Part shown: positions 1 to 64,000 of the stretch, one piece after another | Layout of the letters: every line of letters begins with the position of its first letter | How positions within the stretch are numbered: position 1 is the stretch's first letter | Assembly: GCA_002685855.1 (NCBI GenBank) | Contig: NYYS01000018.1 | Location: 12,859 to 76,858 of the forward strand | Direction of reading: 5' to 3' | Length of the DNA stretch: 64,000 nt | Origin: Candidatus Woesearchaeota archaeon | GTDB taxonomy: Archaea; Nanobdellota; Nanobdellia; Woesearchaeales; GCA-2685855 | Position numbers and translations under genes: made by a program | The notes under the pieces: model-generated | What the model was told of the DNA's origin: nothing | The model's database searches: none | What the model saw: only the letters and a program-made list of their open reading frames with translations

Positions 1-681
1 GTCATCCACCATGACGGATTCATGAACTTCATCCAACGCGTAGCCATCTGGGATGAACAAGAAATCATCGACCTCTCAAAAAAAGTAAAAAACCCCAAAC
101 AAACACTCAACAAATCCAAAACAACCGGCCCGCTGATCGTCGTCGACCCTGTCCAGCCAGACAGAAACGCAGCCGCAGCACTATCCTTGGAAAAATTCAA
201 CCTCCTCAAACAAAGCGCAAAAGAATTCCTTGAAAACCCCTCAGAAAAATTCTTCACCATCCAACCACTCAACCCCGCACAACTCAAAAAAGAAGGCGCA
301 CACATCATCACAATAACACCCCTCGAAGGAAAAAAAGATGTTGTCGGAACAAAAATCATAAAAGTACTCAACCACCTCAGACAAAACCTCGCAGAACGCG
401 GCTTCACAATCACCGACTCAGGATTCGACATGAAACTCATCTACCTCTTTACAGAAGAACACAAAATCCCCCCAACATTCATCCACAAAGGACCCCCTAT
501 TGAACAAAAAAACCGAGCAGACGCCTTCAAAAAAAAATGGGGAAAAACAACCTATGAAAAAGAAGGAATCCTCTACACCAAACGAAAACGCGATTTCATC
601 CACGCAGCCGACTGCATCAAACACCACCTCAAAGACCCCTATGTAAAAGAACGACTCAAAAAATGCTCTCTGAAATCCTAA
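1..681 (+). CDS. 5'-truncated ORF running off window start; C-terminal part of a class I nucleotidyltransferase, possibly archaeal CCA-adding tRNA nucleotidyltransferase
   Basis: Reading frame is open from nt 1 (no stop before ATG at 22). Segment 'PLIVVDPVQPDRNAAAALS' resembles the conserved neck region of archaeal CCA enzymes. A/C-rich native codon usage. Confidence 0.4.
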   Translation, partial: VIHHDGFMNFIQRVAIWDEQEIIDLSKKVKNPKQTLNKSKTTGPLIVVDPVQPDRNAAAALSLEKFNLLKQSAKEFLENPSEKFFTIQPLNPAQLKKEGAHIITITPLEGKKDVVGTKIIKVLNHLRQNLAERGFTITDSGFDMKLIYLFTEEHKIPPTFIHKGPPIEQKNRADAFKKKWGKTTYEKEGILYTKRKRDFIHAADCIKHHLKDPYVKERLKKCSLKS

Positions 682-1163
682 AAACAAACGTCTTAGCAAT
701 CTTCGCACACCCCCTCCTCCAAATAATCATACTCACATTCCTCCCCTTCCTCGAACTCAGAGCAAGCATCCCCCACGGCATCCTCATCGCAAAACAACCC
801 TGGCTCCTCGTCTTCTTCACAGCAGTCATCACAAACATCATTCTAGGCCTGCTGCTCTACCTCGTCCTCGACAAACTCATAGAACTCCTCTGCAAAATCC
901 CCTTCATCAAAAAACTCTACACCGCCTACATCATAAAACTCCAAAAACGCATCCACACAACCGTAGAAAAATACGGAGAATGGGGACTCGCAATCTTCAT
1001 CGGAATTCCCCTCCCCGGCAGCGGCGTCTACTCAGGCGCACTCGGAGCAAAAATCCTCGGATTCACCTGGAAAGACTACACCATCGGCTGCATCCTCGGA
1101 GTCTTCATCGCAGGAATCGCAGTAACAATAATCACATTAGGAGGAAGTGCGATCTTCAGTTAA
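663..1163 (+). CDS. small integral membrane protein, putative small multidrug export family (COG2426-like)
   Basis: 166 aa, four hydrophobic helices with a Gly-rich C-terminal helix. Overlaps upstream stop by 19 nt. Confidence 0.5.
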   Translation: MLSEILKTNVLAIFAHPLLQIIILTFLPFLELRASIPHGILIAKQPWLLVFFTAVITNIILGLLLYLVLDKLIELLCKIPFIKKLYTAYIIKLQKRIHTTVEKYGEWGLAIFIGIPLPGSGVYSGALGAKILGFTWKDYTIGCILGVFIAGIAVTIITLGGSAIFS

Positions 1164-1234
1164 TATTACACCAGAATGTCCTATCTTACTATCGGCAACC
1201 CCATTTTTAGTCCATACCGATACAAAGGTTTATC

Positions 1235-2083
1235 TTAATACAAAACCCGCAACGCCTGCTTCTTCACCGTAACCACAACAGGAGTATGCCCACTAATCTC
1301 TGCATCCCGATGATACAACACCTTCCTCTTAGAACGAATCACAACATGCTTTGCCTTACAAGAAAAAACCCCCTCCATCTTCTGCGGCTTCCGCAACGCA
1401 GCACTCCCCAACCACCGAAACGCCTTAATCAGATTATCCGTCTGCACAACCACCACATCCAACTTCCCATCAGCATAATCAGGATCAGGAGTCAACTTCA
1501 ACACAGACCCATACGTAGGAAGATTCCCAACAACAACAAAATGCCCCTTCACACTCTTCCCATGATCCAAACAAACACTCATCTCCTCAGGCTTATACGC
1601 CTTCAATGTCTCCAACACTGCAAGATAATACGCACCCTCGCCAAACACCTTCTTGAATCGAGAACGCACCTTTGTCAAAGCCGAGGCATCAAAACCAACA
1701 CCAAGAGTCATAAAAAAACGCTTCTTATTCGCATACCCCACATCCATCTTCAAACTTCGCTCCTTGCAAATAGCCTTCGCAGCCTTCACAGCAAAACGGG
1801 AAATACCAAACTCACGCGCCAACACATTCGACGTACCCACAGGAACAATCCCTAACGTCTGCCCCTTCTTCAACCCATTAATAACCTCATTTACCGTCCC
1901 ATCCCCTCCCATCGCAATCACAATCTTCTCAGAACTCCTCCGCGTTTCCCTTGTAGCATCCAACGCCCCTCGCGTAATATACACACTTACCTCAAACCTC
2001 TCCTGCAACGCCTGAATAACCCCAAGAAGATTCGGCTTCAACTGTCCTGCATGAGGATTGTAGATAAGTTTTACCCTTTTCAT
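1235..2083 (-). CDS. diacylglycerol-kinase-family lipid kinase (DAGK_cat, YegS/BmrU-like)
   Basis: 'MKRVKLIYNPHAGQ' N-terminus and 'GGDGTVNEV' catalytic motif. ORF extends to 2128 but Met16 (2083) matches family starts. Stop is TAA. Confidence 0.7.
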   Translation of the reverse strand: MKRVKLIYNPHAGQLKPNLLGVIQALQERFEVSVYITRGALDATRETRRSSEKIVIAMGGDGTVNEVINGLKKGQTLGIVPVGTSNVLAREFGISRFAVKAAKAICKERSLKMDVGYANKKRFFMTLGVGFDASALTKVRSRFKKVFGEGAYYLAVLETLKAYKPEEMSVCLDHGKSVKGHFVVVGNLPTYGSVLKLTPDPDYADGKLDVVVVQTDNLIKAFRWLGSAALRKPQKMEGVFSCKAKHVVIRSKRKVLYHRDAEISGHTPVVVTVKKQALRVLY

Positions 2084-2173
2084 ACCCTTCAAGATAGACA
2101 GACCTATAAATGTTTTTCCACAACACAAAAAAGAAGAAAACTATTTAAAACCCTCCTCTTTTTCCTTTAGCTT

Positions 2174-3172
2174 ATGACCACAAAACCACTCCAAAAAACC
2201 TTTTTAAAAGCAGAATTCAACGACATCCTCGGCCAAAATGCCATAAAAGACGACGTCAAAAGCGCCCTCAGCGCAGGCAGACACATCATCCTCGTAGGCG
2301 CACCCGGAATCGGAAAAACAACCCTTGCAAAAAACATCGCAAAAACACTACCCACACTCGAACTCAACGACTGCGGATACAACTGCCTCCCCGACAAACC
2401 CATCTGCCCAAACTGCACCACAAACAAAAAAACACAAACAAAAAAGAACAACCCCCTCAACAGATTCATCAGAATCCAGGGAAGCCCCGACCTCACAGCC
2501 GAAGACCTCATCGGAGACATCGACCCCATCAAAGCACTCAAATACGGACCCCTCAGCATAGAAGCATTCACCCCAGGAAAAATATTCAAAGCAAATAATG
2601 GTGTTCTCTTCTTCGACGAACTCAACCGCTGCAACGAAAAACTCCAAAACACACTCCTCCAGGTACTCGAAGAAGGAAAAGCAACAATAGGCAGCTACAA
2701 CCTCGACTTCACAGCCGACTTCATCTTTGTAGGAACCATGAACCCCGAAGACTCCTCTACCGAACCACTCTCAGACGTTTTACTAGATCGGTTCGACATG
2801 ATCTACGTCCAATACCCAGAATCCCTTGAAATTGAACAACAAATCGTCCATCAACACGGCCTTAAAGCCATCGACTTCCCAGAAAAAATCCTGGTACGCG
2901 TCCTTACATTCATCAGAAACCTAAGAGCACACCCTGATGTAGAAAAAAAGCCCAGCGTCAGAGCAAGCCTCGGTCTTTACGAACGAGCACAAACCCACGC
3001 AATCCTCCAAGGGAAAAAAATCGTGGAAATGGAAGACGTCCTGGCCGTCCTCGTGTCTGTACTTGCACATAGGATAAGGCTCAAACACTCAGTTAAATAC
3101 CTGAAAAGTCCGGAAAACTTTATCCAGGCCGAGTTTGAGAGCTTTATCGCAGACACGGGAGGGTATCTTTGA
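2174..3172 (+). CDS. MoxR-family AAA+ ATPase with an unusual Cys4 insertion
   Basis: Walker A 'GAPGIGKTT' and Walker B 'LFFDELNR'. Insert 'CGYNCLPDKPICPNC' lies between them. TATA-like 'ctatttaaaa' ~25 nt upstream. Confidence 0.8.
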   Translation: MTTKPLQKTFLKAEFNDILGQNAIKDDVKSALSAGRHIILVGAPGIGKTTLAKNIAKTLPTLELNDCGYNCLPDKPICPNCTTNKKTQTKKNNPLNRFIRIQGSPDLTAEDLIGDIDPIKALKYGPLSIEAFTPGKIFKANNGVLFFDELNRCNEKLQNTLLQVLEEGKATIGSYNLDFTADFIFVGTMNPEDSSTEPLSDVLLDRFDMIYVQYPESLEIEQQIVHQHGLKAIDFPEKILVRVLTFIRNLRAHPDVEKKPSVRASLGLYERAQTHAILQGKKIVEMEDVLAVLVSVLAHRIRLKHSVKYLKSPENFIQAEFESFIADTGGYL

Positions 3173-4370
3173 CAGACAACCCGATACTGAAACCGAAACA
3201 GACGTTTCTATACAAAAAAAAGAAGCAATAGAAGAACTCACAGGCAATCTCGCCAAACAAAAAGACAAAGACGCCCTCATGAATTCTGTTCTTGAAAACG
3301 ACGAAGAATCAATCCAAGAAGGCAAAGTAATCTCAGACAGCATAAGCCAAGGCGTCGGCAGCTTCACACCCGACATCATGTTCGAAAAACTCGTCACTAA
3401 CTTCAAAGAAGCAAAAAAACTCTACGGAAAAACAATAATAAGAGAACTCTCAGGATACGACCCGAATTACATTGATAAAAACAGAAACATCCCCGAATTC
3501 AAACGACAACTCAAATCAGACATCGAAAACAACATAAAAAAATACCAGGAAAAAAAACTCATCGACGACGACTACATTGTCACAAATAAAGGACTCTTTC
3601 TCAGCAGCCTCGTTCTCTACATCGAAGAACTCGACAAACTCATCACAAGAGGGCAGGGAGAAAAAGAAATCAAAGAAAAACACGTCTACGGAGAAAAAGG
3701 CCCCATTATCCCCTTCAAAAAAGGACGCTATCGCGACATCGCCCTTCGTCCCAGCATCAAACTCGCCATCAGAAGAAACCACAAACAACTCCACCCATCC
3801 GACCTCAAATCACACGAACGACACAGAACAGGAAAGATCAACATCATCTACGCAGTCGACAGCAGCGGAAGCATGAAGGGAGAAAAACTCAAAGTCAGCA
3901 AAAAAGCAGGAATCGCACTCGCATTCAAAGCCATAGAAGAAAAAAACAAAGTCGGCCTCATCGTCTTTGAAAAAGAAGTAAGATACACCCTTCCACCCTC
4001 AAACAACTTCATTGAAATCATACAAGAACTTGCACGCGTCAGAGCAGGAAGCGAAACCGACTTCTCCAAAGTCCTTCATAAAAGCAGAGAACTCTTCCCC
4101 CAAACAAAAGAAACAAAACACCTCATATTCATCACAGACGCACTCCCAACAGCAGGAAAAGACCCCATCCAGGAAACACTCAAAGCAACCTCACAAGCAA
4201 GAGCAGCCGGAATCACTGTATCCATTATCGGAATCAAACTCGAAGAAGATGGACTCGCCCTCGCCCAAAAAATAACAGACATCGGAGCAGGACGCCTCCT
4301 CATCTGCAAAAACCTCGACGACCTAGACGCACTCGTACTCGAAGACTACACCTTAACAATGTCAGAATAA
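3135..4370 (+). CDS. von Willebrand factor A (VWA) domain protein, MoxR partner
   Basis: MIDAS motif 'AVDSSGSM' in C-terminal domain. Overlaps MoxR stop. Long K/E-rich N-terminal linker. Confidence 0.7.
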   Translation: MRALSQTREGIFDRQPDTETETDVSIQKKEAIEELTGNLAKQKDKDALMNSVLENDEESIQEGKVISDSISQGVGSFTPDIMFEKLVTNFKEAKKLYGKTIIRELSGYDPNYIDKNRNIPEFKRQLKSDIENNIKKYQEKKLIDDDYIVTNKGLFLSSLVLYIEELDKLITRGQGEKEIKEKHVYGEKGPIIPFKKGRYRDIALRPSIKLAIRRNHKQLHPSDLKSHERHRTGKINIIYAVDSSGSMKGEKLKVSKKAGIALAFKAIEEKNKVGLIVFEKEVRYTLPPSNNFIEIIQELARVRAGSETDFSKVLHKSRELFPQTKETKHLIFITDALPTAGKDPIQETLKATSQARAAGITVSIIGIKLEEDGLALAQKITDIGAGRLLICKNLDDLDALVLEDYTLTMSE

Positions 4371-5341
4371 AGAGGCAAAAAATGAACCTTATACACACTA
4401 TACAGATCCAGCTCCTCAGAATCCTTGATAATCGCCTCAAACTTCTCACGAAGATTCAACTCAATCTCCCGAAATATTGAACTATCCTTCATCTCACAAT
4501 CCAACTCAACATCCCAACTACCCAACGTTCGAACCATCCGAATAATATTTGGATGCTCCTTTGCAAACTGAAACAAACTCTGCTCCTTCTCAAAATCAGG
4601 ATTATGAAACGAAAGCAACAGCTTCCTCTGCGTCAACCCTGTCTTCTCCATATTCACAACAGGCTTCACCCCAAACAGGATCTCCTCCTTATGCAACCGC
4701 TTCAACCGAGAAACAACAGTCTTAGGATGTAACCCAAGGTTCCTTCCCAAAAACACAGAACTCGCCCGCGGATTCCTGTTTAACTCCTGCAACAAACCAA
4801 GATCCTTCAAATCATACACACCCTTTTCCCGATCACCACCAATAATAACTGTTTGTGACTCAGCACCTGTACGCTTTCTCAAAAGATGCTTCCGCGTATG
4901 AATCGACTGATAGATTGTCGTTAAAATCTGATAACTCTTAATCCTATCAGAAAACTGCTTCAACGCAGCATTAAACGTCTTGTTAAACTGAGATGGATTC
5001 CGACTAAAAAACCCCACAAGAAGATCCCACCTCCCTCCACAACTTGCAACATAGTTAACCTCATCCAACTTCACAAAATAGTCGACAATCTCCTTCAACT
5101 GCGTCTTATTCACATACACAATCTTCAAATACACCCGAAAATTCAACATCCCCAATCGCGCATAATCAATAACAGGAAAAAACCCCTGAACCTTCCCCGA
5201 ACCCAACATCTGCTGAAAATAATAATTCGCCAACTGTTGTGAAATCCGAAGCCGTTTCGCCATAAAAGAGATACTCCCCCGCGCATTCCGATCTAGCTGA
5301 ACAAGAAGCTTCACTTCAACCTTACTAAGATTATTCTTCAT
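4346..5341 (-). CDS. transcriptional regulator with two tandem Lrp/AsnC-like (HTH + RAM) modules
   Basis: Two repeats of HTH segment ('SISFMAKRLRISQQ' and 'SSVFLGRNLGLHPKTVVSRLKRL'), each followed by a RAM-like domain. Confidence 0.55.
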   Translation of the reverse strand: MKNNLSKVEVKLLVQLDRNARGSISFMAKRLRISQQLANYYFQQMLGSGKVQGFFPVIDYARLGMLNFRVYLKIVYVNKTQLKEIVDYFVKLDEVNYVASCGGRWDLLVGFFSRNPSQFNKTFNAALKQFSDRIKSYQILTTIYQSIHTRKHLLRKRTGAESQTVIIGGDREKGVYDLKDLGLLQELNRNPRASSVFLGRNLGLHPKTVVSRLKRLHKEEILFGVKPVVNMEKTGLTQRKLLLSFHNPDFEKEQSLFQFAKEHPNIIRMVRTLGSWDVELDCEMKDSSIFREIELNLREKFEAIIKDSEELDLYSVYKVHFLPLYSDIVKV

Positions 5342-5428
5342 TACTTTGTAAAAAAGTATATATTATTTTTAAAACTTGTCCTTTTTACTAAAAAAATACG
5401 CGTCCTCCCTTAAATACTCCCTCCTCCC

Positions 5429-5438
5429 TTTATAATAG
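5429..5438 (+). promoter_or_regulatory. archaeal TATA box (TTTATAATAG), ~30 nt upstream of the aspartate racemase ATG; leaderless-type promoter
   Basis: Sequence 'ccctTTATAATAGag' sits ~27-36 nt upstream of the ATG at 5465. Confidence 0.45.
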
Positions 5439-5464
5439 AGATAAAAAAGGTGTGGTGTCAGAAC

Positions 5465-6181
5465 ATGATAATAGGAATACTCGGCGGATTAGGACCAGAA
5501 GCAACCAAAGACCTCTATGAAAAAATAATCCAGACTACACCCGCCAAATGCGACCAGGACCACATCGAAATCATCATCTACAACAACCCAAAAATCCCCG
5601 ACCGAACACAAGCCATCCTCTACAACGGAGAAAACCCCCTCCCCCAACTCATCCACACAGCAAAAACCCTCGAAAAAGCCGGAGCAGAACTCATCGTCAT
5701 CCCCTGCAATACTGCACACTACTTCCTCGACAAACTCCAGCCTCGCACCCCTGTCCCCATCCTCAACATGATAGAAGAAACAGCAGCCTTTATCCACCAC
5801 AACTACCCCGACACAAAAAAAGTAGGCATCCTCGCAACCACCGGCACAATCAAAACCAACCTCTACCAGAAGACACTCCAAAACACAGGAATCATGCCCA
5901 TCACCCCGTCCACCTATGAACAGGAATCACTGATCATGGAAGCAATCTACGGAACACAAGGAATAAAAAGAGGAAAGAAAACCCAGCCCAGAAAACTCCT
6001 CCTTAAAGCAGCACAATCACTCACCCAGCAAGGAGCACAACTCATCATCCTCGGATGCACAGAGATCCCCCTCGCACTCAGACAAAAAGAGATCAGCTCA
6101 GTCCTCATCAATCCCGCAAACATCCTCGCAGAAAAAATCATTACACTAACACAAACAAAAAAACAAAAGGTGATAATCTAA
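5465..6181 (+). CDS. aspartate/glutamate racemase family (aspartate racemase)
   Basis: 'IGILGGLGPEAT', 'VIPCNTAHYF' and 'ILGCTEIPL' are two-Cys racemase signatures. Track ORF starts at a GTG (5450); the ATG at 5465 is more likely. Confidence 0.75.
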   Translation: MIIGILGGLGPEATKDLYEKIIQTTPAKCDQDHIEIIIYNNPKIPDRTQAILYNGENPLPQLIHTAKTLEKAGAELIVIPCNTAHYFLDKLQPRTPVPILNMIEETAAFIHHNYPDTKKVGILATTGTIKTNLYQKTLQNTGIMPITPSTYEQESLIMEAIYGTQGIKRGKKTQPRKLLLKAAQSLTQQGAQLIILGCTEIPLALRQKEISSVLINPANILAEKIITLTQTKKQKVII

Positions 6182-6182
6182 A

Positions 6183-7106
6183 ATGAAAGTTGCAATACTA
6201 CATCAGGATTTAGAATGGGGTGAAAGAGAAATCGCAAGACAATTACAACAAAAAGGTTTTACAGTCAACCTATTCGATGTGCGAACCACTTCCCTGGAAG
6301 ATCTTACACAAACAGAGGAACTCCCCTCCCTCGTCCTTAACAGAGTATATGCATCAGTAGCCAACAGAGACTACAGAGATAATATTAAAATATTAGACCT
6401 ATTACTATCCTTGGAACGTCTGGGAATACCTTGTATGAATTCGTACTATACCTCCCAGTTCGATTACAGCAAGTTCAAAGCAGCAAAAAGACTCAAAGAA
6501 GAAGGAGTCTCAACTCCAGAAACACTCTATGTAGGATGTTTGAATACTGAAACAAAAGATCGCATAACAGGATTTATAAAAAAATATGGCTTTCCTCTCA
6601 TAGTAAAAAGAGATATGGGTGGAAGAGGAAAAGATTTACAAAGAATTGAAAATGAACAATCTTTGTATACATTTTTAGAAAATAAATTTTCTCCAACAGC
6701 TCAGCATGAATATGCAGGCGGATTTGTAGTCCAGGAATTTTTAAAGCCCACAAGGCCATTTGATTGCAGACTAGCTGTTTTTGACGGAGAATTTGCATTT
6801 TCCTATGGCAGAACACTCATTTCCAGAGTAAATAACGGTGACGCGCCTTGGTTAGCAAGTGTAAAACTAGGTTCAAGAATGATCAATTACGATCCTACCC
6901 CCGAAGAAGTAGCTCTAGCTATTTCAGCCTCAAATGCAATTGGGGCTATTTTTAATGAAGTAGATATGACTCAAACAGAAAAAGGACCTGCTATTATAGA
7001 GAACAATCCCACACCAAACTACGACGAAACTGAAATAGATCGTGTAGCAAAAGCTGTAGATCTAATCGAAAAAACCTATTGTACTACAGAGGCAATCCTA
7101 AGATGA
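6183..7106 (+). CDS. RimK-type ATP-grasp ligase (alpha-L-glutamate / amino-acid ligase family)
   Basis: ATP-grasp fold motifs ('IVKRDMGGRGKD', 'VVQEFL...DCRLAVFDGE'). Abrupt shift to balanced base composition exactly at the start codon. Confidence 0.6.
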   Translation: MKVAILHQDLEWGEREIARQLQQKGFTVNLFDVRTTSLEDLTQTEELPSLVLNRVYASVANRDYRDNIKILDLLLSLERLGIPCMNSYYTSQFDYSKFKAAKRLKEEGVSTPETLYVGCLNTETKDRITGFIKKYGFPLIVKRDMGGRGKDLQRIENEQSLYTFLENKFSPTAQHEYAGGFVVQEFLKPTRPFDCRLAVFDGEFAFSYGRTLISRVNNGDAPWLASVKLGSRMINYDPTPEEVALAISASNAIGAIFNEVDMTQTEKGPAIIENNPTPNYDETEIDRVAKAVDLIEKTYCTTEAILR

Positions 7107-8032
7107 AAGGTGTTGTAAGTGTAAATTCTGATTTCCCTGCATATCTGGACGGAAGAGAAGAACTGGAATATTTTTCAACCAAAACACTCCTGTCTCGTTT
7201 TGTAACACGCGGAGACACAGTAGCAATCGTACATCCTGAAGATATTCAGAATCAGGAAAAGAAGGTGACCTTTAAAAAACTCTTTACCTTTCATCCACCC
7301 AATAGATTAGAGGAGGCAGATCCTTCGTCATTTCAGCAAGGAAATTTCTTTCTTGTACGACAATTCGGAGAAAACCTAGAGTCTGAAAAATTCGTACACC
7401 GATTTATCACCGCACTTTCCTGCCTGGAAAACCAGTTTTACTTAGTAATGAACACTGCATCTGCAACAAAGTACGAACTGAAAAATATCCAGAAAACATT
7501 AGACATACCTTTTATTCCAGCGTTTGACATAAACACCCCTGCAGATTTAGAATCAGTGGTGGCTTCTGGCGAAAAAATTATTGCAAAACCATTTACAGGA
7601 TTTATGGGAAGAGGTATAGAGTTTTTCGATTCAGTTGAAAGCGTATATCGCGTCTTTAACAACGGAAGAACACCTCAAGGATACTGCTTCGAAAGATATA
7701 TTCCTGCAACCATGGAAACAAGAATAGTTTTCATTGACGGATCAATCCCCTTTGCCAGACCACGAATGGTTGAAGGACCACCCGGAAAAGAAAAAGCAGC
7801 AGGATACTCTCTTACCCAGCCCACATCCAACCAACGTACAATAACACAGCAGGTCATAGAACAAACAGGAATGCAATTCGGTTCAGTTGACTTCAGAGGA
7901 GAATTCGTGCTAGAGATAAACGGCTCAGGTCTCGGCTTGGTTCCTCCGGCAAAGGTAAAGAACTACGATCAAATCCAACCCTACGATCTAACAAACGACC
8001 TAATCGACCTCATCAAAAGAAAAAGTCAGTAA
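7103..8032 (+). CDS. second ATP-grasp-like protein
   Basis: 'IAKPFTGFMGRGIEF' and 'YCFERYIP...ETRIVFIDG' resemble ATP-grasp B/C-domain motifs. ATGA start/stop overlap with the RimK-like gene. Confidence 0.45.
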   Translation: MKGVVSVNSDFPAYLDGREELEYFSTKTLLSRFVTRGDTVAIVHPEDIQNQEKKVTFKKLFTFHPPNRLEEADPSSFQQGNFFLVRQFGENLESEKFVHRFITALSCLENQFYLVMNTASATKYELKNIQKTLDIPFIPAFDINTPADLESVVASGEKIIAKPFTGFMGRGIEFFDSVESVYRVFNNGRTPQGYCFERYIPATMETRIVFIDGSIPFARPRMVEGPPGKEKAAGYSLTQPTSNQRTITQQVIEQTGMQFGSVDFRGEFVLEINGSGLGLVPPAKVKNYDQIQPYDLTNDLIDLIKRKSQ

Positions 8033-8033
8033 A

Positions 8034-8903
8034 ATGTCAAAAGAAAAGATCCAACTTATCGCACCATCACACCACATCTACCCAAAACACATAACAAACG
8101 CAATCTTTTCTTCAAAAAAACTCGGATACGATCTGAAATATTCTCCTTCTATTCACCAAAGAACTCTTTCCTTTGCCGGCTCACCTGAACGCAGAGCCAA
8201 CGAAATTCACCAAGCATTCAAAGATCCTGCGGTCATACTCATCTTGGCGGCCTGCGGTGGAAACGGATGTATAGAAATTTTACCTCATCTAGACTATAAA
8301 CTTATTAAAAAAAACCCAAAGCCAATAATTGGCTTCAGCGACATCTCTATACTATTAAATACTATAAATCAAAGATGCGGCCACATCATGATTCATGGTC
8401 CATCCCAAAAACACTCCTGGAAACATCTTAGTAAAGATGAACAAAAATCAATCATCAACTGCATTCACAAAAAATCATTCAAACAAACCTTTGAAAAAAA
8501 AGATATTCTTTTCCCCTCAACAAAAATCATTAAAGGAAAAACCTCTGGTGGATGTTTATCCCTTCTTGTCGATTCATTAGCAACACCTTACGAAATAAAA
8601 ACTAAGAACTCAATCCTTTTTTTGGAAGATGTGGATATAAAAGGAAGAAGACTTTACACTCTTCTCGTTCAATTAAAACTAGCAGGTAAGTTCCAAAAAG
8701 TAAAAGCAATCGTTCTTGGAAATTTTAAAAACTGTCTTCATGCCAAGCCCTATCTAACAAACTTTTTTAAGAATCTTACCCTTCCAACAGTTCATACCAG
8801 CCTATTTGGTCATGGAAAACTAAACCACGCCTTTCCCATAGGTGCACAGGCCGAGATCAATTTTGATAAAAAAGAGATTAGATATCACTTTAAAGCGCGG
8901 TAA
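8034..8903 (+). CDS. LD-carboxypeptidase (peptidase S66, MccF/LdcA family)
   Basis: 'IIGFSDISILL' nucleophile-Ser motif with family-typical length and layout. One base after the upstream stop. Confidence 0.6.
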   Translation: MSKEKIQLIAPSHHIYPKHITNAIFSSKKLGYDLKYSPSIHQRTLSFAGSPERRANEIHQAFKDPAVILILAACGGNGCIEILPHLDYKLIKKNPKPIIGFSDISILLNTINQRCGHIMIHGPSQKHSWKHLSKDEQKSIINCIHKKSFKQTFEKKDILFPSTKIIKGKTSGGCLSLLVDSLATPYEIKTKNSILFLEDVDIKGRRLYTLLVQLKLAGKFQKVKAIVLGNFKNCLHAKPYLTNFFKNLTLPTVHTSLFGHGKLNHAFPIGAQAEINFDKKEIRYHFKAR

Positions 8904-8957
8904 GGCCTTTCCGAACTTTTAAGTAACACATATAAACCATTTCTCCCCCCCACCTCC

Positions 8958-9542
8958 ATGAAAATCCTCGCATTCACAGACCTCCACGCCAGCAGAACCC
9001 ACCTCAAAGCCATCTACAAAAAAGCCGACAAGGCCGACATCATCGTCTGCTGCGGAGACTTCTCAGTATTCGAATCAGAAGCAGAACGCATCCTTGCCAT
9101 GTTAGGAAAGCTGAAAAAACCCGTCCTCATCATCCACGGAAACCATGAATCCGAAGAATACACAAAAAAAGTCGCAGAACAAAACAACCTCACCTTCCTC
9201 CACAAAGCATTCTTTGAACAGGACGGCTACGTCTTTGCAGGCTTTGGAGGCGGAGGATTCTCCATACAAGACCCTGAATTCGAACAATTCGGCCACACCA
9301 TCCAGCTCTACCCTAAAAAAAAGAAACTCATCCTCATCAGCCACGGCCCCCCAAAAGGCTGCAATCAGGACCTCATCGACAAAGACCACGTCGGCTGTAA
9401 ATCCCGAAGAGACATCATCAAAAAACTCAAACCTGACCTTGTCCTCTTCGGCCACATCCACGAAACATTCCACGTCCACGACAGATGGGATTCAACACTC
9501 CTGATCAACCCCGGCCCCGACGGAGAACTCATAGAACTCTAG
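8958..9542 (+). CDS. calcineurin-like metallophosphoesterase
   Basis: 'ILAFTDLH', 'IIVCCGDF' and 'IIHGNHES' metal-binding motifs. Native C/A-rich composition resumes. Confidence 0.7.
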   Translation: MKILAFTDLHASRTHLKAIYKKADKADIIVCCGDFSVFESEAERILAMLGKLKKPVLIIHGNHESEEYTKKVAEQNNLTFLHKAFFEQDGYVFAGFGGGGFSIQDPEFEQFGHTIQLYPKKKKLILISHGPPKGCNQDLIDKDHVGCKSRRDIIKKLKPDLVLFGHIHETFHVHDRWDSTLLINPGPDGELIEL

Positions 9543-10606
9543 CGATACATTTATATACATCCGCCCCTAGAATTCAGAATGAATATGGGAAGGGGAGTCT
9601 ATATACACTACTGTGTATACTTATTCTAACAACATCATCAATAGCCATATCTGTCGACGACATTGTAAAAATCGGCGAAAAATATGAAACAGGAGCCCTC
9701 ACATTTGCCCAACTCCGCATCGAAGGCAGTCTTCTCAGAGAACAACTCCAGGAAGAACTCGGAGAAGGATTCGAAGTCACCTACAAAGACCTTGGCCGAG
9801 GAAAAGATAGAGAAAGGGCCAAAGAAGGAGGACAAGGCCAAGGTGAAGGAGACAGCACAGGAAAAGGAGGAGACGAATTTGGTGATGAACCCGAAGAACC
9901 CGAAGGAGGATTAACAGGCGCTCTAAGTTGGCTAACAGGATTAGTAACAGGGGAAGAGGATCATGAAGGTGATGACAACCGTGATGATGATCGTGATGGT
10001 GATCATGGTGATGATAGAGACAAAGATGACAGGGATAAAGATAGTAGAGACAAAGACCATGAAGGCGACAAAGATAAAGATGATCAAGACTATGAAGACT
10101 TCGAAGAACATCGCTGCACACCCGAAACATGCAACCAACCCAACCAATTCTGTGATGAAGAAAAAGGATGGTGCGAATGCGAAAAAGGCTGATATGAATG
10201 TGATGGAGACTGGGATAACGGATGTGAAGCAGAAGAAGAATGCTATGGCTGCGAATCTGACGATGACTGTGCACAATCACGCTGCTCAGAGTGGGGAAAC
10301 ACCCTCATCACATTTGGCTGCATCACAGAGGAAGAATGGGAACACGAATCAGGTGCCATCGCCTTTGTAGGCGGATGCAACGAACACCCCACAGGAAAAA
10401 CAGACAGCTACATCCACTTCGAGGTCTGGGGAGAACAGTTCGATGAAATAAATAAACTCCGCGACTTCAAAGGAGAATTCCAGGACGACTGGTGCACCTA
10501 TGATCTTGAACAAGCACTCATCCAGAGAGAAGAATTCGAAAAATCACTTAACGACGAATTCCTCCAATGGTACAGCTCAAAAGTAAAAAAGAACACCATA
10601 AGCTAA
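9485..10606 (+). pseudogene. acidic low-complexity, Cys-rich secreted-type protein whose frame continues 138 codons past an in-frame TGA (10190-10192); pseudogene or recoding candidate
   Basis: Frame stays open from the TGA to TAA at 10604-10606, with no in-frame ATG/GTG/TTG in the downstream part. The Cys-rich pattern continues across the stop ('CECEKG*YECDGDWDNGCEAEEECYGCESDDDC'). Real start uncertain because the annotated ATG overlaps the upstream gene by 58 nt. Confidence 0.4.
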
Positions 10607-10627
10607 TTCCGTCACTATGTTGGTGGC

Positions 10628-11371
10628 ATGTTCGGACTCTACCGTGACATTGTAGACAATGCACGAAGAATAAACGATGCACAACGCTGCCTCAAGGACA
10701 ACAACATGCCTAATGTAGAACTTCTCTCACTCGAAGGCGACTATGAATTCGGCCAGATAAAACTTTGGGAAGAAGAATCAACAAGAGAAGGCTACCCCAT
10801 TGTAAGCACCTACATGCAACTCTTTATCTTCCCACCCCAGGAAGTCATGAAAGAAGAACTTCTTCAGGCAGGAAAAGAACAACGCATGCCCGGACCCGAC
10901 AAAAGAAAAACCGAAGGACCCTCTGCAAGAGAAGTAGCAGAAATAAAAAGCAACAACCAAGGATACGACATCATAAAAGATATCTCAGAAGACTTTGGAG
11001 GAAAAGCCATATTCCAGGTTGACATAGTAGATGACGGTGAATCCTTCTACTCACTCGGCTTCCAGATAGACCATGAAATCATCGCACGTGCATCCCACAT
11101 CTCCCTGGTTGATGAAGAAGCCGACGTATATGTAGAAGTAGACCTTGACTTCTTCTACGACATTGTATCCGCAGCAGAAAGCCACCCTGAACTCGAATTC
11201 CCTGAATGGGAAAAAAGACCCTTAAACGATGTTGTAAAAACCTCTGTGTCAGCAGTAAAAATAGGAAGCACCATCACCTCAGGAATTGCAACAGGAAAAA
11301 TCAAGGTAAAACCCATCACAGCCATCCCAAAAGTCATGAAAATAGTCAAACTCATGGCATCCAAGTCATAA
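10628..11371 (+). CDS. hypothetical acidic protein, same frame as the preceding interrupted ORF
   Basis: 247-aa ORF with native composition and no recognisable motif. Separated from the upstream ORF only by TAA and 21 stop-free nt. Confidence 0.45.
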   Translation: MFGLYRDIVDNARRINDAQRCLKDNNMPNVELLSLEGDYEFGQIKLWEEESTREGYPIVSTYMQLFIFPPQEVMKEELLQAGKEQRMPGPDKRKTEGPSAREVAEIKSNNQGYDIIKDISEDFGGKAIFQVDIVDDGESFYSLGFQIDHEIIARASHISLVDEEADVYVEVDLDFFYDIVSAAESHPELEFPEWEKRPLNDVVKTSVSAVKIGSTITSGIATGKIKVKPITAIPKVMKIVKLMASKS

Positions 11372-11407
11372 GAAAACATTTTTAAAGATCAACCACTCCA
11401 TCTCACA

Positions 11408-11794
11408 ATGAAAATCGTCCTTATCTTTGTCCTCATCGCAACCGTTCTTCTCGGCCTTCTTGCCTATATCACAAGCAATGTCATCCCAACAGCAAGTGTT
11501 GTCCAACAGCAGGAATCTAACTTCGCACCCATCGTAGGAGCATTCCCAACCATCCACCTCTCCTCACAACAAGGAAGAATGATCGACCTCAAAAAATACG
11601 TCCATGACCCTGAAGGAGACCCTCTTTCTGTAGCATTCAGCCAAAGCCCCAACCTCAACCTCGTCCTCCTCAACGATGGAAACCTTGTCCTCGACCCCGT
11701 ATTGGACTTTGAAGGAGAAACAAGCTTTGCCATCATCGTCTCAGACGGAACCTATGAAGCAATCTCAGACCCCATACAGGTCATCGTCAAATAA
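11408..11794 (+). CDS. small secreted/membrane-anchored protein with Ig-like (cadherin-like) beta-rich domain
   Basis: N-terminal hydrophobic helix 'IVLIFVLIATVLLGLLAYI'. Beta-rich 'DPEGDPLSVAF...VLDFEGETSFAIIVSDGT' resembles Ig-like adhesion folds. Confidence 0.45.
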   Translation: MKIVLIFVLIATVLLGLLAYITSNVIPTASVVQQQESNFAPIVGAFPTIHLSSQQGRMIDLKKYVHDPEGDPLSVAFSQSPNLNLVLLNDGNLVLDPVLDFEGETSFAIIVSDGTYEAISDPIQVIVK

Positions 11795-12151
11795 TCAGAA
11801 TTCTAACTGCTTGCACTGAACAAACTCCTTCCCTGTATGCAAAGCAACAAAGGCCTTCTCAACCTCCAACCCAAGATAGGCAGCATGATCCAGATTCGAA
11901 ATAACCCCTTCCTTAAGAATAGCATAATACAACTCCTCCGGATCCTTTCCTCGAATCTCCTTCACCAACCGATGATCCGGTGTACAAATACCCACACGAA
12001 TCACCTTATTCTCCCGATCCAGCTTAAACAATAAATACCCAGCAGGATCCTGAATCCACCGCTTATCCTTACCAGAAGCCTCAACAACAGGAATACCTTC
12101 CTCCTCTACAATCTGCTCAAACCCATCAAGCTTGCGTAACTTCTTCGTCAT
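11795..12151 (-). CDS. conserved hypothetical protein (118 aa)
   Basis: Clean ORF with G-rich coding strand like other minus-strand native genes. No motif assigned. Confidence 0.4.
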   Translation of the reverse strand: MTKKLRKLDGFEQIVEEEGIPVVEASGKDKRWIQDPAGYLLFKLDRENKVIRVGICTPDHRLVKEIRGKDPEELYYAILKEGVISNLDHAAYLGLEVEKAFVALHTGKEFVQCKQLEF

Positions 12152-12293
12152 CTTATAAAGGAGTCCCGCACCATTTTTAAAGGTTTCAGGGACAGGCGAA
12201 TAGAAGAATTATTTTCTATACTGAAATTAAGTTGAAAGGCACTTTCTGCCCTGCGAGCCCCTTGCAGGGTCTCGGGAAACCACAATATCTGAA

Positions 12294-12995
12294 TCACCGC
12301 TTCAAATAAAACTGCCTCTTCTCCTCCTCAAACTTCTCAATCGCATACCGCAACATCGTCCGCGGCATATTTGTTGAATGCTTCATCAAAAACTCCTCCA
12401 ACACAGTCTCATCCTTTTTCCCCACCTCACGCAACACCCACCCCACCGCCTTATGAATAAGATCATGCTCATCCTTCAAAAGAAGCTCCGCAAGCAACAA
12501 CGCATCAGAAAAATCACCATCAGGAATATACGCAAACGTACTAATAATAGAAATCCTCCGCTCCCACAACACCGAAGAATGCGCAAGCTCATACAAAAAC
12601 TCCCGATCCCGATCCTTCAAAAACGCCCCCACAATCTTATGTGCGGAACAATCAACAAGATCCCAATTATTAACACAATCAAAATTCCTCACATACAAAT
12701 CAAACACACTCCTCCTAACAGCATCATCCCCCTTAGCAAATTTCAAACACAGAATAAACGCAGCAGTCAACCGCTCCTCATGAACCCCACTTTTTAATAA
12801 AATTTCAACATCCCCCAACGAAATATCCCAATACTTTTTCGAAAGCCTCCGCTGAACAGGAACACGCACACCAATAAAAATGTCGCCTTCACCATACTCC
12901 CCCTTCCCCGTCTTAAAAAAACGCGCATAATTCCTCGCATCCTCCACACTACTCGCAGCCCTCAACTCAGAACGAATCTCTTCAACACCCATCAT
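12294..12995 (-). CDS. DNA alkylation repair enzyme (AlkD/AlkC-like HEAT-repeat glycosylase family)
   Basis: Family-typical repeats 'WDLVDCSAHKIVG', 'WERRISIIS', 'HDLIHKAVGWVLRE'; ~230 aa. ATGA-type overlap with the upstream radical SAM gene. Confidence 0.6.
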   Translation of the reverse strand: MMGVEEIRSELRAASSVEDARNYARFFKTGKGEYGEGDIFIGVRVPVQRRLSKKYWDISLGDVEILLKSGVHEERLTAAFILCLKFAKGDDAVRRSVFDLYVRNFDCVNNWDLVDCSAHKIVGAFLKDRDREFLYELAHSSVLWERRISIISTFAYIPDGDFSDALLLAELLLKDEHDLIHKAVGWVLREVGKKDETVLEEFLMKHSTNMPRTMLRYAIEKFEEEKRQFYLKR

Positions 12996-14014
12996 CCATC
13001 AAGATGCTCTTCAGAAAACGCAACAGCATCCCTCACCTCCTCAGACTCTGAATCCTGAACACCCTCCCCCTTTAAATGTAAGGAAGAAAAATCAATCTTC
13101 CTCATTGTAAAATCTTTTTTCATCAACAACACCACACGCGACTCCTCCTGCTCATCCACAATCTTCCAACCACTCACCTCAGCAATTCTCTCAGAAAACT
13201 CCTTCACCTCATAATGATACGGCATCATCTCCATCTTCAACCGCTGACGCGAACTTCCTATAAACATATACGCCTTCACCTCAACAAAATGCGGATCCCC
13301 CCGATCCAGAATCTCTGCATACCTCTCCGGCTCCACATCATTCAACCCCTTAATCAACGTAATCCGCACAGCCGTCCGCATCTCCTTCTTACGATCCTTC
13401 AACACATCCATACTCTCCATCAACCGACTCCACCCATCCTTCCGCATCGGCTGATCAATCTTCTTATACAGCTCCTCATTCGGAGCATCCAACGACAGAT
13501 AAAACTGCGTAGGCGCCTCCAACTTCCTCAACACAACAGGTAGCTGCCCATTCGAAACAACAAACGTAGAAAAACCATTCTTGTGATACTCCCTAATCAA
13601 CGCAGACAACTTCGGATAATACAACGGCTCCCCATTCAACGAAATAGCCACATGCTTTGGAGTTTTAGACTCCTTGTATAACGCCATATCCACCTTCTCA
13701 TTCCCAGGAAACCCATTCAACAACACATTCTGCGCCCCCACACTCTCAGGAACAATCGCTTTAGGATCATCCGGCACTCCAAAACTACTATTATTACGAG
13801 AACGCCAACAAAAAATACAATCATGATCACAAAAATTCGTAGCAGGCGTCATCTGAACACACTGATGACTCTTAATCCCATAAAACCGCTGCTTATAACA
13901 CGTTCCACAACCCGTCAAAGCCTTCTTCGTCCACCCACAGATCTTTACAGAAGTATGCTCCCCTGCAAACCGATACCCCTGGTTCTCAAGCTGTTTCTTG
14001 TATTCTGGATCCAT
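12992..14014 (-). CDS. taw1: 4-demethylwyosine synthase Taw1/TYW1 (radical SAM, wyosine biosynthesis)
   Basis: 'CYKQRFYGIKSHQCVQMTP...NFCDHDCIFCWRS' matches the TYW1 auxiliary-cluster region plus the CxxxCxxC-W radical SAM motif. Archaea/eukaryote-specific enzyme. Confidence 0.75.
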   Translation of the reverse strand: MDPEYKKQLENQGYRFAGEHTSVKICGWTKKALTGCGTCYKQRFYGIKSHQCVQMTPATNFCDHDCIFCWRSRNNSSFGVPDDPKAIVPESVGAQNVLLNGFPGNEKVDMALYKESKTPKHVAISLNGEPLYYPKLSALIREYHKNGFSTFVVSNGQLPVVLRKLEAPTQFYLSLDAPNEELYKKIDQPMRKDGWSRLMESMDVLKDRKKEMRTAVRITLIKGLNDVEPERYAEILDRGDPHFVEVKAYMFIGSSRQRLKMEMMPYHYEVKEFSERIAEVSGWKIVDEQEESRVVLLMKKDFTMRKIDFSSLHLKGEGVQDSESEEVRDAVAFSEEHLDG

Positions 14015-14061
14015 AAACAGAGAAATCAGAAGTTCTTTTTAAAGCTACTGGGGGGGAACGG

Positions 14062-14271
14062 TTAATTCAATAAGGGATTCTGATGATAGATTCTTGTTAC
14101 ACGATGAATCCTCATTAACTCATCATAGGTGTGCTTTCGAATTATATAATCTGTAAAACCTTTCAAAAGGAAATCGACTGCAGCTTTTTCCTTAGATCGA
14201 GGCTTCTCAGCTTTTTCAGCCAAATAACTCTCTGGATCTGCCATAATGTCAACAACATCACGAACATCCAT
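14062..14271 (-). CDS. small hypothetical protein (69 aa) in the AT-rich island
   Basis: ORF only. A 48-codon Cys-rich ORF (MKKEQTKKICCSEMAAQLKHQCDLHKNIFDCPDNIVC) lies just upstream at ~14322-14465. Confidence 0.25.
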   Translation of the reverse strand: MDVRDVVDIMADPESYLAEKAEKPRSKEKAAVDFLLKGFTDYIIRKHTYDELMRIHRVTRIYHQNPLLN

Positions 14272-14468
14272 AGATCTGTCAACAAACTCACGTTCCGGCC
14301 GCTCCTCAAAATGATCTCCTAATCCTGCCTGATCCCAAACATATCTCCTTTAAAACAAACAATGTTGTCAGGACAATCAAATATGTTTTTATGGAGATCA
14401 CACTGATGTTTAAGCTGAGCAGCCATCTCTGAACAGCAAATCTTTTTTGTTTGTTCTTTTTTCATTTT

Positions 14469-14876
14469 TTATCCAATAACCCAAACTACATCTCTAATAA
14501 AGTAGAACCATTTCTTACCTTCAAAAAGATCTTCTTTAAACAAAGGTATATGTTTGTACTCTTCGTATTCTAGTTCTTCTTCAGTGCATCCCATTAAATC
14601 GTAATAGTTATTAATAGATAAATTAACACCCTTAAGAGCGTCTTTAAATTTAAAAGGTTCGACGGTTTTCGCCTCCATAAATGTCTTATCGTAAAAGTCT
14701 TTAAAATCGTCGATAGCCACAACCACCTGCGAATCTTTGAAATGCTTATTAAACACCCAGATTTTTAGATAATACTCTTCTCTGAATGAATCAAGTTTCT
14801 TCTTCCAGCTCAAATAAATATCTACAAGCTTCTTTTTCCAGCTGATTTCCATCCAATATGCGGATTTATAGGGCAT
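14469..14876 (-). CDS. hypothetical protein (135 aa); candidate immunity/accessory gene downstream of the RHS-RNase toxin
   Basis: AT-rich, Lys/Glu-rich, same strand and tightly spaced after the toxin and the 343-aa ORF. No detectable barstar-like motif. Confidence 0.4.
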   Translation of the reverse strand: MPYKSAYWMEISWKKKLVDIYLSWKKKLDSFREEYYLKIWVFNKHFKDSQVVVAIDDFKDFYDKTFMEAKTVEPFKFKDALKGVNLSINNYYDLMGCTEEELEYEEYKHIPLFKEDLFEGKKWFYFIRDVVWVIG

Positions 14877-14953
14877 TTTTCTTCAGGAAGAATGTGGCCG
14901 TAGTCAATATGAACTCGAGCACTTGCCTGTACACCATGACCTCTAGATTCTTT

Positions 14954-15985
14954 TCACTTCTTTAAGTTCTCCTTGTGTTCAAGATATTTTAAAAGTTCAA
15001 CCTCTTTTTTTGTTATTTTTTCAATATTTTTTTGTACAATCTTGCTTTCGGCAAATTCTTTTAATGTTGTTTTTAAAAAAACTTTATCGCGAGCTCTGAC
15101 AGAAAATCCTTTTTTTAGTAAGAGTATTGAACAAAGTTTGTTTTTTAAATTGTTCGCTTCTTTAAAAACGTGTTTTGATTTTAAATCCTTGTTTCCATTC
15201 ATGTTTGAGTCTTTTTTCAATAGGCTTATGGATCCTCCTTTAATTGATTTTAACTCCGAATAAATATTGATTAATTCATCGTCGGGAACTTTGAAATATT
15301 TCCGCGGATGTTCCTTCATTTTTTTTGTTAAATATCCTTCTTTTGCATTTTTCCTGAAATAAAAACTCAAATATGTTTCTCCATCAACGTAGTGTTTTTT
15401 TACCAATTGTAGGAGTTGTAATAGCTTTTTGGTTTTTTTTCTTTTATAAGGAATTAAAATTTCATTATGGATCGTGTGTTGCGAATATAATTTTTGTCGA
15501 AGATGTCTTTTCAAAGTTTCATTAATAAATAATTTGTTTTGTGTATTAATTATTTTTGTGAGATCTTTTTTCAGAGGAGTACAGTCATCTAAAAAAACCA
15601 AGATAAAAGCACATTTTCCATCAATCTTGCTGCACAAAACTCCTTTTACTAGGCAATTAATAAATGCGAGATAATTTTCTTTCCCTAATACATCATAAAA
15701 TTTTTTTAGAGAATTAATAAAAATTAATCTTTCTTGCTTTTTCATCCATGTTGGATATGCAATCATATCAAAAAAAACATACCATCTGTAACTAAAGTCT
15801 TTTCTTTTATATTTTGTTTTTCTAACATATAGATCTATAAGATCCTTTAAAGATTTTTCTTTATCACTTTCAAACACAATTTTTTTGTAACCTTTAAACA
15901 GTACTGAAATTTTTTTAAAATCATCTCTATTATTAATGAAATAAAATGTGCTATTTAATTTATAATCCTCAAGTAGCTTTTCCAT
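14954..15985 (-). CDS. Lys-rich hypothetical protein (343 aa) immediately downstream of the toxin gene
   Basis: Starts 19 nt after the toxin stop. Strongly AT-rich codon usage unlike native genes. No known motif. Confidence 0.5.
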   Translation of the reverse strand: MEKLLEDYKLNSTFYFINNRDDFKKISVLFKGYKKIVFESDKEKSLKDLIDLYVRKTKYKRKDFSYRWYVFFDMIAYPTWMKKQERLIFINSLKKFYDVLGKENYLAFINCLVKGVLCSKIDGKCAFILVFLDDCTPLKKDLTKIINTQNKLFINETLKRHLRQKLYSQHTIHNEILIPYKRKKTKKLLQLLQLVKKHYVDGETYLSFYFRKNAKEGYLTKKMKEHPRKYFKVPDDELINIYSELKSIKGGSISLLKKDSNMNGNKDLKSKHVFKEANNLKNKLCSILLLKKGFSVRARDKVFLKTTLKEFAESKIVQKNIEKITKKEVELLKYLEHKENLKK

Positions 15986-16003
15986 TTTTATCCCTCTTTT
16001 TTA

Positions 16004-17215
16004 TCATTCAAGTATTATTCTTTTAACTGTTTTTTCATTATGATGATTTTTGTTCCAATACCAATCACCTTCTTTTGACAAATAGAATCTTTGTCCTGTA
16101 TCCTTTCCCGAGTTGTCGAATACCCTAAACTCTGAGTAAAAATCAGGATCTGAATTATAAGGTAAAGGACCTCCCTTTTTTGATGTATCAGTAAAGGTAT
16201 TATCAAAGCGTTTACTACCTATTAATTCTTTTCCTTCTTTGTAGTTTTCTTCTAAAATATTAAGTTGGTCACTAACACGTGGTGGAAGATTTGATTGTTT
16301 AATGGGATTTATCTTATTTCCGATCATCCCGAACTGGCTCCCATCATCAGCAATTCTGGCACTACTTGCTTCATCCGTACGCTTAAAAAAATCACCAGCT
16401 GCTTCTAAGGCCTCATCGCTATATTCTATTGCTTCATCAGCCAATGCGGCGGCCTCATCAGCATACCTCGCCTTATTCGCAATAGAACCAGGAAGAATGG
16501 CTGTAAGCAGCCAAAACGCGTTCTCAGCAGAAGGCTCTTTAGCAAAAGAATATACATCCCAAGCATCAGAAGCAACCTCCAACAAACCCAAAGCCACAGC
16601 AACAACCGCCCAATTCCCTGTCGGATCAACATACTTCACAGGATTATTTCTTACATAGCTGTACCTGTTCAGCTGTTGTGGGTCGTAGGGATCTGGTAGC
16701 AGGGGATCTGGGGATACGAAGATTCCTGTTTTTGGGTTGTAGTGGCGTGCTTCATAGTACATTAATCCTGAACTGTCTTGTTCTTTTCCTGTGAAGCCGT
16801 AGCGTTCTTCTCCTCCTGTTAATACTGATCCGAAGGGAAGATGTTCTGTTTCTTCTACAACTTCTCCTTCTGCATCCGTAACCACCTGTGGGCTTCCCAG
16901 ATGATCTGTATGAATGTAAAACATTCCGGAATCGTTCTTTTTTGCGACCAAACCTGTTGAATCCCGATAATAGATCATTTCCTCTACTGTTCCATCAGGA
17001 AGAACAACCTTAACATAATCATCAACATAATAGGTAGTAGTATTTGTTCCATCCTTATGGAACTCAATCTTTCTCACCCTCGTACCTGTATGATCATACG
17101 TGTTCTTAACAGTTAATCTATCCCCATCCTCCTCATCATAGCTAAAAGCAGAGGTAAAACTCGTTATGATGAGAAATACTAAGAACAGCGATATGATTCT
17201 ATTTGGCTTCATCAA
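16004..17215 (-). CDS. secreted mini-RHS polymorphic toxin: signal peptide + YD/RHS repeat-associated core + C-terminal barnase-like (N1/T1/Sa family) ribonuclease domain
   Basis: Signal peptide 'MMKPNRIISLFLVFLIITSFTSA'. RHS core 'FYIHTDHLGSPQVVTD...PFGS...YGFTGKEQD...YYEARHYNPKTGIFVSPDP...DPTGNW'. C-terminus 'RFDNTF...GGPLP...YSEFRVFDNSGKDTGQRFYLSKEGDWYWNKNHH' aligns with barnase catalytic Glu/Arg/His. Confidence 0.75.
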   Translation of the reverse strand: MMKPNRIISLFLVFLIITSFTSAFSYDEEDGDRLTVKNTYDHTGTRVRKIEFHKDGTNTTTYYVDDYVKVVLPDGTVEEMIYYRDSTGLVAKKNDSGMFYIHTDHLGSPQVVTDAEGEVVEETEHLPFGSVLTGGEERYGFTGKEQDSSGLMYYEARHYNPKTGIFVSPDPLLPDPYDPQQLNRYSYVRNNPVKYVDPTGNWAVVAVALGLLEVASDAWDVYSFAKEPSAENAFWLLTAILPGSIANKARYADEAAALADEAIEYSDEALEAAGDFFKRTDEASSARIADDGSQFGMIGNKINPIKQSNLPPRVSDQLNILEENYKEGKELIGSKRFDNTFTDTSKKGGPLPYNSDPDFYSEFRVFDNSGKDTGQRFYLSKEGDWYWNKNHHNEKTVKRIILE

Positions 17216-17244
17216 GATCCCCCCTTCACAAAAGGATGTTTCTT

Positions 17245-17259
17245 GAAATATTTAAATAT
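17245..17259. promoter_or_regulatory. 15-bp palindromic site GAAATATTTAAATAT, copy 1 of 2 in the divergent toxin promoter region
   Basis: Identical 15-mer recurs at 17351-17365, ~106 bp away. The core ATATTTAAATAT is self-complementary. Confidence 0.45.
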
Positions 17260-17350
17260 TCTTCCTGGAATTCCGGATATTTTCCGAAGAGAAGGTACAC
17301 ATATTCCTTGTTTACTTTATAAACGGTTTAATGAATCTTCTTTAAGAAGG

Positions 17351-17365
17351 GAAATATTTAAATAT
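17351..17365. promoter_or_regulatory. 15-bp palindromic site GAAATATTTAAATAT, copy 2
   Basis: Exact repeat of the 17245-17259 site, upstream of the 17410 (+) Cys-rich gene. Confidence 0.45.
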
Positions 17366-17409
17366 CTCTGTTCTCAAAATAGCTTATGTTACGTAGGGGT
17401 TAGCTAGTA

Positions 17410-17793
17410 GTGATACTGCTAGGGTTAGTCTCTGGTGTGGGGGCTATGACGTTCAGTGAAGCCTGTGATAGTGGTGTGGAAAGGGCTTGTAGCTATCTTG
17501 AAGTATGTGGTTTTTCTGATTGCGGACCTGATGGATGTATTCCAAAGGAGAAAGAAGCTGTACAAATAGAACCAGTAACAAAACTCCCAAAGAAGATCTT
17601 TGACTATTCTGCTCCAATAAGATGCACCCAGTTCAATGATTGGGTAACTACAGATGTCTCACATACCTTATGTGACAAATACCCCACAAGCTGTGTCCGC
17701 AAAAGCGATCCCAACTACCACTTCGACCAATACTGTACTAAAGAAGGACTTATTCAGCCCATACACCTTCAAAAAGGAGGAATAAATGAATAA
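17410..17793 (+). CDS. small Cys-rich secreted protein
   Basis: N-terminal hydrophobic segment and 10 Cys in 127 aa. Balanced composition (island). Confidence 0.4.
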   Translation: MILLGLVSGVGAMTFSEACDSGVERACSYLEVCGFSDCGPDGCIPKEKEAVQIEPVTKLPKKIFDYSAPIRCTQFNDWVTTDVSHTLCDKYPTSCVRKSDPNYHFDQYCTKEGLIQPIHLQKGGINE

Positions 17794-18436
17794 GCCAACC
17801 CTCATCCTACATTTCCTCTTTTTCACACTTCTCCTACTACCCATAACCTCAGCAGAAACCTGCGTACAAATCATGGGCGTAGAACACTGCTGCGGAGTTG
17901 ACGATGGCGTATGTCCCATGGACTACGAAGATTCATACGGAGTACGAGTCGGATGCGGAGGAGACCCCGACCCGGATTGTTGTGGAGGACAGAATACGAG
18001 ATGGAGAGAATGCGAGAGAGATATTGAGAAGCCAGATGAAAGTGGAATATTCACCTATAATACATGTGTAACATCAACCTATGATTCAGCATGCTGTGAT
18101 CAGCCAACAGATTGCGTCTATGATGGAAACTGTTACGACACAAGTTCAGCTGCAATAGAACTCTATCCCAATGATGGACGAGAGCAATGTTCAGAAGGAC
18201 AATGGTGTCCGGAAGGGTTTAAATATGATCCTGTGCGTTTATTTTGTAAAAAAGCTCAACAAACATGTCATCCTAATCCTCCAGGTGCTTGTAGATATTT
18301 GCCTTTTACAAAGGAGTGGTATGAAACTCCCTCTTGTTTCTTGCCTCAATCGCCGGTCCATGAACAAACATGCTGTTTCGATTTCAGTCTTGGAGGTCAG
18401 GATTTTTACAATTTTAAAAGAGTGAGAATCGAGTAA
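17786..18436 (+). CDS. Cys-rich secreted protein (216 aa)
   Basis: Signal peptide 'LILHFLFFTLLLLPITSA'. More than 25 Cys including CC/CxxC clusters. Overlaps upstream ORF by 8 nt. Confidence 0.5.
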   Translation: MNKPTLILHFLFFTLLLLPITSAETCVQIMGVEHCCGVDDGVCPMDYEDSYGVRVGCGGDPDPDCCGGQNTRWRECERDIEKPDESGIFTYNTCVTSTYDSACCDQPTDCVYDGNCYDTSSAAIELYPNDGREQCSEGQWCPEGFKYDPVRLFCKKAQQTCHPNPPGACRYLPFTKEWYETPSCFLPQSPVHEQTCCFDFSLGGQDFYNFKRVRIE

Positions 18437-18440
18437 AAAT

Positions 18441-19775
18441 TCACTTTAGAATTACTGCCTTTCTTGTTGAAGATTCTTTAATACCCTGAGTTGTCTGCTC
18501 AAACCGAATAAAGTAGACTCCGCTCGAGAGAGTAGATGCATTCCAGCGATAACTATGTTGCCCTGGAGCAAGTTCTCCTTCGAAGATGGAGGTTACTTGT
18601 TGACCTGTAAGGGCATACGCAGAAATACTTCCCTGTCCACCTCTTGAAAGGATTTGGATCTGAGTTGAGGGGTTAAAAGGATTAGGAAAGATATTCTCAA
18701 TACGTGAATGAACTAATGGTGCTGATGGAGGGATTGGATCAGCAATACCCACCTCTGGTTTTTCTGGAAGGCCATAGGTAATTAAAAGAAATTCCCCGTT
18801 TGGAGTTCTGTCCTGGAGCATTCGCGCAAAGACGTCTGCATTCCATAGGCCAGGAAATTGTTTGTTCGGATCCCTATCTGAATAACGTGCAATTTGCGCA
18901 TTTATGTATGGACCAACTTCGTGTCTCTCATCGGAGTTAGTTCTATGTCCTCTCATTTCATGCTCAAATATGAGCTGAGATATGAGTGAATCAGAGGGAT
19001 TTTCTGTATTCCAAAAAACTTCGCATAAAACAGGTTCAATCACGTTCGATGTAGGATGCATTCTCACAATAGGATTTGCTTCATTCGTATAATAAGGGAG
19101 AATGTTCCAGCCGCCAACAGTAACAGAGTCAGGAACAATTTCAATTTCTCGAGGTGCAATTTCTCGAGCATAATCACCAATACAAGCTTCTAATCCTTTA
19201 ATATGGTTCGGATTTGAGATTGAGGGATCTATCCAAACCTGGTAGGCAGTGAGTCCTGCGTCTTCGATAAAACTATTTTTTGGCCAAGGATTATCTCCAT
19301 AATTCATATTTCCATAATGAACTATTCTTTCAGGTTCCCATTGATTGATTTGCCATTCAAGGAATTGATTATACACAACAACCTCCCTTGGCCGTACAGG
19401 CACGATGGTGCTATCCCCGCGGTCAATCCAGCTAGTATCCGGATATTGTACTAAGAGAACAGGTTGCGGTTTGAATATAATATTATTGTCAAATTGTTTG
19501 TAGAAGTTGTCATATCCTTCTGTTTCTACCCATACTGCTCCTCCCTGGTGTTCAGGAAAGCTTACTTCACCATTAGAATCTGTGAATTTGATATCATCGT
19601 TGTAATCAACAGGAACACCAACAACAAATTCACCTGTTGCCACATCCCGTAACACGAAATCTGTAGCTTGGGCATTATGAGGCTGTGCTAACCCTATTCC
19701 CCTGACTGTACCTGCGATTAAAAGACTCTTTGGAACCTTCCGGGACGCCTTCCTAACCATATCACCAAGACTCAT
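18441..19775 (-). CDS. secreted protein with a C-terminal T9SS/Por-type sorting-domain-like beta-sandwich
   Basis: C-terminal ~80 aa 'FPNPFNPSTQIQILS...ISAYALTGQQVTSIF...GQHSYRWNAS...SGVYFIRFEQ' matches the Por C-terminal sorting-domain pattern. N-terminal catalytic-looking region is unassigned. Confidence 0.5.
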   Translation of the reverse strand: MSLGDMVRKASRKVPKSLLIAGTVRGIGLAQPHNAQATDFVLRDVATGEFVVGVPVDYNDDIKFTDSNGEVSFPEHQGGAVWVETEGYDNFYKQFDNNIIFKPQPVLLVQYPDTSWIDRGDSTIVPVRPREVVVYNQFLEWQINQWEPERIVHYGNMNYGDNPWPKNSFIEDAGLTAYQVWIDPSISNPNHIKGLEACIGDYAREIAPREIEIVPDSVTVGGWNILPYYTNEANPIVRMHPTSNVIEPVLCEVFWNTENPSDSLISQLIFEHEMRGHRTNSDERHEVGPYINAQIARYSDRDPNKQFPGLWNADVFARMLQDRTPNGEFLLITYGLPEKPEVGIADPIPPSAPLVHSRIENIFPNPFNPSTQIQILSRGGQGSISAYALTGQQVTSIFEGELAPGQHSYRWNASTLSSGVYFIRFEQTTQGIKESSTRKAVILK

Positions 19776-20005
19776 ACTCTTTGGAATAGGCTTAAATTAT
19801 AAAAACATTTGTGAGAACAGGATTAATAGCTATATAGTCATTAAATCATTCATCTAAAATGACCTCATAAAAATTTTGTTCTTTATATGCAGGAAAACCT
19901 GTTTTTCTCGCTTGAATAACAGTGTCATCCTTGTTTTCTATAAACTGACTAATACTTGCCTGAAACAGAGAGATCGGATGCATCGATGTAATTTCTGCCT
20001 CTTTT

Positions 20006-20536
20006 TTATACTCTGTGAAGTCGGTCTTTTTGTCTGTTAATTTCTTTTTGTAATTCTATGAAGTTCTGTATTCTATAAGTGAAATATCCCATAATCGTAT
20101 CTTTTTTAGCAAAATGTCCGTATTCATGTGCGATTATGGCAAGTAAATCTTTTTCATTTAACATTTGAAGCGTAGCCAATCCGATTATGATTTTTTCCCT
20201 GAATAATCCACTTACAGCAATTTCACTACCTTCTGAAAGAATAATTTTATGCGGTTTTTTCTGTCCTGTTTTCTTGATAATCTTGTTTATAATTCCAGTC
20301 AGTTTTTTGGCGTCCTTTTGTTTTAATTTCATTTCATATCCTTTATCTGATTTTCTAAAAATTCCCAACCAAATACCAACTAAAATTGGCCAACAAAATA
20401 CGATAAACATAAAGTTGTATATATAAATAATTAAACCAATCGCAATGAGAAAGCAAACAATCATGCCAAAACCGAATATTAACATAAAAAAGGAGTATAT
20501 TATTTCAAACCTGTCCGAATTAATCTTAACTTCCAT
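20006..20536 (-). CDS. membrane-anchored HExxH zinc-metalloprotease-like protein, probably truncated (M48/M56-like N-terminal part)
   Basis: Two TM helices then 'IIAHEYGHFAKKD'. ORF ends ~30 aa after the motif, so it lacks the usual third metal ligand region. Confidence 0.4.
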   Translation of the reverse strand: MEVKINSDRFEIIYSFFMLIFGFGMIVCFLIAIGLIIYIYNFMFIVFCWPILVGIWLGIFRKSDKGYEMKLKQKDAKKLTGIINKIIKKTGQKKPHKIILSEGSEIAVSGLFREKIIIGLATLQMLNEKDLLAIIAHEYGHFAKKDTIMGYFTYRIQNFIELQKEINRQKDRLHRV

Positions 20537-20876
20537 TATTTAAATAATATATAACTATTCATTTATTAATATTTTCAAAAAAGGGGCGTGTCTATATATA
20601 TGTTCTCTTTGTGACGTAAACTTTTTTAAAGAAAGAATCCACTTTATCCTTTGGGCTATATGGTTTACTATACGGGATTTATTGAAAATTAAACACATTC
20701 CTTAAGAATTTTCTTAACATTAATCCTTGTTGTAGATGATTCTTCTTCTTTTTGGTCAAAGCGTATTGCAGAGATTAAGTAGTCCTCCATTCTCACTTGA
20801 TCTCCCTGTTTGATTATTTGTAGAACGCTAACAAATTCAACTTATTTAATAATGTCAAAATTATTATACTCATCCC

Positions 20877-22103
20877 CTACCCCATCTCCACCAACAACCT
20901 ATCCGGATCTTCCAGCAAATCCCGAACCTTCACCAAGAAACGAACAGCCTCAGCACCATCCACAACCCGGTGATCAACAGTCAACGACAACGGCAACACC
21001 ATCCGCGGCTTCACCACCTTCATCACCGTCTCCATCACACGCGGCAACTCCCGAATACGACCCAAACCAAGAATTGCCACCTCAGGACTATTCAGAATCG
21101 GAGTAAAAAACAAACCACCAAGACTACCAATACTCGTAATCGTAAAACTTCCACCCTTCAAATCCATACTATTAACACTACCATCAACACACTTCTTCGC
21201 AAGCTTCTCAATCTCCTTTGCAATAGAAAGCATACTCTTCTTATCCACCCCCTTCACAACAGGAACAAGCAACTTCTTCCCTGTATCCACCGCAACACCA
21301 AAATTAAAATACTTCTTCACAACAATCTCATCCCCATTCAACTCAGCATTCAACCGAGGAAACTCCTGCAACGCCTCAACAACCGCCTTCATCACAAACG
21401 GCAAAAACGTCAACTTCACCCCCTGCTTCATCGCAGGACCCTTCTCCTTCTTACGAATCTTCACAAGATCAGTAACATCCGCCTCCTCACAAACAGTATA
21501 CTGCGCAGAAGAACTCAAACTCTGCTGCAACTTCGACGCCACCAACCGACGCCCAACAAAACTCTCCCGCTCAACATACCCCCACAAATCATACTTCTTC
21601 TGAACCCGAGCACCACCACCAACACCCTCCCGAGCCATCTTGCGATACTTCGGCATCATCCTCTTCCTACCCTCATGACTCCCACTCTCAACAGCAGCCC
21701 CCTCCTCCCCCAACTCCATCGTATTCTCATCCAACGTCCCAACAACACTATCCGCATAATGATCAGAACCACCACTCTTCTTATCCTCAGAACCACCCTT
21801 CTCCACCCTCCCCGAAGCCGCCCCCTTAGAAGGAACATGAACCTCTCCCCCACCAACAGAACCACTCCCATCATCAATCCGAACCATCACCTCCCCCACC
21901 TTCACAACATCCCCCTCCTTATGCATAACACCAACAATCTTCCCAGAAAGAGGCGAAGGAATCTCAACAACAGCCTTATCCGTCTCCACCTCAGCCAACA
22001 CCTGATCCTGCTTCACAACATCACCAACTTTAACCTTCCAATGCAACAACGTACCTTCCTGAATCCCCTCTCCAACATCCGGAAACTTAAAATCAAGCGT
22101 CAT
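20877..22103 (-). CDS. dihydrolipoamide acyltransferase (2-oxoacid dehydrogenase E2)
   Basis: Lipoyl domain 'VETDKAVVEIPSPLSGKI'. Catalytic 'SLTVDHRVVDGAEAVRF'. TAG stop. Confidence 0.85.
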   Translation of the reverse strand: MTLDFKFPDVGEGIQEGTLLHWKVKVGDVVKQDQVLAEVETDKAVVEIPSPLSGKIVGVMHKEGDVVKVGEVMVRIDDGSGSVGGGEVHVPSKGAASGRVEKGGSEDKKSGGSDHYADSVVGTLDENTMELGEEGAAVESGSHEGRKRMMPKYRKMAREGVGGGARVQKKYDLWGYVERESFVGRRLVASKLQQSLSSSAQYTVCEEADVTDLVKIRKKEKGPAMKQGVKLTFLPFVMKAVVEALQEFPRLNAELNGDEIVVKKYFNFGVAVDTGKKLLVPVVKGVDKKSMLSIAKEIEKLAKKCVDGSVNSMDLKGGSFTITSIGSLGGLFFTPILNSPEVAILGLGRIRELPRVMETVMKVVKPRMVLPLSLTVDHRVVDGAEAVRFLVKVRDLLEDPDRLLVEMG

Positions 22104-22136
22104 TCTCCCTTAAACCTTCTTAATAACAAACCTTCT

Positions 22137-23105
22137 CTACCCCTTCAACACCCGGTTAACCGCATCCTTAATCCGCTCCTTCGAAGGAATATAATTATTC
22201 TCCAACTGATAATACGGAATAGGCGTATCATACCCCGTCACCCGAACCACCGGACTCTCCAAATCATAAATCGCCTTCTCATTAATAACAGCAACAACCT
22301 CCGCCCCCATCCCCAACGTCCGAGCAGCCTCATGCACAACAACACAACGACCCGTCTTCCGAACCGAATCCAAAAGAGTCGCCTCATCCAACGGCCACAA
22401 CGTACGCAAGTCAATCAACTCACAACTCACATCCAAACCAATAACCGCCTCACGAACCGTCTTCATCGTAGCACCATAACTCACAACCGTAACCTGGCTG
22501 CCCGACTGAACAACCTTCGCCTTCCCCAACGGCAACACAAAATCATCATCAGGAACCTCCTGCTTCACACTCCTGTAAATCCGCTTCGGCTCTAAAAACA
22601 CAACAGGATCAGGATCACGAATAGCCGCAGCCAACAACCCCTTTGCATCATACGGCGTAGAAGGAATCACCACCTTCAACCCCGGCGTATGCACATAAAT
22701 GCTTTCCATACTCTCACTATGATGCTCCAACGCACGAATCCCCCCACCATACGGACTCCGCACAACCAACGGACAACTAAACGCCCCCATCGACCGATGC
22801 CGCACACGCGCAGCATGACTCGCCAAATGCTCAAACGCATCATAAATAAAACCCGAAAACTGAATCTCACACACTGGCTTTAAACCAACAACAGCCATCC
22901 CAATCGCCGTCGCAACAATCCCCGACTCACAAAGAGGCGTATCAACCACCCGCTTCCCACCATACTTCTTCCACAACCCATCCGTAGCCCGAAACACACC
23001 ACCATTCCTTCCAACATCCTCCCCCATCACCAACACAGCCTTATCACGCTTCAACTCCTGATCAAGCGCAGCAGTCACTGCCTGTAAAATAGTCATCACC
23101 GTCAT
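22137..23105 (-). CDS. pyruvate/2-oxoacid dehydrogenase E1 beta subunit
   Basis: Transketolase-like beta-subunit motifs ('VVDTPLCESGIVATAIGMA', 'PYGGGIRALEHHSES'). Overlaps the E1 alpha stop by 4 nt. Confidence 0.85.
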   Translation of the reverse strand: MTVMTILQAVTAALDQELKRDKAVLVMGEDVGRNGGVFRATDGLWKKYGGKRVVDTPLCESGIVATAIGMAVVGLKPVCEIQFSGFIYDAFEHLASHAARVRHRSMGAFSCPLVVRSPYGGGIRALEHHSESMESIYVHTPGLKVVIPSTPYDAKGLLAAAIRDPDPVVFLEPKRIYRSVKQEVPDDDFVLPLGKAKVVQSGSQVTVVSYGATMKTVREAVIGLDVSCELIDLRTLWPLDEATLLDSVRKTGRCVVVHEAARTLGMGAEVVAVINEKAIYDLESPVVRVTGYDTPIPYYQLENNYIPSKERIKDAVNRVLKG

Positions 23106-24169
23106 TTTAAAAACCTCTTCGCATCTTCCAACTGCTCATCAAACTGAGGAATAGACTCAGCAAACACATGCGCAAAGATCTGATCAATAGGCGGCTTCCC
23201 AATCTCCTCCCACTTTTTAACTTCCTGATCAATCAACACAGCATGCTCACTCTCCAACTTCTTCTCCCAAGACTCACTCCACAACTTCCTCCCCTTCAAA
23301 TACTTCTGAAACCGCAACAACGGATCACGAACAGCCCACACCTTCAAATCCTTCGGATCACGATACTTCTTTGCATCATCCGAAGTCGTATGATCACACA
23401 TCCGATACGTAAACGCCTCAATCAACGTAGGACCCTTCCCAGCACGCGCCTTCTTCAACGCACTTCCAATAACAGACACCAACCCAAGAATATCATTCCC
23501 ATCCACCTGAACAGAATCAACCCCGTAAGCAATCCCCTTCTGCGCTATCGTCTCCGCCATCGTCTGCCTTGCACGCGCAGTACTAATAGCAAACTGATTA
23601 TTCTGACAAAAAAACACACTATTCGTAGAATACACACCCGCAAAGTTCAACCCACTATGAAAATCACCCCGACTCGTAGCCCCATCACCAAACGTAACAA
23701 TAGCCGCATTCTTCTTCCCCTGCAACTTCAACGCCCAACCCGCACCTGTACAATGCGGCGTCTGACTCCCAACAGGAATCGCAATCGGAAACACCCGAAC
23801 ATCACTATGCAAATTCATCCCCCGCTCATCCCCTGCCCAATACAACAACAACTTAGAAATAGGAACACCCAACGCAATCAACGCACCCGTCTCACGATAC
23901 CCGGGAAAAAACCAATCCCCCTTCTTCAAACAATGCGTCAACGCCACCTCACCCGCCTCCTGACCCGTATACTGCACATACGTACCCGTCTTCCCCGTCC
24001 TCTGCAATGCCAACCCCTTCCGATCATACTGCCGAATCAGATGCATCTTCTTATACAACGCCTTCAACTCAGAAACAGACAACTTCGGATCCAGCTTCGA
24101 ATCTACCTTTCCCTTCTCATCCAACACCTGCACATACTCAACCTTGAACTGCTTAATCGTCTTCTTCAT
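23102..24169 (-). CDS. pyruvate/2-oxoacid dehydrogenase E1 alpha subunit (TPP-binding)
   Basis: TPP motif 'FGDGATSRGDF...NNQFAIS'. Start placed at 'MKKTIKQF' (Met32 of track ORF), 1 nt after the lipA stop. Confidence 0.8.
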   Translation of the reverse strand: MKKTIKQFKVEYVQVLDEKGKVDSKLDPKLSVSELKALYKKMHLIRQYDRKGLALQRTGKTGTYVQYTGQEAGEVALTHCLKKGDWFFPGYRETGALIALGVPISKLLLYWAGDERGMNLHSDVRVFPIAIPVGSQTPHCTGAGWALKLQGKKNAAIVTFGDGATSRGDFHSGLNFAGVYSTNSVFFCQNNQFAISTARARQTMAETIAQKGIAYGVDSVQVDGNDILGLVSVIGSALKKARAGKGPTLIEAFTYRMCDHTTSDDAKKYRDPKDLKVWAVRDPLLRFQKYLKGRKLWSESWEKKLESEHAVLIDQEVKKWEEIGKPPIDQIFAHVFAESIPQFDEQLEDAKRFLK

Positions 24170-24170
24170 C

Positions 24171-25067
24171 CTACACCCTCTTTTTCGAATCCCGCGACAC
24201 ACAGTGCATATACGCCTCATACGCCCGATAACTACTCCGCACAAACGGCCCGGAAACAACAACCTTCAATCCCGCTTCCCTACCCAAAACTTCATACCTT
24301 TTAAATTGTTCGGGTCGCACATACTCCACCACATCCAGCAAACCCTTTCGAGGCCTCAAATACTGCCCCACAGAAACAATAGACACACCCACAGAAACAA
24401 GATCCCGAAACACCTCCACCACCTCCTTCTCAGATTCACCCAACCCAACCATCAACCCACTCTTCACCACCACCCCCGGAAAAACCCGAGCAACCTCCCG
24501 CAGCACAGACAAACTCTGCTCATACCCCGCCCGCCTATCCCGAACCTTTGACTGTAACCGTTTAACCGTCTCCAAATTATGACCAAACACATCCACCAAC
24601 CCTCCAACCCGCCGAACCAATCCTAAATCTCCACGAAAATCCTGCGCCAACACCTCCACAACCAATTCAGGATTCAACTCCTTCACCAAAGAAACACAAT
24701 TAGCAAGATGCCCTGCACCCTGATCAACAAGATCATCCCTACAAACAGTAGTAATCACCGCATACTTTAACCCTAACTTCTGCAAAGAGATAGCAAGACG
24801 CCGAGGCTCCTCAACATCCAACACCTCCCCCTTCCCACACGAACGAACATTACAAAACCTACACCCCCGCGTACAAGAATCCCCCATCACCATAAACGTC
24901 AACGTACGACTACTCCAACACTCAGACATATTCGGACAATGCGACTCCTGACAAACAGTCGCAACCCCAGACTCATCCACCAATCCCTTTAACTCAGCAA
25001 ACGGCTCAACACAAGGAGGCCGAATCCGCAACCACAAAGGCTTCTCCCCAGAAACAACAACCTCCAC
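24171..25067 (-). CDS. lipA: lipoyl synthase LipA (radical SAM)
   Basis: 'CQESHCPNMSECW' auxiliary cluster and 'CTRGCRFC' radical SAM motif. Confidence 0.85.
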   Translation of the reverse strand: MEVVVSGEKPLWLRIRPPCVEPFAELKGLVDESGVATVCQESHCPNMSECWSSRTLTFMVMGDSCTRGCRFCNVRSCGKGEVLDVEEPRRLAISLQKLGLKYAVITTVCRDDLVDQGAGHLANCVSLVKELNPELVVEVLAQDFRGDLGLVRRVGGLVDVFGHNLETVKRLQSKVRDRRAGYEQSLSVLREVARVFPGVVVKSGLMVGLGESEKEVVEVFRDLVSVGVSIVSVGQYLRPRKGLLDVVEYVRPEQFKRYEVLGREAGLKVVVSGPFVRSSYRAYEAYMHCVSRDSKKRV

Positions 25068-25068
25068 C

Positions 25069-25335
25069 CTACTCCCCCGACGCCCACTCCTTCATCTGAT
25101 CCAAAGAAGCCTCTCCACAAATACTCTTCTCCGTTTTCTCATTAAAAAAGAAAGGAACACCCCCACACTTCCCACCATCAAGCTTCTCCCGTAACGCATT
25201 ATTCTCCTCATCATGCCACACCTCAAGCCGAACAACCTTTACATTTAACGATTTCTCCAACTCCGCCACCACCGGTTCCATCTCATGACAATGACCACAC
25301 TCTGTCCCTGTAAACATCAACAACCTATCTCCCAT
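25069..25335 (-). CDS. thioredoxin/glutaredoxin-fold protein (CGHC)
   Basis: 'FTGTECGHCHEM' CxxC active-site context; 88 aa. First gene of the lipA-PDH operon. Confidence 0.55.
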   Translation of the reverse strand: MGDRLLMFTGTECGHCHEMEPVVAELEKSLNVKVVRLEVWHDEENNALREKLDGGKCGGVPFFFNEKTEKSICGEASLDQMKEWASGE

Positions 25336-25426
25336 ACGCTCACCTCCCTATACCTTACAAAGAACCATTTTTATACCTTTCCATTAACCCAAAATTAGAT
25401 AAACACCCCAAAATTCACAAAAACCG

Positions 25427-26184
25427 ATGAGAGGACGCCCCAAAAAACAACTATCTCAACAAACAATTCTCCAAGAACTCCGGGCCTGCGACAACACCCT
25501 TCAAGAACTCCACGTAACCCCAAAACCCCAACAAACCCCCCTCTACCGCGCATACGAAAACCTCGGCACCGAAATCATCCGACACGGCATCGACGCCCTC
25601 GCCCACATCATCTTCTTTGGAGAAACCCTCCACGCAGCAAAAAACGGCACCCCCCTCGAAACAGTCCTCGAAAGATACGAACTCACACCCTCCGCCCCAC
25701 TCGTTATTCCCCTCTCAACCATACAAAAAAGAGGAATCTACATCCCCCAAACCGCCTACACAGACCTCTTCCTCCCCCGCGCTACCTCAGCCACTCCTCA
25801 CAACCCGAACGCTGGATACCCCTCTTCAACAGCGAAGACATAGGAAGAATCCTCTTCACCCCCCAATTCAACGGCCCCCACCCAAACACCGCATTCCAGC
25901 AGGCCCTCCTCGCCCTCTCAACCACGTGGACCGCCAACGACCTCCACCCCCCAGCAAACCGCAACTACGGACTCAACTTTGCCCACAAACTCTGGAACAT
26001 CTGCACCGAACACATCCTCCACCCCTCAAAAACCATCCACCGCGAACAGATCCTCCACTCAAAAAACAACAAAACACCTCCCCAGTTCAGACTCCACGCC
26101 CACGAAGCATACAACAAAACAACACAATTCCTCCGCTACTATTCAACCATCATAGACCCCCTCCTCCCACACAACCCAAAATAA
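25427..26184 (+). pseudogene. hypothetical protein gene with a probable -1 frameshift near 25790-25815
   Basis: Frame-2 ORF (25427-25843) is followed by ~125 stop-free, Met-free codons in the adjacent frame ending TAA 26182-26184, with a protein-like translation. The track's alternative ORF 25617-26252 is Pro/His low-complexity junk. Confidence 0.35.
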
Positions 26185-26230
26185 CACCCCGCAACCAAAC
26201 TTTTAAAAACCCCTCCTTCCACACCCCTCC

Positions 26231-26710
26231 ATGTTCATCACCGACTTCATAACAAAGGTAGAATCCTCAGAATCCTACAAAGAATTCATAAAAAATCACC
26301 CCGACTACTACCTCGTACACCTCTTCTGCATGCAGCCAGACGAAAACTGGCAAGCCGGCTACTACTCAGAAAAAGAAGACAAGATCGTCATCTTCTCCGG
26401 CACCCCCGTCATGAACTCAACAGAAGAAGACTCCTTCAAAAAACAAGGAATCATCCACCCCCTTCCCATCAACGAAATAACAATCGACGCAGACAAAGCA
26501 ATCCAGCTCGCAGAACAGGCAAAAAACACCAAACACTCCGCAGAAACCATAAACAAAAAAATCATCATCCTCCAAATCATCGAACAACCCGTATGGAACA
26601 TTACATTAATCTCAGACAGCTTCTCCATGATCAACATCCGCATCCATGCAAAAACAGGAGAAACACTCAGAATAAAAGCAGACTCCATCCTCTCCCTCGG
26701 AAAAAAATAA
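26231..26710 (+). CDS. hypothetical protein (159 aa)
   Basis: Clean ORF with native composition. No motif assigned. Confidence 0.45.
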   Translation: MFITDFITKVESSESYKEFIKNHPDYYLVHLFCMQPDENWQAGYYSEKEDKIVIFSGTPVMNSTEEDSFKKQGIIHPLPINEITIDADKAIQLAEQAKNTKHSAETINKKIIILQIIEQPVWNITLISDSFSMINIRIHAKTGETLRIKADSILSLGKK

Positions 26711-27074
26711 CACACACCTTCTCAACACAAAACATCCCCTACACCAAAATCATTCCCAAAAAAATTCCCAACACAAAACATTTTCACCACCAAAACCCCT
26801 TCTCCAAACAACAATCCCCCAACAACCAAAACTATCGACGACAAAACAACAATTTACCAACCAGTCAAAACACAACGTTTCACTTCAAAAGGACTAATGT
26901 TGTACTAAAAAAGATAGATTCCTTCTTCATGTTTTGCAAACAATCTATTACAAGGCAATCATCTTTTTATAAGACCCATTCCTAAAGGAACATACTGAAC
27001 AGTGGGGCAGTTTTAAGATGAACGACATAAGCTATAAAGCAAAAATTAAGAGCAAAACCTTAACCTCATTTTTT

Positions 27075-27110
27075 GAAGAGGAGTAACCCTCTTCCTTCTT
27101 TTTATTTTTT
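27075..27110 (+). terminator. stem-loop (GAAGAGG/CCTCTTC, 7 bp) followed by T-rich run
   Basis: Perfect 7-bp hairpin followed by 'cttctttttatttttt'. Lies in a ~415-nt ORF-free gap. Confidence 0.35.
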
Positions 27111-27126
27111 AGAATTCTTCCAAAAC

Positions 27127-27795
27127 CTAGACGCCATTCCTCAACAGCCCAGGAATCCTTGCAAGAGACTCAACCTCATGCGCAAAATCAGCATGCCTCA
27201 CCACATACTCCCGAAGCATCTCGGGAGTATTCATCGCATACTCATGCGTAACAGCAAAAAACTCCAAATTCTCCGCCCCCATCTCCCTCGCAGCCAACAC
27301 CTCCTCCCCATCACACACCATATCCCCAAAATACCCCACCCGTCTTCCACCAAACTCAACAGCTAACTCATACAACTGCTGCGCCTTCCCATTTACCGGA
27401 CTCCGAACATTCCCCAACAAATGAACAAACCCATCCCGCTCAAACTTCATGCGAACCCGTTCAGGAGTATCATTCGTCACAAAATACAACCCCTCACCAG
27501 CAAGCTCAGCCTCCAACACCACCTCCCGCGCACCCGGAATCAAAGAAGACGGCCCCAGCTTCTCATACTCCACACCAAACTCCTCAACAACCTCCTCCAC
27601 CTCCTCCTCAGGATGCCCCATATCCCTAGCCAGTTTTCTCCAATCCATCGACTGTAGATTCCTCTGATAAAACCCTAAACTCACAGGAGCATGCCCCCGC
27701 TTCACAAGAAGATGATTCTCAAGATTAAACGCAGGCAGAAGCGAATCATACAACGTCCCATCCAAATCCAGCAATGGAATAAGCATCGAAGTCAT
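27127..27795 (-). CDS. HAD-superfamily hydrolase
   Basis: N-terminal 'LLDLDGTLYDS' (DxDGT) motif I. Overlaps the upstream thymidylate-kinase-like gene by 4 nt. Confidence 0.65.
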   Translation of the reverse strand: MTSMLIPLLDLDGTLYDSLLPAFNLENHLLVKRGHAPVSLGFYQRNLQSMDWRKLARDMGHPEEEVEEVVEEFGVEYEKLGPSSLIPGAREVVLEAELAGEGLYFVTNDTPERVRMKFERDGFVHLLGNVRSPVNGKAQQLYELAVEFGGRRVGYFGDMVCDGEEVLAAREMGAENLEFFAVTHEYAMNTPEMLREYVVRHADFAHEVESLARIPGLLRNGV

Positions 27796-28739
27796 TTATG
27801 CGGAAACTCTATCACACTTTTCAATTTTCTGATTCTTTCCCTCTCAAACGTATCCCAAATCTGCTCAGCACGCCTCGAAACATCCACATAAGAAAGACCA
27901 AACATCTCTCCATACTCCTTCTTCAACAAACCCAATGTCTCACGAATCGTAACCACCTCGGTCTGACTCGCATCCACATACCCTACCTTGGATCCATACC
28001 CTTCCAGTAACTCCCTCAAAGCATTCGACTGATAGTGCGGATTCAGCTTCATCTGAAACTCTAACCGTTCAAAACAACTATCATCCTTCTTCTTCCTCCC
28101 CTTAAGGCGCTCCATCAATCCAGAAGGATCCTGAATAACAGGAATAACCACAAGATTCGGCCCATTCTCCAAACAATAGTTATTTCCATGGATACTAACC
28201 ACATCCTCTCGTGTCAAACTTTCACGCCTTTCCTCAGCTTGCACTGGCTGATACACGAGACTGGAAACAACATTCCTACTCTGCACAATAATCTTCCCCT
28301 CATCAAGCAAAGGAAACAACACCTTCCGATGCAGTATCTCACGATCAAGCCCATACGCCGCTGCAGTCTCAGTTGCCGTATAATCAGAACCTGTCTTAAT
28401 AAACTCATCCCGAATCATCTTTCCAATCCCGCAATACGTCGGCTCAGACGTAAGCACAACATCATACAAAGACATATCAACATAGTAACGAGGATCTTTA
28501 TCACTTGTAAATATCGGATGCGTCCGCGAATTTTTCCAGAACTCATTCAAATCCAGCACCCGCAATCCCGTAATCTTGCACTGCTCAGCAACCGCATCCT
28601 GAATAACGCCCTTCCCACTCCCATCCAATCCATCAATAACAACAAACAATCCCTTTCTTCCATGAACCATTTTCTCATCCTCACCCGTTCCAAATAAGGA
28701 AACCACTTTCATTCTTCTCTCATCAACCCGTCTCATCAT
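27792..28739 (-). CDS. thymidylate kinase family protein (long form, ~100-aa C-terminal extension)
   Basis: P-loop 'VVIDGLDGSGKGV' in Tmk-like context. ATGA overlap with the ThyX-like stop supports a start at 28739; an alternative start is Met24 (28670). Confidence 0.55.
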   Translation of the reverse strand: MMRRVDERRMKVVSLFGTGEDEKMVHGRKGLFVVIDGLDGSGKGVIQDAVAEQCKITGLRVLDLNEFWKNSRTHPIFTSDKDPRYYVDMSLYDVVLTSEPTYCGIGKMIRDEFIKTGSDYTATETAAAYGLDREILHRKVLFPLLDEGKIIVQSRNVVSSLVYQPVQAEERRESLTREDVVSIHGNNYCLENGPNLVVIPVIQDPSGLMERLKGRKKKDDSCFERLEFQMKLNPHYQSNALRELLEGYGSKVGYVDASQTEVVTIRETLGLLKKEYGEMFGLSYVDVSRRAEQIWDTFERERIRKLKSVIEFPHK

Positions 28740-30610
28740 CCACCCTTCAACTTCCGCATCGAACGAATCTCTCCAACAGCCCTACCATAATCCAACTCAG
28801 TAGAACTATCAACAAACTTCATCGTCTTCCCAAGAACAGGAAGAACCTTTTCAGCACCCTTCGCAATCATCTGACACACCTGCTTATAGTTCAGATGCGC
28901 ACCCGGCTGCGTCCTCAACTCACAGATATGATGAAGCTCCCGTGCATTTACTGTAACAGGAAACCTTCCCAACGTACCCAACGGCAGCCCATACGAAGCA
29001 ACATGTGGATTAATCCTCTCAGCCGCCTCACCATACAGATCAGAAACATGCTGATAGATCTCATCCAACGGCTTGCTAAACCCTGCCATCCGAAACACCT
29101 CAGGAACAAAGAATCCCATATCCGGACTAAAATAACGGCTATCATACAACGTAAGAATCCGATGACGCCGCACATCACGAATCTCCCCAATCGTCAACAC
29201 CGCATTAATATCAAAACTAAACCGTTCAAACGCCCTCCCCGGCCTATGCCGCCGATTCGTCCGAACACCCTGATCTATTCCAGCATAGGCAAGAACAAGA
29301 CCTTCCATCTCCTCATGGTTCATCCCCCTCACCACCCTGTATGCACCCTGCTCACTCACCACAGGATCACGCTCTTTCACAATAGCCGCAACCAGATCCT
29401 CCAACTCATCGTTGCTCCAAATATCGATCGAAAAAGGAACACCTTCCTGAGAAACAGAGAGAACATCCTTCCCATACCCCAGACCACGATACCCCTCAAC
29501 AGTATATCCCTTCTCAGATGAAGACCAAAGCGGCTTATCCTTCCTCTCCTGATCATCCTCTCTCTCCACTTCAACACTCCTTGTCGTAGCCAGATACTTC
29601 AAAAAAGCCTGTGTTCTTCTACTCCTCGGATCAAGATCCTTCACCAACGGGCCCAACGAAGAAGATGAATCCCTCCGCAAAAGTTCAGCAATAACAACAC
29701 TCTCAGTAGTAGGAATACTATACCCATCCAACACAAGATCCCGAACATTCTGAGCATTCATCAACAAGGTCAACTGCGTCTTTGTTGCCAACGGCAGAAT
29801 ACTCCGCGCACGATCAAGCTGCATACTATTCAACGTCTTCTTATATGCCTGACTCAACTCCTCCTGACTTGCACCTTCACTCCCCGCTATATCCAACGCT
29901 TCAGCAACACCCGCAGAGAACTCATCAAACCTCAACACCTCCATCTCCATCGTCTTACGAACAATCTTCCCTTCATCTGTCCGAGTACTATTCAACCTTC
30001 GATACGAATCAAACAGCTGATCCATCACCTGGACAAACCGTTTTTCAAGTCCTGCCTTCTTAAACAACGGATCCACAAAATAGGGATACCTCCCCTCAAC
30101 CTTCTTATGAAACTTCCGATACCGTGTTGACTTCTCAATCCCTGCCAACAGACGATGATGCAACAGATGCATCGCCTGATACGCAGTCACATCCTCAAAA
30201 TTCACATTAATTGGAACAACCTGCGCAATAGAATCATCACCAAACTCACTAAACACCCGCTGATAAAAACCCGTGCCAAACGACTGAACAAGATCAGGAA
30301 CATTCAATTCATCAAACGCAGCCCTGCTCTCCTCATCTGCCAACACATCCTCCACAAGAGTAGTACGAACATCCTTTGGATTCCTACTCTGCTTCGACCC
30401 CAACGCACCCGAAAGAATCCCTAAAATTTTCGTAGAAAACACCGGCAGATCAAGATTCGAAAAAAACTTTTCCAACCTTGCCCCATCCTCTGTATCAAAC
30501 TCTCGCTGACGATACCCTAGTATATCACATAACTCCTCACGACTCATATCAACAAGTCCATTCGGTTTCTTCAACACATCAAGAACCATTTCCATCTTTA
30601 TTCCCCTCAC
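28736..30610 (-). CDS. thyX: FAD-dependent thymidylate synthase ThyX-family protein, unusually long (624 aa)
   Basis: C-terminal half carries the ThyX serine motif (RHRILTLYDS, 6 residues before the Ser) and 'NARELHHICELRTQPGAH'. N-terminal ~370 aa is unassigned, possibly a degenerate tandem ThyX duplication. Confidence 0.6.
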   Translation of the reverse strand: MRGIKMEMVLDVLKKPNGLVDMSREELCDILGYRQREFDTEDGARLEKFFSNLDLPVFSTKILGILSGALGSKQSRNPKDVRTTLVEDVLADEESRAAFDELNVPDLVQSFGTGFYQRVFSEFGDDSIAQVVPINVNFEDVTAYQAMHLLHHRLLAGIEKSTRYRKFHKKVEGRYPYFVDPLFKKAGLEKRFVQVMDQLFDSYRRLNSTRTDEGKIVRKTMEMEVLRFDEFSAGVAEALDIAGSEGASQEELSQAYKKTLNSMQLDRARSILPLATKTQLTLLMNAQNVRDLVLDGYSIPTTESVVIAELLRRDSSSSLGPLVKDLDPRSRRTQAFLKYLATTRSVEVEREDDQERKDKPLWSSSEKGYTVEGYRGLGYGKDVLSVSQEGVPFSIDIWSNDELEDLVAAIVKERDPVVSEQGAYRVVRGMNHEEMEGLVLAYAGIDQGVRTNRRHRPGRAFERFSFDINAVLTIGEIRDVRRHRILTLYDSRYFSPDMGFFVPEVFRMAGFSKPLDEIYQHVSDLYGEAAERINPHVASYGLPLGTLGRFPVTVNARELHHICELRTQPGAHLNYKQVCQMIAKGAEKVLPVLGKTMKFVDSSTELDYGRAVGEIRSMRKLKGG

Positions 30611-30834
30611 TATGCCTTTTATTAAAAACCCAACCCGCCCCTATAAAAAAATTCCTGTATACCAACATAGAGAACCCCACCATCACAAAAAAAAACAACC
30701 ATCCCAACCTATACGCTCAAGACCCTAAAAAAAATCATCACTGTCCTTAGACGAAAAAAATAGAGGAGAAATCATATAAAAAGCAACAGCAAAAACAAAG
30801 AAATGTTTTTATACCAAACCCAACTCATCATCAA

Positions 30835-31869
30835 ATGATTGTGGGTGTAACCGGGTTCATGACCGCAGGCAAAGACACCTTTGCCAACTACCTTGTAGAA
30901 AAAAAAAGATTCATTCACATCTCACTCAGCGACATTCTCAGACAAGATCTAAAAAAAACAAAGAAAAAAATAACACGCCAAGCACTCATGGAACTCGGCA
31001 ACCTTCTCAGACAAAACCTCGGCGGAGGCATCCTTGCACAACGCTCCCTCCAAAAAATACAACCCGATGAAAACATCGTCATCAGCTCCATCGGCACCGT
31101 AGCAGAAGTAAAAGAACTCCAAAAAAGAAAAGACTTCATCCTCGTCTTCATCGACGCACCCCAGACCACAAGATTCCAACGCATCACCGTAAGAAAAAGA
31201 GAAGAAGACCCCTCAACACTCGAAGAATTCAAACAAAAAGAAAAAACAGAAAGCAAAGGAGGCGGCAAAGCCTACAGAGAATTCGACAACGTCAGAAAAC
31301 TCGCAAAAGTCATCATCAAAAACAACACAACACCAGAAGCATTCCACAAAAAGATCGACACCTTCATCACAGACTGGCAGCCAAAACTCCGACACAAACG
31401 ACCGAGTTGGGACCAATACTTTCTCGACATCGTAACATCTGTAGCACAACGCGCAACATGCGACCGAGGGAAAACAGCATCAGTAATCGTAAAAGACAAA
31501 CGTATACTCACAACAGGCTACGTCGGCAGCCCCCAAGGACTCCCCCACTGCGACGAAGTCGGCCACCTCTACAAAAAAGTAAAACACGAAGACGGACACA
31601 TCTCACAACATTGTGTACGCACACTCCACGGAGAACAAAACGCAATACTCCAGGCAGCAAAATACGGCATCCCCATCCAGGGCTCAACCATCTACTGCAA
31701 ACTCGCACCCTGCCCGGTCTGCGCAATGATGATCATCAACGCAGGAATCAAACGCGTAGTCTCAAAAATAGGCTACCACGGAGCCATCGACACACCAAAA
31801 ATATTCAAAAAAGCAGGCGTCAAATTCCAAATCCTCAACAAAAAGATCGAAGAGTATGCTAATCAATAA
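30835..31869 (+). CDS. fusion protein: N-terminal P-loop (d)NMP-kinase-like domain + C-terminal dCMP/cytidine deaminase domain
   Basis: P-loop 'GVTGFMTAGKDT'. Deaminase zinc motifs 'HGEQNAILQAAKYG' and 'LAPCPVCAMMII'. TATA-like 'tttttatacc' ~25 nt upstream. Divergent from the thyX operon. Confidence 0.65.
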   Translation: MIVGVTGFMTAGKDTFANYLVEKKRFIHISLSDILRQDLKKTKKKITRQALMELGNLLRQNLGGGILAQRSLQKIQPDENIVISSIGTVAEVKELQKRKDFILVFIDAPQTTRFQRITVRKREEDPSTLEEFKQKEKTESKGGGKAYREFDNVRKLAKVIIKNNTTPEAFHKKIDTFITDWQPKLRHKRPSWDQYFLDIVTSVAQRATCDRGKTASVIVKDKRILTTGYVGSPQGLPHCDEVGHLYKKVKHEDGHISQHCVRTLHGEQNAILQAAKYGIPIQGSTIYCKLAPCPVCAMMIINAGIKRVVSKIGYHGAIDTPKIFKKAGVKFQILNKKIEEYANQ

Positions 31870-32021
31870 TCCCTACAAGAACCCCTTCTAGAACAAGAGA
31901 ACCTTTCTCAAAAAAACCCTTTTCCCAAAAAAAAGATGGCGATCCATCCTTTAACTTCTATATGGAAATTAATCAACAAAGCAAAAAGTTTAAATAATTG
32001 TTAGAATTACTGTTATAACTG

Positions 32022-32309
32022 GTGTTCGTAGTGTGGATAGAAACCCTCATAGATAGCATTGACAGAACCAAGGTCGAAATTACCTTTTCACCACACCTCT
32101 TTGATAGAAAAGAATGCTGGAATCTTGATTTAGATAAGATTGAGGAAACAGCAAGAACAGGAAAAATAGTCTTTGAAAAATGCGAAGAACCAAACAAAAT
32201 ATGCTTTAAGAGATACTATGGAAAAGAACATACAACCTATGTGCTAATAACAAGATACTATAAAGATTTTATTGAGGTGAAAACAGTATGGCCAAAGAAA
32301 GGAAGATGA
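32022..32309 (+). CDS. putative type II toxin (DUF4258-like small protein)
   Basis: 95 aa. Overlaps by 22 nt a downstream zinc-ribbon/AbrB-type gene in TA-like arrangement. Balanced composition. Confidence 0.4.
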   Translation: MFVVWIETLIDSIDRTKVEITFSPHLFDRKECWNLDLDKIEETARTGKIVFEKCEEPNKICFKRYYGKEHTTYVLITRYYKDFIEVKTVWPKKGR

Positions 32310-32605
32310 CCTGTGAATGTGGACATGTTCTCGTAAAAAAGAATGCAACATTTGATGAATTTGAAACAGAGGCAATGGTTTGCCCTGGCTGTCAATTCAC
32401 AACACTTACCAAAGAACAAGCCAAGAACTATGTTCGACTCAAACAGCTCCATCAAATTATTGATTCAAAGAGAAAGATCATAAAAATTGGAAACTCCATG
32501 GGACTTACCCTCCCTGACAGACTGAAGGATTTAGGCGTGAAGGTTGGAAGAAAAATAAAGACAGAAGCATTAACCCCAAACTCATTCAAAGTTGAACTTG
32601 AATAG
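32288..32605 (+). CDS. putative antitoxin: YgiT-type zinc ribbon + AbrB/MazE/SpoVT swapped-hairpin DNA-binding domain
   Basis: 'CECGHV...CPGCQF' zinc ribbon followed by 'KIIKIGNSMGLTLPDRLKDLGVKVGRKI' AbrB-like motif. Confidence 0.5.
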   Translation: MAKERKMTCECGHVLVKKNATFDEFETEAMVCPGCQFTTLTKEQAKNYVRLKQLHQIIDSKRKIIKIGNSMGLTLPDRLKDLGVKVGRKIKTEALTPNSFKVELE

Positions 32606-32670
32606 AACACAGCTCTTCACACGAACACCTACTCTCAACCTCCCATCCAGAACAAAAGAGGAAAGATCCA

Positions 32671-32985
32671 TCAGCTATAATCGCGCCAGGTATGCTTACA
32701 CTTTGTGCATTTAAGAAACTTCGTCTCCGGCTCATCCCCTCCACGCGTCTGCACAAGCCAAAAAAAGGCTTCCTTGTGCTTACACTTCTGACATTCTGCC
32801 TTTGTCTTCGGAAGCTGCTTCTCCTCCTCATCCACCACCTCAACCTCCTTCTTCTTCTGCACCCGCTCCTTAATCTCGATGTGGCCCGCATCCTTCTTCT
32901 TATAGCCACAACTACATACCAACGCCTTCTTCCCCTCTTCCTTCTTCACCTTCATCAGGCTTCCACACTTTTGGCAAAAGAGCAT
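32671..32985 (-). CDS. tfs: transcription factor S (TFS / RNA polymerase subunit M, TFIIS-type)
   Basis: N-terminal ribbon 'FCQKCGSLM...CSCG'. C-terminal 'CQKCKHKEAFFWLVQTRGGDEPETKFLKCTKCKHTWRD' (TFIIS zinc ribbon with acidic DE hairpin). Confidence 0.8.
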   Translation of the reverse strand: MLFCQKCGSLMKVKKEEGKKALVCSCGYKKKDAGHIEIKERVQKKKEVEVVDEEEKQLPKTKAECQKCKHKEAFFWLVQTRGGDEPETKFLKCTKCKHTWRDYS

Positions 32986-33071
32986 GCACTCAGACGGATA
33001 CCTATCATATATAACACTTACGTTTATAAGCCAAAAGAAGTTTTTAAATAATAAATAATCTATTCCAAACC

Positions 33072-33803
33072 ATGCAGCCCAGAGTCATCGACTCAATAGC
33101 CAGAACAACAGAAGAGTTCCTCTACCAAGTCTCATCCTACATCCAAAACGGCCAACAACCACAAATTCAACCCGCAGACGTTCTTCTCCTCCACGGATGG
33201 GCCCAACGCAATCCCACCTTCCACAAACTCCTCCCCTACCTCAAAGATAGAAATATCTCCTTCTGCGCCCCAAACTACCCCTGGAAACACGACGTAGACA
33301 CAATAATAGAAGGAACAGATACCTTTCCCGGCATCGATGCAATCGTCGACCAGATGCAGCCACCCGTATCAATCCTCGGCTACAGCTACGGCGGACTCAT
33401 TGCAAAAGACTACGCCCTCCAACACCCAGAAAAAGTAGAAAAACTCGTCCTCGTCGCCTCCCCCCTCGACGGCACCTTCGCAGCTGAAATCCCCTACAAG
33501 ATCGGTAAAGCCCTTGGAATAGCAGATCACAATCTCGGTGGCCTCAGAGACATGTACTTTGATGCCGTCAACGCAAAATACCTCATCAACACTCAAATAC
33601 CGCCCCACCCCATCCTCACCGTCCTCGGCCGAAGAGACGAACTCCTCTGGCCCCACAGCACTGCACGAATCAACAGAGCAGAAGAAAACAGAAGAATCCA
33701 CGAAATATTCCTCCCACGAGGAACCCATATCGACACCATCTACCATCCAACAGCACTAGAAATCATTGCAGACTTTCTCAAAGGAGATTACCCCAGCACA
33801 TAA
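33072..33803 (+). CDS. alpha/beta-hydrolase (esterase/lipase-like)
   Basis: Nucleophile elbow 'GYSYGG' and alpha/beta-fold layout. Confidence 0.55.
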   Translation: MQPRVIDSIARTTEEFLYQVSSYIQNGQQPQIQPADVLLLHGWAQRNPTFHKLLPYLKDRNISFCAPNYPWKHDVDTIIEGTDTFPGIDAIVDQMQPPVSILGYSYGGLIAKDYALQHPEKVEKLVLVASPLDGTFAAEIPYKIGKALGIADHNLGGLRDMYFDAVNAKYLINTQIPPHPILTVLGRRDELLWPHSTARINRAEENRRIHEIFLPRGTHIDTIYHPTALEIIADFLKGDYPST

Positions 33804-34393
33804 CCCAAACCAACAACATTCAACAGATCAACCGCCCAAATCTTCACATACCCAAGAAACGGAATCCGAAACACCGCCTTCCCCAACAACGAATCATACA
33901 CAACACGTGTTTCATCCAACTGAATATCCTTAATCTGCAACGGATTATTATCTCCTTTCGTCTGAAAATGATCCTCCTCAACAACAATCACCCGATGAAT
34001 AATAGGATACGGCTTCCCACTCTGGAACACAATAACATCACCCAGCCGAATCTCTTCCGGCTCCTTCCCAACCAAGATCATAATATCCCCCTTATTAAAA
34101 CCATTCCGAAACGGAAAATGCCGAAACTCCTTCTCGGTAATCGACAACAACTGATAATAATCCCCCTCCTCACTCCACCACTGATCAAACCCACGATTAT
34201 GCTCCATCGACTCACTCACAACAGCCACCACAGGCAAACCCGTCCCAAACAACAACCCCACAAACGGATACACAACAAACTTAATCAGAACAAACGCCAA
34301 AACAATATTCACAATCCAACTCGCCAGCGAATCATCATTCCACAAAAAATTCCAAAACTTCCTAAAAAAATTCTCCTTCTTCTCCATCATCAT
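33788..34393 (-). CDS. signal peptidase I (S26B, archaeal/ER type)
   Basis: 'VVSESMEH' (Ser box), 'GDIMILVG', 'IIHRVIVV', 'TKGDNN' boxes. N-terminal TM. Confidence 0.65.
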   Translation of the reverse strand: MMMEKKENFFRKFWNFLWNDDSLASWIVNIVLAFVLIKFVVYPFVGLLFGTGLPVVAVVSESMEHNRGFDQWWSEEGDYYQLLSITEKEFRHFPFRNGFNKGDIMILVGKEPEEIRLGDVIVFQSGKPYPIIHRVIVVEEDHFQTKGDNNPLQIKDIQLDETRVVYDSLLGKAVFRIPFLGYVKIWAVDLLNVVGLGYVLG

Positions 34394-34515
34394 AAGGGTC
34401 CAACACTATTTAAAAGAGTTTCGTTGAACTCCTAAAGAGAAAAGAAACTAACCCCTACCAAAAAAACCAGAACCAAAAAAGAACATTTATAAAACTCACC
34501 CACACAAAACCCCCT

Positions 34516-35163
34516 ATGACCCATTTAAAAAAGAATAAACACTACTACACAAAAATCCCCGCAACCCTCAAAGCAGTCAATGAGGAACTCAGAAAAGGAC
34601 TCACCCTCCTCAACAAAATAGGAAAACCTATCATAACCTTTTTCGGATCTCATCGAACACTCCAATCAGACCCAAACTACAAACACGCAAAAAAACTCGC
34701 ACACACACTCGGAACAAAAAACTACGCCATCCTCACCGGAGGCGGACCCGGAATCATGAAAGCAGCCAACACCGGAGCCCGACAAGCTAAATCAACCTCC
34801 CTCGGCTTCAGAGCACAACTCCTCAAAGAACAACACATGCCCAACACCCTCTTCACCCACACCATCTCCCTACGCCACCTTTTCACAAGAAGATTTCTCC
34901 TCGCCATAAAATCAGAAGCACTCATCTTCTACCCCGGAGCCTACGGAACCCTCAACGAACTCTTTGAATACCTCACCCTCATCCAAACAGGCATGGTAGA
35001 CAAGGTTCCCCTCATCTGTGTCAACAAAAAATACTGGACCGGCCTCTTCAACTGGATGAAAAAACATCCCCTCAAAGAAGACTACCTCCACCAAGCAAAA
35101 GACCTCGAACTCATCACCTTCGCAGACAACCACGAAGAGATCATCAAACTCATAGAAAAATAA
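34516..35163 (+). CDS. LOG-family (TIGR00730) Rossmann-fold nucleotide-binding protein
   Basis: 'ILTGGGPGIMKAANTGA' and 'PGAYGTLNELFE' match LOG/lysine-decarboxylase-like family motifs. Confidence 0.65.
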   Translation: MTHLKKNKHYYTKIPATLKAVNEELRKGLTLLNKIGKPIITFFGSHRTLQSDPNYKHAKKLAHTLGTKNYAILTGGGPGIMKAANTGARQAKSTSLGFRAQLLKEQHMPNTLFTHTISLRHLFTRRFLLAIKSEALIFYPGAYGTLNELFEYLTLIQTGMVDKVPLICVNKKYWTGLFNWMKKHPLKEDYLHQAKDLELITFADNHEEIIKLIEK

Positions 35164-35268
35164 AACCACTATTTCTCATTAAAAACAGCAAAGTAGGAAT
35201 CCCTCCCACCTTCTCAACATTTAAATACCTGTATATCCTAAACTAGTGCATGACAGCCTATCCCTCTC

Positions 35269-35886
35269 ATGCATTCCCTCCTTATTGACACACAACAGAA
35301 CCCAAGACACCTCGAAACATTAGCAAAAGGAATGCAGGCCAACGGGCAACACCAATCTTCTGTAAATGCTCCTTCAGAGGAAGCCCTTGTCCTGCACCTT
35401 CTTCAAACCTACTTTCTCTCAAAACAAAACCACACCCACAACCTCACAAATGAAACACGAAAACTCCTTTCAGAAACACTACCTGGATTCCACGACCGCT
35501 TTCCAATCTATGAAACCCTTTTCACCATCAGCTACACACACAACCCACCAAGCCCATCCACAAACGGTCACCAAAAAAAAAGACAACCCTATATCACCCG
35601 TATAAAAGAACGCTATGCACTCCTCCCAACCACTGCAAAAAAAATTGTCAGTGAACTCTCCTCCACCCTACAAGCAGACCTCGGAGAAGAACTCGAACAT
35701 CTCCCCTCCTCTGAAGAATCCCCAACACAGAGAACACTCCAACTTACAAAAATCCTCTACACCCCTCGCGTCTACTCCAACGGAACAATAACCTCAGCAA
35801 GCCCCGCCGACCACATCTACAACAAAGTTGTTCAACCCCGAATCAACACACATAAAGAAACCCATCCACCCATTCGAATTTTCTAA
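35269..35886 (+). CDS. hypothetical protein (205 aa)
   Basis: ORF with native composition. No motif assigned. Confidence 0.4.
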   Translation: MHSLLIDTQQNPRHLETLAKGMQANGQHQSSVNAPSEEALVLHLLQTYFLSKQNHTHNLTNETRKLLSETLPGFHDRFPIYETLFTISYTHNPPSPSTNGHQKKRQPYITRIKERYALLPTTAKKIVSELSSTLQADLGEELEHLPSSEESPTQRTLQLTKILYTPRVYSNGTITSASPADHIYNKVVQPRINTHKETHPPIRIF

Positions 35887-35932
35887 ACACAACTCCCGCA
35901 ACATTTTAATGCACGAATTAATTCCCATCTCT

Positions 35933-36436
35933 ATGCCTCATAACATACTCATAACAGGACTTCCCAAATGCGGAAAAAGCACGCTCCTCGAACTACTTAT
36001 GCAGGAGATAGACCCGCCAAAAAAAGGATTTCTAACAAGAGAAATGAGAGAACAGGGACAACGAACCGGATTCAAGGTCATCCCTTCTGAAGGCCCCAGC
36101 AGAACACTCGCAACCATCCACGCCCCTACACCCATCAAAGTATCCCGTTACTATATTAACATCCCTGAATTCGAAAAAGCCCTTCCTCCATTCAACCACT
36201 ATACAAACGAACTCCTCTACATCGACGAAATAGGATAGATGCAGCTCCACTCAGAAGAATTCCAACACCTCGTAAAAGACTGGCTGGACGCACCAAACAC
36301 CTTCCTTGGAACCATCTCAGCAGTATTTACCCACCCATTAATCACCCATATACGAACAAGAGCAGATACACAGATCTACTCCCTCACACCACAAAACAGA
36401 GAAACAACATACAGAACACTAAGATCCATACTCTGA
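35933..36436 (+). pseudogene. THEP1-like nucleoside-triphosphatase gene interrupted by in-frame TAG (36236-36238)
   Basis: P-loop 'ILITGLPKCGKSTL', '...GFKVIP', 'LYIDEIG' then TAG then 'MQLHSEEFQHLV...THPL'. The TAG sits where THEP1 homologues carry Lys (IDEIGKME), i.e. AAG to TAG. The two track ORFs 35828-36238 and 36239-36436 are contiguous and in frame. Confidence 0.5.
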
Positions 36437-36450
36437 TAATTCTTATCCAT

Positions 36451-36469
36451 ACTTTCTCGTAGAGAAAGT
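36451..36469. repeat. palindrome ACTTTCTCGtaGAGAAAGT (copy of a motif also inside the tRNA-Ile large intron)
   Basis: Near-identical 19-mer 'actttctcgcgagaaagtg' occurs at 44371-44389. Both are perfect 7-8 bp inverted repeats. Confidence 0.4.
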
Positions 36470-36548
36470 TAGGAATGACTTAATGACTATATAGTAAACA
36501 ATTCAAACCCCAACATTCTTTATAAACAAACACCTATTTCAGAAGACC

Positions 36549-37271
36549 ATGTTCTGCGTCAAATGCGGAAAGGACATCGAACAAGGAGTCTTCTGCAGCC
36601 ACTGCAATCCCATCCAGCTCGACATAAAAGAACTAATCCTAAGCAAATGCGAATGCCAACGCTACCTCATCAACGGAAGCTGGAAAACACTCCCCCAAGA
36701 AGAAGCCCTCAAAGCACTCCTCAAAAAAAACAAACAACGCCTCCACTATGAAGAAACCCTCGAACACCAACGAAAACTCGCAGCAAAAATATCCTACCAG
36801 GGAGAACCATTCATCATCCCCATCCAAAAAAAAGGAATCACCTGTCCCAACTGCTCTAAAAAAGGCCAATACTACGAAGCAATCATCCAACTCAGAGACT
36901 CCAACGAAGAAGTCATCGACTTCATACAAGAAAAAGTAAACAAAAAACCCGGAGTACACATCAATAAAATTGAACAAGTAACAAACGGATACGACCTCTA
37001 CCTCACCTCATCCCAATTCGCAAACACACTAGGAAAACTCCTCCAAGAACATTTCGGAGGAACCGTCAAACGATCAAGACGCCTCTACACCAAAAACCAC
37101 CTCACATCCAAAACAATCTACAGAACAACCCTCCTCTTCCGCCCCCACCCCTACAAAATAGGAGACCACATCGAAATCAAAGGAAAAACCGTAGAAGTCA
37201 CCCAACTCGGAAAAAAACCCCAGGGAAAAGAACTCAAAACAGGAAAAAAAGTCTTTATCCCTACAACATAA
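36549..37271 (+). CDS. Nmd3-family protein (archaeal homologue of the 60S export adaptor NMD3)
   Basis: N-terminal 'MFCVKCGK...CSHC' and 'CECQRY' zinc motifs. 'CPNCSKKGQYYEAIIQLR' matches the Nmd3 signature (CxxC...YyEAilQlR). Confidence 0.55.
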   Translation: MFCVKCGKDIEQGVFCSHCNPIQLDIKELILSKCECQRYLINGSWKTLPQEEALKALLKKNKQRLHYEETLEHQRKLAAKISYQGEPFIIPIQKKGITCPNCSKKGQYYEAIIQLRDSNEEVIDFIQEKVNKKPGVHINKIEQVTNGYDLYLTSSQFANTLGKLLQEHFGGTVKRSRRLYTKNHLTSKTIYRTTLLFRPHPYKIGDHIEIKGKTVEVTQLGKKPQGKELKTGKKVFIPTT

Positions 37272-37329
37272 CACGTAAATCTATCTTTCTAAGTAGATCA
37301 TAAAGAAATCTAACGAAATAATCAGACGT

Positions 37330-38043
37330 TCACAACCTCTTTAACAAAGCAACAACATCTGGAGGAAACAGCTTTGCTCTTTCAATGTTATTATTTGTAA
37401 ACCACCTATGCTTCACCCTAAAAAATATTTTATCCGGTGCAAGCCTTCTTCTCCCCATATATTTAAGCGCTTCCCCTTTTTCAAAAAGCCTAATCTCTTC
37501 CCGTTCCATATTCAAACCAAGAACATCATGCGTCATTAAATATTTAAATAAATTTGCAGTGAGCACAGCTTCATGTGTGGATGGTTGCTCATCAGCCATC
37601 AAATCCACTTTTCCTTTTGTTGTTTTAAACCGAATAAAATCACGTCCCCACAAATTGTGGTTCGATTCACTTTCTGAAAACACGACATACTCTCCGTTAC
37701 CATCCTTAACTACATTGTTGGGTATTCTACTAATCTTATCCCAATGTTTCATAAAATACGTAACTAACATTTTTGAAGAAACTTCATAATCCAAATCCCA
37801 ATCAGAAGAATTAATATCCACTCCAAACTTAAGAATCATAGGGAATCCCTTAATATCAAAATATTTTTTATGCCATATAAAGTGTTTAAACGCTTTTTTT
37901 AATGAGCACCAAACATAAAAACCATGTCCCTGACCAAATCCTGAAGCTCGTTTTGTATTAACACCATTTTTAAAGAAATCATAAAGCCTTTCAAAATTTT
38001 CCCCTGTCCAGGATGTATGATATACATCTTTTCTCATCGTCAA
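37330..38043 (-). CDS. hypothetical protein (237 aa), balanced-composition island
   Basis: ORF only. Composition differs from flanking native genes. Confidence 0.4.
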   Translation of the reverse strand: MTMRKDVYHTSWTGENFERLYDFFKNGVNTKRASGFGQGHGFYVWCSLKKAFKHFIWHKKYFDIKGFPMILKFGVDINSSDWDLDYEVSSKMLVTYFMKHWDKISRIPNNVVKDGNGEYVVFSESESNHNLWGRDFIRFKTTKGKVDLMADEQPSTHEAVLTANLFKYLMTHDVLGLNMEREEIRLFEKGEALKYMGRRRLAPDKIFFRVKHRWFTNNNIERAKLFPPDVVALLKRL

Positions 38044-38150
38044 CTCTAATTAAAAGAGTATAAATACCTTTCGAAAACAACATTTAAGCACCTACCGCAC
38101 CAAAAACTTTATAATATCCTCTATCTAAAACACACAATCGAGGTGAAAAT

Positions 38151-38372
38151 ATGGATAAAGAACTCCTAATCGTCAGCATCGTTGCCATCGTGGCAATTAT
38201 CGGAATGGTATCCCAGGTCATTACAGACACAACAACATCAGACTCCAGCCAGACAGTAAACATCGCCGGACAAGCATATAATATGCCGTCAGAAGGGCAG
38301 GAAGATCCTGCTGGATTTGAAAATATGAATGAAGAAGAATTTCTATTGTTCATAGGGGGGGGAAAAACATAA
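38151..38372 (+). CDS. small membrane protein (73 aa)
   Basis: Single TM 'LLIVSIVAIVAIIGMV'. Short ORF. Confidence 0.3.
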   Translation: MDKELLIVSIVAIVAIIGMVSQVITDTTTSDSSQTVNIAGQAYNMPSEGQEDPAGFENMNEEEFLLFIGGGKT

Positions 38373-38386
38373 TTAAACACTTTATT

Positions 38387-39487
38387 CTATTTTTTTTCCT
38401 TTTCATACTCATCCACAATCATCTGCAACACACGCTTCGCACTCACCGCCTTCTCAATCTCACTCTTAGAAACCAATGCATAATGCTCAATATGAGAAAG
38501 CGCAACCTCAGACTCCTGAACATACACAAAATCCTTCCGACGCACAACACAAGGAGTAATAACTGTTGTCACCAACCCCCGAAGAGAATCCAACACCGAA
38601 CGAGAACACTCAGACGGATTCCGAACAAACAACAAATCCCCCTCACTAATCTTCAAAAAACTCTTAGCCCGAAATTCCCTTTTAGTAAAATTCTCCAACT
38701 TCTTCACTAACACCCCCTTCTTAGAAACAAAACCATACACCTCCCCCAACCGCCTCTCCACCTTTCGAACCTCGCCCTCCCTTGCAGCCAACCGCTTCCG
38801 CAACGCACGAATAGTCTGTTCCTTCTGATGAAACAAACTCTTCTCCTCCAACGGCTTCCTCTTCACCCGCTTCAACAACAACTTATACTTCTTCAACGCC
38901 TTCTTCAATCGCTCATTCTCATCAACCAACGCCTTCATCTCTACATCAACACCACTCCGAATCTGCTTCCCTGTCTTCCTCCGCGGAACACGCACAACCA
39001 TCTCAGCAGGCTTCTTCTCCAACACACGAACACACTCAACCATATTCATCTCAGAATGCTTTACCATAAACCCCTTCAACCGATCCCCCAACTCTTCCTT
39101 CCCAACCCGCACAAGAAACCGATCCACCTTTTCAAACAAACCACGAAACTGCAAAAAAACCACTCGTGCAGCAGCCAACGCATCCCGCTCATGATCATTC
39201 CCATACCTGAGACCCTTGCACAACTCCCTCTTCTCACCAACACCCAAATCACCCTGCAACATAACAACCTTCGCACCAAACGCAGCACCCAAACGACCTA
39301 CAGAAGAAGAAACAACCTTCTTATCTCCACCAACAAGAATCGGCTGCCCAAACGAACAGATCTCAGACACAATATCCGGCTGACTCCAATTCCGCACACT
39401 CTTCACACACACCACCTCCCCCCTAACCGAAAGAAGCGCAAACGCAGAAGTCGTACCCGGATCAAACCCAACAACTAAAGGAATCAT
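38387..39487 (-). CDS. RNase-H-fold DUF460-like protein with C-terminal coiled coil
   Basis: N-terminus 'VVGFDPGTTSAFALL' resembles the archaeal DUF460 / YqgF-like resolvase fold. Lys/Arg/Glu-rich coiled-coil tail. Confidence 0.4.
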   Translation of the reverse strand: MIPLVVGFDPGTTSAFALLSVRGEVVCVKSVRNWSQPDIVSEICSFGQPILVGGDKKVVSSSVGRLGAAFGAKVVMLQGDLGVGEKRELCKGLRYGNDHERDALAAARVVFLQFRGLFEKVDRFLVRVGKEELGDRLKGFMVKHSEMNMVECVRVLEKKPAEMVVRVPRRKTGKQIRSGVDVEMKALVDENERLKKALKKYKLLLKRVKRKPLEEKSLFHQKEQTIRALRKRLAAREGEVRKVERRLGEVYGFVSKKGVLVKKLENFTKREFRAKSFLKISEGDLLFVRNPSECSRSVLDSLRGLVTTVITPCVVRRKDFVYVQESEVALSHIEHYALVSKSEIEKAVSAKRVLQMIVDEYEKEKK

Positions 39488-39524
39488 CTAAACCAAAGAA
39501 CACAAACAAAATATATAAGCCTTC

Positions 39525-40754
39525 CTACCACCCACGATCATTTCCCGTATACTTCATATAACTCTTAAAAATCTCACCGCACAACAACGCATCCGATGCA
39601 GGAATTACCTCGATACGTTTTGGTAAGTTTTCCTGATACACCGTATCAAGAGAAACTAGCCCATCGAGATAGGTTGCCCCGTCTAACTTAGACGGATCAG
39701 GGCAGACCGCATGTGAACACCAACCTTCCACTCGCTTGGCCCCATGTTTCTTAAGATACTGTGCAATCTCATTCTGTGTACCTGCACCAGAGATCATATC
39801 ATCAGGAATCACAAATACATCATACTCCGTTGCACTCTTAAGAATCTCCAGCATCCTTTTTCGACAAAACGATTTAAACCCTTGAATCTCTGCTCTACCT
39901 GCCTCCTGTCGGGGACGCTTCAAAATATACCCAATATCATCGAAATCCAATCCACAATCACGACCAAACCGTTCCACTCGTGTTTCAGCGCCATCATCAG
40001 GAATAATAAGATAGATCCTTCCCTCCTTGTTTTCCGCCTTCCTTCTTTTAAAATACTCAATCCACGGCTGCAGACTTTTCAACACCTCAACCTTCCTATC
40101 TCGAGGAGCATCAACCAAGCCATGTTTCTCTAAATTCACATACTTACTAGGATAAAATGGATTAATTACCTGAAACTCAATCCCCCGATCCCTACACTCA
40201 TCAACGATCTTGGAAGAATGCGGATCAATCGCAGTAATAACATCAATTCCGACATTCTTAAACATAGTAGCCATCAACGAAAGGGAATTCGCATCCTGGA
40301 ATCCCATCTGCTGATACTTCGGAACATTATGAGAACGCAAAAAAGAAAGATAGGGAACTGCCAGCATACGCCGTTCCGGCGGAGCCCTCCCAACAACATC
40401 AAACAACAACAACGTCTCCATCAGATGCGTATTCACAGAAGGATCATCGGTCGGCTCATACATATGCTTCACAACAACAGTATATGTTCCTTTCAAAGAA
40501 TCCAACGTTTCCTGACCCATCTCTATCTGCGGTTCCTTATCTGCAAAACGCCCCACAAAAAAAGGACTCCGTGGACTGCGTGGAATAGAAGGATCCTTCT
40601 TAGGAACCGGAAGTAAGGTCTCAACCCCTTCCATCTCATAGGTATTCCTTAGAATATCTGCAATCCTCTCAGTAAGATCAGAACTCCTCCCACTCCCGGC
40701 CACCAGTACCAAAGGAAGTCTTCTTCTTCTCATAGTTTTTCGCTTAAAGGACAA
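39525..40754 (-). CDS. phosphoribosyltransferase-domain protein (PRPP-synthetase-like)
   Basis: PRTase type I motif 'VFVIPDDMISGAGT' and upstream 'GIDVITAIDPHS' reminiscent of Prs. 409 aa, longer than typical Prs. Confidence 0.4.
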   Translation of the reverse strand: MSFKRKTMRRRRLPLVLVAGSGRSSDLTERIADILRNTYEMEGVETLLPVPKKDPSIPRSPRSPFFVGRFADKEPQIEMGQETLDSLKGTYTVVVKHMYEPTDDPSVNTHLMETLLLFDVVGRAPPERRMLAVPYLSFLRSHNVPKYQQMGFQDANSLSLMATMFKNVGIDVITAIDPHSSKIVDECRDRGIEFQVINPFYPSKYVNLEKHGLVDAPRDRKVEVLKSLQPWIEYFKRRKAENKEGRIYLIIPDDGAETRVERFGRDCGLDFDDIGYILKRPRQEAGRAEIQGFKSFCRKRMLEILKSATEYDVFVIPDDMISGAGTQNEIAQYLKKHGAKRVEGWCSHAVCPDPSKLDGATYLDGLVSLDTVYQENLPKRIEVIPASDALLCGEIFKSYMKYTGNDRGW

Positions 40755-40820
40755 ATGCCCCCTATAAATAGCTTTCTACTCAACATACTAGTATACCTAT
40801 TCTCCATATTTACCAAAACC

Positions 40821-42359
40821 CTATCGATACCGAGAAAGATCCGGCCCAACCTCCTCCTGACCCGCCTGCCTTTTCACATCAGCAGCAACCTTCCTGCCAA
40901 GCAACCCCTCCAACCGGGAAAGAGACACACTCTTCACACCTGCAACATCCTTAATACCACTCCGAAACAACTTCCTTGCTCTTACACGACCAATATTCCG
41001 CAACCGCAACAACCCCAAAAGCTCCTCCTTTGCACCATGCCGCAACCGCGTCCGCAACACCTTCAACTCTTTCAGAATATCATGAAACTTCAACAACACA
41101 CACATCTCCTCAGCCGCATACACCAACCAATCCGCAGCATCCAACTTTGCATGAATCTCCCCCGGACGAACATTCAACGCATTCAATAATTCTTCCTCGC
41201 TCTTCTCATTCATCCACTCATCAAAAAAGAAAGCAGTCTTCACACTATTCAAAAAATCCTCATACTCACTACTATGATCCATCGGCACAGAAGTAATAAA
41301 CACCTCCTCATTCAACCCCACAAGCTCCTCCACCCAATCCAACTCCTTAACACGAACACGCAACAACGGCCGCATCTCCAACGTAGAACTCACCATCTGC
41401 AAAAAACTAAATACATTCCTCTTCTTCCCTGTCGCCCGCTTCAAAGCCTCAATAATCAACTGAGCCGTATACGGATCCAAGTACAACTCACTAACCCTCT
41501 TCCCAACCGGCGTAGCAACAAGAGACCCCTCTTCACCCAGATCAGAAGCAGACACAAACCCATCATCCTTTTTTCCACCCTCAACACGAATAAACTCCCA
41601 CTCCTCCAACTGCTCCAACGTCTTTCCAATCAACCAATGAATCTTTTCACTATCCCCATAACTATGCGCATAAAAAGTACGATCAAAAAAATCCTTCAAA
41701 GCAGACTCAGACAAACAATACTCAGTAGCAATCAACGTCAACACATACGTACGAAACACCGGCTCAACCGCCAACTTCGACAAAATCTCCTCCGGCTCAC
41801 CCTCAACATACCGCTCCCGAATCTCCTTCTTCTGCCCATCAGAAACAGCAATCGTAATCGCCTGCCCCTCAGTCTCCTTCCCCGGCCTCCCCGCCCTCCC
41901 AATCTGCTGATGATACTCCAACACAGGAATCGGACTCATCCCCCACCCCCCACTATACCGTTTCAGATCCCTCACCACAACACGAAACGCAGGAAGATCA
42001 ACACCCATCGCCAAACTCGGAGTCGAACAGATAACATGCAAACGAGAATCCCGAAACCCCTCCTCAATCAACCTCCTCTGAGAACTCGTCAACCCTGAAT
42101 GATGAAACGCAATCCCCCGCTCAACACACTTCGCAAGCCGCTTACACTGCCGCGTAGCAGAACCCACCCCCTTCAACACCTTCTCTGAAAGAACAGCCAG
42201 CTCAGACAGAACAGGAAGCTTCAACGCAATCTGCTCCGCCTGCGACTCAGCACCCCTCCGCGTATTACAAAACACCAACGCCTGCCGATCCTGCTGCACA
42301 GTATCCAAAGCAATATTCAAAACCGCATCCGGCGTTGTCTGGGGAATAGGGATCTTCAT
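40821..42359 (-). CDS. Hel308/Ski2-type helicase, C-terminal portion only (RecA2, WH, ratchet, HhH); N-terminal ATPase domain absent
   Basis: Starts at RecA2 ('QALVFCNTRRGAE'). Motif VI 'QQIGRAGRPG'. C-terminal HhH 'LRLRNIGRVRARKL'. Stop codon 12 codons upstream of the ATG in frame; TATA-like box ~35 nt upstream. Confidence 0.7.
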   Translation of the reverse strand: MKIPIPQTTPDAVLNIALDTVQQDRQALVFCNTRRGAESQAEQIALKLPVLSELAVLSEKVLKGVGSATRQCKRLAKCVERGIAFHHSGLTSSQRRLIEEGFRDSRLHVICSTPSLAMGVDLPAFRVVVRDLKRYSGGWGMSPIPVLEYHQQIGRAGRPGKETEGQAITIAVSDGQKKEIRERYVEGEPEEILSKLAVEPVFRTYVLTLIATEYCLSESALKDFFDRTFYAHSYGDSEKIHWLIGKTLEQLEEWEFIRVEGGKKDDGFVSASDLGEEGSLVATPVGKRVSELYLDPYTAQLIIEALKRATGKKRNVFSFLQMVSSTLEMRPLLRVRVKELDWVEELVGLNEEVFITSVPMDHSSEYEDFLNSVKTAFFFDEWMNEKSEEELLNALNVRPGEIHAKLDAADWLVYAAEEMCVLLKFHDILKELKVLRTRLRHGAKEELLGLLRLRNIGRVRARKLFRSGIKDVAGVKSVSLSRLEGLLGRKVAADVKRQAGQEEVGPDLSRYR

Positions 42360-42424
42360 CGTACAAAACGTTTAAAAAAAGAAAGCAGTTCACCTATAAA
42401 AGATTTGGGTCTGCAGTACAGCAA

Positions 42425-42454
42425 CAGGCTCAAGCCCACTATGGGGCTGTAGTG
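42425..42454 (+). repeat. 30-bp direct repeat copy 1 (includes first 12 nt of tRNA-Pro plus 18 nt of its leader)
   Basis: 'caggctcaagcccactatggggctgtagtg' is exactly repeated at 42516-42545. TATAAAAG box at 42395-42402 precedes copy 1. Confidence 0.6.
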
Positions 42455-42515
42455 GGTAGGCACCTTTCGCTCGCGTTGCTTTAAAGGTGCGCGAAATGCG
42501 TGGGTTTCGCCTATG

Positions 42516-42545
42516 CAGGCTCAAGCCCACTATGGGGCTGTAGTG
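42516..42545 (+). repeat. 30-bp direct repeat copy 2 (functional 5' end of tRNA-Pro)
   Basis: Exact copy. Continues into the full tRNA. Confidence 0.6.
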
Positions 42546-42638
42546 TAGTTTGGAAACACCCCTCCTAACAGAGGATGTTGAACACTATCACTGGTGGTTC
42601 GGGGCCGCCCGACCGGAGTTCGAATCTTCGCAGCCCCA
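42534..42638 (+). tRNA. tRNA-Pro: tRNA-Pro(CGG) with a ~32-nt non-canonical intron between D-arm and anticodon stem
   Basis: Acceptor GGGGCTG/CAGCCCC + discriminator A. D-arm GTGT-AGTTTGGAA-ACAC. Anticodon arm GGTGG-TTCGGGG-CCGCC (U33, anticodon CGG, G37). Variable CGAC. T-arm CGGAG-TTCGAAT-CTTCG. Extra 42560-42592 not accommodated by the cloverleaf. Confidence 0.5.
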
Positions 42639-42745
42639 TTTTTTCAATCTCACATATTCCTAATAATAATCTTTGCAGTCGTAGACAGGATCCAGGTCAT
42701 AATAAAACTAAGAAAATAAGAAAAGAAAAAAAGCAGGAGGAAGTT

Positions 42746-44152
42746 CTATTCAGAATCCACAAGCTTTTGAAAAAACCCTTTGAACGTTATCCAGCCATCT
42801 CCTCCAGATTCAATTTCCCCTCTTCCTTCCCAGACAACAGATTCCCAGGTATGCGTTCGAATGAAGAATCCTCCCCAGCCCTTATAGGTGTGGTTACCAA
42901 TATCCTCCCATTCTCCGTGGGTGCTAAAATCGACATCAGCTCCATTTGTCCAGAGAGTTCCTTCACCATCTCTAACCTCGAAATCTCCTGTTCCTGCAAC
43001 TTCTACTCTTCCCTGTCCCCAGTAGTTTACACCTCCGCTTCCTTCCCTTCGAACTCGTGTCCGATCATAAGAGAGGAACGGGTCGTAAACTACTTCAGGA
43101 GAATGTAATCCGGCTATCCTTTCAGCAATCTCTGAAATATTTTCTGTGTTCCAATAATTTTGCCGAGCATCGACTTCATAAGGCTGATCATTCCAGATTC
43201 CAACCGGGGACCAGATGTTGCTATACCTTATCAGGTGTTTTGTTCCTTGTCTTATCTTATCTCCAACAATAGAAATATCCCTTTCCTCATTATCGAAGAA
43301 ATTACTATAAAAGATAGAAACATTTGAGGAATTCTCAATCAGCAACCCTGTATCCACATCGGTTACAGTCAATTCGCCAATGTCTGCCTCAGGCGCATTT
43401 ATTAGTGCAATACCTGTACTATATATCTGGCCATGTTGTATACGAACTTCTTCAATCTCAATATTTGCTTCATCAGACCACTCATCTGAGTATTCTATCC
43501 ATATGCCGTTAATATCAAAAATTGAAATAAGCACATTATACCCTATTTCTACAAAATCAACGTCCTGTGTGAAAATTCCTGTATCATAATTTTTAATTGT
43601 AAGATGATGAATCTCCATGTTATCTGCATCTCTTATATAAACACCCGTCCCATACCACGCTCCAATGCCATTAATAAGGCCATCATAGATACTAACTTCA
43701 TCAACATCATTGGTCTCGACACCATATCTCACATTTTCAATTTCAACTTCTTCAATCAAGAGAGAGTCAGAATCTAAAACGACAATTCCAGAATTCATAT
43801 TTCCCAAAAAACTATTTTCGAAATAAAGATCATCAACATACTGGGCATCGATTCCTTTTGAAAAATCTTTAAGAATACAATCTTCAATTTCAACATCCTC
43901 AGTGTCTCTGATAAAAAAACCCGTACTTTCATTATCTCCAACTAAAACAGTATCTTCACACTCAATTTCAATATCATGATCTCCTGTCACAAAGATCGCT
44001 TCATTAAGCTCATACTCACCACTACAAAAGTTCGTATCTTCTGTTATAGTCATCCCAGAATAGGGCTCAACACAATCTGCTGAAACAGAAGAAGAAAATA
44101 AAACATTCAAAATAAGTATACAAAACATGCCGAAAAAGAGTCTCTTCATCAT
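42746..44152 (-). CDS. secreted right-handed parallel beta-helix repeat protein (pectate-lyase/NosD-like fold)
   Basis: Signal peptide. Repeated 'D.E.I..C.I....GI' beta-helix rungs ('NVEIHHLTIKNYDTGIF', 'DFVEIGYNVLI'). Balanced composition, flanked by two intron-containing tRNAs. Confidence 0.5.
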   Translation of the reverse strand: MMKRLFFGMFCILILNVLFSSSVSADCVEPYSGMTITEDTNFCSGEYELNEAIFVTGDHDIEIECEDTVLVGDNESTGFFIRDTEDVEIEDCILKDFSKGIDAQYVDDLYFENSFLGNMNSGIVVLDSDSLLIEEVEIENVRYGVETNDVDEVSIYDGLINGIGAWYGTGVYIRDADNMEIHHLTIKNYDTGIFTQDVDFVEIGYNVLISIFDINGIWIEYSDEWSDEANIEIEEVRIQHGQIYSTGIALINAPEADIGELTVTDVDTGLLIENSSNVSIFYSNFFDNEERDISIVGDKIRQGTKHLIRYSNIWSPVGIWNDQPYEVDARQNYWNTENISEIAERIAGLHSPEVVYDPFLSYDRTRVRREGSGGVNYWGQGRVEVAGTGDFEVRDGEGTLWTNGADVDFSTHGEWEDIGNHTYKGWGGFFIRTHTWESVVWEGRGEIESGGDGWITFKGFFQKLVDSE

Positions 44153-44242
44153 TGGGTTCCTCCATTAACTGTTAAACAGTAATAACAGAAATCAGCCAAC
44201 ATATAAAAAGATTTCGTTGGAAACTTTCCGAAAAAGAAAAAT

Positions 44243-44462
44243 ATGGGCCCGCCGTGACTTTCAGCAATCCCTCGCACAAGGGGCTTGAGCTGCAGGCGAA
44301 ACCCCTGCATCTGTTTGAAAGCAGAGCTCTCAAACATGCCAGAAACCTGAATGGTTTCTAAGCATTTGCCCACTTTCTCGCGAGAAAGTGTTTTGAACAC
44401 GGGACCACTCGATCACCGATGGAATTATCAGTCGAGCACTCCACCAGGCTAAGCTACGGGCC
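44243..44462 (-). tRNA. tRNA-Ile: tRNA-Ile(GAU) containing two introns: a 12-nt intron at canonical 37/38 and a ~134-nt intron in the T-arm (between nt ~60 and 64)
   Basis: Minus-strand read: GGGCCCG-TA-GCTT-AGCCTGGTG-GAGT-G-CTCGA-CTGATA[ATTCCATCGGTG]A-TCGAG-TGGTC-CCGTG-TTCAAAA-CAC[~134 nt]..CACGG-CGGGCCC-A. Perfect 7-bp acceptor, 5-bp anticodon stem, T-loop consensus. Mature length 74 nt. Confidence 0.65.
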
Positions 44463-44711
44463 CATACCGTCCCCTGTCGGACTTCCATACAATCTAACGA
44501 TATTCACGTAGCCTGGAGGACTTCACAAAGTGAATGTCCTCTTGTCTTCTTCTACGAGATCTTCGAAAGATCTCTTTTGAACCGACGACCTTGTGGTCTC
44601 TTCACCCTGTTTTCAGGGGTAACAGCCACACGCTCCACCGCTAAGCTAAGGGGACCTGGTTCCGAGAACTATAATCCTTTTTATAAAGCTTACCAAAAAC
44701 ACTCCTCTTTT

Positions 44712-45158
44712 CTATGATACAACCTTCTGTGAAAGCTCAAGCAGCAACTCCTCTCTCTTCTCAAAGAACTCCAACAAATACTGTTTATAATCAAAAGCTA
44801 TGTCCATTTTATCTATCTCCTCTTCAGAAAAATAACCCATATCCTCCCCCTCTCGCAAAGCAATCTCCTCCTTCTCCAAATCTATCAACCCAATAAAAAT
44901 ATGAAATATAAACTCCTTATACGGCGTCTCTTTCCAATACATAATGTGCTCAGGACGAAAACGAATCTCCTCCTTCAACTCCCTTAAAATACATGCTTCA
45001 GGCCTTTCTCCCTCATCAAGTCCCCCTCCAAAAATACTCCAAAATCCCGGGAAAAAAAGTCCTTCCTCTTTTGTTCTCAACTGCAAAAGAACCTTTCCCT
45101 TCCCTCTATGATAGAGAATACATGCACAACCATTCCTCAACTCCATCGATTCTTCCAT
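44712..45158 (-). CDS. NUDIX hydrolase
   Basis: Nudix box 'GGGLDEGERPEACILRELKEEIRF'. Confidence 0.75.
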   Translation of the reverse strand: MEESMELRNGCACILYHRGKGKVLLQLRTKEEGLFFPGFWSIFGGGLDEGERPEACILRELKEEIRFRPEHIMYWKETPYKEFIFHIFIGLIDLEKEEIALREGEDMGYFSEEEIDKMDIAFDYKQYLLEFFEKREELLLELSQKVVS

Positions 45159-45516
45159 TTTTTCCGTGCAAAAACCCTGACTTTAAAATATTTCGCTTTA
45201 TAAACATTCGAAAAAACCCCCTATTTCCGAAGAATTTCCGGTCTTATACCACTTTTCAGGGATGACAGATAGAAAGATTTATAAATAAACATATATTTCT
45301 CAAGGAACATGATGCATCTAGCACCAAAACAGTCAAATTTCAGAAGAGCAGTTCATAAGAACTTCTCAACCCTGAACACAATATCAAAGATTGAAGGAAC
45401 CCAAACAAAAACACCATCCCTTCTCTCTGGCTTACCCCCAACACGTTTCATCTCCCAAAAGATGAAACCAAAACAACAAAAAAAGGGGGCACAGCAATGC
45501 GCTGTGAAAAGCCAGA

Positions 45517-45981
45517 ATGTCAAACCAACACAACTTACATATCATCAAACATTTGCGTAACAATAGCAGAACCACGCTCAAAGAACTTTCTAAACAGACA
45601 GAAATCCCTATTTCCACGCTTTTTGACAAACTCAAGCAATTCCCCTACATCAAACGATTCACCTGTCTTCTAGACTACAAACAGCTCGGATACGACCTCA
45701 GAGTTCTTCTTCTACTCAAAGCACCCTCCTTTAAAAAAGCAGAACTCGAAGAATATCTTCAGTCAAGACCACGCCTCAACACCTTGGTAGAAGTAAGCAA
45801 CGGCTGGGACTACTTTGTAGAGCTCTACTTCAAAAACATCCAGGAATACCACGCATTTCTCAAATCTCTCCGCCTTCAAACAAAATCCTACCATGAAATA
45901 TTTGTCCTGAACGAACTCAAAGAAGAGGCATTCCTTTCAAAAGAGCCCAAAAACCAAAATCAGGCACAGTCAGAAGCATGA
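45517..45981 (+). CDS. Lrp/AsnC-family transcriptional regulator
   Basis: HTH 'SRTTLKELSKQTEIPISTLFDKLK' + RAM-like C-terminal domain; 154 aa. Confidence 0.55.
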   Translation: MSNQHNLHIIKHLRNNSRTTLKELSKQTEIPISTLFDKLKQFPYIKRFTCLLDYKQLGYDLRVLLLLKAPSFKKAELEEYLQSRPRLNTLVEVSNGWDYFVELYFKNIQEYHAFLKSLRLQTKSYHEIFVLNELKEEAFLSKEPKNQNQAQSEA

Positions 45982-46176
45982 TCCTGTCCAAAAACCAGCC
46001 AAAATAGTTTGAAAAAAATTCTTATTATATTATTTAAATATTTATAAACAAAAAAGCGGAATATATAAATACTTTAACATCTTTAAAAAACAGAAAAGGG
46101 GTGGGAACGTAATTTTTTTTATAAATCGTTCTCTAAAAATAAACGTGGAGAGTGAAAACTTTCGCGGGGGTTTAAA

Positions 46177-47793
46177 ATGAAAAAAGAGGCCATACTACTT
46201 ATTTCAGTACTTTTAATTCTACCAATAACCTTAGCCGTCGACTGTGCAGATGTTCCTTATCCAGGAGCAGACGGATATCTCAACGAAAGCTATACACTAA
46301 CAGAAAATATTACCGCAAGCTCAAGGGGTCAGGTAAACAGATGTCTTAAGGTAACTGCAGATGATGTAACCCTTGATTGTAATGGATATACAATCGACAG
46401 CAAAAACATCAAACGCTCCAGCTTTTCAAGCATCGGCTATGACAGAATAACCGTCAAAAACTGTAACTTTATCAACTCAATAAGTAATGCTTTTGGCATC
46501 AATGCAGCAGAAGATGCACAAATACTCGACAACACCTTTGCAGATGATGATGCAGGATGGTCTGGTGACGGTGCACTTATTTCAGGAAACACCTTCCGTG
46601 ATCGATTTGGTATTGACGGTGATAATGCTGTAATAGAAAACAATGAATTTATAGTGAACCTGGGTATCGGCCAAGTGGCATTAAACATAGGTGGCTATTC
46701 CACGAATAATCTCATACGTTTCAACACCTTTCGTCAACCCGAACAAATAGGCGCAGGATTAAAACAAGGGCATGCCATCTATACTACCACTAGCGCTCAC
46801 TTTAATAATATTACAAACAACACTATTGAAGGGTTTAACACAGGAATAAATTTCTGGACATTTGCAGGATATACTGAGATCTACCATAACTACTTTGCGA
46901 ATAACTCTGTGAACGATTCCAACTTTGCAGTTCACGGAAACTATGGAGATCTTAACGAAGTTGCTGATAACACCTTTGCAGCAAACACCGTTGGGGTCTA
47001 TTTTGAAGGATCTGTTGACAATGTACTGTGGGGAAACAATTTTCAGTTTCCTGACGTTGTAAACTACTGGGATACAGACAACAACCATTACTGTAGTGGA
47101 GGAATAGAGAACGACTATGAATTTATGGATAATCTCCTGAATATGACCTTAGAAGAGTTTCATTCCTTTGTTATACAAAAAGAAGCAGATCTTTCCCTGC
47201 TCCACCTTGAACTTCCGTTCACCTACGAACTTCTCAACGAAACAAACAACTACTCTGTGAACATTACCTTGCCAGACTGTAATCAGACAAAGGATAATCA
47301 ATCCAACCAAAGCCTGGCGATGAGTGGAGATTTTCTGAAAGAGCTTTCAGACCCTGTCCTTTTTGATCTCGTGGAGCTTCAAAATGGCTTTCTCATGGCT
47401 CTGGATCCTTGGGATGGATTTAAATACTTCTACAATGAAAATGCCTGGAACGGCGATGTTATGGTCCATCAACCAAACGGACAAACAGATTACTGGGTGT
47501 GGGAAGTCCATTCAACACCAAACACCTACCGGGTTTGGGTCTATATTCCTGTTGACCCCATCTATGTCGGAAGCTATGCTAAACAAGCAATGTACTATAT
47601 CAAACATGCAAACGGCATGGACAAAGTAATCCTGGATCAACGCCTGGCAGGAAGTGATTGGGTAAACTTAGGAGACTATACTTTTGATGAATCCAGCTAT
47701 CAGGGTGTCGCCCTAATTGGAGGAAACGGACGAGGACATACCTTGGCAGATGCATTTAGGGCAGAAAGTATTGGGCCGCCACAGTACGATTAG
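46177..47793 (+). CDS. secreted parallel beta-helix repeat protein (538 aa)
   Basis: Signal peptide 'AILLISVLLILPITLA'. Repeated 'N..I.NN.F' beta-helix rungs. Many N-x-S/T sequons. Balanced composition; AT-rich promoter region upstream. Confidence 0.5.
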   Translation: MKKEAILLISVLLILPITLAVDCADVPYPGADGYLNESYTLTENITASSRGQVNRCLKVTADDVTLDCNGYTIDSKNIKRSSFSSIGYDRITVKNCNFINSISNAFGINAAEDAQILDNTFADDDAGWSGDGALISGNTFRDRFGIDGDNAVIENNEFIVNLGIGQVALNIGGYSTNNLIRFNTFRQPEQIGAGLKQGHAIYTTTSAHFNNITNNTIEGFNTGINFWTFAGYTEIYHNYFANNSVNDSNFAVHGNYGDLNEVADNTFAANTVGVYFEGSVDNVLWGNNFQFPDVVNYWDTDNNHYCSGGIENDYEFMDNLLNMTLEEFHSFVIQKEADLSLLHLELPFTYELLNETNNYSVNITLPDCNQTKDNQSNQSLAMSGDFLKELSDPVLFDLVELQNGFLMALDPWDGFKYFYNENAWNGDVMVHQPNGQTDYWVWEVHSTPNTYRVWVYIPVDPIYVGSYAKQAMYYIKHANGMDKVILDQRLAGSDWVNLGDYTFDESSYQGVALIGGNGRGHTLADAFRAESIGPPQYD

Positions 47794-47830
47794 GCCACTT
47801 TTTCTCTTTTTTTTCTCTTTTTTTATCAAC

Positions 47831-47944
47831 AAATACAGAAATATTTATAAATAACTGGGTGAATAAACACATAAATACAGAAATTATATAACACACAAAA
47901 ACAGAAAACGAATACAGAAATTAACATACAAATGCAGAAAAACA
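47831..47944 (+). repeat. array of A/T-rich direct repeats (consensus AATACAGAAAT) upstream of the HTH gene and giant surface-protein gene
   Basis: 'aaatacagaaat' at 47831, 47873 and 47911, plus degenerate 'aaaaacagaaaac' (47897) and 'aaatgcagaaaaac' (47931). Spacing ~42, ~38 and ~21 bp. Confidence 0.45.
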
Positions 47945-48456
47945 GGGGAAAACCAGAGCCAAAGCAAGATCTTTCTAGCCTGAGCGATCTCGAACTCTTC
48001 CAGGAACTCGGAAAAAGACTCGCAGAAAAACACCAAACAGATCCTTCCACTCTTCTCATCCCCACACCCACTCCCCAAAACACCATCCCTCTCCCCATCT
48101 TTACAGGATCCCTTTCTCCCCTAGAAGCCGTTGTCAAATACCTCCACGAAAACCACAAACTCTCATTCACCGCAATCGGAATCAAACTCAACCGCTCGGT
48201 AAAAACAATCTGGCAAGCCTACCAAACAGCAAAAAAGAAGATGCCAGAACCCTTCACACCCTTCAAAGGAGAAACACTCCCCCTCTCAGAACTCTCAAAC
48301 AGAACCTTCTCACTCTACGAAAACCTCGTTCTTTACCTTTCAAAAAAACACCGCCCGAAAGAGATCGCCCTCCTCATCAACAGACCCCAACGAAACATTA
48401 ATACAATCCTTAGCAGAGCACGAAAAAAAGATCAACAAACAAAAACAGAATCATGA
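47932..48456 (+). CDS. small HTH protein with sigma-70 region-4-like helix-turn-helix segments; candidate regulator of the downstream giant gene
   Basis: 'LSFTAIGIKLNRSVKTIWQAYQTAKKKM' and 'EIALLINRPQRNINTILSRARKK' resemble region-4/LuxR-type HTH. Overlaps the start of the 2750-aa ORF by 4 nt. Confidence 0.35.
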   Translation: MQKNRGKPEPKQDLSSLSDLELFQELGKRLAEKHQTDPSTLLIPTPTPQNTIPLPIFTGSLSPLEAVVKYLHENHKLSFTAIGIKLNRSVKTIWQAYQTAKKKMPEPFTPFKGETLPLSELSNRTFSLYENLVLYLSKKHRPKEIALLINRPQRNINTILSRARKKDQQTKTES

Positions 48457-51400
48457 ATAAAAAACAAAAAGCAAAACAAATACCCTCAGAAGGGAAATTA
48501 CTCCTACTAGTCCTATTCATACTTACAACTACACTTATCTACTACATCCAGCCAGCCTTCATCGCATTCATCATCTACGACGAAACCAGCATCACACTTC
48601 AACTCAACCAAACAATAACAGAAGATACATTCCTGCCTCTCGAAATCGGAAAAGTAGACTCCATCCATATCAAAGGCCATCTTATAGGAAACGGAACCGC
48701 AACCATAAAACTCGACCAACCAGGAAAAAACCTTCTCATCTATGAGAAAACAGGCTCTAAAGTAAATCCCCTCATCCCCAACGATCCACCCTCCGACTCA
48801 CCCCTTCAAACAACAATAACCTACGGAAACAACCCAAACTTCGACACAGACAACAACGGATGGGAACTCACCACTAATGCAATCGACTACACCGTAGAAA
48901 CAACCAACACCCAAAAATACAACCAAAGCACACTCTGCACTCGCTGGGCACTTAACAACCAATACATAGAATGCAACGGAAATGCAATGTGCTGCCTCTT
49001 CACAGGCATTGAACAAAGAACAGAACAATGGAACGCCCCTTTCAGCCTTCACGACCAACTCCTTGGAGTAAAACAAGCAAACCTCATCACAGCACAACTC
49101 ATCTCAACAACAATCAACTACACCAACATCACAACACAACCCGGATCAACACAATCCCTTCCAGGGTATTTCATCGACAACACTCTCCAATCGCCAATCG
49201 ACCACTGCGGAGAAACCTGCACCTTTGAAGGAACCCAGGATCCCCGTCTAAAAATAGAACTCCACAACGCAGTCCTTTACATCGACACAATCACCTACAC
49301 CCCCTACTCCGAAAACAAACCACCCACACTCCAAAAAAGCACCCACAAACTCTACTCCGGAGCAACACTCAAATTCACAGAACTCTTCCACGATCCAGAT
49401 AAAGACAATCTCACAATAACAATCACAAACACAACAAACCTCACACTAACAAAAACCCACCAAGGATATAAAATAGAAGGAAAAAAAGGAAACTACACCC
49501 TTGAAATAGAAGCCAAAGACCACCGCTACACAATAACAGAAAAGATAAACCTCACCCTCAAGGATTTCAACCTGGAAACCCTCCTCAACAAAAACAAAAA
49601 AGAAAAAACTGATGAAAAACCCTCTGTAAAGATAACCGGCCCCGCCGAAATCAAAGGAATCTACAAACACCCTCAAAAACAAAGCCCCTTCAAAGGAATA
49701 CAATTCGGCGCATTCATCCAAGAAGGAGATGTAGAAATAGGAATAAAAAATAAAGGCCTGCTCCTCCTCAAAGATGCAAACTACGCCGGCCTTGAAGAAA
49801 TACAGGTCAGAACACCCCCAAGCAGAAGATATGCCACAGACATCATCGCAGTAAACGACATCCAACTCAAAGAAGCAGTCTTTGTACTCCCCAAACAATC
49901 ACCAATAACCCAAATACAACACTGCCCCAACTGGAACTTTGAAGAACAAAGCTGTCCAAAATGGGAAGATGCAGGAGTGGCATTTGCACAAAACCAAACC
50001 CATGTCTGGTGGGTAGCAGACCACTTCTCAGGATGGGTAGGACTCAGCTACGGCTTTGACGATTTCGAATATGATGACGATAATAACTATTGTACAGACA
50101 CACCATCTCTTGAAAACTGGATGACAGTTTCCTGTGAAGCAAATGCGGGCTCGTTCAACCTCACAACAGACAACTGCTACTTAGGATCCTCCTGTGGAAA
50201 TGTAACCAACACAGACTCACAAGATGCTGCAAACGATGTAACAATAGTCTACAACTCCAATCTCTCTTCAGCAGAGATCGTCGACCAAAGAGTCTACTTC
50301 AAAGAGGACTGTGCAAACCCCCTCTCCGGAGGAAACGGAGATACCTACATAATGGGATTAACAAGAGGATCAGGAGCAGCAGTTGCCAGAATGGGCTTCA
50401 ATAGTGAAGGCCTTCTTGGTTGCCAACGAAGAAATATGTCAGACAGCCTAGCAAACTGCGCAGGACAAACAGCACAAAACCTCACCTGTGGACGATGGTA
50501 CTATCTCGAAATCCATTACGACACAAGAGTAAACAACCTTACCTGCTATGTCAACGGAACACCCTTCTGCTCAGAAGAAGGAGTAGTCATATTCAGAGAC
50601 AACGTAACAATAGAGGCCATAGGAATCCTCCCAACTTCAGACTACCAAAACAACGAAACATTCTTCCTCGACGAATACCACACCGCCGACAAATACCTTG
50701 GAGGCTACCCTTGGGTAGAAGATCTCAACCACACAACCAGATTCGTCACACCCGGCACCGACCTAACAATAAACGCAACAATCTACGACAACGATGTCAT
50801 CAACGGAACCCTCGGCACCGTGCTACTAGAAGGAAACTGGAGCGGAGTAATGACCAACTATACCCCCACAAGTTCAGGATCCAAATACTTCTACAAAGTC
50901 GGACGAGGAAACTTCTCAAGCAACGACTCAGTAGGCTACCGCTGGTATGCAAACGACACCATCAACCAACAATACTACTCCCCCCTGCAAATAATCACAA
51001 TAGAAAACAGATTCATCCTTGACACAGATCAAAATAACCTCACAGATCTCTTTCTCAGCAGCCTTCTTCTCGCAGACGTAGACAACGACTCAGACCTCGA
51101 CCTCTATCTCTCAGGAGCAACAGCAATACCTGGCGGAAACGTATTTTCCGGACTCTACCTCAACAACGGATCTGGACTCTTCACAGACACACTTCAAGCC
51201 AACTTCATTGCACTCAGAGAAGGATCATCCACCTTTGGCGATACAAACAATGATGGACTCCCCGACCTCATAATCTCAGGATTAAATAGCGGATCAAGAT
51301 ACACAAGAGGCTATATCAACAATCTATCAAATCCAGGAACATTCTACAACGACACCTCATCGAGTTACAATCCTCTTTCCCTTAGCAGTTTTGCACTTGC

Positions 51401-54400
51401 AGATTATGATGCAGACGGAGACTATGATCTCATCGCAACAGGACTTTTTGCAGCCGGAGAAGGAGCAGGAATTAACACATTTACAGATGGTGTATCAGCT
51501 CTTGATACAACCCATATCAACAACTTCACAAACGTATCCCGTCCAGCACTTCTATTAGCAGATATAGATAGTGATGGAGACCTTGACATCTTCATGACAG
51601 GACAAACAGAAGCCACCCCCCTCTACACAGGAATCTACCTCAACAACGGCTCAGGAAGATACATACAAGACCAATCACAGGCAAACCTCCTCGCAATCTT
51701 TAATGGAGCAGCAGTAGCAGCAGACATAGATGCAGATGGAGACATCGACATCATCATCGCAGGAGACTCAAACGAAACAACCACAAAAAACTACACAATG
51801 GAGGTCCTCCTCAACGACGGAAATGGAAACTTCTCAATAGACAGTCAACAAGACAACCTCACCGGACTCGATTTTGCTTCACTCGCAGTAGGAGATATCG
51901 ACCTCGACGGAACAATAGACATCTTTGCAATGGGAAACACCTCAAATGGACCTGCTGCATTCACCTATCTCAACAACGGATCCGGCTACTTCAAAGAAGA
52001 CGAATCATTCTCAGCAATGCCCCTTCATTACGGAAGCGCAGCCCTTGCAGATATTGATAACGACGACGACCTTGATCTTATCATCTCAGGAACAAACAAC
52101 ACCTATCGTAACTACACTCTTGTCTACAAAAACCAGATCAACAGAAACATGACCAACCGCCCCCCTGTAGCTCCCACAGGCATCGACTGGAACAGATCCG
52201 GAAGCAACGGCAAACTCGAACTAAACTGGTCCATAGGAACAGACAATGCAACAGGAGCAAACGCAGTCACACCTGACAACGCAATAACCTATCACCTCAG
52301 TCTCGGAACAACTCCCGGCGCATCAGACATCATGAGCAGATCCTATGGAGGATTCTCCAACCCGAGCAACGGCCACCTTGGAAACAGACTCCAATCAAGA
52401 AACCTCTCACTCTACCTCGAAGGAACCTACTATGCTACCATCCAATCAATAGACGCACAAGGAAAACTCTCCGACGACAACCTAACATTACTAACTAATC
52501 AACCACCAACACATTCAGCCCCCATACTCAACACCTCCCCCCTCAACAACAACCGAACAAGTGAAAACTTTACCTGCTACAACCAAACAACCTACGACTT
52601 CGACAACGACACAATCGTAAACGCCTACAAGTTCTACAGAAACAGCACTTCAGCAGTCATCGTGCAAGCAAGCTTTGAGGACAACAGCACAACCATTGAA
52701 AACTTCCCACCGCTCACAGAATCAGGAACAAACTATACAAACGGCTACCAAGGAAGAGGAATCTACATAGATGACAACGACCAACTCAACTATAGTGCAA
52801 CCTCCCTTCTTACAGCTGAAGAGGCCACGATCGAGCTCTGGACACGCTTCGACTGGGACCCCGGAGCAACCGGAGACACAAACCACACACTTATATCCTT
52901 CGGAAACCAATCAAGCTATCAGAATACAGGAATACTTTTCTACAACGACGTATACAATCTCCTCGCCCTTACCCTATTTGGTGAAACAGGATCTCCTCGT
53001 ACAGTAAGCTACGGAATAAGCGATATCAACCCAAACGAATGGCACCACATACTCGTATCATGGGACTACAACAACGGAACAGGAATAGAGATGGAACTCT
53101 ACCTTGATGGAGCTCTCGTAGACAACACTCCCTCTTCCCAAACAGCCCTTACTGTGAATTCAGGAGGAACAGGAGGAGACGGTGTCTTCATAGGGAGATA
53201 CAACGACATAGCCTATGCAAACGCAACAATTGACGAACTCTACATCTGGAACGTTCAGATGGGCCTTGAAAAAGCAGTCCAAAGCAATGCAACAAACTAC
53301 GGCTTTGTTCCATCTGGATCAACCAACAAAAACGAAACCTGGACCTGCGAAGTAACACCTCAGGACAGATACACAAGAGGCCTCCCATCAAACTCCAGCC
53401 AGATCCTAATGCTCTCACAACTACAAGTTGATCTAAACGACCCAGACAACGGAACAACAAACCAGCTTTTCACAAACGTATCCTACAATTGCAGTGCAGA
53501 ATCCTCTTCAGTTTTATCAAATATAACCCTCTATCCTGACTTCGAAGGATGGCAACAGAACGGAACAACCACCACCTCAGGACTCAACAACTCCATAAAC
53601 ATAACAAGATCCTACGAAGGATTAATCACAGGAGATAAACAACGCTTTACAGACGGAAGAATTCTCTGGAACTGTAGAGTAAATGATTCATCAGGAGAAT
53701 CAGCCATAGCAACAACAAATTCCACATTCAGCAACTGGGACCTCGGAAACCACTCCAACACTTCCCTCATCAACAACCGCCTCAGTCTCATAAAAAACAC
53801 CTCAAACGAATATGAAAACCTAACAGGAACATTCGACAGCAGAGTCTTCGATGGCGGTGTAGGAGCCTACTGGGATAACTTTTCATGGAAACCTCTCACA
53901 CCCTATGGTGTTGGCCTCTTCAACACCACAAACATACTCTATCACTTTGACAACTCTTCAGATCTGCAAGAAGACAACGGAACCTATACCGATGCAACAC
54001 TCCAGGGCACCAACTGCTCATCAAGCGGAACATCGGTTCCACTATTAGACACAGAAAAGATCTTCGGAACATTTGCAGTCGATTTCGACGGAACAGACGA
54101 CTATATCTCCTGTAATGACACAACTTTATTAAACCTTTCAGGAATATACTCGATCTCGTTCTGGATCAGAACCAATGCAACAAACGTTCCCATATTCGCA
54201 AAAAATGATTATGCAGGAACTCCTGCAGGTTTCCAATTCCAAATAACCTCAAACGGCACAGCAGCATTCAAGGCAACACGATCAGGAACAACAATGTACC
54301 TAGAAGGAACAACAAACATATCCGATGACAGATGGCACCACATCTCAACAAGACACATACAACTTGTCATGCCCGGACCATCATTATCACAGAACATATC

Positions 54401-56705
54401 TCTTTATGTTGATGGAGTATACGAAGCAGGAGCTATAGGTGCAATATTTTTCAATCTTAAAACAGCAGCCAGACTTGAAATAGGAAGAAACGACACCTCC
54501 TACTACGACGGACTAATTGATGAGCTTTCAATAACTTCTTTAATGCCCGAAAAGAACCATAGTTACGAATTCGAACGAGGCCTCTCAAACTTAACATTCC
54601 AGGTACGAAGCGATGCAGACAACGCCAGCTGGCCCGCCCACCTCGGACCAGACGGAACAGCAAACACCTTCTTCACAAACTGGACACACTCCGAATTAAA
54701 TGTATCCAAAAACCGCTACTTCCAATACAGAGTCTTCCTCAACTCATCACGAAACAGCATCACCCCAGGACTCGAACGAGTACTCATAAACTATACACCT
54801 AACCCCCCACCAAACTTTGGAAATGTAACTCTCCAGAACAACTTCCATCTCTTTGATGGAAACGGAATAGACCTCGGAGCAGTCGTTGTAAACGATACCT
54901 ACATCGACAACGGAACAAGTGATGGAGGATCAAATGCAACAAACTACAATAACCAAAGCCAAATGATCATGATGCAATTTAACTCTACAGATAGAACAGA
55001 AAGACGCGGCATCTTCGCATTTGAAACCGACCAGGTAAAAATTGTAAACATCTCTAACGCCACCCTAGAACTATTCGCAATAGCAGTTAACCAGACACTT
55101 CAGAACATAAGTCTTCATAGGGTAACCTCTACCTGGAACGTCGACGTAGTAAGCTTTATCAACAGAACAACTTCAGGACTATGGACAACACCTGGAGGAG
55201 ACATTACAGCAGCAGAAGAAAGTTGGACAAACCTAACAACAAGCAACAGCTGGCATAACTGGACAATAACCAATATCGTCCAAAACTGGCTCAACGGAAG
55301 CTGGTCAAACCAAGGAGTACTACTCAAACCATCAGGATACGGAACAAACAAAAACAGCCAATGGGCAGACAGCTCAAGAAGATACTTAAATCCTCGCCTC
55401 GTAATCCGCTGGAACATTCCCTCCCTTTCAATCGTCGAAAACCTTAACACAACACTAAACCTATCACTCTACTTTTCCGACACATACGGAGAAGAACTCA
55501 ACTATACTGTAAACGCAAGCTCAAACTTCACCACCTCAATCGACCAGACAACAGGCATCGTAAACATAAGCCCGCAAGCAGGCTTCATAGGTAATGGAAC
55601 ACTCATCGCATCTGCAACAGACGGCTACCAATCTACAAACAGCAACAACTTCACCGTAAACATACGAGCAGACACACCATCAATCATACTCAACGCATCA
55701 CCTGACCTTCCAAACGCCACACAAAACCTCACCTGTAACATAACAGCTGCAGATAACCAAACCGCAAACCTCACCGTAGAATGGTACTGGTATAACAGCT
55801 CAACAGTCTTCAATTCAGGAAACACAACCGTACAAAACAACACAGAAACCACTATCGCCACTGTAAACTCTGCAAACACCCTAAAAGACCAAGTCTGGAA
55901 CTGCACCGCAAGAGTAAACAGAAGCATCCGCTTCTCACCCTATGTAACAGATAGCCTCACGATTGTAGGAACCCCTCCCTCTACGCCCGTACCCCTCACA
56001 CCAACAAATGGAAACACAACCTTCCGTGACCGCCAGGTTAACTTTACCTGGCAGGCAGCCACAGACGTCGACAACGACTCAATAACCTATGCAATAGAAG
56101 TCAACAACTCCGTCTGCCCAAACATACGAAACGACTCAATCAACACAACCTACTACCTCTCATCAATACAACTCTGTACAGACGACGAAGCAGCCTCCAA
56201 CCTCTACTATTGGAGAGTTGTAGCTAGTGACGGAACACAAAACGGAACCTATTCCTCAATATTCAACTTTTCCATAGAACCCTATGTAACAATAACAATA
56301 GATCCTAACAGTGTAGGATTCGGAACAGGCTATGGAAGAGGAGCGACAAACGACACAACAAATGATAGTCCCCCGCCCTTCACAATACGCAACGATGGAA
56401 ACGTTGTCGCAAACCTGACAAACATAACTGCAAACCAAACACTCTGGGGAAGCTCAAGCGCAGGACTCGGAACACGCTACATGAGAGTACGTGCCTCAAA
56501 CAGCACAGAAGCAAACAGCTACAACGACTCAGGATCGATCACAAACTTCACAAACCTTAACTCATCCATCCCAAACGTCATTGCACAACTCAACTACAAC
56601 GACAGCAGCGACGAAGTAGACGTAGATCTCTCAATCGAAGTACCTGCTGACGAAGTCGCAGGAGCAAAAAACACCACAATACTATTCATATGGCAACAAT
56701 CATGA
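48453..56705 (+). CDS. giant (2750 aa) secreted/surface protein: N-terminal TM/signal, FG-GAP (integrin-alpha-like beta-propeller) repeats, two LamG/ConA-like lectin domains, many Ig-like beta domains, very rich in N-glycosylation sequons
   Basis: Seven 'LADxDxDGDxDL..SG' FG-GAP/VCBS-like blades (51.06-52.10 kb). LamG-like 'TIELWTRFDWDP...WHHILVSWDYNNG...ELYLDGALV...DELYIWN' and 'YSISFWIRTNAT...WHHISTRH...SLYVDGVY'. More than 150 N-x-S/T sequons. Confidence 0.7.
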   Translation: MNKKQKAKQIPSEGKLLLLVLFILTTTLIYYIQPAFIAFIIYDETSITLQLNQTITEDTFLPLEIGKVDSIHIKGHLIGNGTATIKLDQPGKNLLIYEKTGSKVNPLIPNDPPSDSPLQTTITYGNNPNFDTDNNGWELTTNAIDYTVETTNTQKYNQSTLCTRWALNNQYIECNGNAMCCLFTGIEQRTEQWNAPFSLHDQLLGVKQANLITAQLISTTINYTNITTQPGSTQSLPGYFIDNTLQSPIDHCGETCTFEGTQDPRLKIELHNAVLYIDTITYTPYSENKPPTLQKSTHKLYSGATLKFTELFHDPDKDNLTITITNTTNLTLTKTHQGYKIEGKKGNYTLEIEAKDHRYTITEKINLTLKDFNLETLLNKNKKEKTDEKPSVKITGPAEIKGIYKHPQKQSPFKGIQFGAFIQEGDVEIGIKNKGLLLLKDANYAGLEEIQVRTPPSRRYATDIIAVNDIQLKEAVFVLPKQSPITQIQHCPNWNFEEQSCPKWEDAGVAFAQNQTHVWWVADHFSGWVGLSYGFDDFEYDDDNNYCTDTPSLENWMTVSCEANAGSFNLTTDNCYLGSSCGNVTNTDSQDAANDVTIVYNSNLSSAEIVDQRVYFKEDCANPLSGGNGDTYIMGLTRGSGAAVARMGFNSEGLLGCQRRNMSDSLANCAGQTAQNLTCGRWYYLEIHYDTRVNNLTCYVNGTPFCSEEGVVIFRDNVTIEAIGILPTSDYQNNETFFLDEYHTADKYLGGYPWVEDLNHTTRFVTPGTDLTINATIYDNDVINGTLGTVLLEGNWSGVMTNYTPTSSGSKYFYKVGRGNFSSNDSVGYRWYANDTINQQYYSPLQIITIENRFILDTDQNNLTDLFLSSLLLADVDNDSDLDLYLSGATAIPGGNVFSGLYLNNGSGLFTDTLQANFIALREGSSTFGDTNNDGLPDLIISGLNSGSRYTRGYINNLSNPGTFYNDTSSSYNPLSLSSFALADYDADGDYDLIATGLFAAGEGAGINTFTDGVSALDTTHINNFTNVSRPALLLADIDSDGDLDIFMTGQTEATPLYTGIYLNNGSGRYIQDQSQANLLAIFNGAAVAADIDADGDIDIIIAGDSNETTTKNYTMEVLLNDGNGNFSIDSQQDNLTGLDFASLAVGDIDLDGTIDIFAMGNTSNGPAAFTYLNNGSGYFKEDESFSAMPLHYGSAALADIDNDDDLDLIISGTNNTYRNYTLVYKNQINRNMTNRPPVAPTGIDWNRSGSNGKLELNWSIGTDNATGANAVTPDNAITYHLSLGTTPGASDIMSRSYGGFSNPSNGHLGNRLQSRNLSLYLEGTYYATIQSIDAQGKLSDDNLTLLTNQPPTHSAPILNTSPLNNNRTSENFTCYNQTTYDFDNDTIVNAYKFYRNSTSAVIVQASFEDNSTTIENFPPLTESGTNYTNGYQGRGIYIDDNDQLNYSATSLLTAEEATIELWTRFDWDPGATGDTNHTLISFGNQSSYQNTGILFYNDVYNLLALTLFGETGSPRTVSYGISDINPNEWHHILVSWDYNNGTGIEMELYLDGALVDNTPSSQTALTVNSGGTGGDGVFIGRYNDIAYANATIDELYIWNVQMGLEKAVQSNATNYGFVPSGSTNKNETWTCEVTPQDRYTRGLPSNSSQILMLSQLQVDLNDPDNGTTNQLFTNVSYNCSAESSSVLSNITLYPDFEGWQQNGTTTTSGLNNSINITRSYEGLITGDKQRFTDGRILWNCRVNDSSGESAIATTNSTFSNWDLGNHSNTSLINNRLSLIKNTSNEYENLTGTFDSRVFDGGVGAYWDNFSWKPLTPYGVGLFNTTNILYHFDNSSDLQEDNGTYTDATLQGTNCSSSGTSVPLLDTEKIFGTFAVDFDGTDDYISCNDTTLLNLSGIYSISFWIRTNATNVPIFAKNDYAGTPAGFQFQITSNGTAAFKATRSGTTMYLEGTTNISDDRWHHISTRHIQLVMPGPSLSQNISLYVDGVYEAGAIGAIFFNLKTAARLEIGRNDTSYYDGLIDELSITSLMPEKNHSYEFERGLSNLTFQVRSDADNASWPAHLGPDGTANTFFTNWTHSELNVSKNRYFQYRVFLNSSRNSITPGLERVLINYTPNPPPNFGNVTLQNNFHLFDGNGIDLGAVVVNDTYIDNGTSDGGSNATNYNNQSQMIMMQFNSTDRTERRGIFAFETDQVKIVNISNATLELFAIAVNQTLQNISLHRVTSTWNVDVVSFINRTTSGLWTTPGGDITAAEESWTNLTTSNSWHNWTITNIVQNWLNGSWSNQGVLLKPSGYGTNKNSQWADSSRRYLNPRLVIRWNIPSLSIVENLNTTLNLSLYFSDTYGEELNYTVNASSNFTTSIDQTTGIVNISPQAGFIGNGTLIASATDGYQSTNSNNFTVNIRADTPSIILNASPDLPNATQNLTCNITAADNQTANLTVEWYWYNSSTVFNSGNTTVQNNTETTIATVNSANTLKDQVWNCTARVNRSIRFSPYVTDSLTIVGTPPSTPVPLTPTNGNTTFRDRQVNFTWQAATDVDNDSITYAIEVNNSVCPNIRNDSINTTYYLSSIQLCTDDEAASNLYYWRVVASDGTQNGTYSSIFNFSIEPYVTITIDPNSVGFGTGYGRGATNDTTNDSPPPFTIRNDGNVVANLTNITANQTLWGSSSAGLGTRYMRVRASNSTEANSYNDSGSITNFTNLNSSIPNVIAQLNYNDSSDEVDVDLSIEVPADEVAGAKNTTILFIWQQS

Positions 56706-57967
56706 TGAAAAAAGCCCTAACCTGGATCCTTGTATTTCTCATCCTGCTAAGCACAGTTACAGCCCTGGGCATAGCACCCTCCAGAAAAGTCATCGACTAC
56801 GAACCCGGAGAAATACAATTAGGAGGAAGAATCCTCAACAACGAAAAACAAGCCATGAAAGTCATGCTTATTGCAGAAGGACCCCTCAAAGAACACGTAA
56901 CCTTTGAACAAAACATACTAAACATAAAACAAGATCAAGGAGAATTCCCCTTCACCTACACAGTAGACATTCCCGAAAGTCTCGAACCCGGAACACAAGA
57001 AATCAACATCCTTGCTGTACAACTCCCTCCTGACGAAACCGTCCTTGTAGTCAATCTTCCCGGAGATGACACACCCGAATCAATCATAACAACAAGCTAC
57101 GAAACAGAAAAAAATGTAGATGACCAAAAAGAAGTATCAGCAAGAATAGCAGTAACACAACAACTCCGCATCATGGTTCCCTTCCCCGGACAATGGGTAG
57201 ACGGAAGACTCTTTATCCAAACAGCCAACATAGGTGATGACATCGAATTCGTAGTCAGCATCTTCAACAGAGGAACAGAACCCGTAAACGTATCAGGAAG
57301 AATCATCATAAAAGGACCCACAAACCAACTCATCGACGAAATCGAGCTCACAACACAACACCTTGCAGAAAACGGAGAAGGAAAACTCGTAGGACAATGG
57401 AAAAATGTAGAATATGCAGGAGAATACCTCGCAGAAGCACAAATCCTCTTTGCAGACAAACACTTCACACTCCAAAAACAATTCAGCGTTGGAAACCTCT
57501 TTATCCAAATCAAAGACATCGTTGTAGCAAACTTCAGACTTGGAAGCATCGCAAAATTCGACGTCCTCGTAAGAAACCAATGGAACAAAGCAGTCCAAGA
57601 AATCTTTGCAAACTTCACTGTCCTTGACAAAGCAGGAAAAGTACTATCAACATTCAAAAGCTCAGAAATCTCACTCCAAGCACTCCAGGAAGGAAACGTT
57701 ACCGGATACTGGGACACCGCAGGAGTAGATCAGGGAGCCTACGACATCAACGTCATACTCAACTACGCAAGCAGAACATCTGAAAAACTTTTCTCAGCAG
57801 TTGTTGGACTCGACTCAATTGAATTCATCAACTCTCCCATAGGAAGAGTCATAGACGATTCTGAACGTTTCCAACAAACCTACCAACTACTCATTGCACT
57901 TGTCGGATTATTAATACTACTAAATATTGTTGGCATAACTATCTTCATCCGAAAAAAGAGAAGCTAG
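56690..57967 (+). CDS. surface protein with signal peptide, beta-sandwich (CARDB-like) repeats and C-terminal TM anchor
   Basis: Signal 'LTWILVFLILLSTVTALG'. C-terminal 'LLIALVGLLILLNIVGITIFIRKKRS'. Overlaps the giant gene's stop by 16 nt. Confidence 0.55.
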   Translation: MATIMMKKALTWILVFLILLSTVTALGIAPSRKVIDYEPGEIQLGGRILNNEKQAMKVMLIAEGPLKEHVTFEQNILNIKQDQGEFPFTYTVDIPESLEPGTQEINILAVQLPPDETVLVVNLPGDDTPESIITTSYETEKNVDDQKEVSARIAVTQQLRIMVPFPGQWVDGRLFIQTANIGDDIEFVVSIFNRGTEPVNVSGRIIIKGPTNQLIDEIELTTQHLAENGEGKLVGQWKNVEYAGEYLAEAQILFADKHFTLQKQFSVGNLFIQIKDIVVANFRLGSIAKFDVLVRNQWNKAVQEIFANFTVLDKAGKVLSTFKSSEISLQALQEGNVTGYWDTAGVDQGAYDINVILNYASRTSEKLFSAVVGLDSIEFINSPIGRVIDDSERFQQTYQLLIALVGLLILLNIVGITIFIRKKRS

Positions 57968-58033
57968 CAATCCTCCCTGTTTCTTAAAAACCAATATAAT
58001 AAACTTTATAAACCACCTGAAAAATCATCGCAG

Positions 58034-58675
58034 ATGGACGGCCAACCCCCATCCAAAATAGTGGTAAAAACATCCGGGATTCACAACAAAGGAGTTTTTA
58101 CCACGACCTTTATTTCTAAAGGAGACAATATAATAGAATACATAGGAGAAAAAATCACAAAAGAAGAAGCCGAAAAAAGAGCAGAGCAAGTACGACTAAA
58201 AGCCAAACAAAACCCTTCAAACGGCTCAGTCTACATCTTCAATCTAAACAAACACTACGACCTCGATGGAGACCTGCCGCATAACACCGCAAAATATATT
58301 AACCACTCCTGCGAACCAAACTGTGAAGCAATAGACGAAGATGGCCGCATCTGGATCGTAGCACTCAAAAAAATCAAAGAAGGCGAAGAACTCACCTACG
58401 ACTACGGCTATGACATTGAAGACTACGAAGAACACCCCTGCAAATGCGGAAAAAACTGCTGCATAGGTTACATTATTTCAAAAGTCCAATGGCCCAAACT
58501 AAAAAAACGCCTTAAAAAAAAGAAATATTTAATAAATAAAACAATACAAAAGGAAGAATGGATAAAAAATGCCCCTTTTGCAAATCCCGTTCTATCAAAT
58601 ACATCAAAGAACAAAACACCCGATTTCTCATCTGTACCAAATGCAACTATGATGAATACTCCAAAGATCAAGTGA
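58034..58675 (+). CDS. SET-domain protein (protein lysine methyltransferase family)
   Basis: 'NHSCEPNCEA', 'ELTYDYGYD' and post-SET 'CKCGKNCCIGY'. Lys-rich C-terminal tail. Confidence 0.75.
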   Translation: MDGQPPSKIVVKTSGIHNKGVFTTTFISKGDNIIEYIGEKITKEEAEKRAEQVRLKAKQNPSNGSVYIFNLNKHYDLDGDLPHNTAKYINHSCEPNCEAIDEDGRIWIVALKKIKEGEELTYDYGYDIEDYEEHPCKCGKNCCIGYIISKVQWPKLKKRLKKKKYLINKTIQKEEWIKNAPFANPVLSNTSKNKTPDFSSVPNATMMNTPKIK

Positions 58676-58764
58676 CACCCTCATATAGGTCTTCTCAAAA
58701 AGAAAAATCCCAACATACAATCTATAAAACAGGCGGAAAAACACGAACCCAGAAGAAGTCATAA
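58558..58764 (+). CDS. small C4 zinc-ribbon protein (68 aa), overlapping the 3' tail of the SET gene in another frame
   Basis: 'CPFCKS...CTKCNY' zinc ribbon. Followed by hairpin + T7 terminator-like element at ~58805-58840. Confidence 0.3.
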   Translation: MDKKCPFCKSRSIKYIKEQNTRFLICTKCNYDEYSKDQVTPSYRSSQKEKSQHTIYKTGGKTRTQKKS

Positions 58765-59082
58765 TGCTTTCAATCAGTAACATTTTAATACACGAAAAAA
58801 AGATAGCCCCGCCCTTTAGGGCGTGGGATCTTTTTTTGTCTTAGAAATCAAAGATTTCTGAGATGCCAAAATGCTTTGCATTTTGAGCATGTCCTAAAAA
58901 CTGCATTTCAAAGAAAGCGCAGGCAAGCCCCAGGACCCTGGGCAGCAAAATTATTTGCTCAAACAATACTAAAAAACCTTCACCAAGAACATTAATACAC
59001 CTCCTTCTAACCCCCCTGAATGTCCTTTTTCCCTTTTAAACCACAAGAAAACCTTTAAATACCGCCCAAAGCCCCCTTCTCC

Positions 59083-60351
59083 ATGACGCGCGAAAACCCC
59101 CTGGCCTTTGTAATGTGCGGAGGAAAAGGACAGAGACTATCCCCCCTTACAGAACACCGAGCAAAACCCGCAGTATCCTTCGGAGGAAGCAACAAAGTTG
59201 TAGACTTTGCCCTAAGCAATCTCTACCACTCCCACATCAGAAGAATCTGCGTTCTCACCCAATACGAATCTCTGCCACTTGACTGGCACGTAAAACTCGG
59301 ATGGTTCCCAAAATTTGGAACAGGAGTTGACGAATTCATAACAGTCGAACCCGCAAGACAAAAACAATCAGGCCATAGACTCTATCTCGGAACAGCAGAC
59401 TCAGTCACACAAAACCTCCGTTACATCAACCTCATACAACCCGACATCGTCAACGTCTTTGCAGGCGACCACATCTACTTCATGGACATCTCCCAGATGA
59501 ACCAGTTCCACAGAGAAAAAAATGCAGACCTGACAATATCAGCAATCCCTGTCCCCTGCGAACTCGCAGCAAACAACTACGGAGTCCTGGTAGTAGACAA
59601 CGACTGGCAACTTAAACAATTCCAGGAAAAACCTGAAAATCCCATACCTATGCCCGGCAACCCTGACTACTGCCTTGCATCAATGGGCAACTACACATTT
59701 CAACCAAATATCCTCCTCGAAGAACTCACACAGGACGAAGCCAAAACAACAGTATCAAAAGAACAAGCCAGAGAGGACCTAGACCGCTATTCAACACACG
59801 ACTTTGGAGACGATATCATCCCCTCCATGCTTAGAAAAGGAAGAAATATTTGCGTCTACGATTTCACAACCAACACTGTCCCCGGTCTCACACCCAACCA
59901 AAAAGGATACTGGAGAGACATCGGAGATCTCGACCAGTTCTACAAAGCAAACATGGAGGTTAGAGCAGTCGTTCCTCCAATAAACCTCTACAATACCAAC
60001 TGGGAAATCCTCACCTACCCAGAAGCATCCCAACCCGTAAAACAGGTGGGAACAGTAAAAACAGTCGAATCGATCATCGCACCCGGATCCATAATCACAA
60101 ACGCCCAAATTAAAGGATCTGTAATAGCCTACAATGCACGAATAGGAAAAGATGCAGTTCTCATCGATTCAATCCTATTAGGCCATAACACAATTGGAAA
60201 AAACACTATCATTCGAAACGCGATCATCGATCGTGATGTAGACATCCCTGCAGGAGAACAAATAGGAATCATGCCAGAAGAAGACAACGAACGCTTTGAA
60301 ATCTCAGATGAAGGTATTGTCATCGTCCCCGCAGGATACCAATTTAGTTAA
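59083..60351 (+). CDS. glgC: glucose-1-phosphate adenylyltransferase (GlgC-family sugar nucleotidyltransferase)
   Basis: 'MCGGKGQRLSPLTEHRAKPAVSFGG.NKVVDFALSNL' GlgC signature. C-terminal left-handed beta-helix repeats. Confidence 0.7.
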   Translation: MTRENPLAFVMCGGKGQRLSPLTEHRAKPAVSFGGSNKVVDFALSNLYHSHIRRICVLTQYESLPLDWHVKLGWFPKFGTGVDEFITVEPARQKQSGHRLYLGTADSVTQNLRYINLIQPDIVNVFAGDHIYFMDISQMNQFHREKNADLTISAIPVPCELAANNYGVLVVDNDWQLKQFQEKPENPIPMPGNPDYCLASMGNYTFQPNILLEELTQDEAKTTVSKEQAREDLDRYSTHDFGDDIIPSMLRKGRNICVYDFTTNTVPGLTPNQKGYWRDIGDLDQFYKANMEVRAVVPPINLYNTNWEILTYPEASQPVKQVGTVKTVESIIAPGSIITNAQIKGSVIAYNARIGKDAVLIDSILLGHNTIGKNTIIRNAIIDRDVDIPAGEQIGIMPEEDNERFEISDEGIVIVPAGYQFS

Positions 60352-60364
60352 AAAGAAAAACCCC

Positions 60365-60844
60365 ATGAAAAAAAAATACCTACGCCCCATAATGGCAGGA
60401 CTCATTGCAGGCACTCTCTCAATCACAACAATGAGTGCAACTTCACTCTATCTCTCTCTCCGCAATCAGGAAGACACTATTAGAGGAATACTCTACACAG
60501 AACACATCCTCCCAGACCATCGTCAAGGACCTCTTTATAGAATAAACCTTCTTGAAGAACTCACCCTTGTACAAGAGGAAGGAAGAGTAATAGGTAATGC
60601 AAAAATTGGAACCTATGCAGTCCAAGGATCTTTAGAAGAACTCACAGAACTCAAGGAACGATTCGAACCCGGAGACCTCCTGGAACTTGAGACCCACTCC
60701 TCTGGCTGGTATCTCACAAACGACAAAAACAAACTATTCATCATTCGAACACTAACTCCCCAACAAGTTCACCTCGAAAAAAAAAGAGAACCCTACTTTA
60801 ACAGAAGACATCAACACTCAATCCGTCCACCGCCCCAAGCATAA
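60365..60844 (+). CDS. membrane-anchored hypothetical protein
   Basis: Start moved to 'MKKKYLRPIMAGLIAGTL' (TM helix) just after the glgC stop; the longer track ORF overlaps glgC. Confidence 0.4.
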   Translation: MKKKYLRPIMAGLIAGTLSITTMSATSLYLSLRNQEDTIRGILYTEHILPDHRQGPLYRINLLEELTLVQEEGRVIGNAKIGTYAVQGSLEELTELKERFEPGDLLELETHSSGWYLTNDKNKLFIIRTLTPQQVHLEKKREPYFNRRHQHSIRPPPQA

Positions 60845-60847
60845 CCC

Positions 60848-62080
60848 CTACCTTTTCAGAATCTTAACTCTCTTAATCCCCCTCTTAGTAACCTGATCAA
60901 CCTCAATAACAACCTTCTTCAACTTAATCTTCTCACCCTTAAACGGAATCCTCTGCAACTTATTCTGAATAAAACCACCAATCGTATTAAACTCCTTCTC
61001 TTCCAACTCAATACTAAAGTACTCGTTAATCTCCTCAATAGGCGTACGCGCATCAGCACTAAACATCTTCTTCCCCTCCTTCCTAAACCACTTACTTGAT
61101 TTCTTGCTCTTATCAAAGATATCCCCAACAATCTCCTCAAGGATATCCTCCAACGTTACCATCCCCGAAACAGCCTCATACTCATCCACAACAATAGCAA
61201 GAGGAACCTTCCTGCCTTGAAACTCGACAAGAAGATCATCAATCTCCTTACACTCAGGAACAAAATAGGCCGGCTGCGCCAACGTCTTCACCTTAACATC
61301 CAAACGCTTATTCTTTGCATACTTCAACACATCATCAACATCCAAGATCCCAACAACATTATCCTTAGAATCAATATATATCGGATATCGGGAAAACCCG
61401 TTCTTCACAACCGAGTTCAACACAAACCGCAACTTCTTCCGCCCATCCACCATCTTCATATCAACCTCAGGAGTCATAATCTTCGTAACCCTTGTACCCT
61501 CAAAATCCAAAACATTATGCATAATCTCAGCAGCCTCCTTACTCAGAAGACCCTCCTGCTTTCCCATCGTAACAATAGTACGCAACTCCTCAGGAGATAG
61601 TTCCTCTCCACTCTTTGATCCCAACAACTTTGAAATCATCCGTGAAATAAAATCAAACACCTTCACAACAGGAGACAAAATAATAGACAGCACCTCAATC
61701 GGCCGCGCAACCAATAGGGAAATACGTTCAGCATTCTGAGAAGCAAACGTCTTAGGAGTAATCTCTCCAAACACCAACACCAAAAAGGTCATCACCCCTG
61801 TTGCAATACCCACACCCGAAGATCCAAACAACTCAGTAAAAATCACCGTAGCATAGGCAGCAGCACCAATATTCACAACATTATTCCCCACAAGAATCGT
61901 AATAATCATCCGATGCGGACGCTCCTTAATCCGCAACAAAGCCTCAGCACCCCTCTTCTTCTGCTTCACCAGGGCCTGAACCTTAATCATATTCAAAGAA
62001 ACAAGAGCAGTCTCCACACCAGAGAAAAAACCAGAAAAAAATAATAACACCGCTAAAAAAAGTAGTGGGGGTCCAAGCAT
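60848..62080 (-). CDS. CNNM/CorC-HlyC family transporter (DUF21 TM domain + CBS pair + CorC_HlyC)
   Basis: DUF21 N-terminus 'FFSGVETALVSL'. CBS pair. C-terminal 'TIGGFIQNKLQRIPFKGEKI' CorC_HlyC domain. Confidence 0.7.
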   Translation of the reverse strand: MLGPPLLFLAVLLFFSGFFSGVETALVSLNMIKVQALVKQKKRGAEALLRIKERPHRMIITILVGNNVVNIGAAAYATVIFTELFGSSGVGIATGVMTFLVLVFGEITPKTFASQNAERISLLVARPIEVLSIILSPVVKVFDFISRMISKLLGSKSGEELSPEELRTIVTMGKQEGLLSKEAAEIMHNVLDFEGTRVTKIMTPEVDMKMVDGRKKLRFVLNSVVKNGFSRYPIYIDSKDNVVGILDVDDVLKYAKNKRLDVKVKTLAQPAYFVPECKEIDDLLVEFQGRKVPLAIVVDEYEAVSGMVTLEDILEEIVGDIFDKSKKSSKWFRKEGKKMFSADARTPIEEINEYFSIELEEKEFNTIGGFIQNKLQRIPFKGEKIKLKKVVIEVDQVTKRGIKRVKILKR

Positions 62081-62226
62081 AGATATCTCTCATGCCTCTT
62101 AACCAGGAATCATTTATAAACATTACGCATAAAACCCGAAAAAGATCCCCTTCGCTCCAACACATCCTCTCTCTAGCAACCCCCAAAAGATCACATTCTT
62201 TATAAACACCCACGAACAAAAAAAGA

Positions 62227-64000
62227 GATGGCCGAACTGCAGAGAACCCTCAGCTACAAAGCCCTCCTGCTCATAGCAATAAACAGCATCATGGGAACAG
62301 GAATCTTCTTTCTTCCCGCCCTAGGAGCCAAACTCGCAGGACCCGCAAGCATCCTCTCCTGGATCCTCCTCAGTATCATGAGCATCGGCATCGCAATGTG
62401 CTTTGCAGAACTTGCCTCCATGTACCCAACATCAGGAGGAATATACGAATATGCAAAACGCGCCTACGGAAGCTTCCCAAGCTTCATCATAGGATGGGGA
62501 ACTGTCGTAGCAGGAAATATAACCATAGCCATGCTCGTAGTCGGAGCAATCCAATACCTCAACCCCGCCATACCCACACTCTTCAAAATTGGAGTAAGCC
62601 TCTTCTTCGTCCTCTCTTTCAACTATATTGGATACAAGGGCATGCAAACAAGCAAAGTCATGCTCATCACCTTTGCATTCATCACCCTCGGATCCCTCCT
62701 CGGCATTATCCTCCCCGGAATTTTCTTCATCTCCACAACAAACTTCACCCCCTTTGTTGTCACACCCCTCCCCTTCATCTTCATAACCATCTTCTTTATT
62801 GCAGAAACCTTCTTTGGCTGGGAAACCGTAACATTCCTAGCAGAAGAAACAAAAGATGCAGAAAAAAACATCCCAAAAGTCCTCATTCAATCAACCTTCA
62901 TCATCGCAGCCATCTGTATCCTCTTTGTCCTCACCTCCATGAGCATCCTCCCCTGGAGCGAACTCGCAGAATCAGCAGCACCCCTCGCCTCACTCGCAAC
63001 AGGAATATATGGAGCAAAAGGAGCAAGCATCTTCGCAATCCTTGTCTACCTCTCCATCATTGGAAGCGTAGCAGGATGGATCGTCAGTGGACCCCGCCTC
63101 CTCCTTGCACTCGCAAAAGACAAACTCTTCCTCACCCAATTTGCAAAAATCCACCCCAAATACAACACACCCTATATGGCAATCATCTTCCAAACAATCC
63201 TAACAAGCATCCTCGTCATCGTAGGGGCAGGAAGCTACCACACCCTTCTCAATCTCCTCCTTCCTCTAGTCCTCATCCTCTACTCAACCGTTATTCTTGC
63301 ACTCATCATCCTCAGAAAAAAACACCCAACCCAACCAAGAGGCTACAAAGTACCCTTTGGCATACCCGGATGCATTCTCCTCATCTTTATCAACATCGGA
63401 CTCATCGCATACTGGCTCCTCAACATGGCAGGAAGCTTCCAACTCTTCACGCTCATGATCCTCTTTGTCATAATAGGATTGCCACTCTACCTCCTCCTCG
63501 TCCTCTACTACAATCCCGAAGCCACAATAGCAGTAACATCCTCCCTTGCCTACCTCAACGCCATCTTTGAAAACTTCACCCTCTCAAAAAAGATCCGAAA
63601 AGAACTCCTCGCCTTCTTTCCCAACCTCAAAGGAAAAAAAGTCCTTGAATATGGCGCAGGAGTAGGAACCCTCACAAAACACATCGCAGACGCAGTCGGA
63701 GACGGCGGAGTCGTCTTTGCAACAGACATCAGCCAAAAAAACGTCAAACTCCTCAAAAAAAGAATGGAATACAGAAAAATAAAACACGTCAACGCAATCG
63801 TAGACGAACACCAATTCAGCAGAGTCCACCCCGACATAGAAAACGTAGAAGTCATCTTCAGCGTCGGCATGCTCAGCTACATACAAGACCTTGAACACGT
63901 ACTCAAAGACATGAACCGCATCCTCCCCGAAGACGGAAAAATCCTCTTTGTAGAATATGTGGACTACTTCTGGGGACTCATCCCCAACCCCCAATGGCTC
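62227..64000 (+). CDS. APC-family amino-acid permease fused to a C-terminal class I SAM-dependent methyltransferase domain; 3' end runs off the window
   Basis: Permease 'IAINSIMGTGIFFLP...GGIYEYAKRAYG'. MTase motif I 'VLEYGAGVGTLTKHIA...VVFATDIS'. No stop to nt 64000. Real frame is +1 relative to the junk track ORF 62398-63570. Confidence 0.6.

Follow-up and report, generated by a model that had tools for sequence, protein, structure and literature searches.

A helicase gene on the minus strand of the window (the whole 64,000-nucleotide stretch of a Woesearchaeota contig analysed here) encodes the later domains of Hel308/Hjm and lacks the first ATPase domain, RecA1. The question raised by this locus is whether the gene is one half of a split helicase, the remnant of a longer gene, an independent protein or the product of a faulty assembly. 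We put the probability at about 85% that it encodes the C-terminal subunit of a two-gene Hel308/Hjm which was split in an ancestor of Woesearchaeota-type Nanoarchaeota. The gene and the domains recognised in it lie as follows.

40821–42359, minus strand: gene for the probable C-terminal subunit of Hel308/Hjm, 512 aa, ATG start (ORF call, Pfam and PDB alignment)
41880–42308, minus strand: RecA2 core, Pfam Helicase_C, aa 18–160 (Pfam scan)
41034–41408, minus strand: ratchet domain, Pfam Helicase_dom4_arc (PF21280), aa 318–442 (E 8.6e-30)
40863–41012, minus strand: HhH domain 5, HHH_5, aa 450–499 (Pfam, below the gathering score)

Domains and break point of the window protein

The first-pass annotation had described a Hel308-type ORF without RecA1, and this is confirmed by Pfam, which finds RecA2, ratchet and HhH domains in the ORF and no DEAD/ResIII domain. 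In a search of PDB sequences, residue 16 of the window protein aligns with residue 229 of Pfu Hjm and residue 20 with residue 238 of Afu Hel308 (E 2e-72), so that ~216 N-terminal residues are missing. The RecA2 domain contains motif IV (ALVFCNTRR), the Hel308-specific motif IVa (AFHHSGL, aa 84–90, invariant in 37 homologues), motif V (STPSLAMGVDLPA) and motif VI (QQIGRAGRPG, aa 151–160, nt 41880–41909). Within motif VI, the columns of Q151, G154, R155, G157, R158 and P159 are invariant in an alignment of 37 split homologues. RecA2 is followed by winged helix, ratchet and HhH domains, which align end to end with 2zj2, 2p6r and 2va8, the ratchet corresponding to domain 4 of Hjm and Hel308. The AF2 model has a pLDDT of 87.8 and its best Foldseek matches are Hel308/Hjm (E 1e-32, ~495 aligned columns). 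The best-matching family is the NCBIfam equivalog NF002654, both for the window protein and for the N-terminal half considered below; the window protein scores 443.7 bits against a cut-off of 887, a value which a full-length relative (P0163) also fails to reach, with just 760 bits.

The ORF had been thought to start precisely at RecA2. The break lies instead ~20 residues inside this domain: domain 2 of Pfu Hjm begins at residue 198 (PMC2636818), and the junction alignment sets the start of the ORF opposite residue ~216–218. The first ~20 residues of RecA2, comprising the RPVKL strand and a hairpin, are therefore also missing from the window protein.

Upstream region and conservation of the gene start

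The region upstream of the start codon contains the following features.

42360–42424, minus strand: 5' flank of the helicase gene, with stops and a TATA-like box
42372–42374, minus strand: in-frame stop TAA, codon −5
42390–42392, minus strand: in-frame stop TGA, codon −11
42393–42402, minus strand: TATA-like CCTATAAAAG, by resemblance to the consensus
42425–42454 and 42516–42545, plus strand: two perfect 30-nt direct repeats with a 61-nt spacer between them
42533–42639, plus strand: tRNA-Pro(CGG), interrupted after the D arm and before the anticodon stem by an intron of ~32 nt (ARAGORN with introns)

Two details of the first-pass annotation need correction: the end coordinate of 42420 takes in 61 nt of upstream DNA, the ATG end of the ORF being at 42359, and the in-frame stop placed at codon −12 is in fact a pair, the nearest at −5 and a second at −11. 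The TATA-like element reported ~35 nt upstream is present at −35 to −44 from the ATG, on consensus resemblance only. The box is near-palindromic and, on its sequence, could also serve the divergent tRNA gene. A promoter belonging to the helicase gene itself is plausible because of this box, the divergent tRNA upstream and the oligo-T that follows the next co-directional gene.

A frameshift or a chimeric join might conceal a full-length gene, as is possible a priori in any metagenome assembly; nothing beyond that general possibility speaks for such an artefact here, and we give it practically no credence. Many stops occur in all three upstream frames, and the 173 nt separating the tRNA from the start codon, together with the 106 nt on its far side, are too short to encode 216 aa. 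Six-frame translation of the 64-kb window reveals no RecA1-like coding capacity, HMMs made from the N-halves of Pfu, Afu and Sso and from 120 DPANN N-parts find no match within it, and Pfam detects no DEAD/ResIII domain in 50 window ORFs (the helicase ORF and 49 others). With stops in every frame and no RecA1 in the window, the upstream stop is not a sequencing error of the kind that had been suggested as a possible refutation. The same split architecture is also found in independent assemblies from NCBI, ENA, JGI and Logan, which contradicts an artefact. A regular-expression search of the six frames for Walker A and DExH motifs gave a sole match, at 2174–3172, which is a MoxR-type AAA ATPase.

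The start of the gene is shared widely. The best 120 homologues are proteins of 460–556 aa, named as Woesearchaeota or Nanoarchaeota and 49–58% identical to the window protein; they have Helicase_C and domain 4, begin at the same point, and all lack a DEAD domain. No identical copy of the window protein is on record. At least 120 protein clusters share this 5' boundary, as do 80 Woesearchaeota/Nanoarchaeota species genomes of GTDB, in which the match begins at query residue 1–16. In the alignment the N-termini of the C-halves (median length 522 aa) are co-linear, motifs IV, IVa, V and VI are invariant, and 70+ columns are invariant in all. The gene is linked to those for DUF460, NMD3 and NUDIX proteins in the window and in relatives, marking an orthologous locus. 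The upstream neighbours of the relatives vary (rubredoxin-like genes, inositol-phosphatase genes, other tRNAs), while the boundary remains identical.

This conservation bears on the proposal that the gene was truncated locally and recently, or became a pseudogene, in the same rearrangement by which the 5' end of the tRNA-Pro gene was duplicated. The duplication itself is real, each perfect 30-nt repeat consisting of 18 nt of leader and the first 12 nt of the tRNA, and with the intron-bearing tRNA it lies 66–280 nt upstream of the helicase gene. Moreover, tRNA genes adjoin the 5' end of the helicase gene in 15 of the 76 loci examined in relatives. Against this, the start point is the same in all those clusters and species whatever the upstream neighbour, the window ORF is intact and keeps every invariant position of the family, and the duplication is unique to the window. 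The truncation is contradicted by these observations and is very improbable; the 30-nt duplication arose locally and has nothing to do with the helicase boundary.

The tRNA-Pro gene is a divergent neighbour which bounds the upstream region of the helicase and is separate from it. It is not picked up by ARAGORN at default settings or by Rfam, which reports no tRNA or sRNA family at threshold in the whole window or in 42300–42800. ARAGORN also gave a Val(AAC) reading, which was rejected: the exons match the tRNA-Pro(cgg) of a relative (locus L007) and spliced versions are called as Pro, so that Pro(CGG) is preferred.

The matching N-terminal family

A generic Hel308 N-half query was avoided, since full-length proteins were expected to swamp such a search; a chimeric query joining a consensus N-part to the window C-half was used instead and brought up the nearest one-piece relatives. 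From the N-parts of these full-length DPANN proteins a profile was made, and its search against 50%-identity representatives found a DEAD-only protein of 225 aa, P0278. The best 120 relatives of this protein have a median length of 221 aa, contain DEAD/ResIII only and are named as Woesearchaeota or Nanoarchaeota. All of these N-halves terminate in ...RPVKLxxGIYLxxxIEF, at the break point. Conservation reaches 97% or more at 88 of 225 positions, among them those of PTxSGKT (Walker A), DEIH and SAT. On 24 and 19 contigs from independent assemblies the N-half is called each time as a gene of 221 aa, with a convergent gene starting within a few nucleotides of its stop. Typically it stands beside an H+-pyrophosphatase gene and a convergent FtsY–prefoldin–PRPP synthase cluster.

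The two families are complementary. On the NF002654 model an N-half (P0443) covers positions 9–217 and the window protein positions 223–707, and the junction alignment shows the halves abutting in a variable loop with neither overlap nor gap. Their median lengths, 221 and 522 aa, add up to 743 aa compared with 727 aa for one-piece relatives. One Woesearchaeota MAG (JACPMR01) carries both, the N-half P0443 on JACPMR010000010.1 (318 kb) and the C-half P0089 on JACPMR010000015.1 (311 kb). No second pair from a single assembly was found, the further loci looked up belonging to other assemblies, and mis-binning is conceivable for this pair because the only case comes from a MAG. In NJ trees with full-length relatives the split C-halves make up a single clan (bootstrap 0.92) and so do the split N-halves (0.96), as expected of a single origin; the sequences were drawn from lists of best hits and are a biased sample. 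The conserved boundary, the matching ~221-aa RecA1 family and the occurrence of both halves on separate contigs of one MAG support the split gene, one of the alternatives offered at first pass.

We infer that the genome from which the window comes has its own N-half, that the two halves assemble as a heterodimer and that the two-chain Hel308 is enzymatically active. The N-subunit of ~221 aa, encoded at a distant locus, would supply RecA1 together with the ~20 residues that open RecA2, its RPVKL strand and hairpin, and the window gene the rest of RecA2 with the arginine fingers of motif VI, the winged helix, the ratchet and HhH. The two polypeptides would assemble non-covalently, the terminal strands of the N-subunit completing the RecA2 sheet and tethering the halves. 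The ATP cleft would in this way be rebuilt across the two chains, the N-subunit contributing Walker A and B and the C-subunit motif VI, and the outcome would be an ordinary 3'–5' fork-repair helicase.

Might the C-half instead function by itself and independently of ATP, perhaps binding DNA, annealing strands or associating with PCNA, with the ~221-aa RecA1 protein having an unrelated job? The halves are never adjacent in the loci examined, as this would allow: no N-half occurs within 10 kb of the C-half in 84 C-half loci (1.29 Mb), and N-half loci retrieved with 10 kb on either side show no Helicase_C gene nearby. Two weak matches to the N-half among the C-half loci were rejected, L033:5960-6214 being the start of an ordinary DEAD-box helicase and L072:18053-18313 an antisense ORF inside a SIS-domain gene. 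However, motif VI residues in SF2 helicases contact ATP bound to RecA1, and Q151, R155 and R158 of this motif are invariant in the C-halves. The N-half likewise keeps the initial RecA2 strands, a segment that makes no independent fold, and independent roles fit poorly with the complementary ranges of a single model and the parallel clan structure of the two families. Two papers report annealing by Hel308 besides unwinding (PMC10484726, PMC13623763), as a stand-alone role would allow; on balance we regard a stand-alone C-half as decidedly unlikely.

Also unlikely, in our view, is a form of the two-subunit enzyme in which the break inside RecA2 would be more than neutral genome fragmentation and would have made the ATPase a dissociable module. 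By itself the C-subunit, with its DNA-binding ring, ratchet and HhH brake, would bind or anneal DNA without ATP, and it would turn into a translocating helicase only once RecA1 docks by strand complementation. The switch between annealing and unwinding described for Hel308/HELQ would then depend on the amounts of the subunits supplied by two loci under separate regulation. A weaker variant puts the original break at a tRNA-gene rearrangement hot spot, which would account for the frequent presence of tRNA genes beside the 5' end of the C-half.

The chains could in principle also be joined after translation. DNA polymerase B of N. equitans, with its split intein, is a precedent in Nanoarchaeota, and the many Hel308-like proteins of 1100–1250 aa returned by the N-part profile search might carry inteins. 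No intein-sized extra sequence is present at the C-terminus of the N-half or the N-terminus of the C-half, however, and 221 + 522 aa match the one-piece length; joining by a split intein is contradicted by these lengths and we can attach next to no probability to it.

Relation to one-piece and other split helicases

Reduced DPANN genomes are characterised by split genes, those usually cited being reverse gyrase, Lhr, PolB, tRNA synthetases and Dph2. The searchable literature yielded no account of Hel308 being split in DPANN or Woesearchaeota; a 2024 survey of archaeal Ski2-like helicases left out partial sequences (PMC10946056) and a 2026 review of Hel308/HELQ does not mention such a split.

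Archaeal Hel308/Hjm (Ski2-like SF2, COG1204; 2P6R, 2VA8, 2ZJ2) shares domains 2–5 and motifs IV, IVa (F/YHHAGL), V and VI with the window protein, and the N-half family and the window protein together contain the full set of Hel308 helicase motifs. Whereas the known enzymes are single chains of ~700–720 aa, the chain is broken here and its two parts lie at unlinked loci. The closest one-piece relatives are the full-length Aenigmarchaeota-type proteins (P0121–P0240), the C-part of which is 42–46% identical to the window protein. With 702–750 aa (~727) they equal the N-half and C-half in combined length, but they are unsplit, and the trees of the N-parts and of the C-parts alike separate them from the split proteins.

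Two other split SF2 enzymes invite comparison. Reverse gyrase of N. equitans (NEQ318/NEQ434) is encoded by two unlinked genes whose products form an active heterodimer (PMC4117796; PMC3655853); like Hel308, it is a DNA enzyme that contains an SF2 helicase, and it too comes from a DPANN archaeon with a reduced genome. It belongs to another enzyme family and is split between whole modules, helicase and topoisomerase, whereas the Hel308 split is inside a RecA fold, so that the ATP site itself would be shared between chains, and occurs in a different, mesophilic and far larger clade. Lhr (large helicase-related protein), another SF2 DNA helicase that has a winged helix and domain 4, is found divided in the same phylum-level group (NEQ003/NEQ409 and Nst1 172/239; PMC3655853). 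This too is a different family, and its split sites differ between the two nanoarchaea, unlike the one site conserved across the clade in Hel308.

If our reading is correct, thousands of database entries named "helicase-related protein" and short "DEAD/DEAH box helicase" are the halves of one repair helicase, and Hel308 should therefore not be scored as absent or partial in these genomes. The split would also be a clade-wide, synapomorphy-like marker distinguishing Woesearchaeota-type Nanoarchaeota from Aenigmarchaeota-type relatives, and a natural fragment-complementation system inside a RecA fold through which assembly of the SF2 core and control of Hel308 activity might be approached.

One further difference from known Hel308/Hjm is found at the other end of the window protein. 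The PIP-box-like tail of its relatives, KRKGQxxLxD[YFW], is mostly deleted in the alignment, the protein ending ...GQEEVGPDLSRYR, and its coupling to PCNA may differ because this conserved C-terminal tail is absent.

The window protein and its 5' flank

The Hel308-type gene and the parts recognised in its protein are as follows.

Features of the Hel308-type gene and protein
40821–42359, minus strand: Hel308-type ORF lacking RecA1 (C-half), 512 aa, ATG start
aa 18–160: Helicase_C (Pfam)
aa 84–90: motif IVa, AFHHSGL, Hel308-specific
aa 151–160: motif VI, QQIGRAGRPG
aa 318–442: archaeal helicase domain 4, the ratchet (Pfam, E 9e-30)
aa 450–499: HHH_5, weak (Pfam)

Neither a DEAD nor a ResIII domain is detected in the protein by Pfam. 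Among PDB sequences it best matches P. furiosus Hjm, A. fulgidus Hel308 and S. solfataricus Hel308 (E about 1e-72), with alignments that start at residue 229 or 238 of these ~700-residue proteins, and the same proteins are the best Foldseek matches (E 1e-32, ~495 aligned columns) of an AF2 model computed from 37 homologues (pLDDT 87.8). Pfam, PDB sequences, model and the two motifs thus agree that a Hel308-type ORF lacking RecA1, as described in the first-pass annotation, is real.

The nearest in-frame stops upstream are TAA at codon −5 and then TGA at codon −11, rather than a first stop 12 codons away as had been stated. The TATA-like element reported ~35 nt upstream is present (CCTATAAAAG), its position being refined to 42393–42402, 35–44 nt before the ATG. 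Upstream, the neighbouring gene encodes a tRNA and is divergently oriented, and the next co-directional gene (42746–44152, a beta-helix protein) is followed by long oligo-T tracts; together with the TATA-like box, these make it plausible, on sequence resemblance, that the C-half gene has its own promoter.

A sequencing or assembly error could in principle have severed the ORF from an adjoining RecA1 domain. The 385 nt upstream (42360–42745, to the minus-strand ORF at 42746) contain stops in every frame, and their opposite strand carries the tRNA gene. No match to RecA1 was found in the six-frame translation of the 64-kb window with an HMM of the Hjm N-terminus (100% identical to 2ZJ2 residues 1–228) and the Afu and Sso N-halves, nor in the window with an HMM of 120 DPANN N-parts, and none of the 50 window ORFs scanned with Pfam has a DEAD or ResIII domain. 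The ORF therefore does not continue into a hidden RecA1 domain, an artefact is excluded and no RecA1 half is present within these 64 kb.

C-halves and N-halves in relatives

The best 120 homologues of the window protein among 5.8 billion proteins are all 460–556 aa long, contain Helicase_C and domain 4 without a DEAD domain, are 49–58% identical to it and, where named, belong to MAGs of Woesearchaeota or Nanoarchaeota. Alignment of 37 of these sequences puts their N-termini no more than a few residues apart, and over 70 columns, motifs IV, IVa, V and VI among them, are invariant. Scanning GTDB with one genome per species gave 80 loci in 80 species, and the match begins at query residue 1–16 in every one. 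This boundary is kept despite upstream neighbours that vary from locus to locus, whilst DUF460, NMD3 and NUDIX genes are recurrently linked downstream, as in the window. The proposal that the gene was truncated locally, by a rearrangement that also duplicated the 5' end of the adjacent tRNA-Pro, is thereby ruled out. The C-half relatives also have a conserved tail, KRKGQxxLxD[Y/F/W] (columns ~585–603 of their alignment), resembling a PCNA-interacting (PIP) box, which Pfu Hjm reportedly requires to bind PCNA; in the window protein a deletion in this tail (40821–40870, ...GQEEVGPDLSRYR) leaves just the L and Y.

In the loci of 84 relatives (1.29 Mb), searched to 10 kb from the C-half, no RecA1 gene was found; two weak matches near relatives' C-halves were false leads. 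A plain Hel308 N-domain query being judged prone to swamping by full-length proteins, a chimera of consensus N-half and window protein was used. It brought up the nearest one-piece relatives (702–750 aa, several named Aenigmarchaeota), whose C-part is 42–46% identical to the window protein. When 1.84 billion representatives were searched with a profile built on the N-parts of these relatives, the full-length matches were accompanied by a DEAD-only protein of 225 aa, P0278, ending in ...SWRPVKLHQGIYLNDRIEFRK. Searching with P0278 gave 120 proteins (median 221 aa, DEAD/ResIII only), named "DEAD/DEAH box helicase [Candidatus Woesearchaeota archaeon]" or Nanoarchaeota and 68–93% identical to P0278, except for a 274-aa outlier at 55%. 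Their end point is identical in all 120, conservation is at least 97% at 88 of 225 positions (PTxSGKT, DEIH and SAT included) and the gene call is the same across dozens of independently assembled contigs. The neighbourhood of this N-half is conserved too, with an H+-PPase upstream and a convergent FtsY–prefoldin–PRPP synthase cluster downstream. Many other representatives matching the Hel308 N-part (P0241, P0243, P0248, P0249, P0256 and others) are 1100–1260 aa long, far above Hel308 length, and may contain inteins or fusions to other domains.

The two families are complementary. The N-half P0443 matches positions 9–217 of the Hel308-type model NF002654 (NCBIfam; 283 bits) and the window protein positions 223–707 (444 bits), against 760 bits for a one-piece relative. 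In a joint alignment the N-half ends and C-half starts meet in one variable loop, where the two neither overlap nor leave a gap, and the median lengths (221 and 522) add up to 743 aa, compared with 727 aa for one-piece relatives. In the one same-assembly pair found, from a Woesearchaeota MAG, P0443 lies on JACPMR010000010.1 (318 kb) and the C-half P0089 on JACPMR010000015.1 (311 kb). The suggestion of a split gene with its other half elsewhere is thus supported, and we infer that the window's own genome also encodes an N-half. In NJ trees of sequences sampled from best-hit lists, the split C-halves form one clan (bootstrap 0.92) and the split N-halves another (0.96) with respect to the one-piece relatives, a pattern that fits, as an indication only, a single ancestral split after which the halves were inherited together.

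PRPP synthase and DUF460 genes occur near both halves. In the window the C-half is followed by a PRPP-synthase-like gene (39525–40754, minus strand; 409 aa), of which only the N-terminal domain is recognised, and the canonical gene belongs to the conserved cluster beside the N-half in relatives (loci L085–L089, L094–L097 and L103); the genes concerned further include 38387–39487 (minus strand) in the window and 2623–3900 of L095. The parallel may be fortuitous or a vestige of an ancestral one-piece locus.

Position of the break and proposed assembly

Hjm domain 1 comprises residues 1–197 and domain 2 residues 198–399 (Oyama et al., PMC2636818). The N-halves stop opposite Hjm residue ~216–217 and the window protein begins opposite ~216–218, so that the ORF starts ~20 residues inside RecA2 and not, as first described, exactly at its border. 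The N-subunit accordingly consists of RecA1 and the opening ~20 residues of RecA2 (RPVKL strand plus the next hairpin), the C-subunit of the remainder of RecA2 and domains 3–5. We propose that the chains assemble non-covalently: the RecA2 sheet would be completed by the terminal strands of the N-subunit, an arrangement that would hold the chains together and re-form the ATP cleft. Joining by intein protein splicing is excluded, since the halves have no room for intein fragments.

In SF2 helicases the glutamine and arginines of motif VI act on ATP bound to RecA1. Their invariance in the C-halves argues, at the level of sequence, for continued use of a RecA1 partner. A C-half acting alone in an ATP-independent role fits poorly both with these conserved ATP-site residues and with an N-half of incomplete fold, and we consider it very improbable. 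For the proposed two-chain Hel308, the naturally split reverse gyrase of N. equitans, whose subunits form an active heterodimer (PMC4117796), offers a precedent, and the Lhr-type helicase of Nanoarchaeota, likewise split, a second (PMC3655853).

Split genes are well known in Nanoarchaeota and DPANN (PMC6349945; PMC3655853), and a split Hel308 is unsurprising in kind. We found no description of one in the literature searched. A survey of archaeal Ski2-like helicases from 2024 set a threshold of 60% COG coverage and left partial sequences out (PMC10946056), and a review of Hel308/HELQ from 2026 says nothing of a split. The split Hel308 is of use in annotation and represents a natural case of fragment complementation with the cut inside a RecA fold.

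The tRNA-Pro gene and other genes of the window

The intergenic region contains the following.

Features upstream of the C-half gene
42533–42639, plus strand: tRNA-Pro(CGG), the only tRNA found in the 64 kb
42425–42454 and 42516–42545, plus strand: perfect 30-nt direct repeat (spacer 42455–42515, 61 nt)

The tRNA has an intron of ~32 nt between the D arm and the anticodon stem, a non-canonical position, and neither ARAGORN at its default settings nor the Rfam tRNA model detects it. With introns allowed, ARAGORN mistakes it for Val(AAC); the exons match the tRNA-Pro(cgg) of a relative (L007:13067–13163), in which, unlike here, the intron is in the anticodon loop. Each repeat copy comprises 18 nt of leader and the first 12 nt of the tRNA; the TATAAAA box (42395–42401) is about 25 nt upstream of where the first copy starts, and the spacer, which folds stably, holds a TTTAAA-centred palindrome. 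The repeat has no further copy in the window and is absent from the 103 loci compared; an integration scar, a small insertion and an alternative 5' exon are possible explanations. Of 76 relatives, 15 have a tRNA gene no more than 500 nt upstream of the C-half, phylogenetically non-independent cases (L007, L008, L010, L014, L017, L018, L029, L038, L039, L044, L046, L061, L066, L072 and L084), against a background in the same loci of 0.039 per 500 nt. These are mostly Asn(GTT) or Ile(GAT), others being called Gln, Ser and Tyr.

Elsewhere, a 2750-aa ORF (48453–56705, plus strand) with FG-GAP, laminin-G and disaggregatase-related repeats is probably a giant surface protein; beta-helix/NosD-like secreted proteins at 42746–44152 and 46177–47793 flank it. 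Two unusual nucleotide-metabolism fusions, a 624-aa ThyX with its Thy1 domain confined to the C-terminal third (28736–30610, minus strand) and a 344-aa protein joining a nucleotide-kinase-like P-loop domain to dCMP deaminase (30835–31869, plus strand), adjoin a thymidylate-kinase-like gene (27792–28739).

Follow-up and report, generated by a model that had tools for sequence, protein, structure and literature searches.

In the current analysis we have identified a tRNA-Pro(CGG) gene, encoded on the plus strand of a 64-kb stretch of DNA (referred to here as the window) from a Woesearchaeota-like DPANN archaeon, which is divided by a short insert in its D-loop and is preceded by a leader carrying an exact duplication of the 5' end of the gene. 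The locus probably represents one functional tRNA-Pro(CGG) gene, interrupted in the D-loop by a BHB intron, with a leader that holds a recombination footprint built from sequence of a tRNA intron family. The intron-split gene itself belongs to a known type of tRNA gene disruption in archaea and does not constitute a new system.

The 3' end of the gene lies at position 42638 of the plus strand. The tRNA-like sequence is continuous with the second copy of the duplicated segment and terminates in CAGCCCCA, which is directly followed by a run of six T residues (42639-42644) that is likely to serve as an archaeal transcription terminator. A search of all 64 kb with ARAGORN at default settings returned zero tRNAs, and Rfam searches at gathering and permissive thresholds revealed no tRNA in the 64-kb window, the permissive matches being noise only. 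Once the insert is removed in silico, tRNA-Pro(CGG) is called by ARAGORN: the joined segments 42534-42553 and 42586-42638 give a canonical cloverleaf with a standard D-arm (AGUUUGGUA loop). On the basis of this spliced sequence and of the alignment with orthologs, exon 1 (42534-42553, plus strand, GGGGCTGTAGTGTAGTTTGG) corresponds to tRNA positions 1-19 and exon 2 (42586-42638, plus strand) to positions 20-73, the latter comprising the remaining D-arm, the anticodon arm, the variable loop, the T-arm, the 3' strand of the acceptor stem and the discriminator A. The anticodon CGG is located at 42600-42602 and the CCA is absent from the encoded gene. A scan of metagenomes with a pattern composed of anticodon loop, T-loop and acceptor has identified six tRNA-Pro(CGG) genes (L007-L012) with exons nearly identical to those of the window gene, which is contiguous and co-linear with all six in the alignment. 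The first-pass annotation of this DNA had described a tRNA-Pro(CGG) with a non-canonical intron, and both the ARAGORN result on the spliced sequence and the orthologs bear this out.

The boundaries of the intron are set by the orthologs. Five of the six are without the 32 nt at 42554-42585 (AAACACCCCTCCTAACAGAGGATGTTGAACAC, plus strand, G19/U20 junction) and read uninterrupted from GTGTAGCTTGG into TATCACTGGCGG; since these intron-less genes align straight across, the intron is confined to exactly this interval. At the identical junction the sixth ortholog, L008, is interrupted by an intron of 17 nt. Archaeal BHB motifs are recognised by a 4-bp helix with two 3-nt bulges on opposite strands and with helices flanking them. 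A pattern search for such motifs pairs GUUU (42548-51) with GAAC (42580-83) as the central helix, with a 5' bulge GG/A and a 3' bulge AC/U (the stroke marking the splice site) and a 4-bp inner helix formed by AACA (42555-58) and UGUU (42576-79). The outer helix is the D-stem and is relaxed, with a 3' bulge of 2-3 nt and a U13-U22 mismatch. The central helix of L008 is GCUU/GAGC, so that D-loop base 16 has changed together with the intron base to which it pairs (U-A in the window, C-G in L008). Forcing the BHB of the D-loop intron in a constrained fold costs 3.7 kcal/mol over the MFE, and the same test applied to the T-loop introns of the neighbouring tRNA-Ile and tRNA-Asn genes gives 1.3 and 2.3 kcal/mol. 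With a cloverleaf restored on removal, boundaries defined by orthologs and a BHB present in the predicted fold, the insert has the properties expected of a BHB intron, and sequence comparison and modelling together indicate that it is a genuine intron with a slightly relaxed BHB.

An intron of about 33 nt at 42560-42592, near position 26, had been proposed earlier for this gene. ARAGORN accepts this splice, yet it is contradicted by the orthologs and no BHB fits it. The first bases of the intron, AAACAC, mimic the 3' strand of the D-stem, and it is because of this imitation that the intron was misplaced by eye.

Sites of non-canonical introns in archaeal tRNA genes include 20/21 and 59/60 (PMC4090602), and an increase in tRNA gene disruption has been reported for DPANN lineages, Woesearchaeota among them (PMC5829648). 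Individual descriptions of such introns are few for Woesearchaeota-like hosts, the latter source giving the trend only. The intron described here resembles the BHB introns of Thermoproteales, Nanoarchaeota and other DPANN archaea in being short, in having a 4-bp central helix with one bulge on either strand, located 3' of the helix strand in each case, and in restoring the cloverleaf on removal. Its D-loop site is near the documented 20/21 and the neighbouring tRNA genes use the documented 59/60 (PMC4090602). It differs from them in its exact site, 19/20, and in its relaxed outer helix.

Two further intron-bearing tRNA genes are encoded on the minus strand downstream. The tRNA-Ile(GAU) gene (44244-44463), which is missed by Rfam and called by ARAGORN only after in-silico splicing, has a 12-nt canonical intron at 37/38 (44425-44414) and a 134-nt T-loop intron at 59/60 (44391-44258), with the BHB helix UUCA/UGAA. 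The tRNA-Asn(GUU) gene (44468-44655) has a 22-nt canonical intron (44619-44598) and a 94-nt T-loop intron at 59/60 (44575-44482). In both T-loop introns a perfect hairpin of 8-9 bp follows right after the 5' splice site. The tRNA-Asn gene lies upstream of tRNA-Ile with a gap of 4 nt and is preceded by a TTTATAAAAAGG box at about 44689-44678; the two genes are probably dicistronic. As only 4 nt separate them, a 5' endonuclease activity must exist in the host. In the metagenomic contig of the ortholog L007 (Ga0315535_1006390), a tRNA-Ala(CGC) gene with an intron of about 35 nt in the D-arm, around 21/22, precedes tRNA-Pro(CGG) at about 5400-5610 in tRNA orientation, and D-arm introns seem to be common in this clade.

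The region upstream of tRNA-Pro(CGG) contains an exact 30-bp direct repeat (42425-42454 = 42516-42545), the sole exact long repeat in the 64 kb, for which the chance expectation is about 2e-9, calculated as (64000^2/2)/4^30. Its composition had been noticed before and is confirmed by the sequence: each copy comprises 18 nt of leader and nucleotides 1-12 of the tRNA. Copy 2 (R2, 42516-42545, plus strand) contains the actual leader (42516-42533) and the true 5' end of the gene as placed by the ortholog alignment, and copy 1 (R1, 42425-42454, plus strand) is a duplicate of both. Between them is a spacer S of 61 nt (42455-42515, plus strand) that folds as a self-contained rod-like stem-loop with paired ends GUAGGC/GCCUAU (-23.9 kcal/mol, z -2.4). 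An Rfam search of the spacer gave no match, and the possibility of a C/D-box or other known sRNA in spacer or intron was rejected for want of boxes and of Rfam support. R1 gives rise to a 9-bp hairpin (42434-42457; -13.6 kcal/mol, z -2.65) in which its 5' part is paired with its 3' part and the 3 nt that follow. When the cloverleaf is enforced, a 9-bp helix between R1 (42449-42457) and the leader of copy 2 (42525-42533) is predicted beside the acceptor stem. The z-scores of folds across the leader region are modest (-1.3 to -3.4).

The sequence 3' of copy 1 has no similarity to the tRNA, and copy 1 therefore cannot build a tRNA beyond nucleotide 12. It was also considered by inspection as an alternative 5' exon or D-arm (GUG-GGUAGG-CAC) and was rejected, since A14 and a canonical D-loop are missing and no BHB links it with the shared 3' splice site. 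A tandem duplication followed by divergence was likewise discarded, since beyond either border the 30/30 identity gives way to none at all and the flanks upstream show no significant similarity.

If the gene started at copy 1, which would supply nucleotides 1-12, the 91 nt up to the register of copy 2 would be a second intron. An A/T box does precede copy 1, the 91 nt include a stretch homologous to a genuine tRNA-Ile intron, and the ends of the spacer are paired as in many introns. In-register excision would, however, demand splice-site sequences that are identical and not complementary. The pattern search found no proper BHB for in-register removal of 91 nt, and the best candidates are G-U-rich helices with 4-nt bulges that lie 21.5-23.1 kcal/mol above the MFE. 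The sole BHB-like motif around S (h 5 bp, H GUAG/CUAU), by which 42455-42516 would be removed, has a cost of 21-23 kcal/mol. Set against the 1.3-3.7 kcal/mol of the three non-canonical introns tested, these costs argue that the leader insert is no BHB intron, and we regard a second intron at this place as quite improbable; the mature product would be the same either way. With an insert that is not spliceable, the mature 5' end must derive from copy 2 through 5' endonucleolytic trimming.

The leaders of split tRNAs resemble introns, as in Caldivirga and Nanoarchaeum, and the leader in the window does resemble one. The first-pass annotation had likened the arrangement to the leader of a split or permuted tRNA, in which copy 1 would be the 5' piece of a trans-spliced or permuted molecule. 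This interpretation is hardly credible: the gene is contiguous, co-linear with its orthologs and gives a normal cloverleaf after one splice, copy 1 carries only 12 tRNA nucleotides, and no complementary partner for the sequence following copy 1 is present in the window.

The intervening sequence is related to an intron of tRNA-Ile. A hairpin core (GGGTTTCGCC...GCAG.CTCAAGCCC; 42496-42528, plus strand), which spans the junction of S and R2, matches a segment (44281-44310, minus strand) within the 134-nt T-loop (59/60) intron of tRNA-Ile(GAU) with 85% identity over 33 nt (E 0.004-0.008) and in the same orientation relative to the gene. The extended local alignment with this intron scores 56, compared with 24.1 +/- 4.6 for shuffled sequences (0/500). 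Both copies of the core fold as a hairpin (-16.8 kcal/mol, z -3.4, for the core in the leader), with 1-2 stem pairs that differ by compensatory changes. Homology of the whole spacer to the tRNA-Ile intron was considered and rejected, the significance being limited to the 33-nt core and the flanks alone being not significant. Matches in the L010 contig to the intron hairpin of tRNA-Ile and to a second GGGGCTGTAG were dismissed as chance similarities within coding sequence. As the S/R2 junction recurs in the tRNA-Ile intron with the hairpin kept, it can be considered a native unit of the intron-family hairpin, and R1, which holds only the 3' arm of that hairpin, is most simply a secondary partial copy. 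The best-supported account of the leader is that a rearrangement brought in, or expanded, intron-family sequence.

Two A/T boxes are potentially involved in the transcription of the gene. A/T box 1 (GTTTAAAAAAAG; 42371-42382, plus strand), a candidate TATA box of the tRNA transcript with a predicted start at about 42402, resembles the TTTAAA-type boxes found 33-37 nt upstream of the orthologous tRNA-Pro genes. A/T box 2 (TATAAAAG, 42395-42402), which had been pointed out before as a strong box upstream of the first copy and is indeed present there, is ambiguous in direction. Read on the plus strand it predicts a start at about 42425, the first base of R1, and read on the minus strand it is well placed for a divergent helicase-related gene whose ATG is at 42359. 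The start position, about 42402 or about 42425, is thus uncertain because the two boxes lie in an intergenic region shared with the helicase gene. The distance from the TATA box to the start is usually about 26 nt in archaea, and the boxes of the orthologs, at 33-37 nt from position +1, imply leaders of about 3-7 nt. In the window neither copy of the repeat has a TATA box at this distance (-33 to -37). No T-run of at least four residues occurs between 42425 and 42533, and read-through to the tRNA is therefore possible.

In the reading that we favour, a single intron-bearing gene with a rearranged leader, transcription would proceed from the A/T boxes at 42371-42402 through R1, the 61-nt spacer, the leader and the tRNA, and would end at the T6 run. 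A structured leader of about 110-130 nt would then be removed at 42533/42534 by an RNase P-type 5' endonuclease, and the archaeal splicing endonuclease would, as expected from its family, cut the 32-nt intron at the relaxed BHB, with ligation of the exons. The CCA would be added post-transcriptionally. Copy 1 would have no coding role and would be the footprint of a past rearrangement in which some 91 bp came to separate the tRNA from the promoter region, with duplication of 30 bp across the leader/tRNA boundary; part of this insert would be of the same sequence family as the hairpin of the tRNA-Ile T-loop intron. Several observations count against this explanation. The box expected at -33 to -37 is lacking for either copy, leader bases -1 to -9 are predicted to be paired, which could hinder RNase P, and the homology to the tRNA-Ile intron is solid over 33 nt only. 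In addition, 30/30 identity is surprising in a copy taken to have no function, and points to a very recent event, to selection or to gene conversion.

Under another explanation, R1 and S would make up a structured leader that is under selection, such as an element for processing or stability or a co-transcribed small RNA, and selection or gene conversion would keep the copies identical. The 30/30 identity of a copy that has no role in the tRNA is in favour of this. The stable hairpins, the 9-bp long-range helix between R1 and the copy-2 leader next to the acceptor stem, and the conservation of the hairpin core with compensatory changes at a second locus are in agreement with such a role. The absence of an Rfam match and the modest fold z-scores (-1.3 to -3.4) speak against it, and nothing similar is found in any of the six orthologs (0/6), the leaders of which extend to only about 3-7 nt. 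A selected leader is therefore considered improbable.

The repeat had also been interpreted as an attachment-site scar next to a truncated Hel308 gene, that is, as the trace of a mobile element that was integrated at the tRNA gene and was nearly all deleted later, with 61 bp left. The divergent ORF at 40821-42359 (minus strand, 512 aa) contains Helicase_C, archaeal helicase domain 4 and a weak HhH match, and no N-terminal RecA/DEAD domain was found in it by Pfam. Its closest relatives are Woesearchaeota/Nanoarchaeota proteins with at most 58% identity, and no identical protein is on record. Hundreds of homologs from these groups share a length of about 510-550 aa and cover 96-99% of the ORF, which is therefore not truncated by an insertion; the short form, a stand-alone protein of about 520 aa, is conserved across Woesearchaeota. 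In L001, L013 and L014 the helicase gene is likewise free-standing, with upstream neighbours that vary; tRNA-Pro is absent beside it in L001 (51% identity) and in L013 and L014, which contain the two best helicase homologs. In L014 the gene upstream of the helicase homolog encodes a PLD-like protein and no N-terminal half of a helicase.

Integration of SSV- and pNOB8-type elements into archaeal tRNA genes duplicates the att sites. The repeat in the window resembles such duplications in being an exact direct repeat that overlaps a tRNA gene end, the classical signature of integration; it is unique in the window, and relatives differ in the order of genes upstream of the helicase gene, which is in favour of an integration. 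It differs from them in that the repeat is composed of leader and only 12 nt of the 5' end and that neither an element nor an integrase is present. Pfam analysis of the 17 neighbouring ORFs at 28.7-48.5 kb reveals housekeeping and surface proteins and no integrase, transposase or other mobile-element gene. The gap between the repeats is only 61 bp, and a matching repeat at the other border of the 42.7-44.2 kb segment was not found, there being no third copy in the 64 kb. Neither the repeat nor the hairpin core is matched in the IMG/VR viral collection. Furthermore, the 3' end of the spacer and the leader form a unit that recurs in a tRNA intron, which a random remnant of a deletion would not explain, and the support once drawn from the helicase gene is void. 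A lost integrated element is consequently unlikely. What survives of the attachment-site interpretation is its weakened, generic form, a recombination footprint of some kind; an att scar proper is possible but unsupported.

Among the neighbours, the ORFs at 42746-44152 (minus strand) and 46177-47793 (plus strand) contain beta-helix/NosD-like domains, and a single ORF of 2750 aa occupies 48453-56705 (plus strand); together they suggest a cluster of large surface proteins. The strand asymmetry of the window is very strong: the GC skew of the plus strand lies between -0.005 and -0.56, with most 2-kb bins lower than -0.25, and the AT skew is mostly positive. The asymmetry is uniform whichever strand the long ORFs are on, as over the genes at 38-42 kb (minus strand) and the ORF at 48.5-56.7 kb (plus strand). 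The segment 14001-16000, with a GC content of 0.31 against about 0.44 elsewhere and with a reversed AT skew, may be intergenic or foreign.

The closest precedent for the arrangement is the tRNA-Thr-F / tRNA-Thr-II locus of Caldiarchaeum subterraneum, a documented case of a 5' tRNA fragment upstream of an intron-bearing tRNA and, as such, a point in favour of integration (PMC3293823). In both loci a 5' fragment of the tRNA together with upstream sequence is directly repeated upstream of a full gene that has a non-canonical intron on the D-arm side, at 24/25 in Caldiarchaeum and at 19/20 here. In Caldiarchaeum the repeats flank a 1.8-kb interval that contains a transposable element carrying a putative recombinase (Sugahara et al. 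2012, PMC3293823), and empty-site variants occur in the population (PMC3293823). The window locus is unlike this one in having 61 bp between the repeats, no recombinase and an intervening sequence related to the intron of another tRNA. The six orthologous loci show no such duplication and are too distant to count as empty sites.

The lineage of the window is known from metagenomes only, and the arrangement of repeat, spacer and repeat could in principle be an assembly artefact or collapsed strain heterogeneity that is found in no single genome. An artefact would have to create both the repeat-to-spacer and the spacer-to-repeat junctions, which simple chimeric joins do not make, and the second of these junctions is independently supported by the paralog in the tRNA-Ile intron. 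We therefore consider this explanation very improbable.

A more specific proposal is that the 91-bp module is the fresh footprint of a mechanism by which sequences of archaeal tRNA intron families are transferred from one tRNA locus to another. The 'transposition' of tRNA introns in Thermoproteales (Fujishima et al. 2010), in the form in which it is summarised in PMC4090602, is similar in that related non-exon sequences are found in different tRNA genes of one genome, here the intron of tRNA-Ile and the locus of tRNA-Pro. It differs in that the second copy in the window is not an intron and is located in the 5' leader before position 1, flanked by a 30-bp duplication. Such a mobile sequence would have landed in the leader and not in an exon, with a 30-bp target duplication. 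The size of the duplication suggests staggered cleavage or an RNA- or cDNA-mediated event, and one boundary of the duplication coincides with one of the two predicted transcription start sites. Movement of this kind is put forward here as a rather doubtful possibility.

The evolutionary significance of the locus is modest. The analysis cautions that reading by eye can misplace an intron that mimics a stem. Owing to their non-canonical introns, all three tRNA genes of the window (Pro, Asn and Ile; five introns in total, two of them canonical) escape both ARAGORN at default settings and Rfam, and tRNAs reported as 'missing' in DPANN archaea are therefore probably hidden and not absent. The locus is a DPANN addition to the few cases in which a 5' fragment of a tRNA is found beside an intron-bearing copy, and the intron-family hairpin shared by an intron and a leader bears on the spread of archaeal tRNA introns and of split-tRNA leaders.

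Follow-up and report, generated by a model that had tools for sequence, protein, structure and literature searches.

Can a stretch of 220 nt in which standard finders call no tRNA be a functional tRNA gene, and what is the long insert that interrupts its T arm? The question arises in a 64-kb stretch of DNA (hereafter the window), whose minus strand had been predicted from the letters alone to carry a tRNA-Ile(GAU) gene with two introns. We conclude that the locus is very probably a functional tRNA-Ile(GAU) gene, probably co-transcribed with a neighboring tRNA-Asn gene, and that its two introns, both of the bulge-helix-bulge (BHB) type, are predicted to be removed by proteins. The intron type in the T-loop, a BHB at position 59/60, is already known and the locus adds a new example. 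The features discussed below are collected in Table 1.

Table 1. Features of the tRNA-Ile(GAU) locus and its surroundings, in window coordinates
Feature	Position	Strand	Description
pre-tRNA-Ile(GAU) gene	44244-44463	minus	220 nt; three exons and two introns; CCA not encoded
tRNA-Ile exon 1	44426-44463	minus	Acceptor 5' strand, D arm, anticodon stem 5' strand, loop through A37
tRNA-Ile intron 1	44414-44425	minus	12 nt, ATTCCATCGGTG; canonical position 37/38
tRNA-Ile exon 2	44392-44413	minus	A38, anticodon stem 3' strand, variable loop UGGUC, T-stem 5' strand CCGUG, T-loop U54-A59
tRNA-Ile intron 2	44258-44391	minus	134 nt; position 59/60 in the T-loop; BHB geometry
Intron 2 central helix, 5' strand	44394-44397	minus	T-loop U54 U55 C56 A57; pairs with UGAA at 44260-44263
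Intron 2 central helix, 3' strand	44260-44263	minus	UGAA, followed by 3' bulge A G / U60
Palindrome (local hairpin P1)	44371-44390	minus	Perfect, 20 nt, CACTTTCTCGCGAGAAAGTG; self-match in the window
Helix h', 3' strand	44265-44276	minus	UGCGAGGGAUUG; pairs with CACUUUCUCGCG at 44379-44390; closes the intron 2 ends
Intron 2 segment	44281-44311	minus	ATGCAGGGGTTTCGCCTGCAGCTCAAGCCC; near-copy (28/33) at 42496-42528 (+), just upstream of tRNA-Pro
tRNA-Ile exon 3	44244-44257	minus	U60, T-stem 3' strand CACGG, acceptor 3' strand CGGGCCC, discriminator A73
T-rich tract	44231-44241	minus	TTTTTCTTTTT; directly after the tRNA-Ile discriminator
pre-tRNA-Asn(GUU)	44468-44655	minus	188 nt; 4 nt upstream of tRNA-Ile
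tRNA-Asn intron, 37/38	44598-44619	minus	22 nt
tRNA-Asn intron, 59/60	44482-44575	minus	94 nt
TATA-box-like element	44678-44687	minus	TTTATAAAAA; 23-32 nt upstream of tRNA-Asn +1
tRNA-Pro(CGG)	42534-42638		Third hidden tRNA; 1.6 kb from tRNA-Ile

An interrupted gene and its neighbors

The minus strand holds the acceptor stem GGGCCCG/CGGGCCC, the D arm GCUU/GAGU, the anticodon arm CUCGA/UCGAG with the loop CUGAUAA, and the T stem CCGUG/CACGG. When both inserts are taken out in silico, the product is a 74-mer that ARAGORN calls tRNA-Ile(gat), with none of the residues U8, A14, G18G19, U33, A37, G53, U54U55C56, A58 and C61 missing. This spliced molecule has all the elements used here to define an elongator class I cloverleaf, namely a 7-bp acceptor stem, a D arm, a 5-bp anticodon stem with a 7-nt loop (U33, purine at 37), and a 5-bp T-stem with G53-C61 and the loop UUCRANY. 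Every element listed in the original prediction was found, on the strand that it named; its coordinates, 44243-44462, were off by one base.

The unspliced locus escapes detection. ARAGORN, which had been proposed as a check and which names the spliced 74-mer, calls no gene there or elsewhere in the window, and the score of the unspliced sequence against the Rfam tRNA family RF00005 is 15.8 bits, below the 29-bit gathering threshold. Both misses are expected of a gene split in its T-loop and do not count against it. The silence of standard finders would also suit a dead gene, that is, a pseudogene with two insertions that are never removed. However, no exon base that the cloverleaf needs is damaged. 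In the comparison with orthologs, a check that the original prediction had proposed, the spliced tRNA shares 68 to 71 of its 74 positions with five uninterrupted tRNA-Ile(GAU) genes of related genomes. In addition, both inserts lie exactly at BHB-forming sites, the adjoining tRNA-Asn gene has the same design, the nearest relative carries introns at the same two sites, and DPANN genomes are small, with no second tRNA-Ile gene seen within the 64-kb window. A pseudogene is, on this evidence, very improbable. A split or permuted gene is excluded, since the three exons are collinear within 220 nt of one strand; with exons that are contiguous and in order, the suggestion that the locus is the relic of a split tRNA has no support either.

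The tRNA-Asn gene repeats the arrangement. Its 94-nt intron starts with A and a palindromic hairpin (GAGATCTTTCGAAGATCTC) and ends in ...UGGAAG/U, and the spliced 72-mer is identified by ARAGORN as tRNA-Asn(gtt). The T-loop introns of the two genes are unlike in sequence. The Asn-Ile pair is conserved in relatives; in the nearest one, whose helicase is 58% identical, it is kept upstream of the same helicase. Boxes of the CTTTAAAAA type are found in relatives at approximately the same distance upstream of their tRNA genes and, judging by sequence and position, TTTATAAAAA is probably the promoter of an Asn-Ile dicistronic unit. The T-rich tract TTTTTCTTTTT is probably the terminator of tRNA-Ile.

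A third tRNA gene of the window, tRNA-Pro(CGG), was read by ARAGORN in intron mode as tRNA-Val(aac), an assignment that was rejected; the Pro(CGG) reading gives a clean cloverleaf. No BHB motif was found for its 32-nt insert or for the 91-nt repeat unit upstream of the gene, and a 30-nt repeat nearby cannot host a symmetric BHB because inspection by eye revealed no self-complementary 4-mer in it. The Ile, Asn and Pro genes were all missed by default ARAGORN and Rfam runs. The surrounding genes include those for an archaeal Hel308 domain 4, DUF460, an archaeal CCA-adding enzyme and Tyw1, and the best homologs of the helicase are named Woesearchaeota or Nanoarchaeota. As far as the sequence tells, the host is an uncultured marine archaeon, DPANN-like and Woesearchaeota-like.

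The two predicted splice junctions

The BHB motif is defined as two 3-nt bulges around a 4-bp helix (PMC5829648). Intron 1 takes a relaxed bulge-helix-loop form of this motif, in which the anticodon stem is the outer helix, the central helix is CUGA/UCGG, the 3' bulge is UGA, the 5' bulge is merged into an 8-nt loop, and the inner helix is absent. It was recovered by our own BHB finder (h=7, H CUGA/UCGG) and, after removal of intron 2, by ARAGORN in intron mode, so that the 12-nt BHB-type insert predicted at 37/38 is borne out. The 37/38 intron of the nearest relative is similar to it (14 nt, ATTTAACATCAGAT).

For intron 2, the presence and size of the predicted BHB insert of about 134 nt in the T arm were upheld, but not its site, which had been placed between the T-loop and the 3' strand of the T-stem (60-64) and is actually 59/60. 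The motif consists of the central helix UUCA/UGAA, the bulges AAA and AGU, the 5-bp T-stem as the outer helix, and the inner helix CA.UUUCUCGCG/UGCGAGGGA.UG; one extra unpaired C faces the 5' bulge. If each side is cut behind its second bulge nucleotide, the product is the 74-mer, and its T-loop reads UUCAAAU in place of the UUCAAAA of the original prediction. T60 is present in all 41 T-loops of tRNA-Ile(GAU) genes in the genome loci (24 uninterrupted genes, the others with introns at other positions) and A60 in none. Four other splice registers, 60/61 to 63/64, were tried by hand; none gives a 4-bp central helix and only 59/60 works. The ambiguity created by the repeated CAC at this intron is thus settled by the geometry of the bulges together with the orthologs, all of which have U60.

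Folding the junctions, another check that had been suggested, gives a BHB-type motif at both introns, relaxed in the case of intron 1, and both appeared with exact boundaries among the top candidates of an unbiased BHB enumerator. The modeled motif of intron 2 is itself slightly relaxed, as its 5' bulge faces one unpaired C, and introns 1 and 2 may need an endonuclease of broad specificity. A fold of the precursor constrained to the full BHB structure has a free energy of -92.2 kcal/mol, compared with -98.9 kcal/mol for the unconstrained fold. The same junction type was found in 36 other distinct T-loop introns. Among the resulting 37, position 57 and its intron partner form A-U in 27, G-C in eight, G-U in two and A-C in none (Fisher p = 1e-6); the other three pairs of the central helix were set by the search pattern and hence are uninformative about covariation.

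Interior and relatives of the long intron

The long insert had been described as densely structured and as opening with a perfect 20-nt palindrome, and both descriptions hold. Folded alone, intron 2 forms a terminal rod and three hairpins (-57.8 kcal/mol, z = -4.9 against shuffles). The 5' half of the palindrome doubles as the 5' strand of helix h', which is separated from the central helix by one unpaired C. Helix h' is present in the constrained fold of the precursor and in the unconstrained minimum-energy fold of intron 2 alone, while the full precursor, folded without constraints, adopts the palindrome hairpin in place of the inner helix. The h' duplex has an energy of -12.5 kcal/mol, and only one of 37 tails tested bound the head more tightly; the two ends of a T-loop intron are matched specifically to each other (permutation p<1e-4). 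A 5' hairpin comparable to the palindrome is found in many, not all, related T-loop introns. The palindrome is a local hairpin that competes with the helix closing the ends of intron 2, not an independent oddity. The sequence, its folds, the restoration of a canonical tRNA, the conservation of the arrangement, and the covariation of the central and inner helices are established.

A single metagenome scan with the junction signature T-stem, UUCRAA, intron, YGAANN, U60 recovered 33 further distinct T-loop introns of 82-138 nt at 59/60, with the same layout. Long T-loop introns are numerous in this lineage. The rarity claimed for an intron of this size holds for cultured archaea, in which a 2014 review gives tRNA intron lengths of 11-129 nt (PMC4090602), but fails for the lineage studied here. 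Orthologs of tRNA-Ile have a short intron (42-45 nt) or none at 59/60; in the nearest relative, the introns at the two positions measure 14 nt and 42 nt.

Database searches gave little. Rfam, run on the window and on intron 2 at the gathering threshold and at E<=10 or E<=5, returned nothing relevant, and on eight related loci it returned only tRNAs and one rRNA. Genome and metagenome scans for the core of intron 2 found no sequence homolog beyond the same Tara Oceans contig; the architecture alone recurs. A scan of viral contigs produced a single chance match in a GC-rich coding region.

Since group I introns are known in Woesearchaeota (PMC6125680) and intron 2 ends with CUGA, a tetranucleotide like a D box, the insert could in principle be a self-splicing group I intron or, as the archaeal tRNA-Trp intron does, host a box C/D guide RNA. 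The searches speak against both, as there was no Rfam match to group I (RF00028), C/D or any other family at E<=10. The RUGAUGA C box is absent from intron 2, and the single CUGA there shares bases with the central-helix strand UGAA, whose pairing with the T-loop has family covariation at position 57. Group I introns are usually well over 200 nt long, and intron 2 has just 134 nt. The tests run effectively refute this pair of explanations, to which we give hardly any credence. With no C box and no Rfam match at E<=10, the earlier suggestion that intron 2 harbors a processed small RNA is likewise unsupported.

A different proposal is that intron 2 is, or carries, a mobile or functional structured RNA that is excised as a circle by the tRNA splicing machinery and spreads between tRNA genes. 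Its folding far better than shuffles is in keeping with this, as is the recurrence of a segment of its core (33 columns, 28 identical) in sense orientation upstream of tRNA-Pro, 1.8 kb away (z = 11; E of about 3e-4 for the whole window by our own calculation). The copy on the tRNA-Pro side lies within a unit that has a perfect 30-nt direct repeat on either side. In metagenome relatives, a conserved core (…ACGCAAAGAGCG…GCTCACTTCGTTCGCAA) is common to the 59/60 introns of tRNA-Ile(UAU) and tRNA-Val(UAC), and intron transposition has been reported in Thermoproteales, as cited in the 2014 review (PMC4090602). However, the 64 kb contain only two copies of the shared segment and the other 101 loci contain none, there is neither a C box nor a match to an Rfam family, and the large core is dispensable, since at this site the nearest relative makes do with 42 nt. 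As no homolog of the core was found outside this organism, its internal hairpins have no covariation support. We consider the mobile RNA rather unlikely. The candidate repeated element can be written GGGTTTCGCC…CTCAAGCCC; matches to CTCAAGCCC in the locus L040 were put down to chance, the sequence around them being apparently unrelated.

Long T-loop introns could also be evolutionary scars. In this scenario the ancestral intron at 59/60 was short and grew when its 3' part was duplicated along with the 3' exon, for instance by slippage or after an integration or excision at the tRNA 3' end; splicing to the distal copy would rescue the gene. The ancestral inner helix would survive as the palindrome hairpin, and the fact that the 5' arm has two complementary partners would be accounted for. 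Within the tRNA-Asn intron, the 3' splice site and complete 3' exon of that gene recur as a 14/18 near-copy (GAAGTCCTCCAGGCTACG versus GAAG/TCCGACAGGGGACG; p = 0.007) and as a weaker second copy. Significant near-copies of the 3' exon or 3' junction are present inside about nine of 38 long T-loop introns, and the short or absent introns of the orthologs fit such an ancestor. Against this, no copy of the 3' junction reaches significance inside intron 2 of tRNA-Ile (p = 0.98), Tandem Repeats Finder detected nothing in the Ile and Asn introns, and the supporting introns are partly interrelated, with modest p-values. An origin by duplication is accordingly a speculative option of low probability.

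Proposed processing and place among known systems

The reading that we prefer, a functional gene with two protein-removed BHB introns, leads us to infer the transcription, cleavage, ligation and circularization of the precursor. A primary Asn-Ile transcript would contain tRNA-Ile with both introns, which would be removed by proteins with no self-splicing, the exon-intron junctions of each folding into a BHB motif. At intron 1 the anticodon stem would serve as the outer helix and C32-A35 would pair with the intron sequence UCGG; at intron 2 the T-stem CCGUG/CACGG would take that role and U54-A57 would pair with UGAA, while the ends of the intron would pair as the inner helix and close a compact domain of three hairpins. 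The endonuclease EndA would cut inside both 3-nt bulges, at intron 2 after A59 and after the final intron G, so that U60 would be kept and UUCAAAU restored. The RtcB ligase would then join the exons and probably circularize the intron; a circular intron 2 would carry the junction CTGAAAG^ACACTTTC. Neither an EndA (tRNA_int_endo) nor an RtcB domain was found among 48 ORFs scanned in the 64-kb window.

Position 59/60 is among the listed sites of archaeal tRNA introns (PMC4090602), and the ARMAN-2 endonuclease cuts the 59/60 intron of that organism's pre-tRNA-Cys in vitro (PMC3239211). Intron 2 shares its T-loop site and the logic of its bulges and helices with the 59/60 introns of Thermoproteales and of ARMAN-2 pre-tRNA-Cys(GCA) and pre-tRNA-Pro(GGG), and, as in ARMAN-2, a DPANN host combines a 59/60 intron with a canonical 37/38 intron in one gene. 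Unlike these known introns, its length exceeds the range given in the 2014 review, its host is a marine Woesearchaeota-like archaeon, neither ARMAN nor a crenarchaeon, and it has a conserved two-partner layout, in which the 5' arm can pair either with the adjacent strand, forming the palindrome hairpin, or with the 3' end of the intron. No description of this layout was found in the published accounts compared here.

Genes with multiple introns are documented in Thermoproteales, together with intron transposition (Sugahara 2008 and Fujishima 2010, as cited in PMC4090602). The present case resembles them in having two introns per gene, in the gain or loss of introns between close relatives, and in the similarity of intron sequence across tRNA genes, as seen for the Ile(UAU)/Val(UAC) core of the metagenome relatives. 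It differs in belonging to another phylum and in that the second copy of the segment in the window lies in the leader region of tRNA-Pro, outside any recognizable intron. The approach of other non-canonical systems is only partial. Like the tRNA-Trp intron of Haloferax and other Euryarchaeota, which sits at 37/38 and embeds a box C/D sRNA that guides tRNA methylation, intron 2 is unusually long and structured and could yield a stable, possibly circular RNA, but it is located at 59/60 and has neither a C box nor an Rfam match. In the split and permuted tRNA genes of Nanoarchaeum equitans, Caldivirga and Cyanidioschyzon, as here, sequences flanking the tRNA pieces form a BHB that would be processed by the same endonuclease, whereas the pieces of tRNA-Ile are contiguous and collinear on one strand.

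It is conceivable, as a tentative reading, that the 59/60 introns of Woesearchaeota-like DPANN archaea constitute a large undescribed family of about 80-140 nt, characterized by the two-partner 5' arm, by cores that move between tRNA genes, and by frequent near-copies of the 3' splice site and 3' exon within the intron. If so, protein-mediated splicing would rescue tRNA genes hit by duplications or insertions in reduced genomes, or would carry a mobile RNA, and the Asn-Ile operon with the copy of the element beside tRNA-Pro would be one live example. DPANN lineages are reported to possess an EndA bearing an L3 loop and to have numerous disrupted tRNAs as well as "missing" ones (PMC5829648). 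The failure of the finders in this window offers a concrete explanation for such absences, and with a simple junction signature dozens of hidden tRNA genes were recovered in one scan. The tRNA-Ile locus is a clean substrate with which the cutting range of the poorly characterized DPANN splicing endonucleases can be tested, and the two-partner 5' arm, the pseudo-3'-exon copies and the shared cores make the origin and spread of non-canonical tRNA introns testable on natural data.

A twice-interrupted tRNA-Ile(GAU) gene

The original prediction placed a tRNA-Ile(GAU) gene with two introns on the minus strand, and the gene lies there, one base away from the predicted coordinates. It reads GGGCCCG UA GCUU AGCCUGGUG GAGU G CUCGA CUGAUA[ATTCCATCGGTG]A UCGAG and continues UGGUC CCGUG UUCAAA[134 nt]U CACGG CGGGCCC A. 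ARAGORN called no tRNA in the entire window and Rfam at gathering thresholds gave no match in it; with permissive Rfam settings the tRNA model covered only the 5′ part of the locus (15.8 bits). When both inserts were taken out in silico, ARAGORN called the resulting 74-mer, a regular cloverleaf, as tRNA-Ile(gat), and the main interpretation of the locus stands. The spliced sequence is identical at 68-71 of 74 positions to five uninterrupted tRNA-Ile(GAU) genes from related genomes. Together, the call and this identity indicate that the observation is real and well above chance. The gene is very probably functional, interrupted twice and spliced via the archaeal endonuclease-ligase pathway. The accompanying suggestions that the locus harbors a small RNA or is the relic of a split tRNA were not supported.

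Hidden tRNA genes of the window, their introns and an associated repeat
Feature	Position	Strand	Remarks
tRNA-Asn(GUU)	44655-44468	-	just upstream of tRNA-Ile, 4 nt apart; called by no tool unspliced
tRNA-Asn intron	44619-44598	-	22 nt, position 37/38
tRNA-Asn intron	44575-44482	-	94 nt, position 59/60
tRNA-Ile(GAU)	44463-44244	-	from sequence reading
tRNA-Ile intron 1	44425-44414	-	12 nt, position 37/38
tRNA-Ile intron 2	44391-44258	-	134 nt, T-loop, position 59/60
tRNA-Pro(CGG)	42534-42638	+	third hidden gene; from our own T-arm/acceptor scan
Perfect 30-nt direct repeat CAGGCTCAAGCCCACTATGGGGCTGTAGTG	42425-42454 and 42516-42545	+	directly upstream of/overlapping tRNA-Pro

A BHB (bulge-helix-bulge) motif has two 3-nt bulges with a 4-bp helix between them (PMC5829648). 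At intron 1 the outer helix is the anticodon stem, intron UCGG pairs with C32-A35 (CUGA) as the central helix, the 3′ bulge is U-G-A38, and the 5′ bulge is fused into an 8-nt loop, the relaxed "BHL" form. Each bulge was assumed to be cut behind its second nucleotide, a rule that, checked on the canonical intron, correctly leaves A38 beside the anticodon stem. At intron 2 the outer helix is the T-stem (CCGUG/CACGG), the central helix pairs UGAA (44263-44260) with U54 U55 C56 A57, and the bulges are A58 A59^A and A G^U60 (^ marks a splice junction). The paired intron ends form an inner helix, CA.UUUCUCGCG with UGCGAGGGA.UG, and a single C facing the 5′ bulge stays unpaired. The long insert is thus a T-arm intron as predicted, with its position corrected to 59/60, where the central helix forms; it forms in none of the four registers (60/61 to 63/64) that a "CAC ambiguity" had been thought to allow. 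The proposed check of the junctions for BHB folds bore out the reading: an unbiased enumeration of BHB-like motifs over the precursor put exactly these two introns among the top candidates. Splicing at 59/60 produces the T-loop UUCAAAU, and U60 was found in 41/41 tallied tRNA-Ile(GAU) T-loops of genome loci (24 uninterrupted genes, the remainder with introns at other positions), A60 in none. The BHB register and the U60 of the orthologues together define intron 2.

The palindrome at the 5′ end of intron 2, CACTTTCTCGCGAGAAAGTG (44390-44371), can fold as a hairpin immediately past the 5′ splice site, and an unconstrained fold of the whole precursor used this hairpin. The 5′ half of the palindrome doubles as one strand, the 5′ one, of the inner helix. 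In the minimum-energy fold of intron 2 alone (-57.8 kcal/mol, z = -4.9), the long-range inner helix was formed instead, closing a rod and three hairpins. The two folds indicate that this 5′ arm has two alternative partners, the palindrome being one of them.

Host genome and orthologous loci

The genes flanking the cluster are archaeal (Hel308 domain 4, DUF460, CCA-adding enzyme, Tyw1). Tara Oceans marine metagenome contigs carry identical proteins, and in one of them (L048) the tRNA locus is identical to that of the window. The best homologues of the helicase-related protein reach at most 58% identity, and the named ones belong to Woesearchaeota or Nanoarchaeota. This 512-aa protein (40821-42359, minus strand) has Helicase_C and archaeal helicase domain 4 without a DEAD/ATP-binding domain. 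Of 3245 matches at E<=1e-30, the ~520-aa homologues listed have the same short architecture and are named Woese- or Nanoarchaeota wherever an organism is given. Elsewhere in the window, a Tyw1-like radical SAM wyosine enzyme is encoded at 12992-14014 (minus strand). A 624-aa ORF at 28736-30610 (minus strand) has a ThyX (Thy1) domain at residues 451-592 only, its long N-terminal part having no Pfam match. A 2750-aa protein at 48453-56705 (plus strand) has FG-GAP and Laminin_G-type matches and several beta-helix/NosD proteins alongside; these are presumably large surface proteins of a kind common in DPANN genomes. The plus strand of the whole window has a strong, nearly uniform compositional bias (GC skew to -0.56, AT skew to +0.42), which persists despite genes on both strands.

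A scan with the tRNA-Ile 5′ half as query, limited to one genome per species, produced 47 loci, a set from which the window's own species is absent. The named taxa were Woese-, Micr- or Nanoarchaeota; 14 loci were labeled "uncultured Methanosarcinales", which is doubtful, and three only "archaeon". The tRNA-Ile(GAU) gene is uninterrupted in 24 loci, and most others have a 37/38 intron only. T-loop introns at the 59/60 junction were found in L006, L008 and L015 (111, 45 and 42 nt, respectively). Synteny of the helicase and the tRNA-Ile gene was found in at least eight loci. The closest helicase (58%) lies on L099, the same contig as L015, ~1 kb downstream of a tRNA-Asn(GUU)-TTT-tRNA-Ile(GAU) pair whose tRNA-Ile has a 14-nt 37/38 intron resembling that of the window and the 42-nt 59/60 intron. 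Both intron positions are therefore common to the nearest known relative, and more distant syntenic relatives, e.g., L038 and L047, have no introns. Real introns that are evolving would be expected to show such a distribution. Strings resembling C and D boxes occur in some introns of relatives, for example in an 86-nt 37/38 intron of tRNA-Ile in L008 (219-417, plus strand; GGATGATGC … CTGAG) and in a D-loop intron of tRNA-Asn in L099 (4818-4930, plus strand; TATGATGTGA).

Neighboring hidden tRNA genes

After splicing, the tRNA-Asn gene gives a 72-mer that ARAGORN calls tRNA-Asn(gtt). Its T-loop intron, too, opens with an A followed by a palindromic hairpin (GAGATCTTTCGAAGATCTC), and has UGGA-AG^U at its 3′ junction. 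Located 23-32 nt upstream of tRNA-Asn is a TTTATAAAAA box; in relatives, CTTTAAAAA-type boxes precede tRNAs at about this spacing. A T-tract directly follows tRNA-Ile. The two genes would likely be transcribed together as a dicistronic unit with four introns. The Asn-Ile pair is present in at least 10 of the 47 genome loci.

Once a 32-nt insert that lies within 42560-42592 and separates D arm from anticodon stem is removed, the tRNA-Pro gene gives a clean cloverleaf; no BHB motif was found for this insert. ARAGORN in intron mode called the gene Val(aac), with mismatches; this call was rejected, as Pro(CGG) gives a clean tRNA. The 30-nt repeat comprises 18 nt of leader and the first 12 nt of tRNA-Pro, and the 61 nt between its copies are hairpin-rich. 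All three tRNA genes lack an encoded CCA, which fits the presence of an archaeal CCA-adding enzyme; the C-terminal part of this enzyme is encoded at 22-681 (plus strand) by a gene that probably starts before the window.

Long T-loop introns as a class

Position 59/60 is already documented as a site of non-canonical tRNA introns in archaea (PMC4090602; PMC6379350). In the DPANN archaeon ARMAN-2, the 59/60 intron of pre-tRNA-Cys is cut in vitro by its own ε2 endonuclease and tRNA-Pro has two T-loop introns (PMC3239211). Many disrupted tRNA genes have been reported for DPANN lineages, along with extra-loop variants of EndA and predicted tRNA sets that are incomplete (PMC5829648). For tRNAscan-SE 2.0, the training data of the BHB models came from Cren-, Eury- and Thaumarchaeota (PMC8450103). 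According to a 2014 review, archaeal introns span 11-129 nt and have medians of 12-25 nt (PMC4090602); the 134 nt of intron 2 are at or past this range.

A metagenome scan for the junction (GGTC-N4-GTTCRAA, gap of 76-136 nt, YGAANN, TC-N4-CGGGCCCA) produced 45 loci, four of them tandem-tRNA artefacts. Matches to the pattern numbered 49 once the window, L006 and L048 were included; without the artefacts, and with duplicates merged, these came down to 37 different introns 82-138 nt long (33 from the metagenome scan), hosted by tRNA-Ile(GAU), Ile(UAU), Val(UAC) and Val(GAC) genes. R57 and its partner, left free by the pattern, covary (27 A-U, 8 G-C, 2 G-U, 0 A-C; p = 1e-6). The intron ends were also unconstrained, and each 5′ end pairs best with the 3′ end of its own intron, at a mean of -10.7 kcal/mol vs. 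-4.9 kcal/mol for mismatched ends (permutation p<1e-4); the 5′ ends pair as well, more weakly, with the adjoining downstream segment as a local hairpin. In its junction and end pairing, intron 2 is typical of a class of long T-loop introns that is widespread; in the eight related loci run against Rfam, no family matched the intron cores. A Micrarchaeota MAG (L003, 1432-1567, plus strand) has a tRNA with acceptor GCAGGGA and a 51-nt insert at the same junction, TTCAAA^T…TTGAAAA^TCCTGC, which extends the junction type beyond Woesearchaeota-like genomes.

Several observations suggest that long T-loop introns lengthen when their 3′ junction is duplicated, or that they carry mobile modules. In the tRNA-Asn T-loop intron, GAAGTCCTCCAGGCTACG (44507-44524, minus strand) matches the intron's own 3′ splice site and 3′ exon, GAAG^TCCGACAGGGGACG, at 14/18 positions (p = 0.007) and resembles a degraded second copy of the 3′ end of the gene; a second, weaker junction copy follows the 5′ hairpin, and similar internal copies occur in ~9/38 long T-loop introns. 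Part of the tRNA-Ile T-loop intron core recurs upstream of tRNA-Pro (42496-42528, 28/33 identical, z = 11, estimated E ~3e-4 for the whole window), with flanking GUGGG…CCCAC/CCCC strands able to close the domain in both copies. T-loop introns of different tRNA species, Ile(UAU) and Val(UAC), share a conserved core on metagenome contigs (L057, L065, L072, L075, L090, L096-L098), with a GGTTACGCNC hairpin loop, ACGCAAAGAGCG and GCTCACTTCGTTCGCAA; part of it resembles the tRNA-Ile 3′ exon, and the core has no Rfam match. The tRNA-Ile intron itself has no internal 3′-junction copy (p = 0.98), and growth by duplication or mobile modules is therefore kept as a rival or novel reading and not as the conclusion.

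In the literature compared, we found no account of these long T-loop introns as a class of Woesearchaeota-like genomes, nor of a 5′ arm with two partners. The tRNA-Ile gene alone is of modest novelty; its moderate interest comes from the cluster of three hidden tRNA genes and from the large family to which its long T-loop intron points.

Follow-up and report, generated by a model that had tools for sequence, protein, structure and literature searches.

The prevailing view of DPANN archaea is that they live in attachment to host cells, and to our knowledge almost no transcription factor–operator pair has been defined for them. Several known systems serve below for comparison. Autoregulation is typical of ECF sigma systems, the DNA-binding fold of ToxR and CadC is of the winged-helix OmpR type, and the archaeal repressors MDR1, LrpA, Phr and TrmB have their binding sites between TATA box and start site.

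In Woesearchaeota, Castelle et al. (2021, PMC8204110) found genes classified as sigma-70 (fam00359) to be especially common, with an anti-sigma factor missing and the mode of control unclear. The authors also described large proteins of Woese- and Pacearchaeota with murein transglycosylase domains. That study reported no link of the sigma-70 genes to giant surface proteins, fusions or upstream repeats. No description of the cassette presented below was found in the literature on Woesearchaeota or DPANN giant proteins with HTH or sigma factors.

The locus compared here with these systems lies in a 64-kb window, that is, the whole stretch of DNA analysed. Judged from its sequence and that of its relatives, a small HTH regulator encoded there is likely to autoregulate its own adhesin operon through direct repeats, probably by repression.

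Organization of the cassette

Read as ORFs, three genes on the + strand follow one another at 47932–48456 (174 aa), 48453–56705 (2750 aa) and 56690–57967 (425 aa), as the first-pass annotation had stated. The overlap that it placed at the start of the giant gene is an ATGA shared with the stop of the HTH gene, and a second ATGA overlap joins the stop of the giant gene (56703–56705) to the likely Met5 start of the partner gene (56702). Archaeal transcription terminates at oligo-T tracts, and the T-rich tract behind the preceding gene is probably such a terminator, separating the cassette from the gene upstream. As part of the same reading as the autoregulation, positions 47828–57967 are likely to form one operon-like cassette of HTH regulator, giant surface protein and anchored partner.

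47796..47826, + strand: T-rich tract, read in the sequence after the upstream 538-aa gene (stop 47793)
47932..48456, + strand: 174-aa regulator gene, with an N-terminal helical segment and two sigma-70-region-4/LuxR-type HTH modules
48453..56705, + strand: gene for the 2750-aa giant protein, whose N-terminus is short and basic and is followed by a single hydrophobic anchor (~aa 15–40)
56702..57967, + strand: partner gene, 421 aa when read from Met5, or 425 aa with the start at 56690

The DPANN origin proposed earlier is supported by several observations. An NCBI protein labelled 'Candidatus Woesearchaeota archaeon' matches the partner protein with 100% identity, the contig is also present in TARA Oceans assemblies (marine Woesearchaeota), and all of the 80 best genome loci of the HTH family belong to Woesearchaeota/Nanoarchaeia MAGs. 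These 80 loci, obtained from a scan with the tight HTH-family alignment A2, are the related loci referred to below. No second gene of the HTH family was found in the 64-kb window.

The 174-aa regulator

The presence of two region-4-like HTH segments, as first read, is supported by a match to Pfam Sigma70_r4_2 (29.3 bits against a cut-off of 25.7) and by an AlphaFold model (pLDDT 92.9) with two three-helix HTH modules at residues 63–103 and 128–173. The recognition helices are RSVKTIWQAYQTAKKK in module 1 and RPQRNINTILSRARKK in module 2, and the N-terminal 50 residues of the model consist of two short helices only. In Foldseek searches each module superposed on RcsB DNA-binding domains (rmsd 1.0–3.4 Å over 41–51 residues, probability 0.99) and on region 4 of SigR (rmsd 1.3 Å). 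The chain as a whole returned no structural analogue over its full length, with 0.13 as its best E-value. The best PDB sequence match was region 4 of sigma-H (E=8e-5). Pfam GerE (PF00196) did not match the window regulator and matched 2 of 50 relatives.

Automatic annotation suggests that the protein is a true bacterial-type sigma factor redirecting RNA polymerase. The Sigma70_r4_2 match agrees with this, as do weak NCBIfam SigH/ECF matches, the mention of sigma-70 genes in Woesearchaeota (PMC8204110) and a loose likeness of the repeat motif CTTACA to a −35 hexamer, which may be coincidence. However, the 46 of 50 family members that share the Sigma70_r4_2 match have matches of region-4 type only, the NCBIfam sigma70-ECF score of 19.1 falls well below the cut-off of 42.9, and Sigma70_r2 (region 2) neither matched the window protein nor occurred among the families listed for 50 members; on these grounds the candidate was rejected. 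The host is, further, an archaeon with TBP/TFB-type machinery, with Hel308 encoded in the window and TATA boxes at −29. As the protein is built of two region-4-like modules in tandem without region 2, it is by domain content not a sigma factor, and there is only a very slight chance that the automatic annotation is right. On the basis of the Sigma70_r4_2 matches and the Woesearchaeota/Nanoarchaeia loci, its family is probably the same as fam00359 of PMC8204110.

The giant surface protein and its partner

The features of the giant protein are as follows.

48750..49412, + strand: Cys-containing conserved N-terminal module, ~aa 100–320 (tblastn)
51030..52142, + strand: FG-GAP region, ~aa 860–1230 (Pfam FG-GAP_3 97.6 bits, FG-GAP 44.9 bits)
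52779..53255, + strand: first LamG/ConA-like lectin domain, ~aa 1443–1601 (Laminin_G_3 27.7 and 40.5 bits, overlapping pieces)
54087..54533, + strand: second LamG/ConA-like lectin domain, ~aa 1879–2027 (Laminin_G_3 61.8 bits)
54990..55346, + strand: Disaggregatase-related-repeat-like region, ~aa 2180–2298 (33.3 bits, just under the Pfam cut-off of 33.9)
55620..56702, + strand: C-terminal module, ~aa 2390–2750, with no membrane anchor at its end

With 150 N-x-S/T sequons against ~55 expected from its composition, the giant is predicted to be an N-glycosylated surface protein; the count given at first, more than 150, is corrected to exactly that number. The two LamG modules of the first-pass annotation both exceed the Laminin_G_3 cut-off of 27.6 bits (40.5 and 61.8 bits), and Laminin_G_2 scored 26.5 bits on the whole giant against a cut-off of 22.9. 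The seven-bladed FG-GAP propeller described there corresponds to seven calcium-loop repeats of the DxDxDG type (D-x-D/N-x-D-G/D), read in the translation at ~aa 870–1215 and accompanied by the Pfam FG-GAP_3 and FG-GAP matches; the region is presumed to fold into a seven-bladed beta-propeller. These domains suggest a possible role in host attachment. Pfam searches detected no protease, nuclease or lytic transglycosylase domain in the giant and no match in its N-terminal 350 aa.

Roughly two dozen of the 80 loci carry the N-terminal module (tblastn) in the ORF immediately 3′ of their HTH gene, and this module defines a protein family encoded 3′ of HTH genes. The C-terminal module was matched by tblastn in L037, L056, L020 and L010, with a homolog of the partner directly 3′ in L037 and L010, and the order HTH–giant–partner is also seen in L089.

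The partner had been described as a C-terminally anchored protein of 425 aa. The anchor is present, as a TM helix at 393–424 followed by the cytoplasmic tail RKKRS, but the start is likely to be Met5 at 56702, and NCBI and ENA annotate 421 aa. In the structural model an N-terminal signal/anchor helix precedes about four Ig-like beta-sandwiches, with a disordered loop at 116–150, and Foldseek returned generic Ig-like sandwiches only. The idea that the partner is a detached membrane-proximal module of the fused giants found in relatives finds no support in sequence, as BLASTP of the partner against those giants gave no similarity.

Linkage to giant genes in relatives

The HTH family comprises 1776 cluster representatives at E<=1e-3. 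A same-strand ORF overlaps or abuts the HTH stop in 71 of the 80 related loci; 57 of these ORFs have at least 500 aa or run off the locus, 29 have at least 1000 aa, and 38 carry a strongly hydrophobic segment in their first 80 residues. The downstream ORF is often giant and sequon-rich, and the giants of relatives share LamG/beta-helix/Ig-type modules. Among the 150 best representatives, 21 have two or four HTH modules fused to the C-terminus of a giant protein, behind a short hydrophobic segment and a K/R (polybasic) cluster. Only these fused relatives unite DNA-binding modules, membrane segment and external domain in one chain, which in the window belong to separate genes. Three gene orders occur in all, namely HTH–giant, giant–HTH (L027) and fused. 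The abutting ORFs, the fusions and the recurrent N-terminal module bear out the description of the HTH gene as dedicated to, and co-occurring with, giant genes. By the same comparison, the cassette of regulator, giant and putative operator is widespread in Woesearchaeota.

As an extension of the autoregulation model, it is conceivable that the cassette is a transmembrane signalling device in which the giant controls the availability of the HTH regulator. Fused forms might do so through tethering or proteolytic release at the membrane and split forms such as that of the window through sequestration or co-translational assembly, so that expression of the adhesin would come under feedback from host-surface contact. 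In function, such a device would parallel the cell-surface signalling of ECF sigma/anti-sigma pairs or tethered factors of the ToxR/Notch type. The Rosetta-stone fusions, the ATGA translational coupling in the window and the occurrence of all three gene orders speak in its favour, as does the finding of Castelle et al. (2021, PMC8204110) that the sigma-70-classified genes of Woesearchaeota lack an identified anti-sigma partner. However, only ~15 residues precede the anchor of the window giant; they are not conserved in the homologous locus L001, and no anti-sigma-like domain was detected in this cytoplasmic tail, while that of the partner is RKKRS only. Fused forms have a C-terminal hydrophobic segment of only 13–16 residues (KD19 1.0–1.7 against 2.4–3.2 in N-terminal anchors), so their topology is not certain. 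Further, the analysis turned up no protease or signal, and gene fusion may reflect co-expression only. The signalling extension is therefore put forward tentatively.

The repeat array in the window

Upstream of the HTH gene, and reaching into its start codon, the following elements were located.

47828..47842, + strand: candidate operator copy O1 AACAAATACAGAAAT, holding the exact 11-mer 47832–47842 (family D2)
47845..47852, + strand: TATA-like box TTTATAAA, part of ATTTATAAATAA, at 88 nt before the ATG and conserved in L001
47862..47884, + strand: candidate operator copy O2 AATAAACACATAAATACAGAAAT, holding the exact 11-mer 47874–47884 (reference copy of family D1)
47883–47890, + strand: weaker second TATA-like box ATTATATA (sequence read)
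47886..47908, + strand: degenerate candidate operator copy O3 ATATAACACACAAAAACAGAAAA, with a two-mismatch match at 47898 (D1 copy, 77%)
47907..47921, + strand: candidate operator copy O4 AACGAATACAGAAAT, holding the exact 11-mer 47911–47921 (D2 copy, 93%)
47919..47941, + strand: degenerate candidate operator copy O5 AATTAACATACAAATGCAGAAAA, which reaches across the start codon of the HTH gene (47932)

The 11-mer AATACAGAAAT occurs exactly three times in the whole 64-kb window, at 47832, 47874 and 47911, against 0.14 copies expected by chance, and none of 100 shuffles gave three. Two further copies, each with two mismatches, were located at 47898 and, overlapping the ATG, at 47931. The three exact and two degenerate copies claimed at the outset were thus all found. 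From the exact copies to the last copy the spacings are 42, 37 and 20, so that the earlier ~42 was right, whereas ~38 and ~21 each need a small correction. Had the repeats been scattered at random through AT-rich DNA, as was raised at the outset, other arrays might be expected, but none was found in the window, where all one-mismatch matches elsewhere are singletons. Chance repeats in AT-rich sequence are ruled out by the three copies against 0.14 expected and by the confinement of the relatives' repeats to the region upstream of HTH genes. The full repeat unit is longer than the 11-mer, at 15–22 nt (families D1 and D2); the 11-mer is the 3′ half only of a bipartite site of ~15–19 nt. As a refinement of the array first described, its sites are bipartite and positioned around the TATA box.

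In other window genes the TATA box lies ~29–32 nt before the ATG. The box at −88 in front of the HTH gene is thus exceptionally far from its ATG, and repeats occupy the stretch between the two. From the TATA-to-ATG distance of 28–30 nt in window genes of leaderless type, the transcription start is predicted at ~47873, where it is overlapped by O2. O1 ends two bases 5′ of the TATA-like box and hence covers the BRE position, and the other four copies lie downstream of this best TATA box.

L001, the only close homolog of the window HTH protein (62% aa identity), conserves the five-copy array (spacing 42/24/13/20) and the TATA box. O1 stands next to an identical TATA box there, and O3 is kept at identical spacing; the second TATA-like box is not conserved, whereas the repeats are. 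Metagenome scans for closer relatives of the window HTH protein found none, so the window-type operator rests on this one homolog.

Repeats in relatives and an apparent recognition code

In relatives the upstream arrays consist of a direct repeat of ~15 nt, CTTACAWAnnnnn. Same-strand matches to ACTTACA fall within 400 nt upstream of HTH starts in 151 of 262 cases, although these regions make up 3% of the sequence; none of the 41 opposite-strand matches does so. An HTH ORF follows 45 of the 53 repeat clusters and one more cluster precedes a giant-then-HTH pair, while 7 of the 53 have no recognizable HTH operon downstream. Genes for fused giants also have repeats flanking the TATA box.

Among the spacings, 119 of 155 lie at most 1 nt from a multiple of 10.5 (Rayleigh R=0.66 at period 10.5), a statistic that treats related loci as independent and is inflated by shared ancestry and by tandem duplication of 21-nt units. 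The window itself is imperfectly phased: from 47835 to 47877 the distance is 42 nt, but from 47877 to 47914 it is 37 nt, or 3.5 turns. Where a copy lies downstream of the TATA box, the repeat begins 14–16 nt after it in 19 of 25 loci, which places it between the box and the predicted transcription start.

Module 2 has a recognition helix that hardly varies (RDDRTIWTVY), and its counterpart in the repeats is the invariant half CTTACA, whereas the classes of the module-1 helix map almost one-to-one onto classes of the 3′ half-site. This covariation gave a Mantel r of 0.65, and a partial r of 0.43 when the rest of the protein was controlled for; here too the related loci are treated as independent, and shared ancestry and duplication inflate the values. 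Four paralogs in one MAG (L008, L016, L029 and L041) have four helix-1 types and four half-sites. The window fits the pattern, in that helix 1 (KTIWQAY) belongs to the ACAG class, while helix 2 and the 5′ half-site have both diverged, the latter (ACAYA) departing from the family consensus CTTACA. Upstream confinement, strand specificity, phasing, position relative to the TATA box and covariation with the recognition helix together support the suggestion, made from the window sequence, of an operator array.

The repeats could instead be reiterated core-promoter or initiator modules, forming tandem promoters that are strong or have multiple starts, rather than targets of the HTH regulator. Copies 1 and 2 of the window each precede an A/T-rich TATA-like element and copies 2 and 3 begin ~28 nt after one, at the expected start site, and several relatives interleave two TATA-like boxes with repeats. 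Yet the arrays of relatives reach 9–11 copies at 21-nt spacing, which leaves no space for separate TATA/BRE elements, and L001 lacks the second TATA-like box while keeping the repeats. Further, the repeats occur almost exclusively before HTH operons, and their variable half tracks the HTH recognition helix, unlike a generic promoter element. Tandem promoters are thus an unlikely explanation.

Alternatively, the repeats might act in RNA, as a 5′-leader element for translation or stability of the operon mRNA. The strict strand specificity and the placement of four of the five window copies downstream of the best TATA box would suit such a role, as would a last copy that overlaps the start codon in the window and overlaps or abuts the ATG in many related loci (...TACTTACATG). 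However, a 10.5-nt periodicity in spacing is characteristic of duplex DNA, and in relatives numerous copies precede the TATA box. A structured RNA element in the leader was ruled out by the absence of a stable fold (MFE −1.9 kcal/mol, z-score −0.85) and of any Rfam family match. A role in RNA is accordingly considered highly unlikely.

A model of autoregulation and its implications

Under the autoregulation model, the small, cytoplasmic HTH protein would bind the direct repeats that precede its gene. Its C-terminal module 2 would read the 5′ half of each site (CTTACA in most relatives, ACAYA in the window lineage) and its N-terminal module 1 the 3′ half, ATACAG(AAA) in the window, with neighbouring bound proteins placed on one face of the helix. 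One site would cover the BRE by the TATA box, and the others the predicted start and the leader down to the ATG. Occupancy of these positions would therefore most likely block TFB/RNAP recruitment and result in negative autoregulation, although the sign of regulation could be positive. A different factor, one that simply accompanies HTH operons, could also be what binds the repeats.

The 174-aa protein and its ~15–19-nt bipartite site offer a candidate pair that can be tested in DPANN archaea, belonging to an apparent recognition code that spans dozens of lineages. The regulator is tied to giant surface proteins by gene linkage and, in certain lineages, by a covalent connection. The 'sigma-70' genes of Woesearchaeota may be reread as tandem region-4 regulators, for which giant membrane proteins are suggested as the missing partner. 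More speculatively, there may be an undescribed Woesearchaeota-wide system, in which each giant adhesin has its own tandem region-4 HTH protein, translationally coupled or fused behind a membrane segment, and a private bipartite operator with a constant half for module 2 and a paralog-specific half for module 1, membrane tethering or release transducing host contact. If so, a genome with several orthogonal cassettes could control its adhesin repertoire independently or in a mutually exclusive manner, and the system would be an archaeal counterpart of cell-surface signalling that gives the 'sigma factors' of DPANN archaea a role. The orthogonal helix/half-site classes could, further, serve as small programmable DNA-binding modules.

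Comparison with known systems

The cassette resembles an ECF sigma/anti-sigma pair in that the gene for a region-4 regulator overlaps one whose product crosses the membrane once and has a large part outside the cytoplasm, and in the proposed action of the regulator on its own promoter. It differs in having no sigma region 2, no anti-sigma domain in the 15-residue tail and an archaeal transcription apparatus, and in the use of multi-copy phased direct repeats around a TATA box instead of −35/−10 elements. The fold of the modules superposes on the HTH of LuxR/FixJ (GerE) proteins (RcsB) as well as on sigma region 4 (SigR). Unlike LuxR/FixJ regulators, however, the protein combines two tandem modules and an N-terminal helical segment without a receiver or ligand domain.

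The fused relatives share with ToxR, TcpP and CadC a single polypeptide that unites DNA-binding modules, a putative membrane segment and a large external domain. In contrast to ToxR and CadC, their HTH modules are C-terminal, behind a second short hydrophobic segment, and in the window the parts are encoded by separate genes. The position of the putative operator, 14–16 nt after the TATA box in relatives and over the BRE and predicted start in the window, is reminiscent of MDR1, LrpA, Phr and TrmB. These archaeal repressors have ArsR, Lrp or TrmB folds and not a tandem region-4 HTH, and differ further from the present regulator in its arrays of up to ~10 phased copies and its dedication to a single giant-protein operon.

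Finally, the giant itself recalls the SPEARE proteins of Nanohaloarchaeota and the murein-transglycosylase giants, which are likewise very large, anchored, adhesion-type multidomain proteins of ultra-small putative episymbionts. It is set apart from both by its conserved N-terminal module, its anchored partner with Ig repeats, and the linked HTH regulator with a putative operator array.

Genes and proteins of the cassette

The first-pass annotation described a small helix-turn-helix (HTH) gene followed by a giant FG-GAP/LamG gene and that of a membrane-anchored partner, and a reading of the ORFs bears out both the layout and the coordinates:

47932-48456, + strand: HTH gene, 174 aa, its stop overlapping the giant start as ATGA
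48453-56705, + strand: giant gene, 2750 aa

The partner gene encodes 421 aa in public annotations. Its start is most likely Met5 (56702), which would overlap the stop codon of the giant in a second ATGA.

For the 174-aa protein, Sigma70_r4_2 is the only Pfam family above threshold, and the top PDB sequence match is region 4 of sigma-H. The AlphaFold model, built on a 50-sequence alignment, is confident (pLDDT 92.9) and comprises an N-terminal helical segment and two three-helix HTH modules, each of which superposes at ~1-3 Å on the DNA-binding domains of RcsB (LuxR-type) and SigR region 4; the fold search returned no full-length structural analogue. The possibility that the protein is a genuine sigma factor was considered, but region 2 is absent. 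The protein also falls far under the NCBIfam sigma-factor cut-offs.

The giant protein begins with a short basic N-terminus and one N-terminal hydrophobic anchor, and contains seven FG-GAP calcium-loop repeats, two Laminin_G_3 domains above cut-off, one near-threshold disaggregatase-type repeat and 150 N-x-S/T sequons versus ~55 expected. The partner model (pLDDT 84.5) consists of a signal/anchor helix, about four Ig-like sandwiches and a C-terminal transmembrane (TM) helix followed by RKKRS, with generic Ig folds as its only structural neighbours. The assignment to DPANN archaea proved right, since the window encodes an archaeal Hel308 helicase, its sequence is also found on TARA Oceans contigs, and a 'Candidatus Woesearchaeota archaeon' protein matches the partner at 100% identity.

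Repeats and promoter in the window

Upstream of the HTH gene, three exact and two degenerate copies of a repeat had been noted, and both counts hold. The exact copies of AATACAGAAAT start at 47832, 47874 and 47911, all within 90 nt, and there are two-mismatch matches at 47898 and at 47931, where the match overlaps the HTH start codon. A chance origin is contradicted by the expectation of 0.14 exact copies in 64 kb; three were reached by no shuffle. According to a repeat finder, the true unit is longer than the 11-mer, at 15-22 nt (e.g. AATAAACACATAAATACAGAAA).

Where recognisable, the TATA boxes of other window genes, such as the SET-domain gene, are mostly at -29 to -32 from the ATG, which suggests leaderless transcripts. 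The HTH gene departs from this: the best box, TTTATAAA (47845), lies at -88, and repeats fill the space up to the ATG. A T-rich tract and the putative operator copies O1-O5 are arranged as follows:

47796-47826, + strand: T-rich tract after the stop of the preceding gene
O1: two bases upstream of the TTTATAAA box, at the BRE position
O2: over the predicted transcription start, ~47873
O3-O5: in the leader, as far as the ATG

In L001, the sole close homologous locus (62% aa identity), the TATA box and all five [A/G]CAGAAA copies are kept at identical spacings (42/24/13/20), as are the genes flanking the cassette. The repeats were also considered as tandem promoters; the window has a second TATA-like box, with no conserved counterpart in L001. 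Helical phasing is partial in the window, where spacings of 42 nt and 20 nt fit and that of 37 nt does not.

Two neighbouring genes deserve mention. The SET-domain gene (58034-58675, 89.7 bits), 66 nt past the partner gene, has its own TTTATAAA box 29 nt upstream of the ATG and no repeats, and is therefore probably a separate, leaderless transcript. The upstream 538-aa protein (46177-47793), with NosD/beta-helix and Golvesin_C domains, is syntenic with the cassette in L001 and may be a further secreted or surface component of the neighbourhood. The TATA box of its gene is likewise unusually distant from the ATG (-59).

An HTH family linked to giant proteins

A word-indexed search returned three HTH relatives only; an exhaustive HMMER search of 1.84 billion cluster representatives returned 1776 at E<=1e-3. 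Most are 150-210 aa long with the same N-terminal helix and two modules, and others have ~340 aa and four modules. Sigma-70-classified genes are prevalent in Woesearchaeota, with no anti-sigma factor found and a control mechanism left unclear (Castelle et al. 2021, PMC8204110); these genes are probably the HTH family of the window.

Among the 150 best representatives, 21 are giants (650-5900 aa) that carry two or four HTH modules at the extreme C-terminus, always preceded by a short hydrophobic segment and a K/R cluster (e.g. ...GSWTIRIFTIALTLRRKRKKK). The fused giants start with a cytoplasmic helical domain, followed by a strong TM anchor and a LamG/beta-helix/Ig ectodomain rich in sequons. 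Their C-terminal hydrophobic segment has only 13-16 residues and a KD19 of 1.0-1.7 versus 2.4-3.2 for the N-terminal anchors; we infer that the fused HTH modules are likely cytoplasmic. This segment often ends in I-P with a polybasic cluster next, a layout of motif, hydrophobic stretch and basic residues that resembles sortase- and archaeosortase-type sorting signals, so that processing at this point is a possibility by analogy. Nine fused giants (P0004, P0005, P0006, P0018, P0031, P0088, P0125, P0128 and P0135) have in common a helical domain of ~95 residues before the first TM (residues ~1-100; MGRTRIA...YSEYE.LL.KK..GR.L.EW..Y.D.Y...C...I). This domain, absent from the window giant, could be what the C-terminal HTH modules pair with in the cytoplasm.

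A scan of one genome per species gave 219 HTH relatives, of which the best 80 loci were analysed. All 80 are from Woesearchaeota/Nanoarchaeia MAGs, counting some TPA bins labelled 'uncultured Methanosarcinales', which are taken here as part of that lineage, given how closely their sequences resemble the HTH family. In 71/80 loci there is an ORF on the same strand that overlaps the HTH stop or abuts it, and 57 of these 71 ORFs reach at least 500 aa or continue past the end of the locus; for the 29 of at least 1000 aa, the median sequon density is 3.6 per 100 aa. About two dozen loci encode, in the downstream ORF, a counterpart of the N-terminal module of the window giant (aa ~100-320), and homologs of the giant's C-terminal module and of the partner neighbour each other in L037 and L010. 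The order HTH-giant-partner is also found in L089, a 31%-identical relative, and array-giant-HTH in L027. The description of the HTH gene as dedicated to the giant is thus supported by synteny conserved in three arrangements and by gene fusion. In L089 (2067-2210), the HTH gene before the giant-partner pair has shrunk to a 47-aa ORF with module 2 only, and no repeats are evident in the stretch read (1430-1800); this cassette may be decaying or frameshifted.

Repeats across the family

Of 55 HTH genes read over 170 nt of upstream sequence, almost all are preceded by several direct copies of a motif near TACTTACATAnACAG; TTTATAAATA-type boxes lie among the copies, and the last copy often overlaps the ATG. 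Of 262 same-strand ACTTACA matches in 684 kb, 151 lie <=400 nt upstream of an HTH start (~39-fold enrichment), against 0/41 on the opposite strand. Clusters of at least three copies have an HTH ORF within 450 nt downstream in 45/53 cases, and one of the eight others sits before the giant-HTH pair of L027. The seven orphan clusters (L013, L032, L040, L048, L053, L077 and L082), with neither an HTH-family ORF nor an obvious long ORF downstream, may be relics, may serve other members of the regulon or may act as promoters of small genes. In the fused giants examined (L085, L086 and L088), 2-4 copies of ACACATA(N)TAAGTA flank a TTTATAAGTA box, the ACACATA core being common to this variant and the window repeats.

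Spacings between successive copies peak at 21, 32, 42, 53, 63, 74 and 84 nt; 119/155 are <=1 nt from a multiple of 10.5, and the Rayleigh resultant peaks at a period of 10.5 (0.66, phase near zero). Phasing of this kind speaks for proteins that share one face of the DNA duplex. A leader element acting as RNA was also considered; against it stand the phasing, an unstructured leader and the lack of any Rfam match. At 19/25 loci with a recognisable TATA box and a downstream copy, the next repeat begins 14-16 nt past the box and hence between TATA and the expected start site.

Recognition helices and half-sites

Proteins were aligned and the repeat consensus tabulated per locus. The recognition helix of module 2 (helix 2) hardly varies (RDDRTIWTVYxRAKKK, mean pairwise difference 0.21), and neither does the 5' half-site CTTACA. 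The recognition helix of module 1 (helix 1) is variable (0.60), and its classes pair almost one-to-one with 3' half-sites.

Helix-1 classes and their 3' half-sites
IALAVTY: (A)TAATAT
ERNIWHIY: AACGTAT
(S)EKTIWQAY: A(T/A)ACAG / AAAGA
RTIWGSY: (A/G)CGAG
NIWNSY: AAGT
QGVWQAY: T(G/T)TAC

The Mantel correlation between helix-1 and half-site distances is 0.65 (p <= 3e-4), and 0.43 once rest-of-protein divergence is regressed out (converse 0.18), statistics that take related loci as independent and so overstate independence. Four paralogs of one MAG (L008, L016, L029 and L041) have helix 2 and CTTACA in common, but each has its own helix-1 type and its own 3' half. Specific protein-DNA recognition would be expected to leave this qualitative pattern, in which the constant helix goes with the constant half-site and the variable helix with the variable one, even inside a single genome.

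The window protein fits this family pattern. Its helix 1, RSVKTIWQAY, is of the ACAG class and agrees with ATACAGAAA; its helix 2 is unusually diverged (RPQRNINTILSRARKK), and so is its 5' half-site (ACACATA/ACATACA, CTTACAT elsewhere). In the L005-L084 upstream regions, CTTACA is alike to the bacterial -35 hexamer TTGACA at 4/6 positions, which is curious for a region-4-like HTH and may be coincidence.

Other features of the window

The + strand shows an extreme asymmetry over the whole window (1-64000; GC skew -0.2 to -0.56, AT skew +0.1 to +0.4), far stronger than the usual replication skew. It persists at confirmed minus-strand genes, e.g. Hel308 (40821-42359), and is thus not simply a coding-strand effect. 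A low-skew island of low GC (0.31-0.41) at 14000-20500 has bacterial-type features within an archaeal contig and may reflect horizontal acquisition. Long ORFs overlap on opposite strands at 20877-24304, probably a by-product of stop-codon scarcity on the G-poor strand; gene calls there need care.

16004-17215, - strand: RHS-repeat-associated core domain protein, 75.8 bits
18441-19775, - strand: T9SS/Por-type C-terminal sorting domain protein, 26.8 bits versus a cut-off of 23
20970-22595 (+, 541 aa) and 20877-22103 (-, 408 aa): overlapping ORF pair
23168-24304 (+) and 23102-24262 (-): overlapping ORF pair

In the minus-strand 624-aa ORF at 28736-30610, only the C-terminal ~80 residues match ThyX (53.7 bits, below the cut-off of 87.9), which points to an unusual long N-terminal extension or fusion.

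Proposed mechanism and comparison with known systems

Collectively, what the first-pass annotation observed is confirmed and its interpretation supported, and the window presents one instance of a large Woesearchaeota-specific cassette. Upstream confinement, strand bias, phasing and the helix/half-site correspondence are consistent with the proposed operator array. The best-supported model from the sequences is that the tandem-HTH protein would bind bipartite direct repeats upstream of its own gene and thereby autoregulate the three-gene operon. Archaeal repressors classically act from sites that cover the BRE and the start site, and by this analogy we favour negative autoregulation. The gene fusions and the translational coupling point to a possible additional level of control, at which the regulator may be tethered or titrated by its surface protein.

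No published account of the giant-protein link, the fusions, the repeat arrays or the helix/half-site correspondence was found in a literature search that covered journals open without subscription. The proposed control of a regulator by a surface protein resembles ECF sigma/anti-sigma and ToxR-type signalling; unlike in the ECF systems, the window giant is without any anti-sigma-like cytoplasmic domain. Mechanistically the cassette would be a variation on familiar types: an HTH repressor that regulates its own operon through phased operators, and possibly a membrane-coupled regulator. The protein architecture, the dedication to giant surface proteins and the apparent modular recognition code appear to be new.
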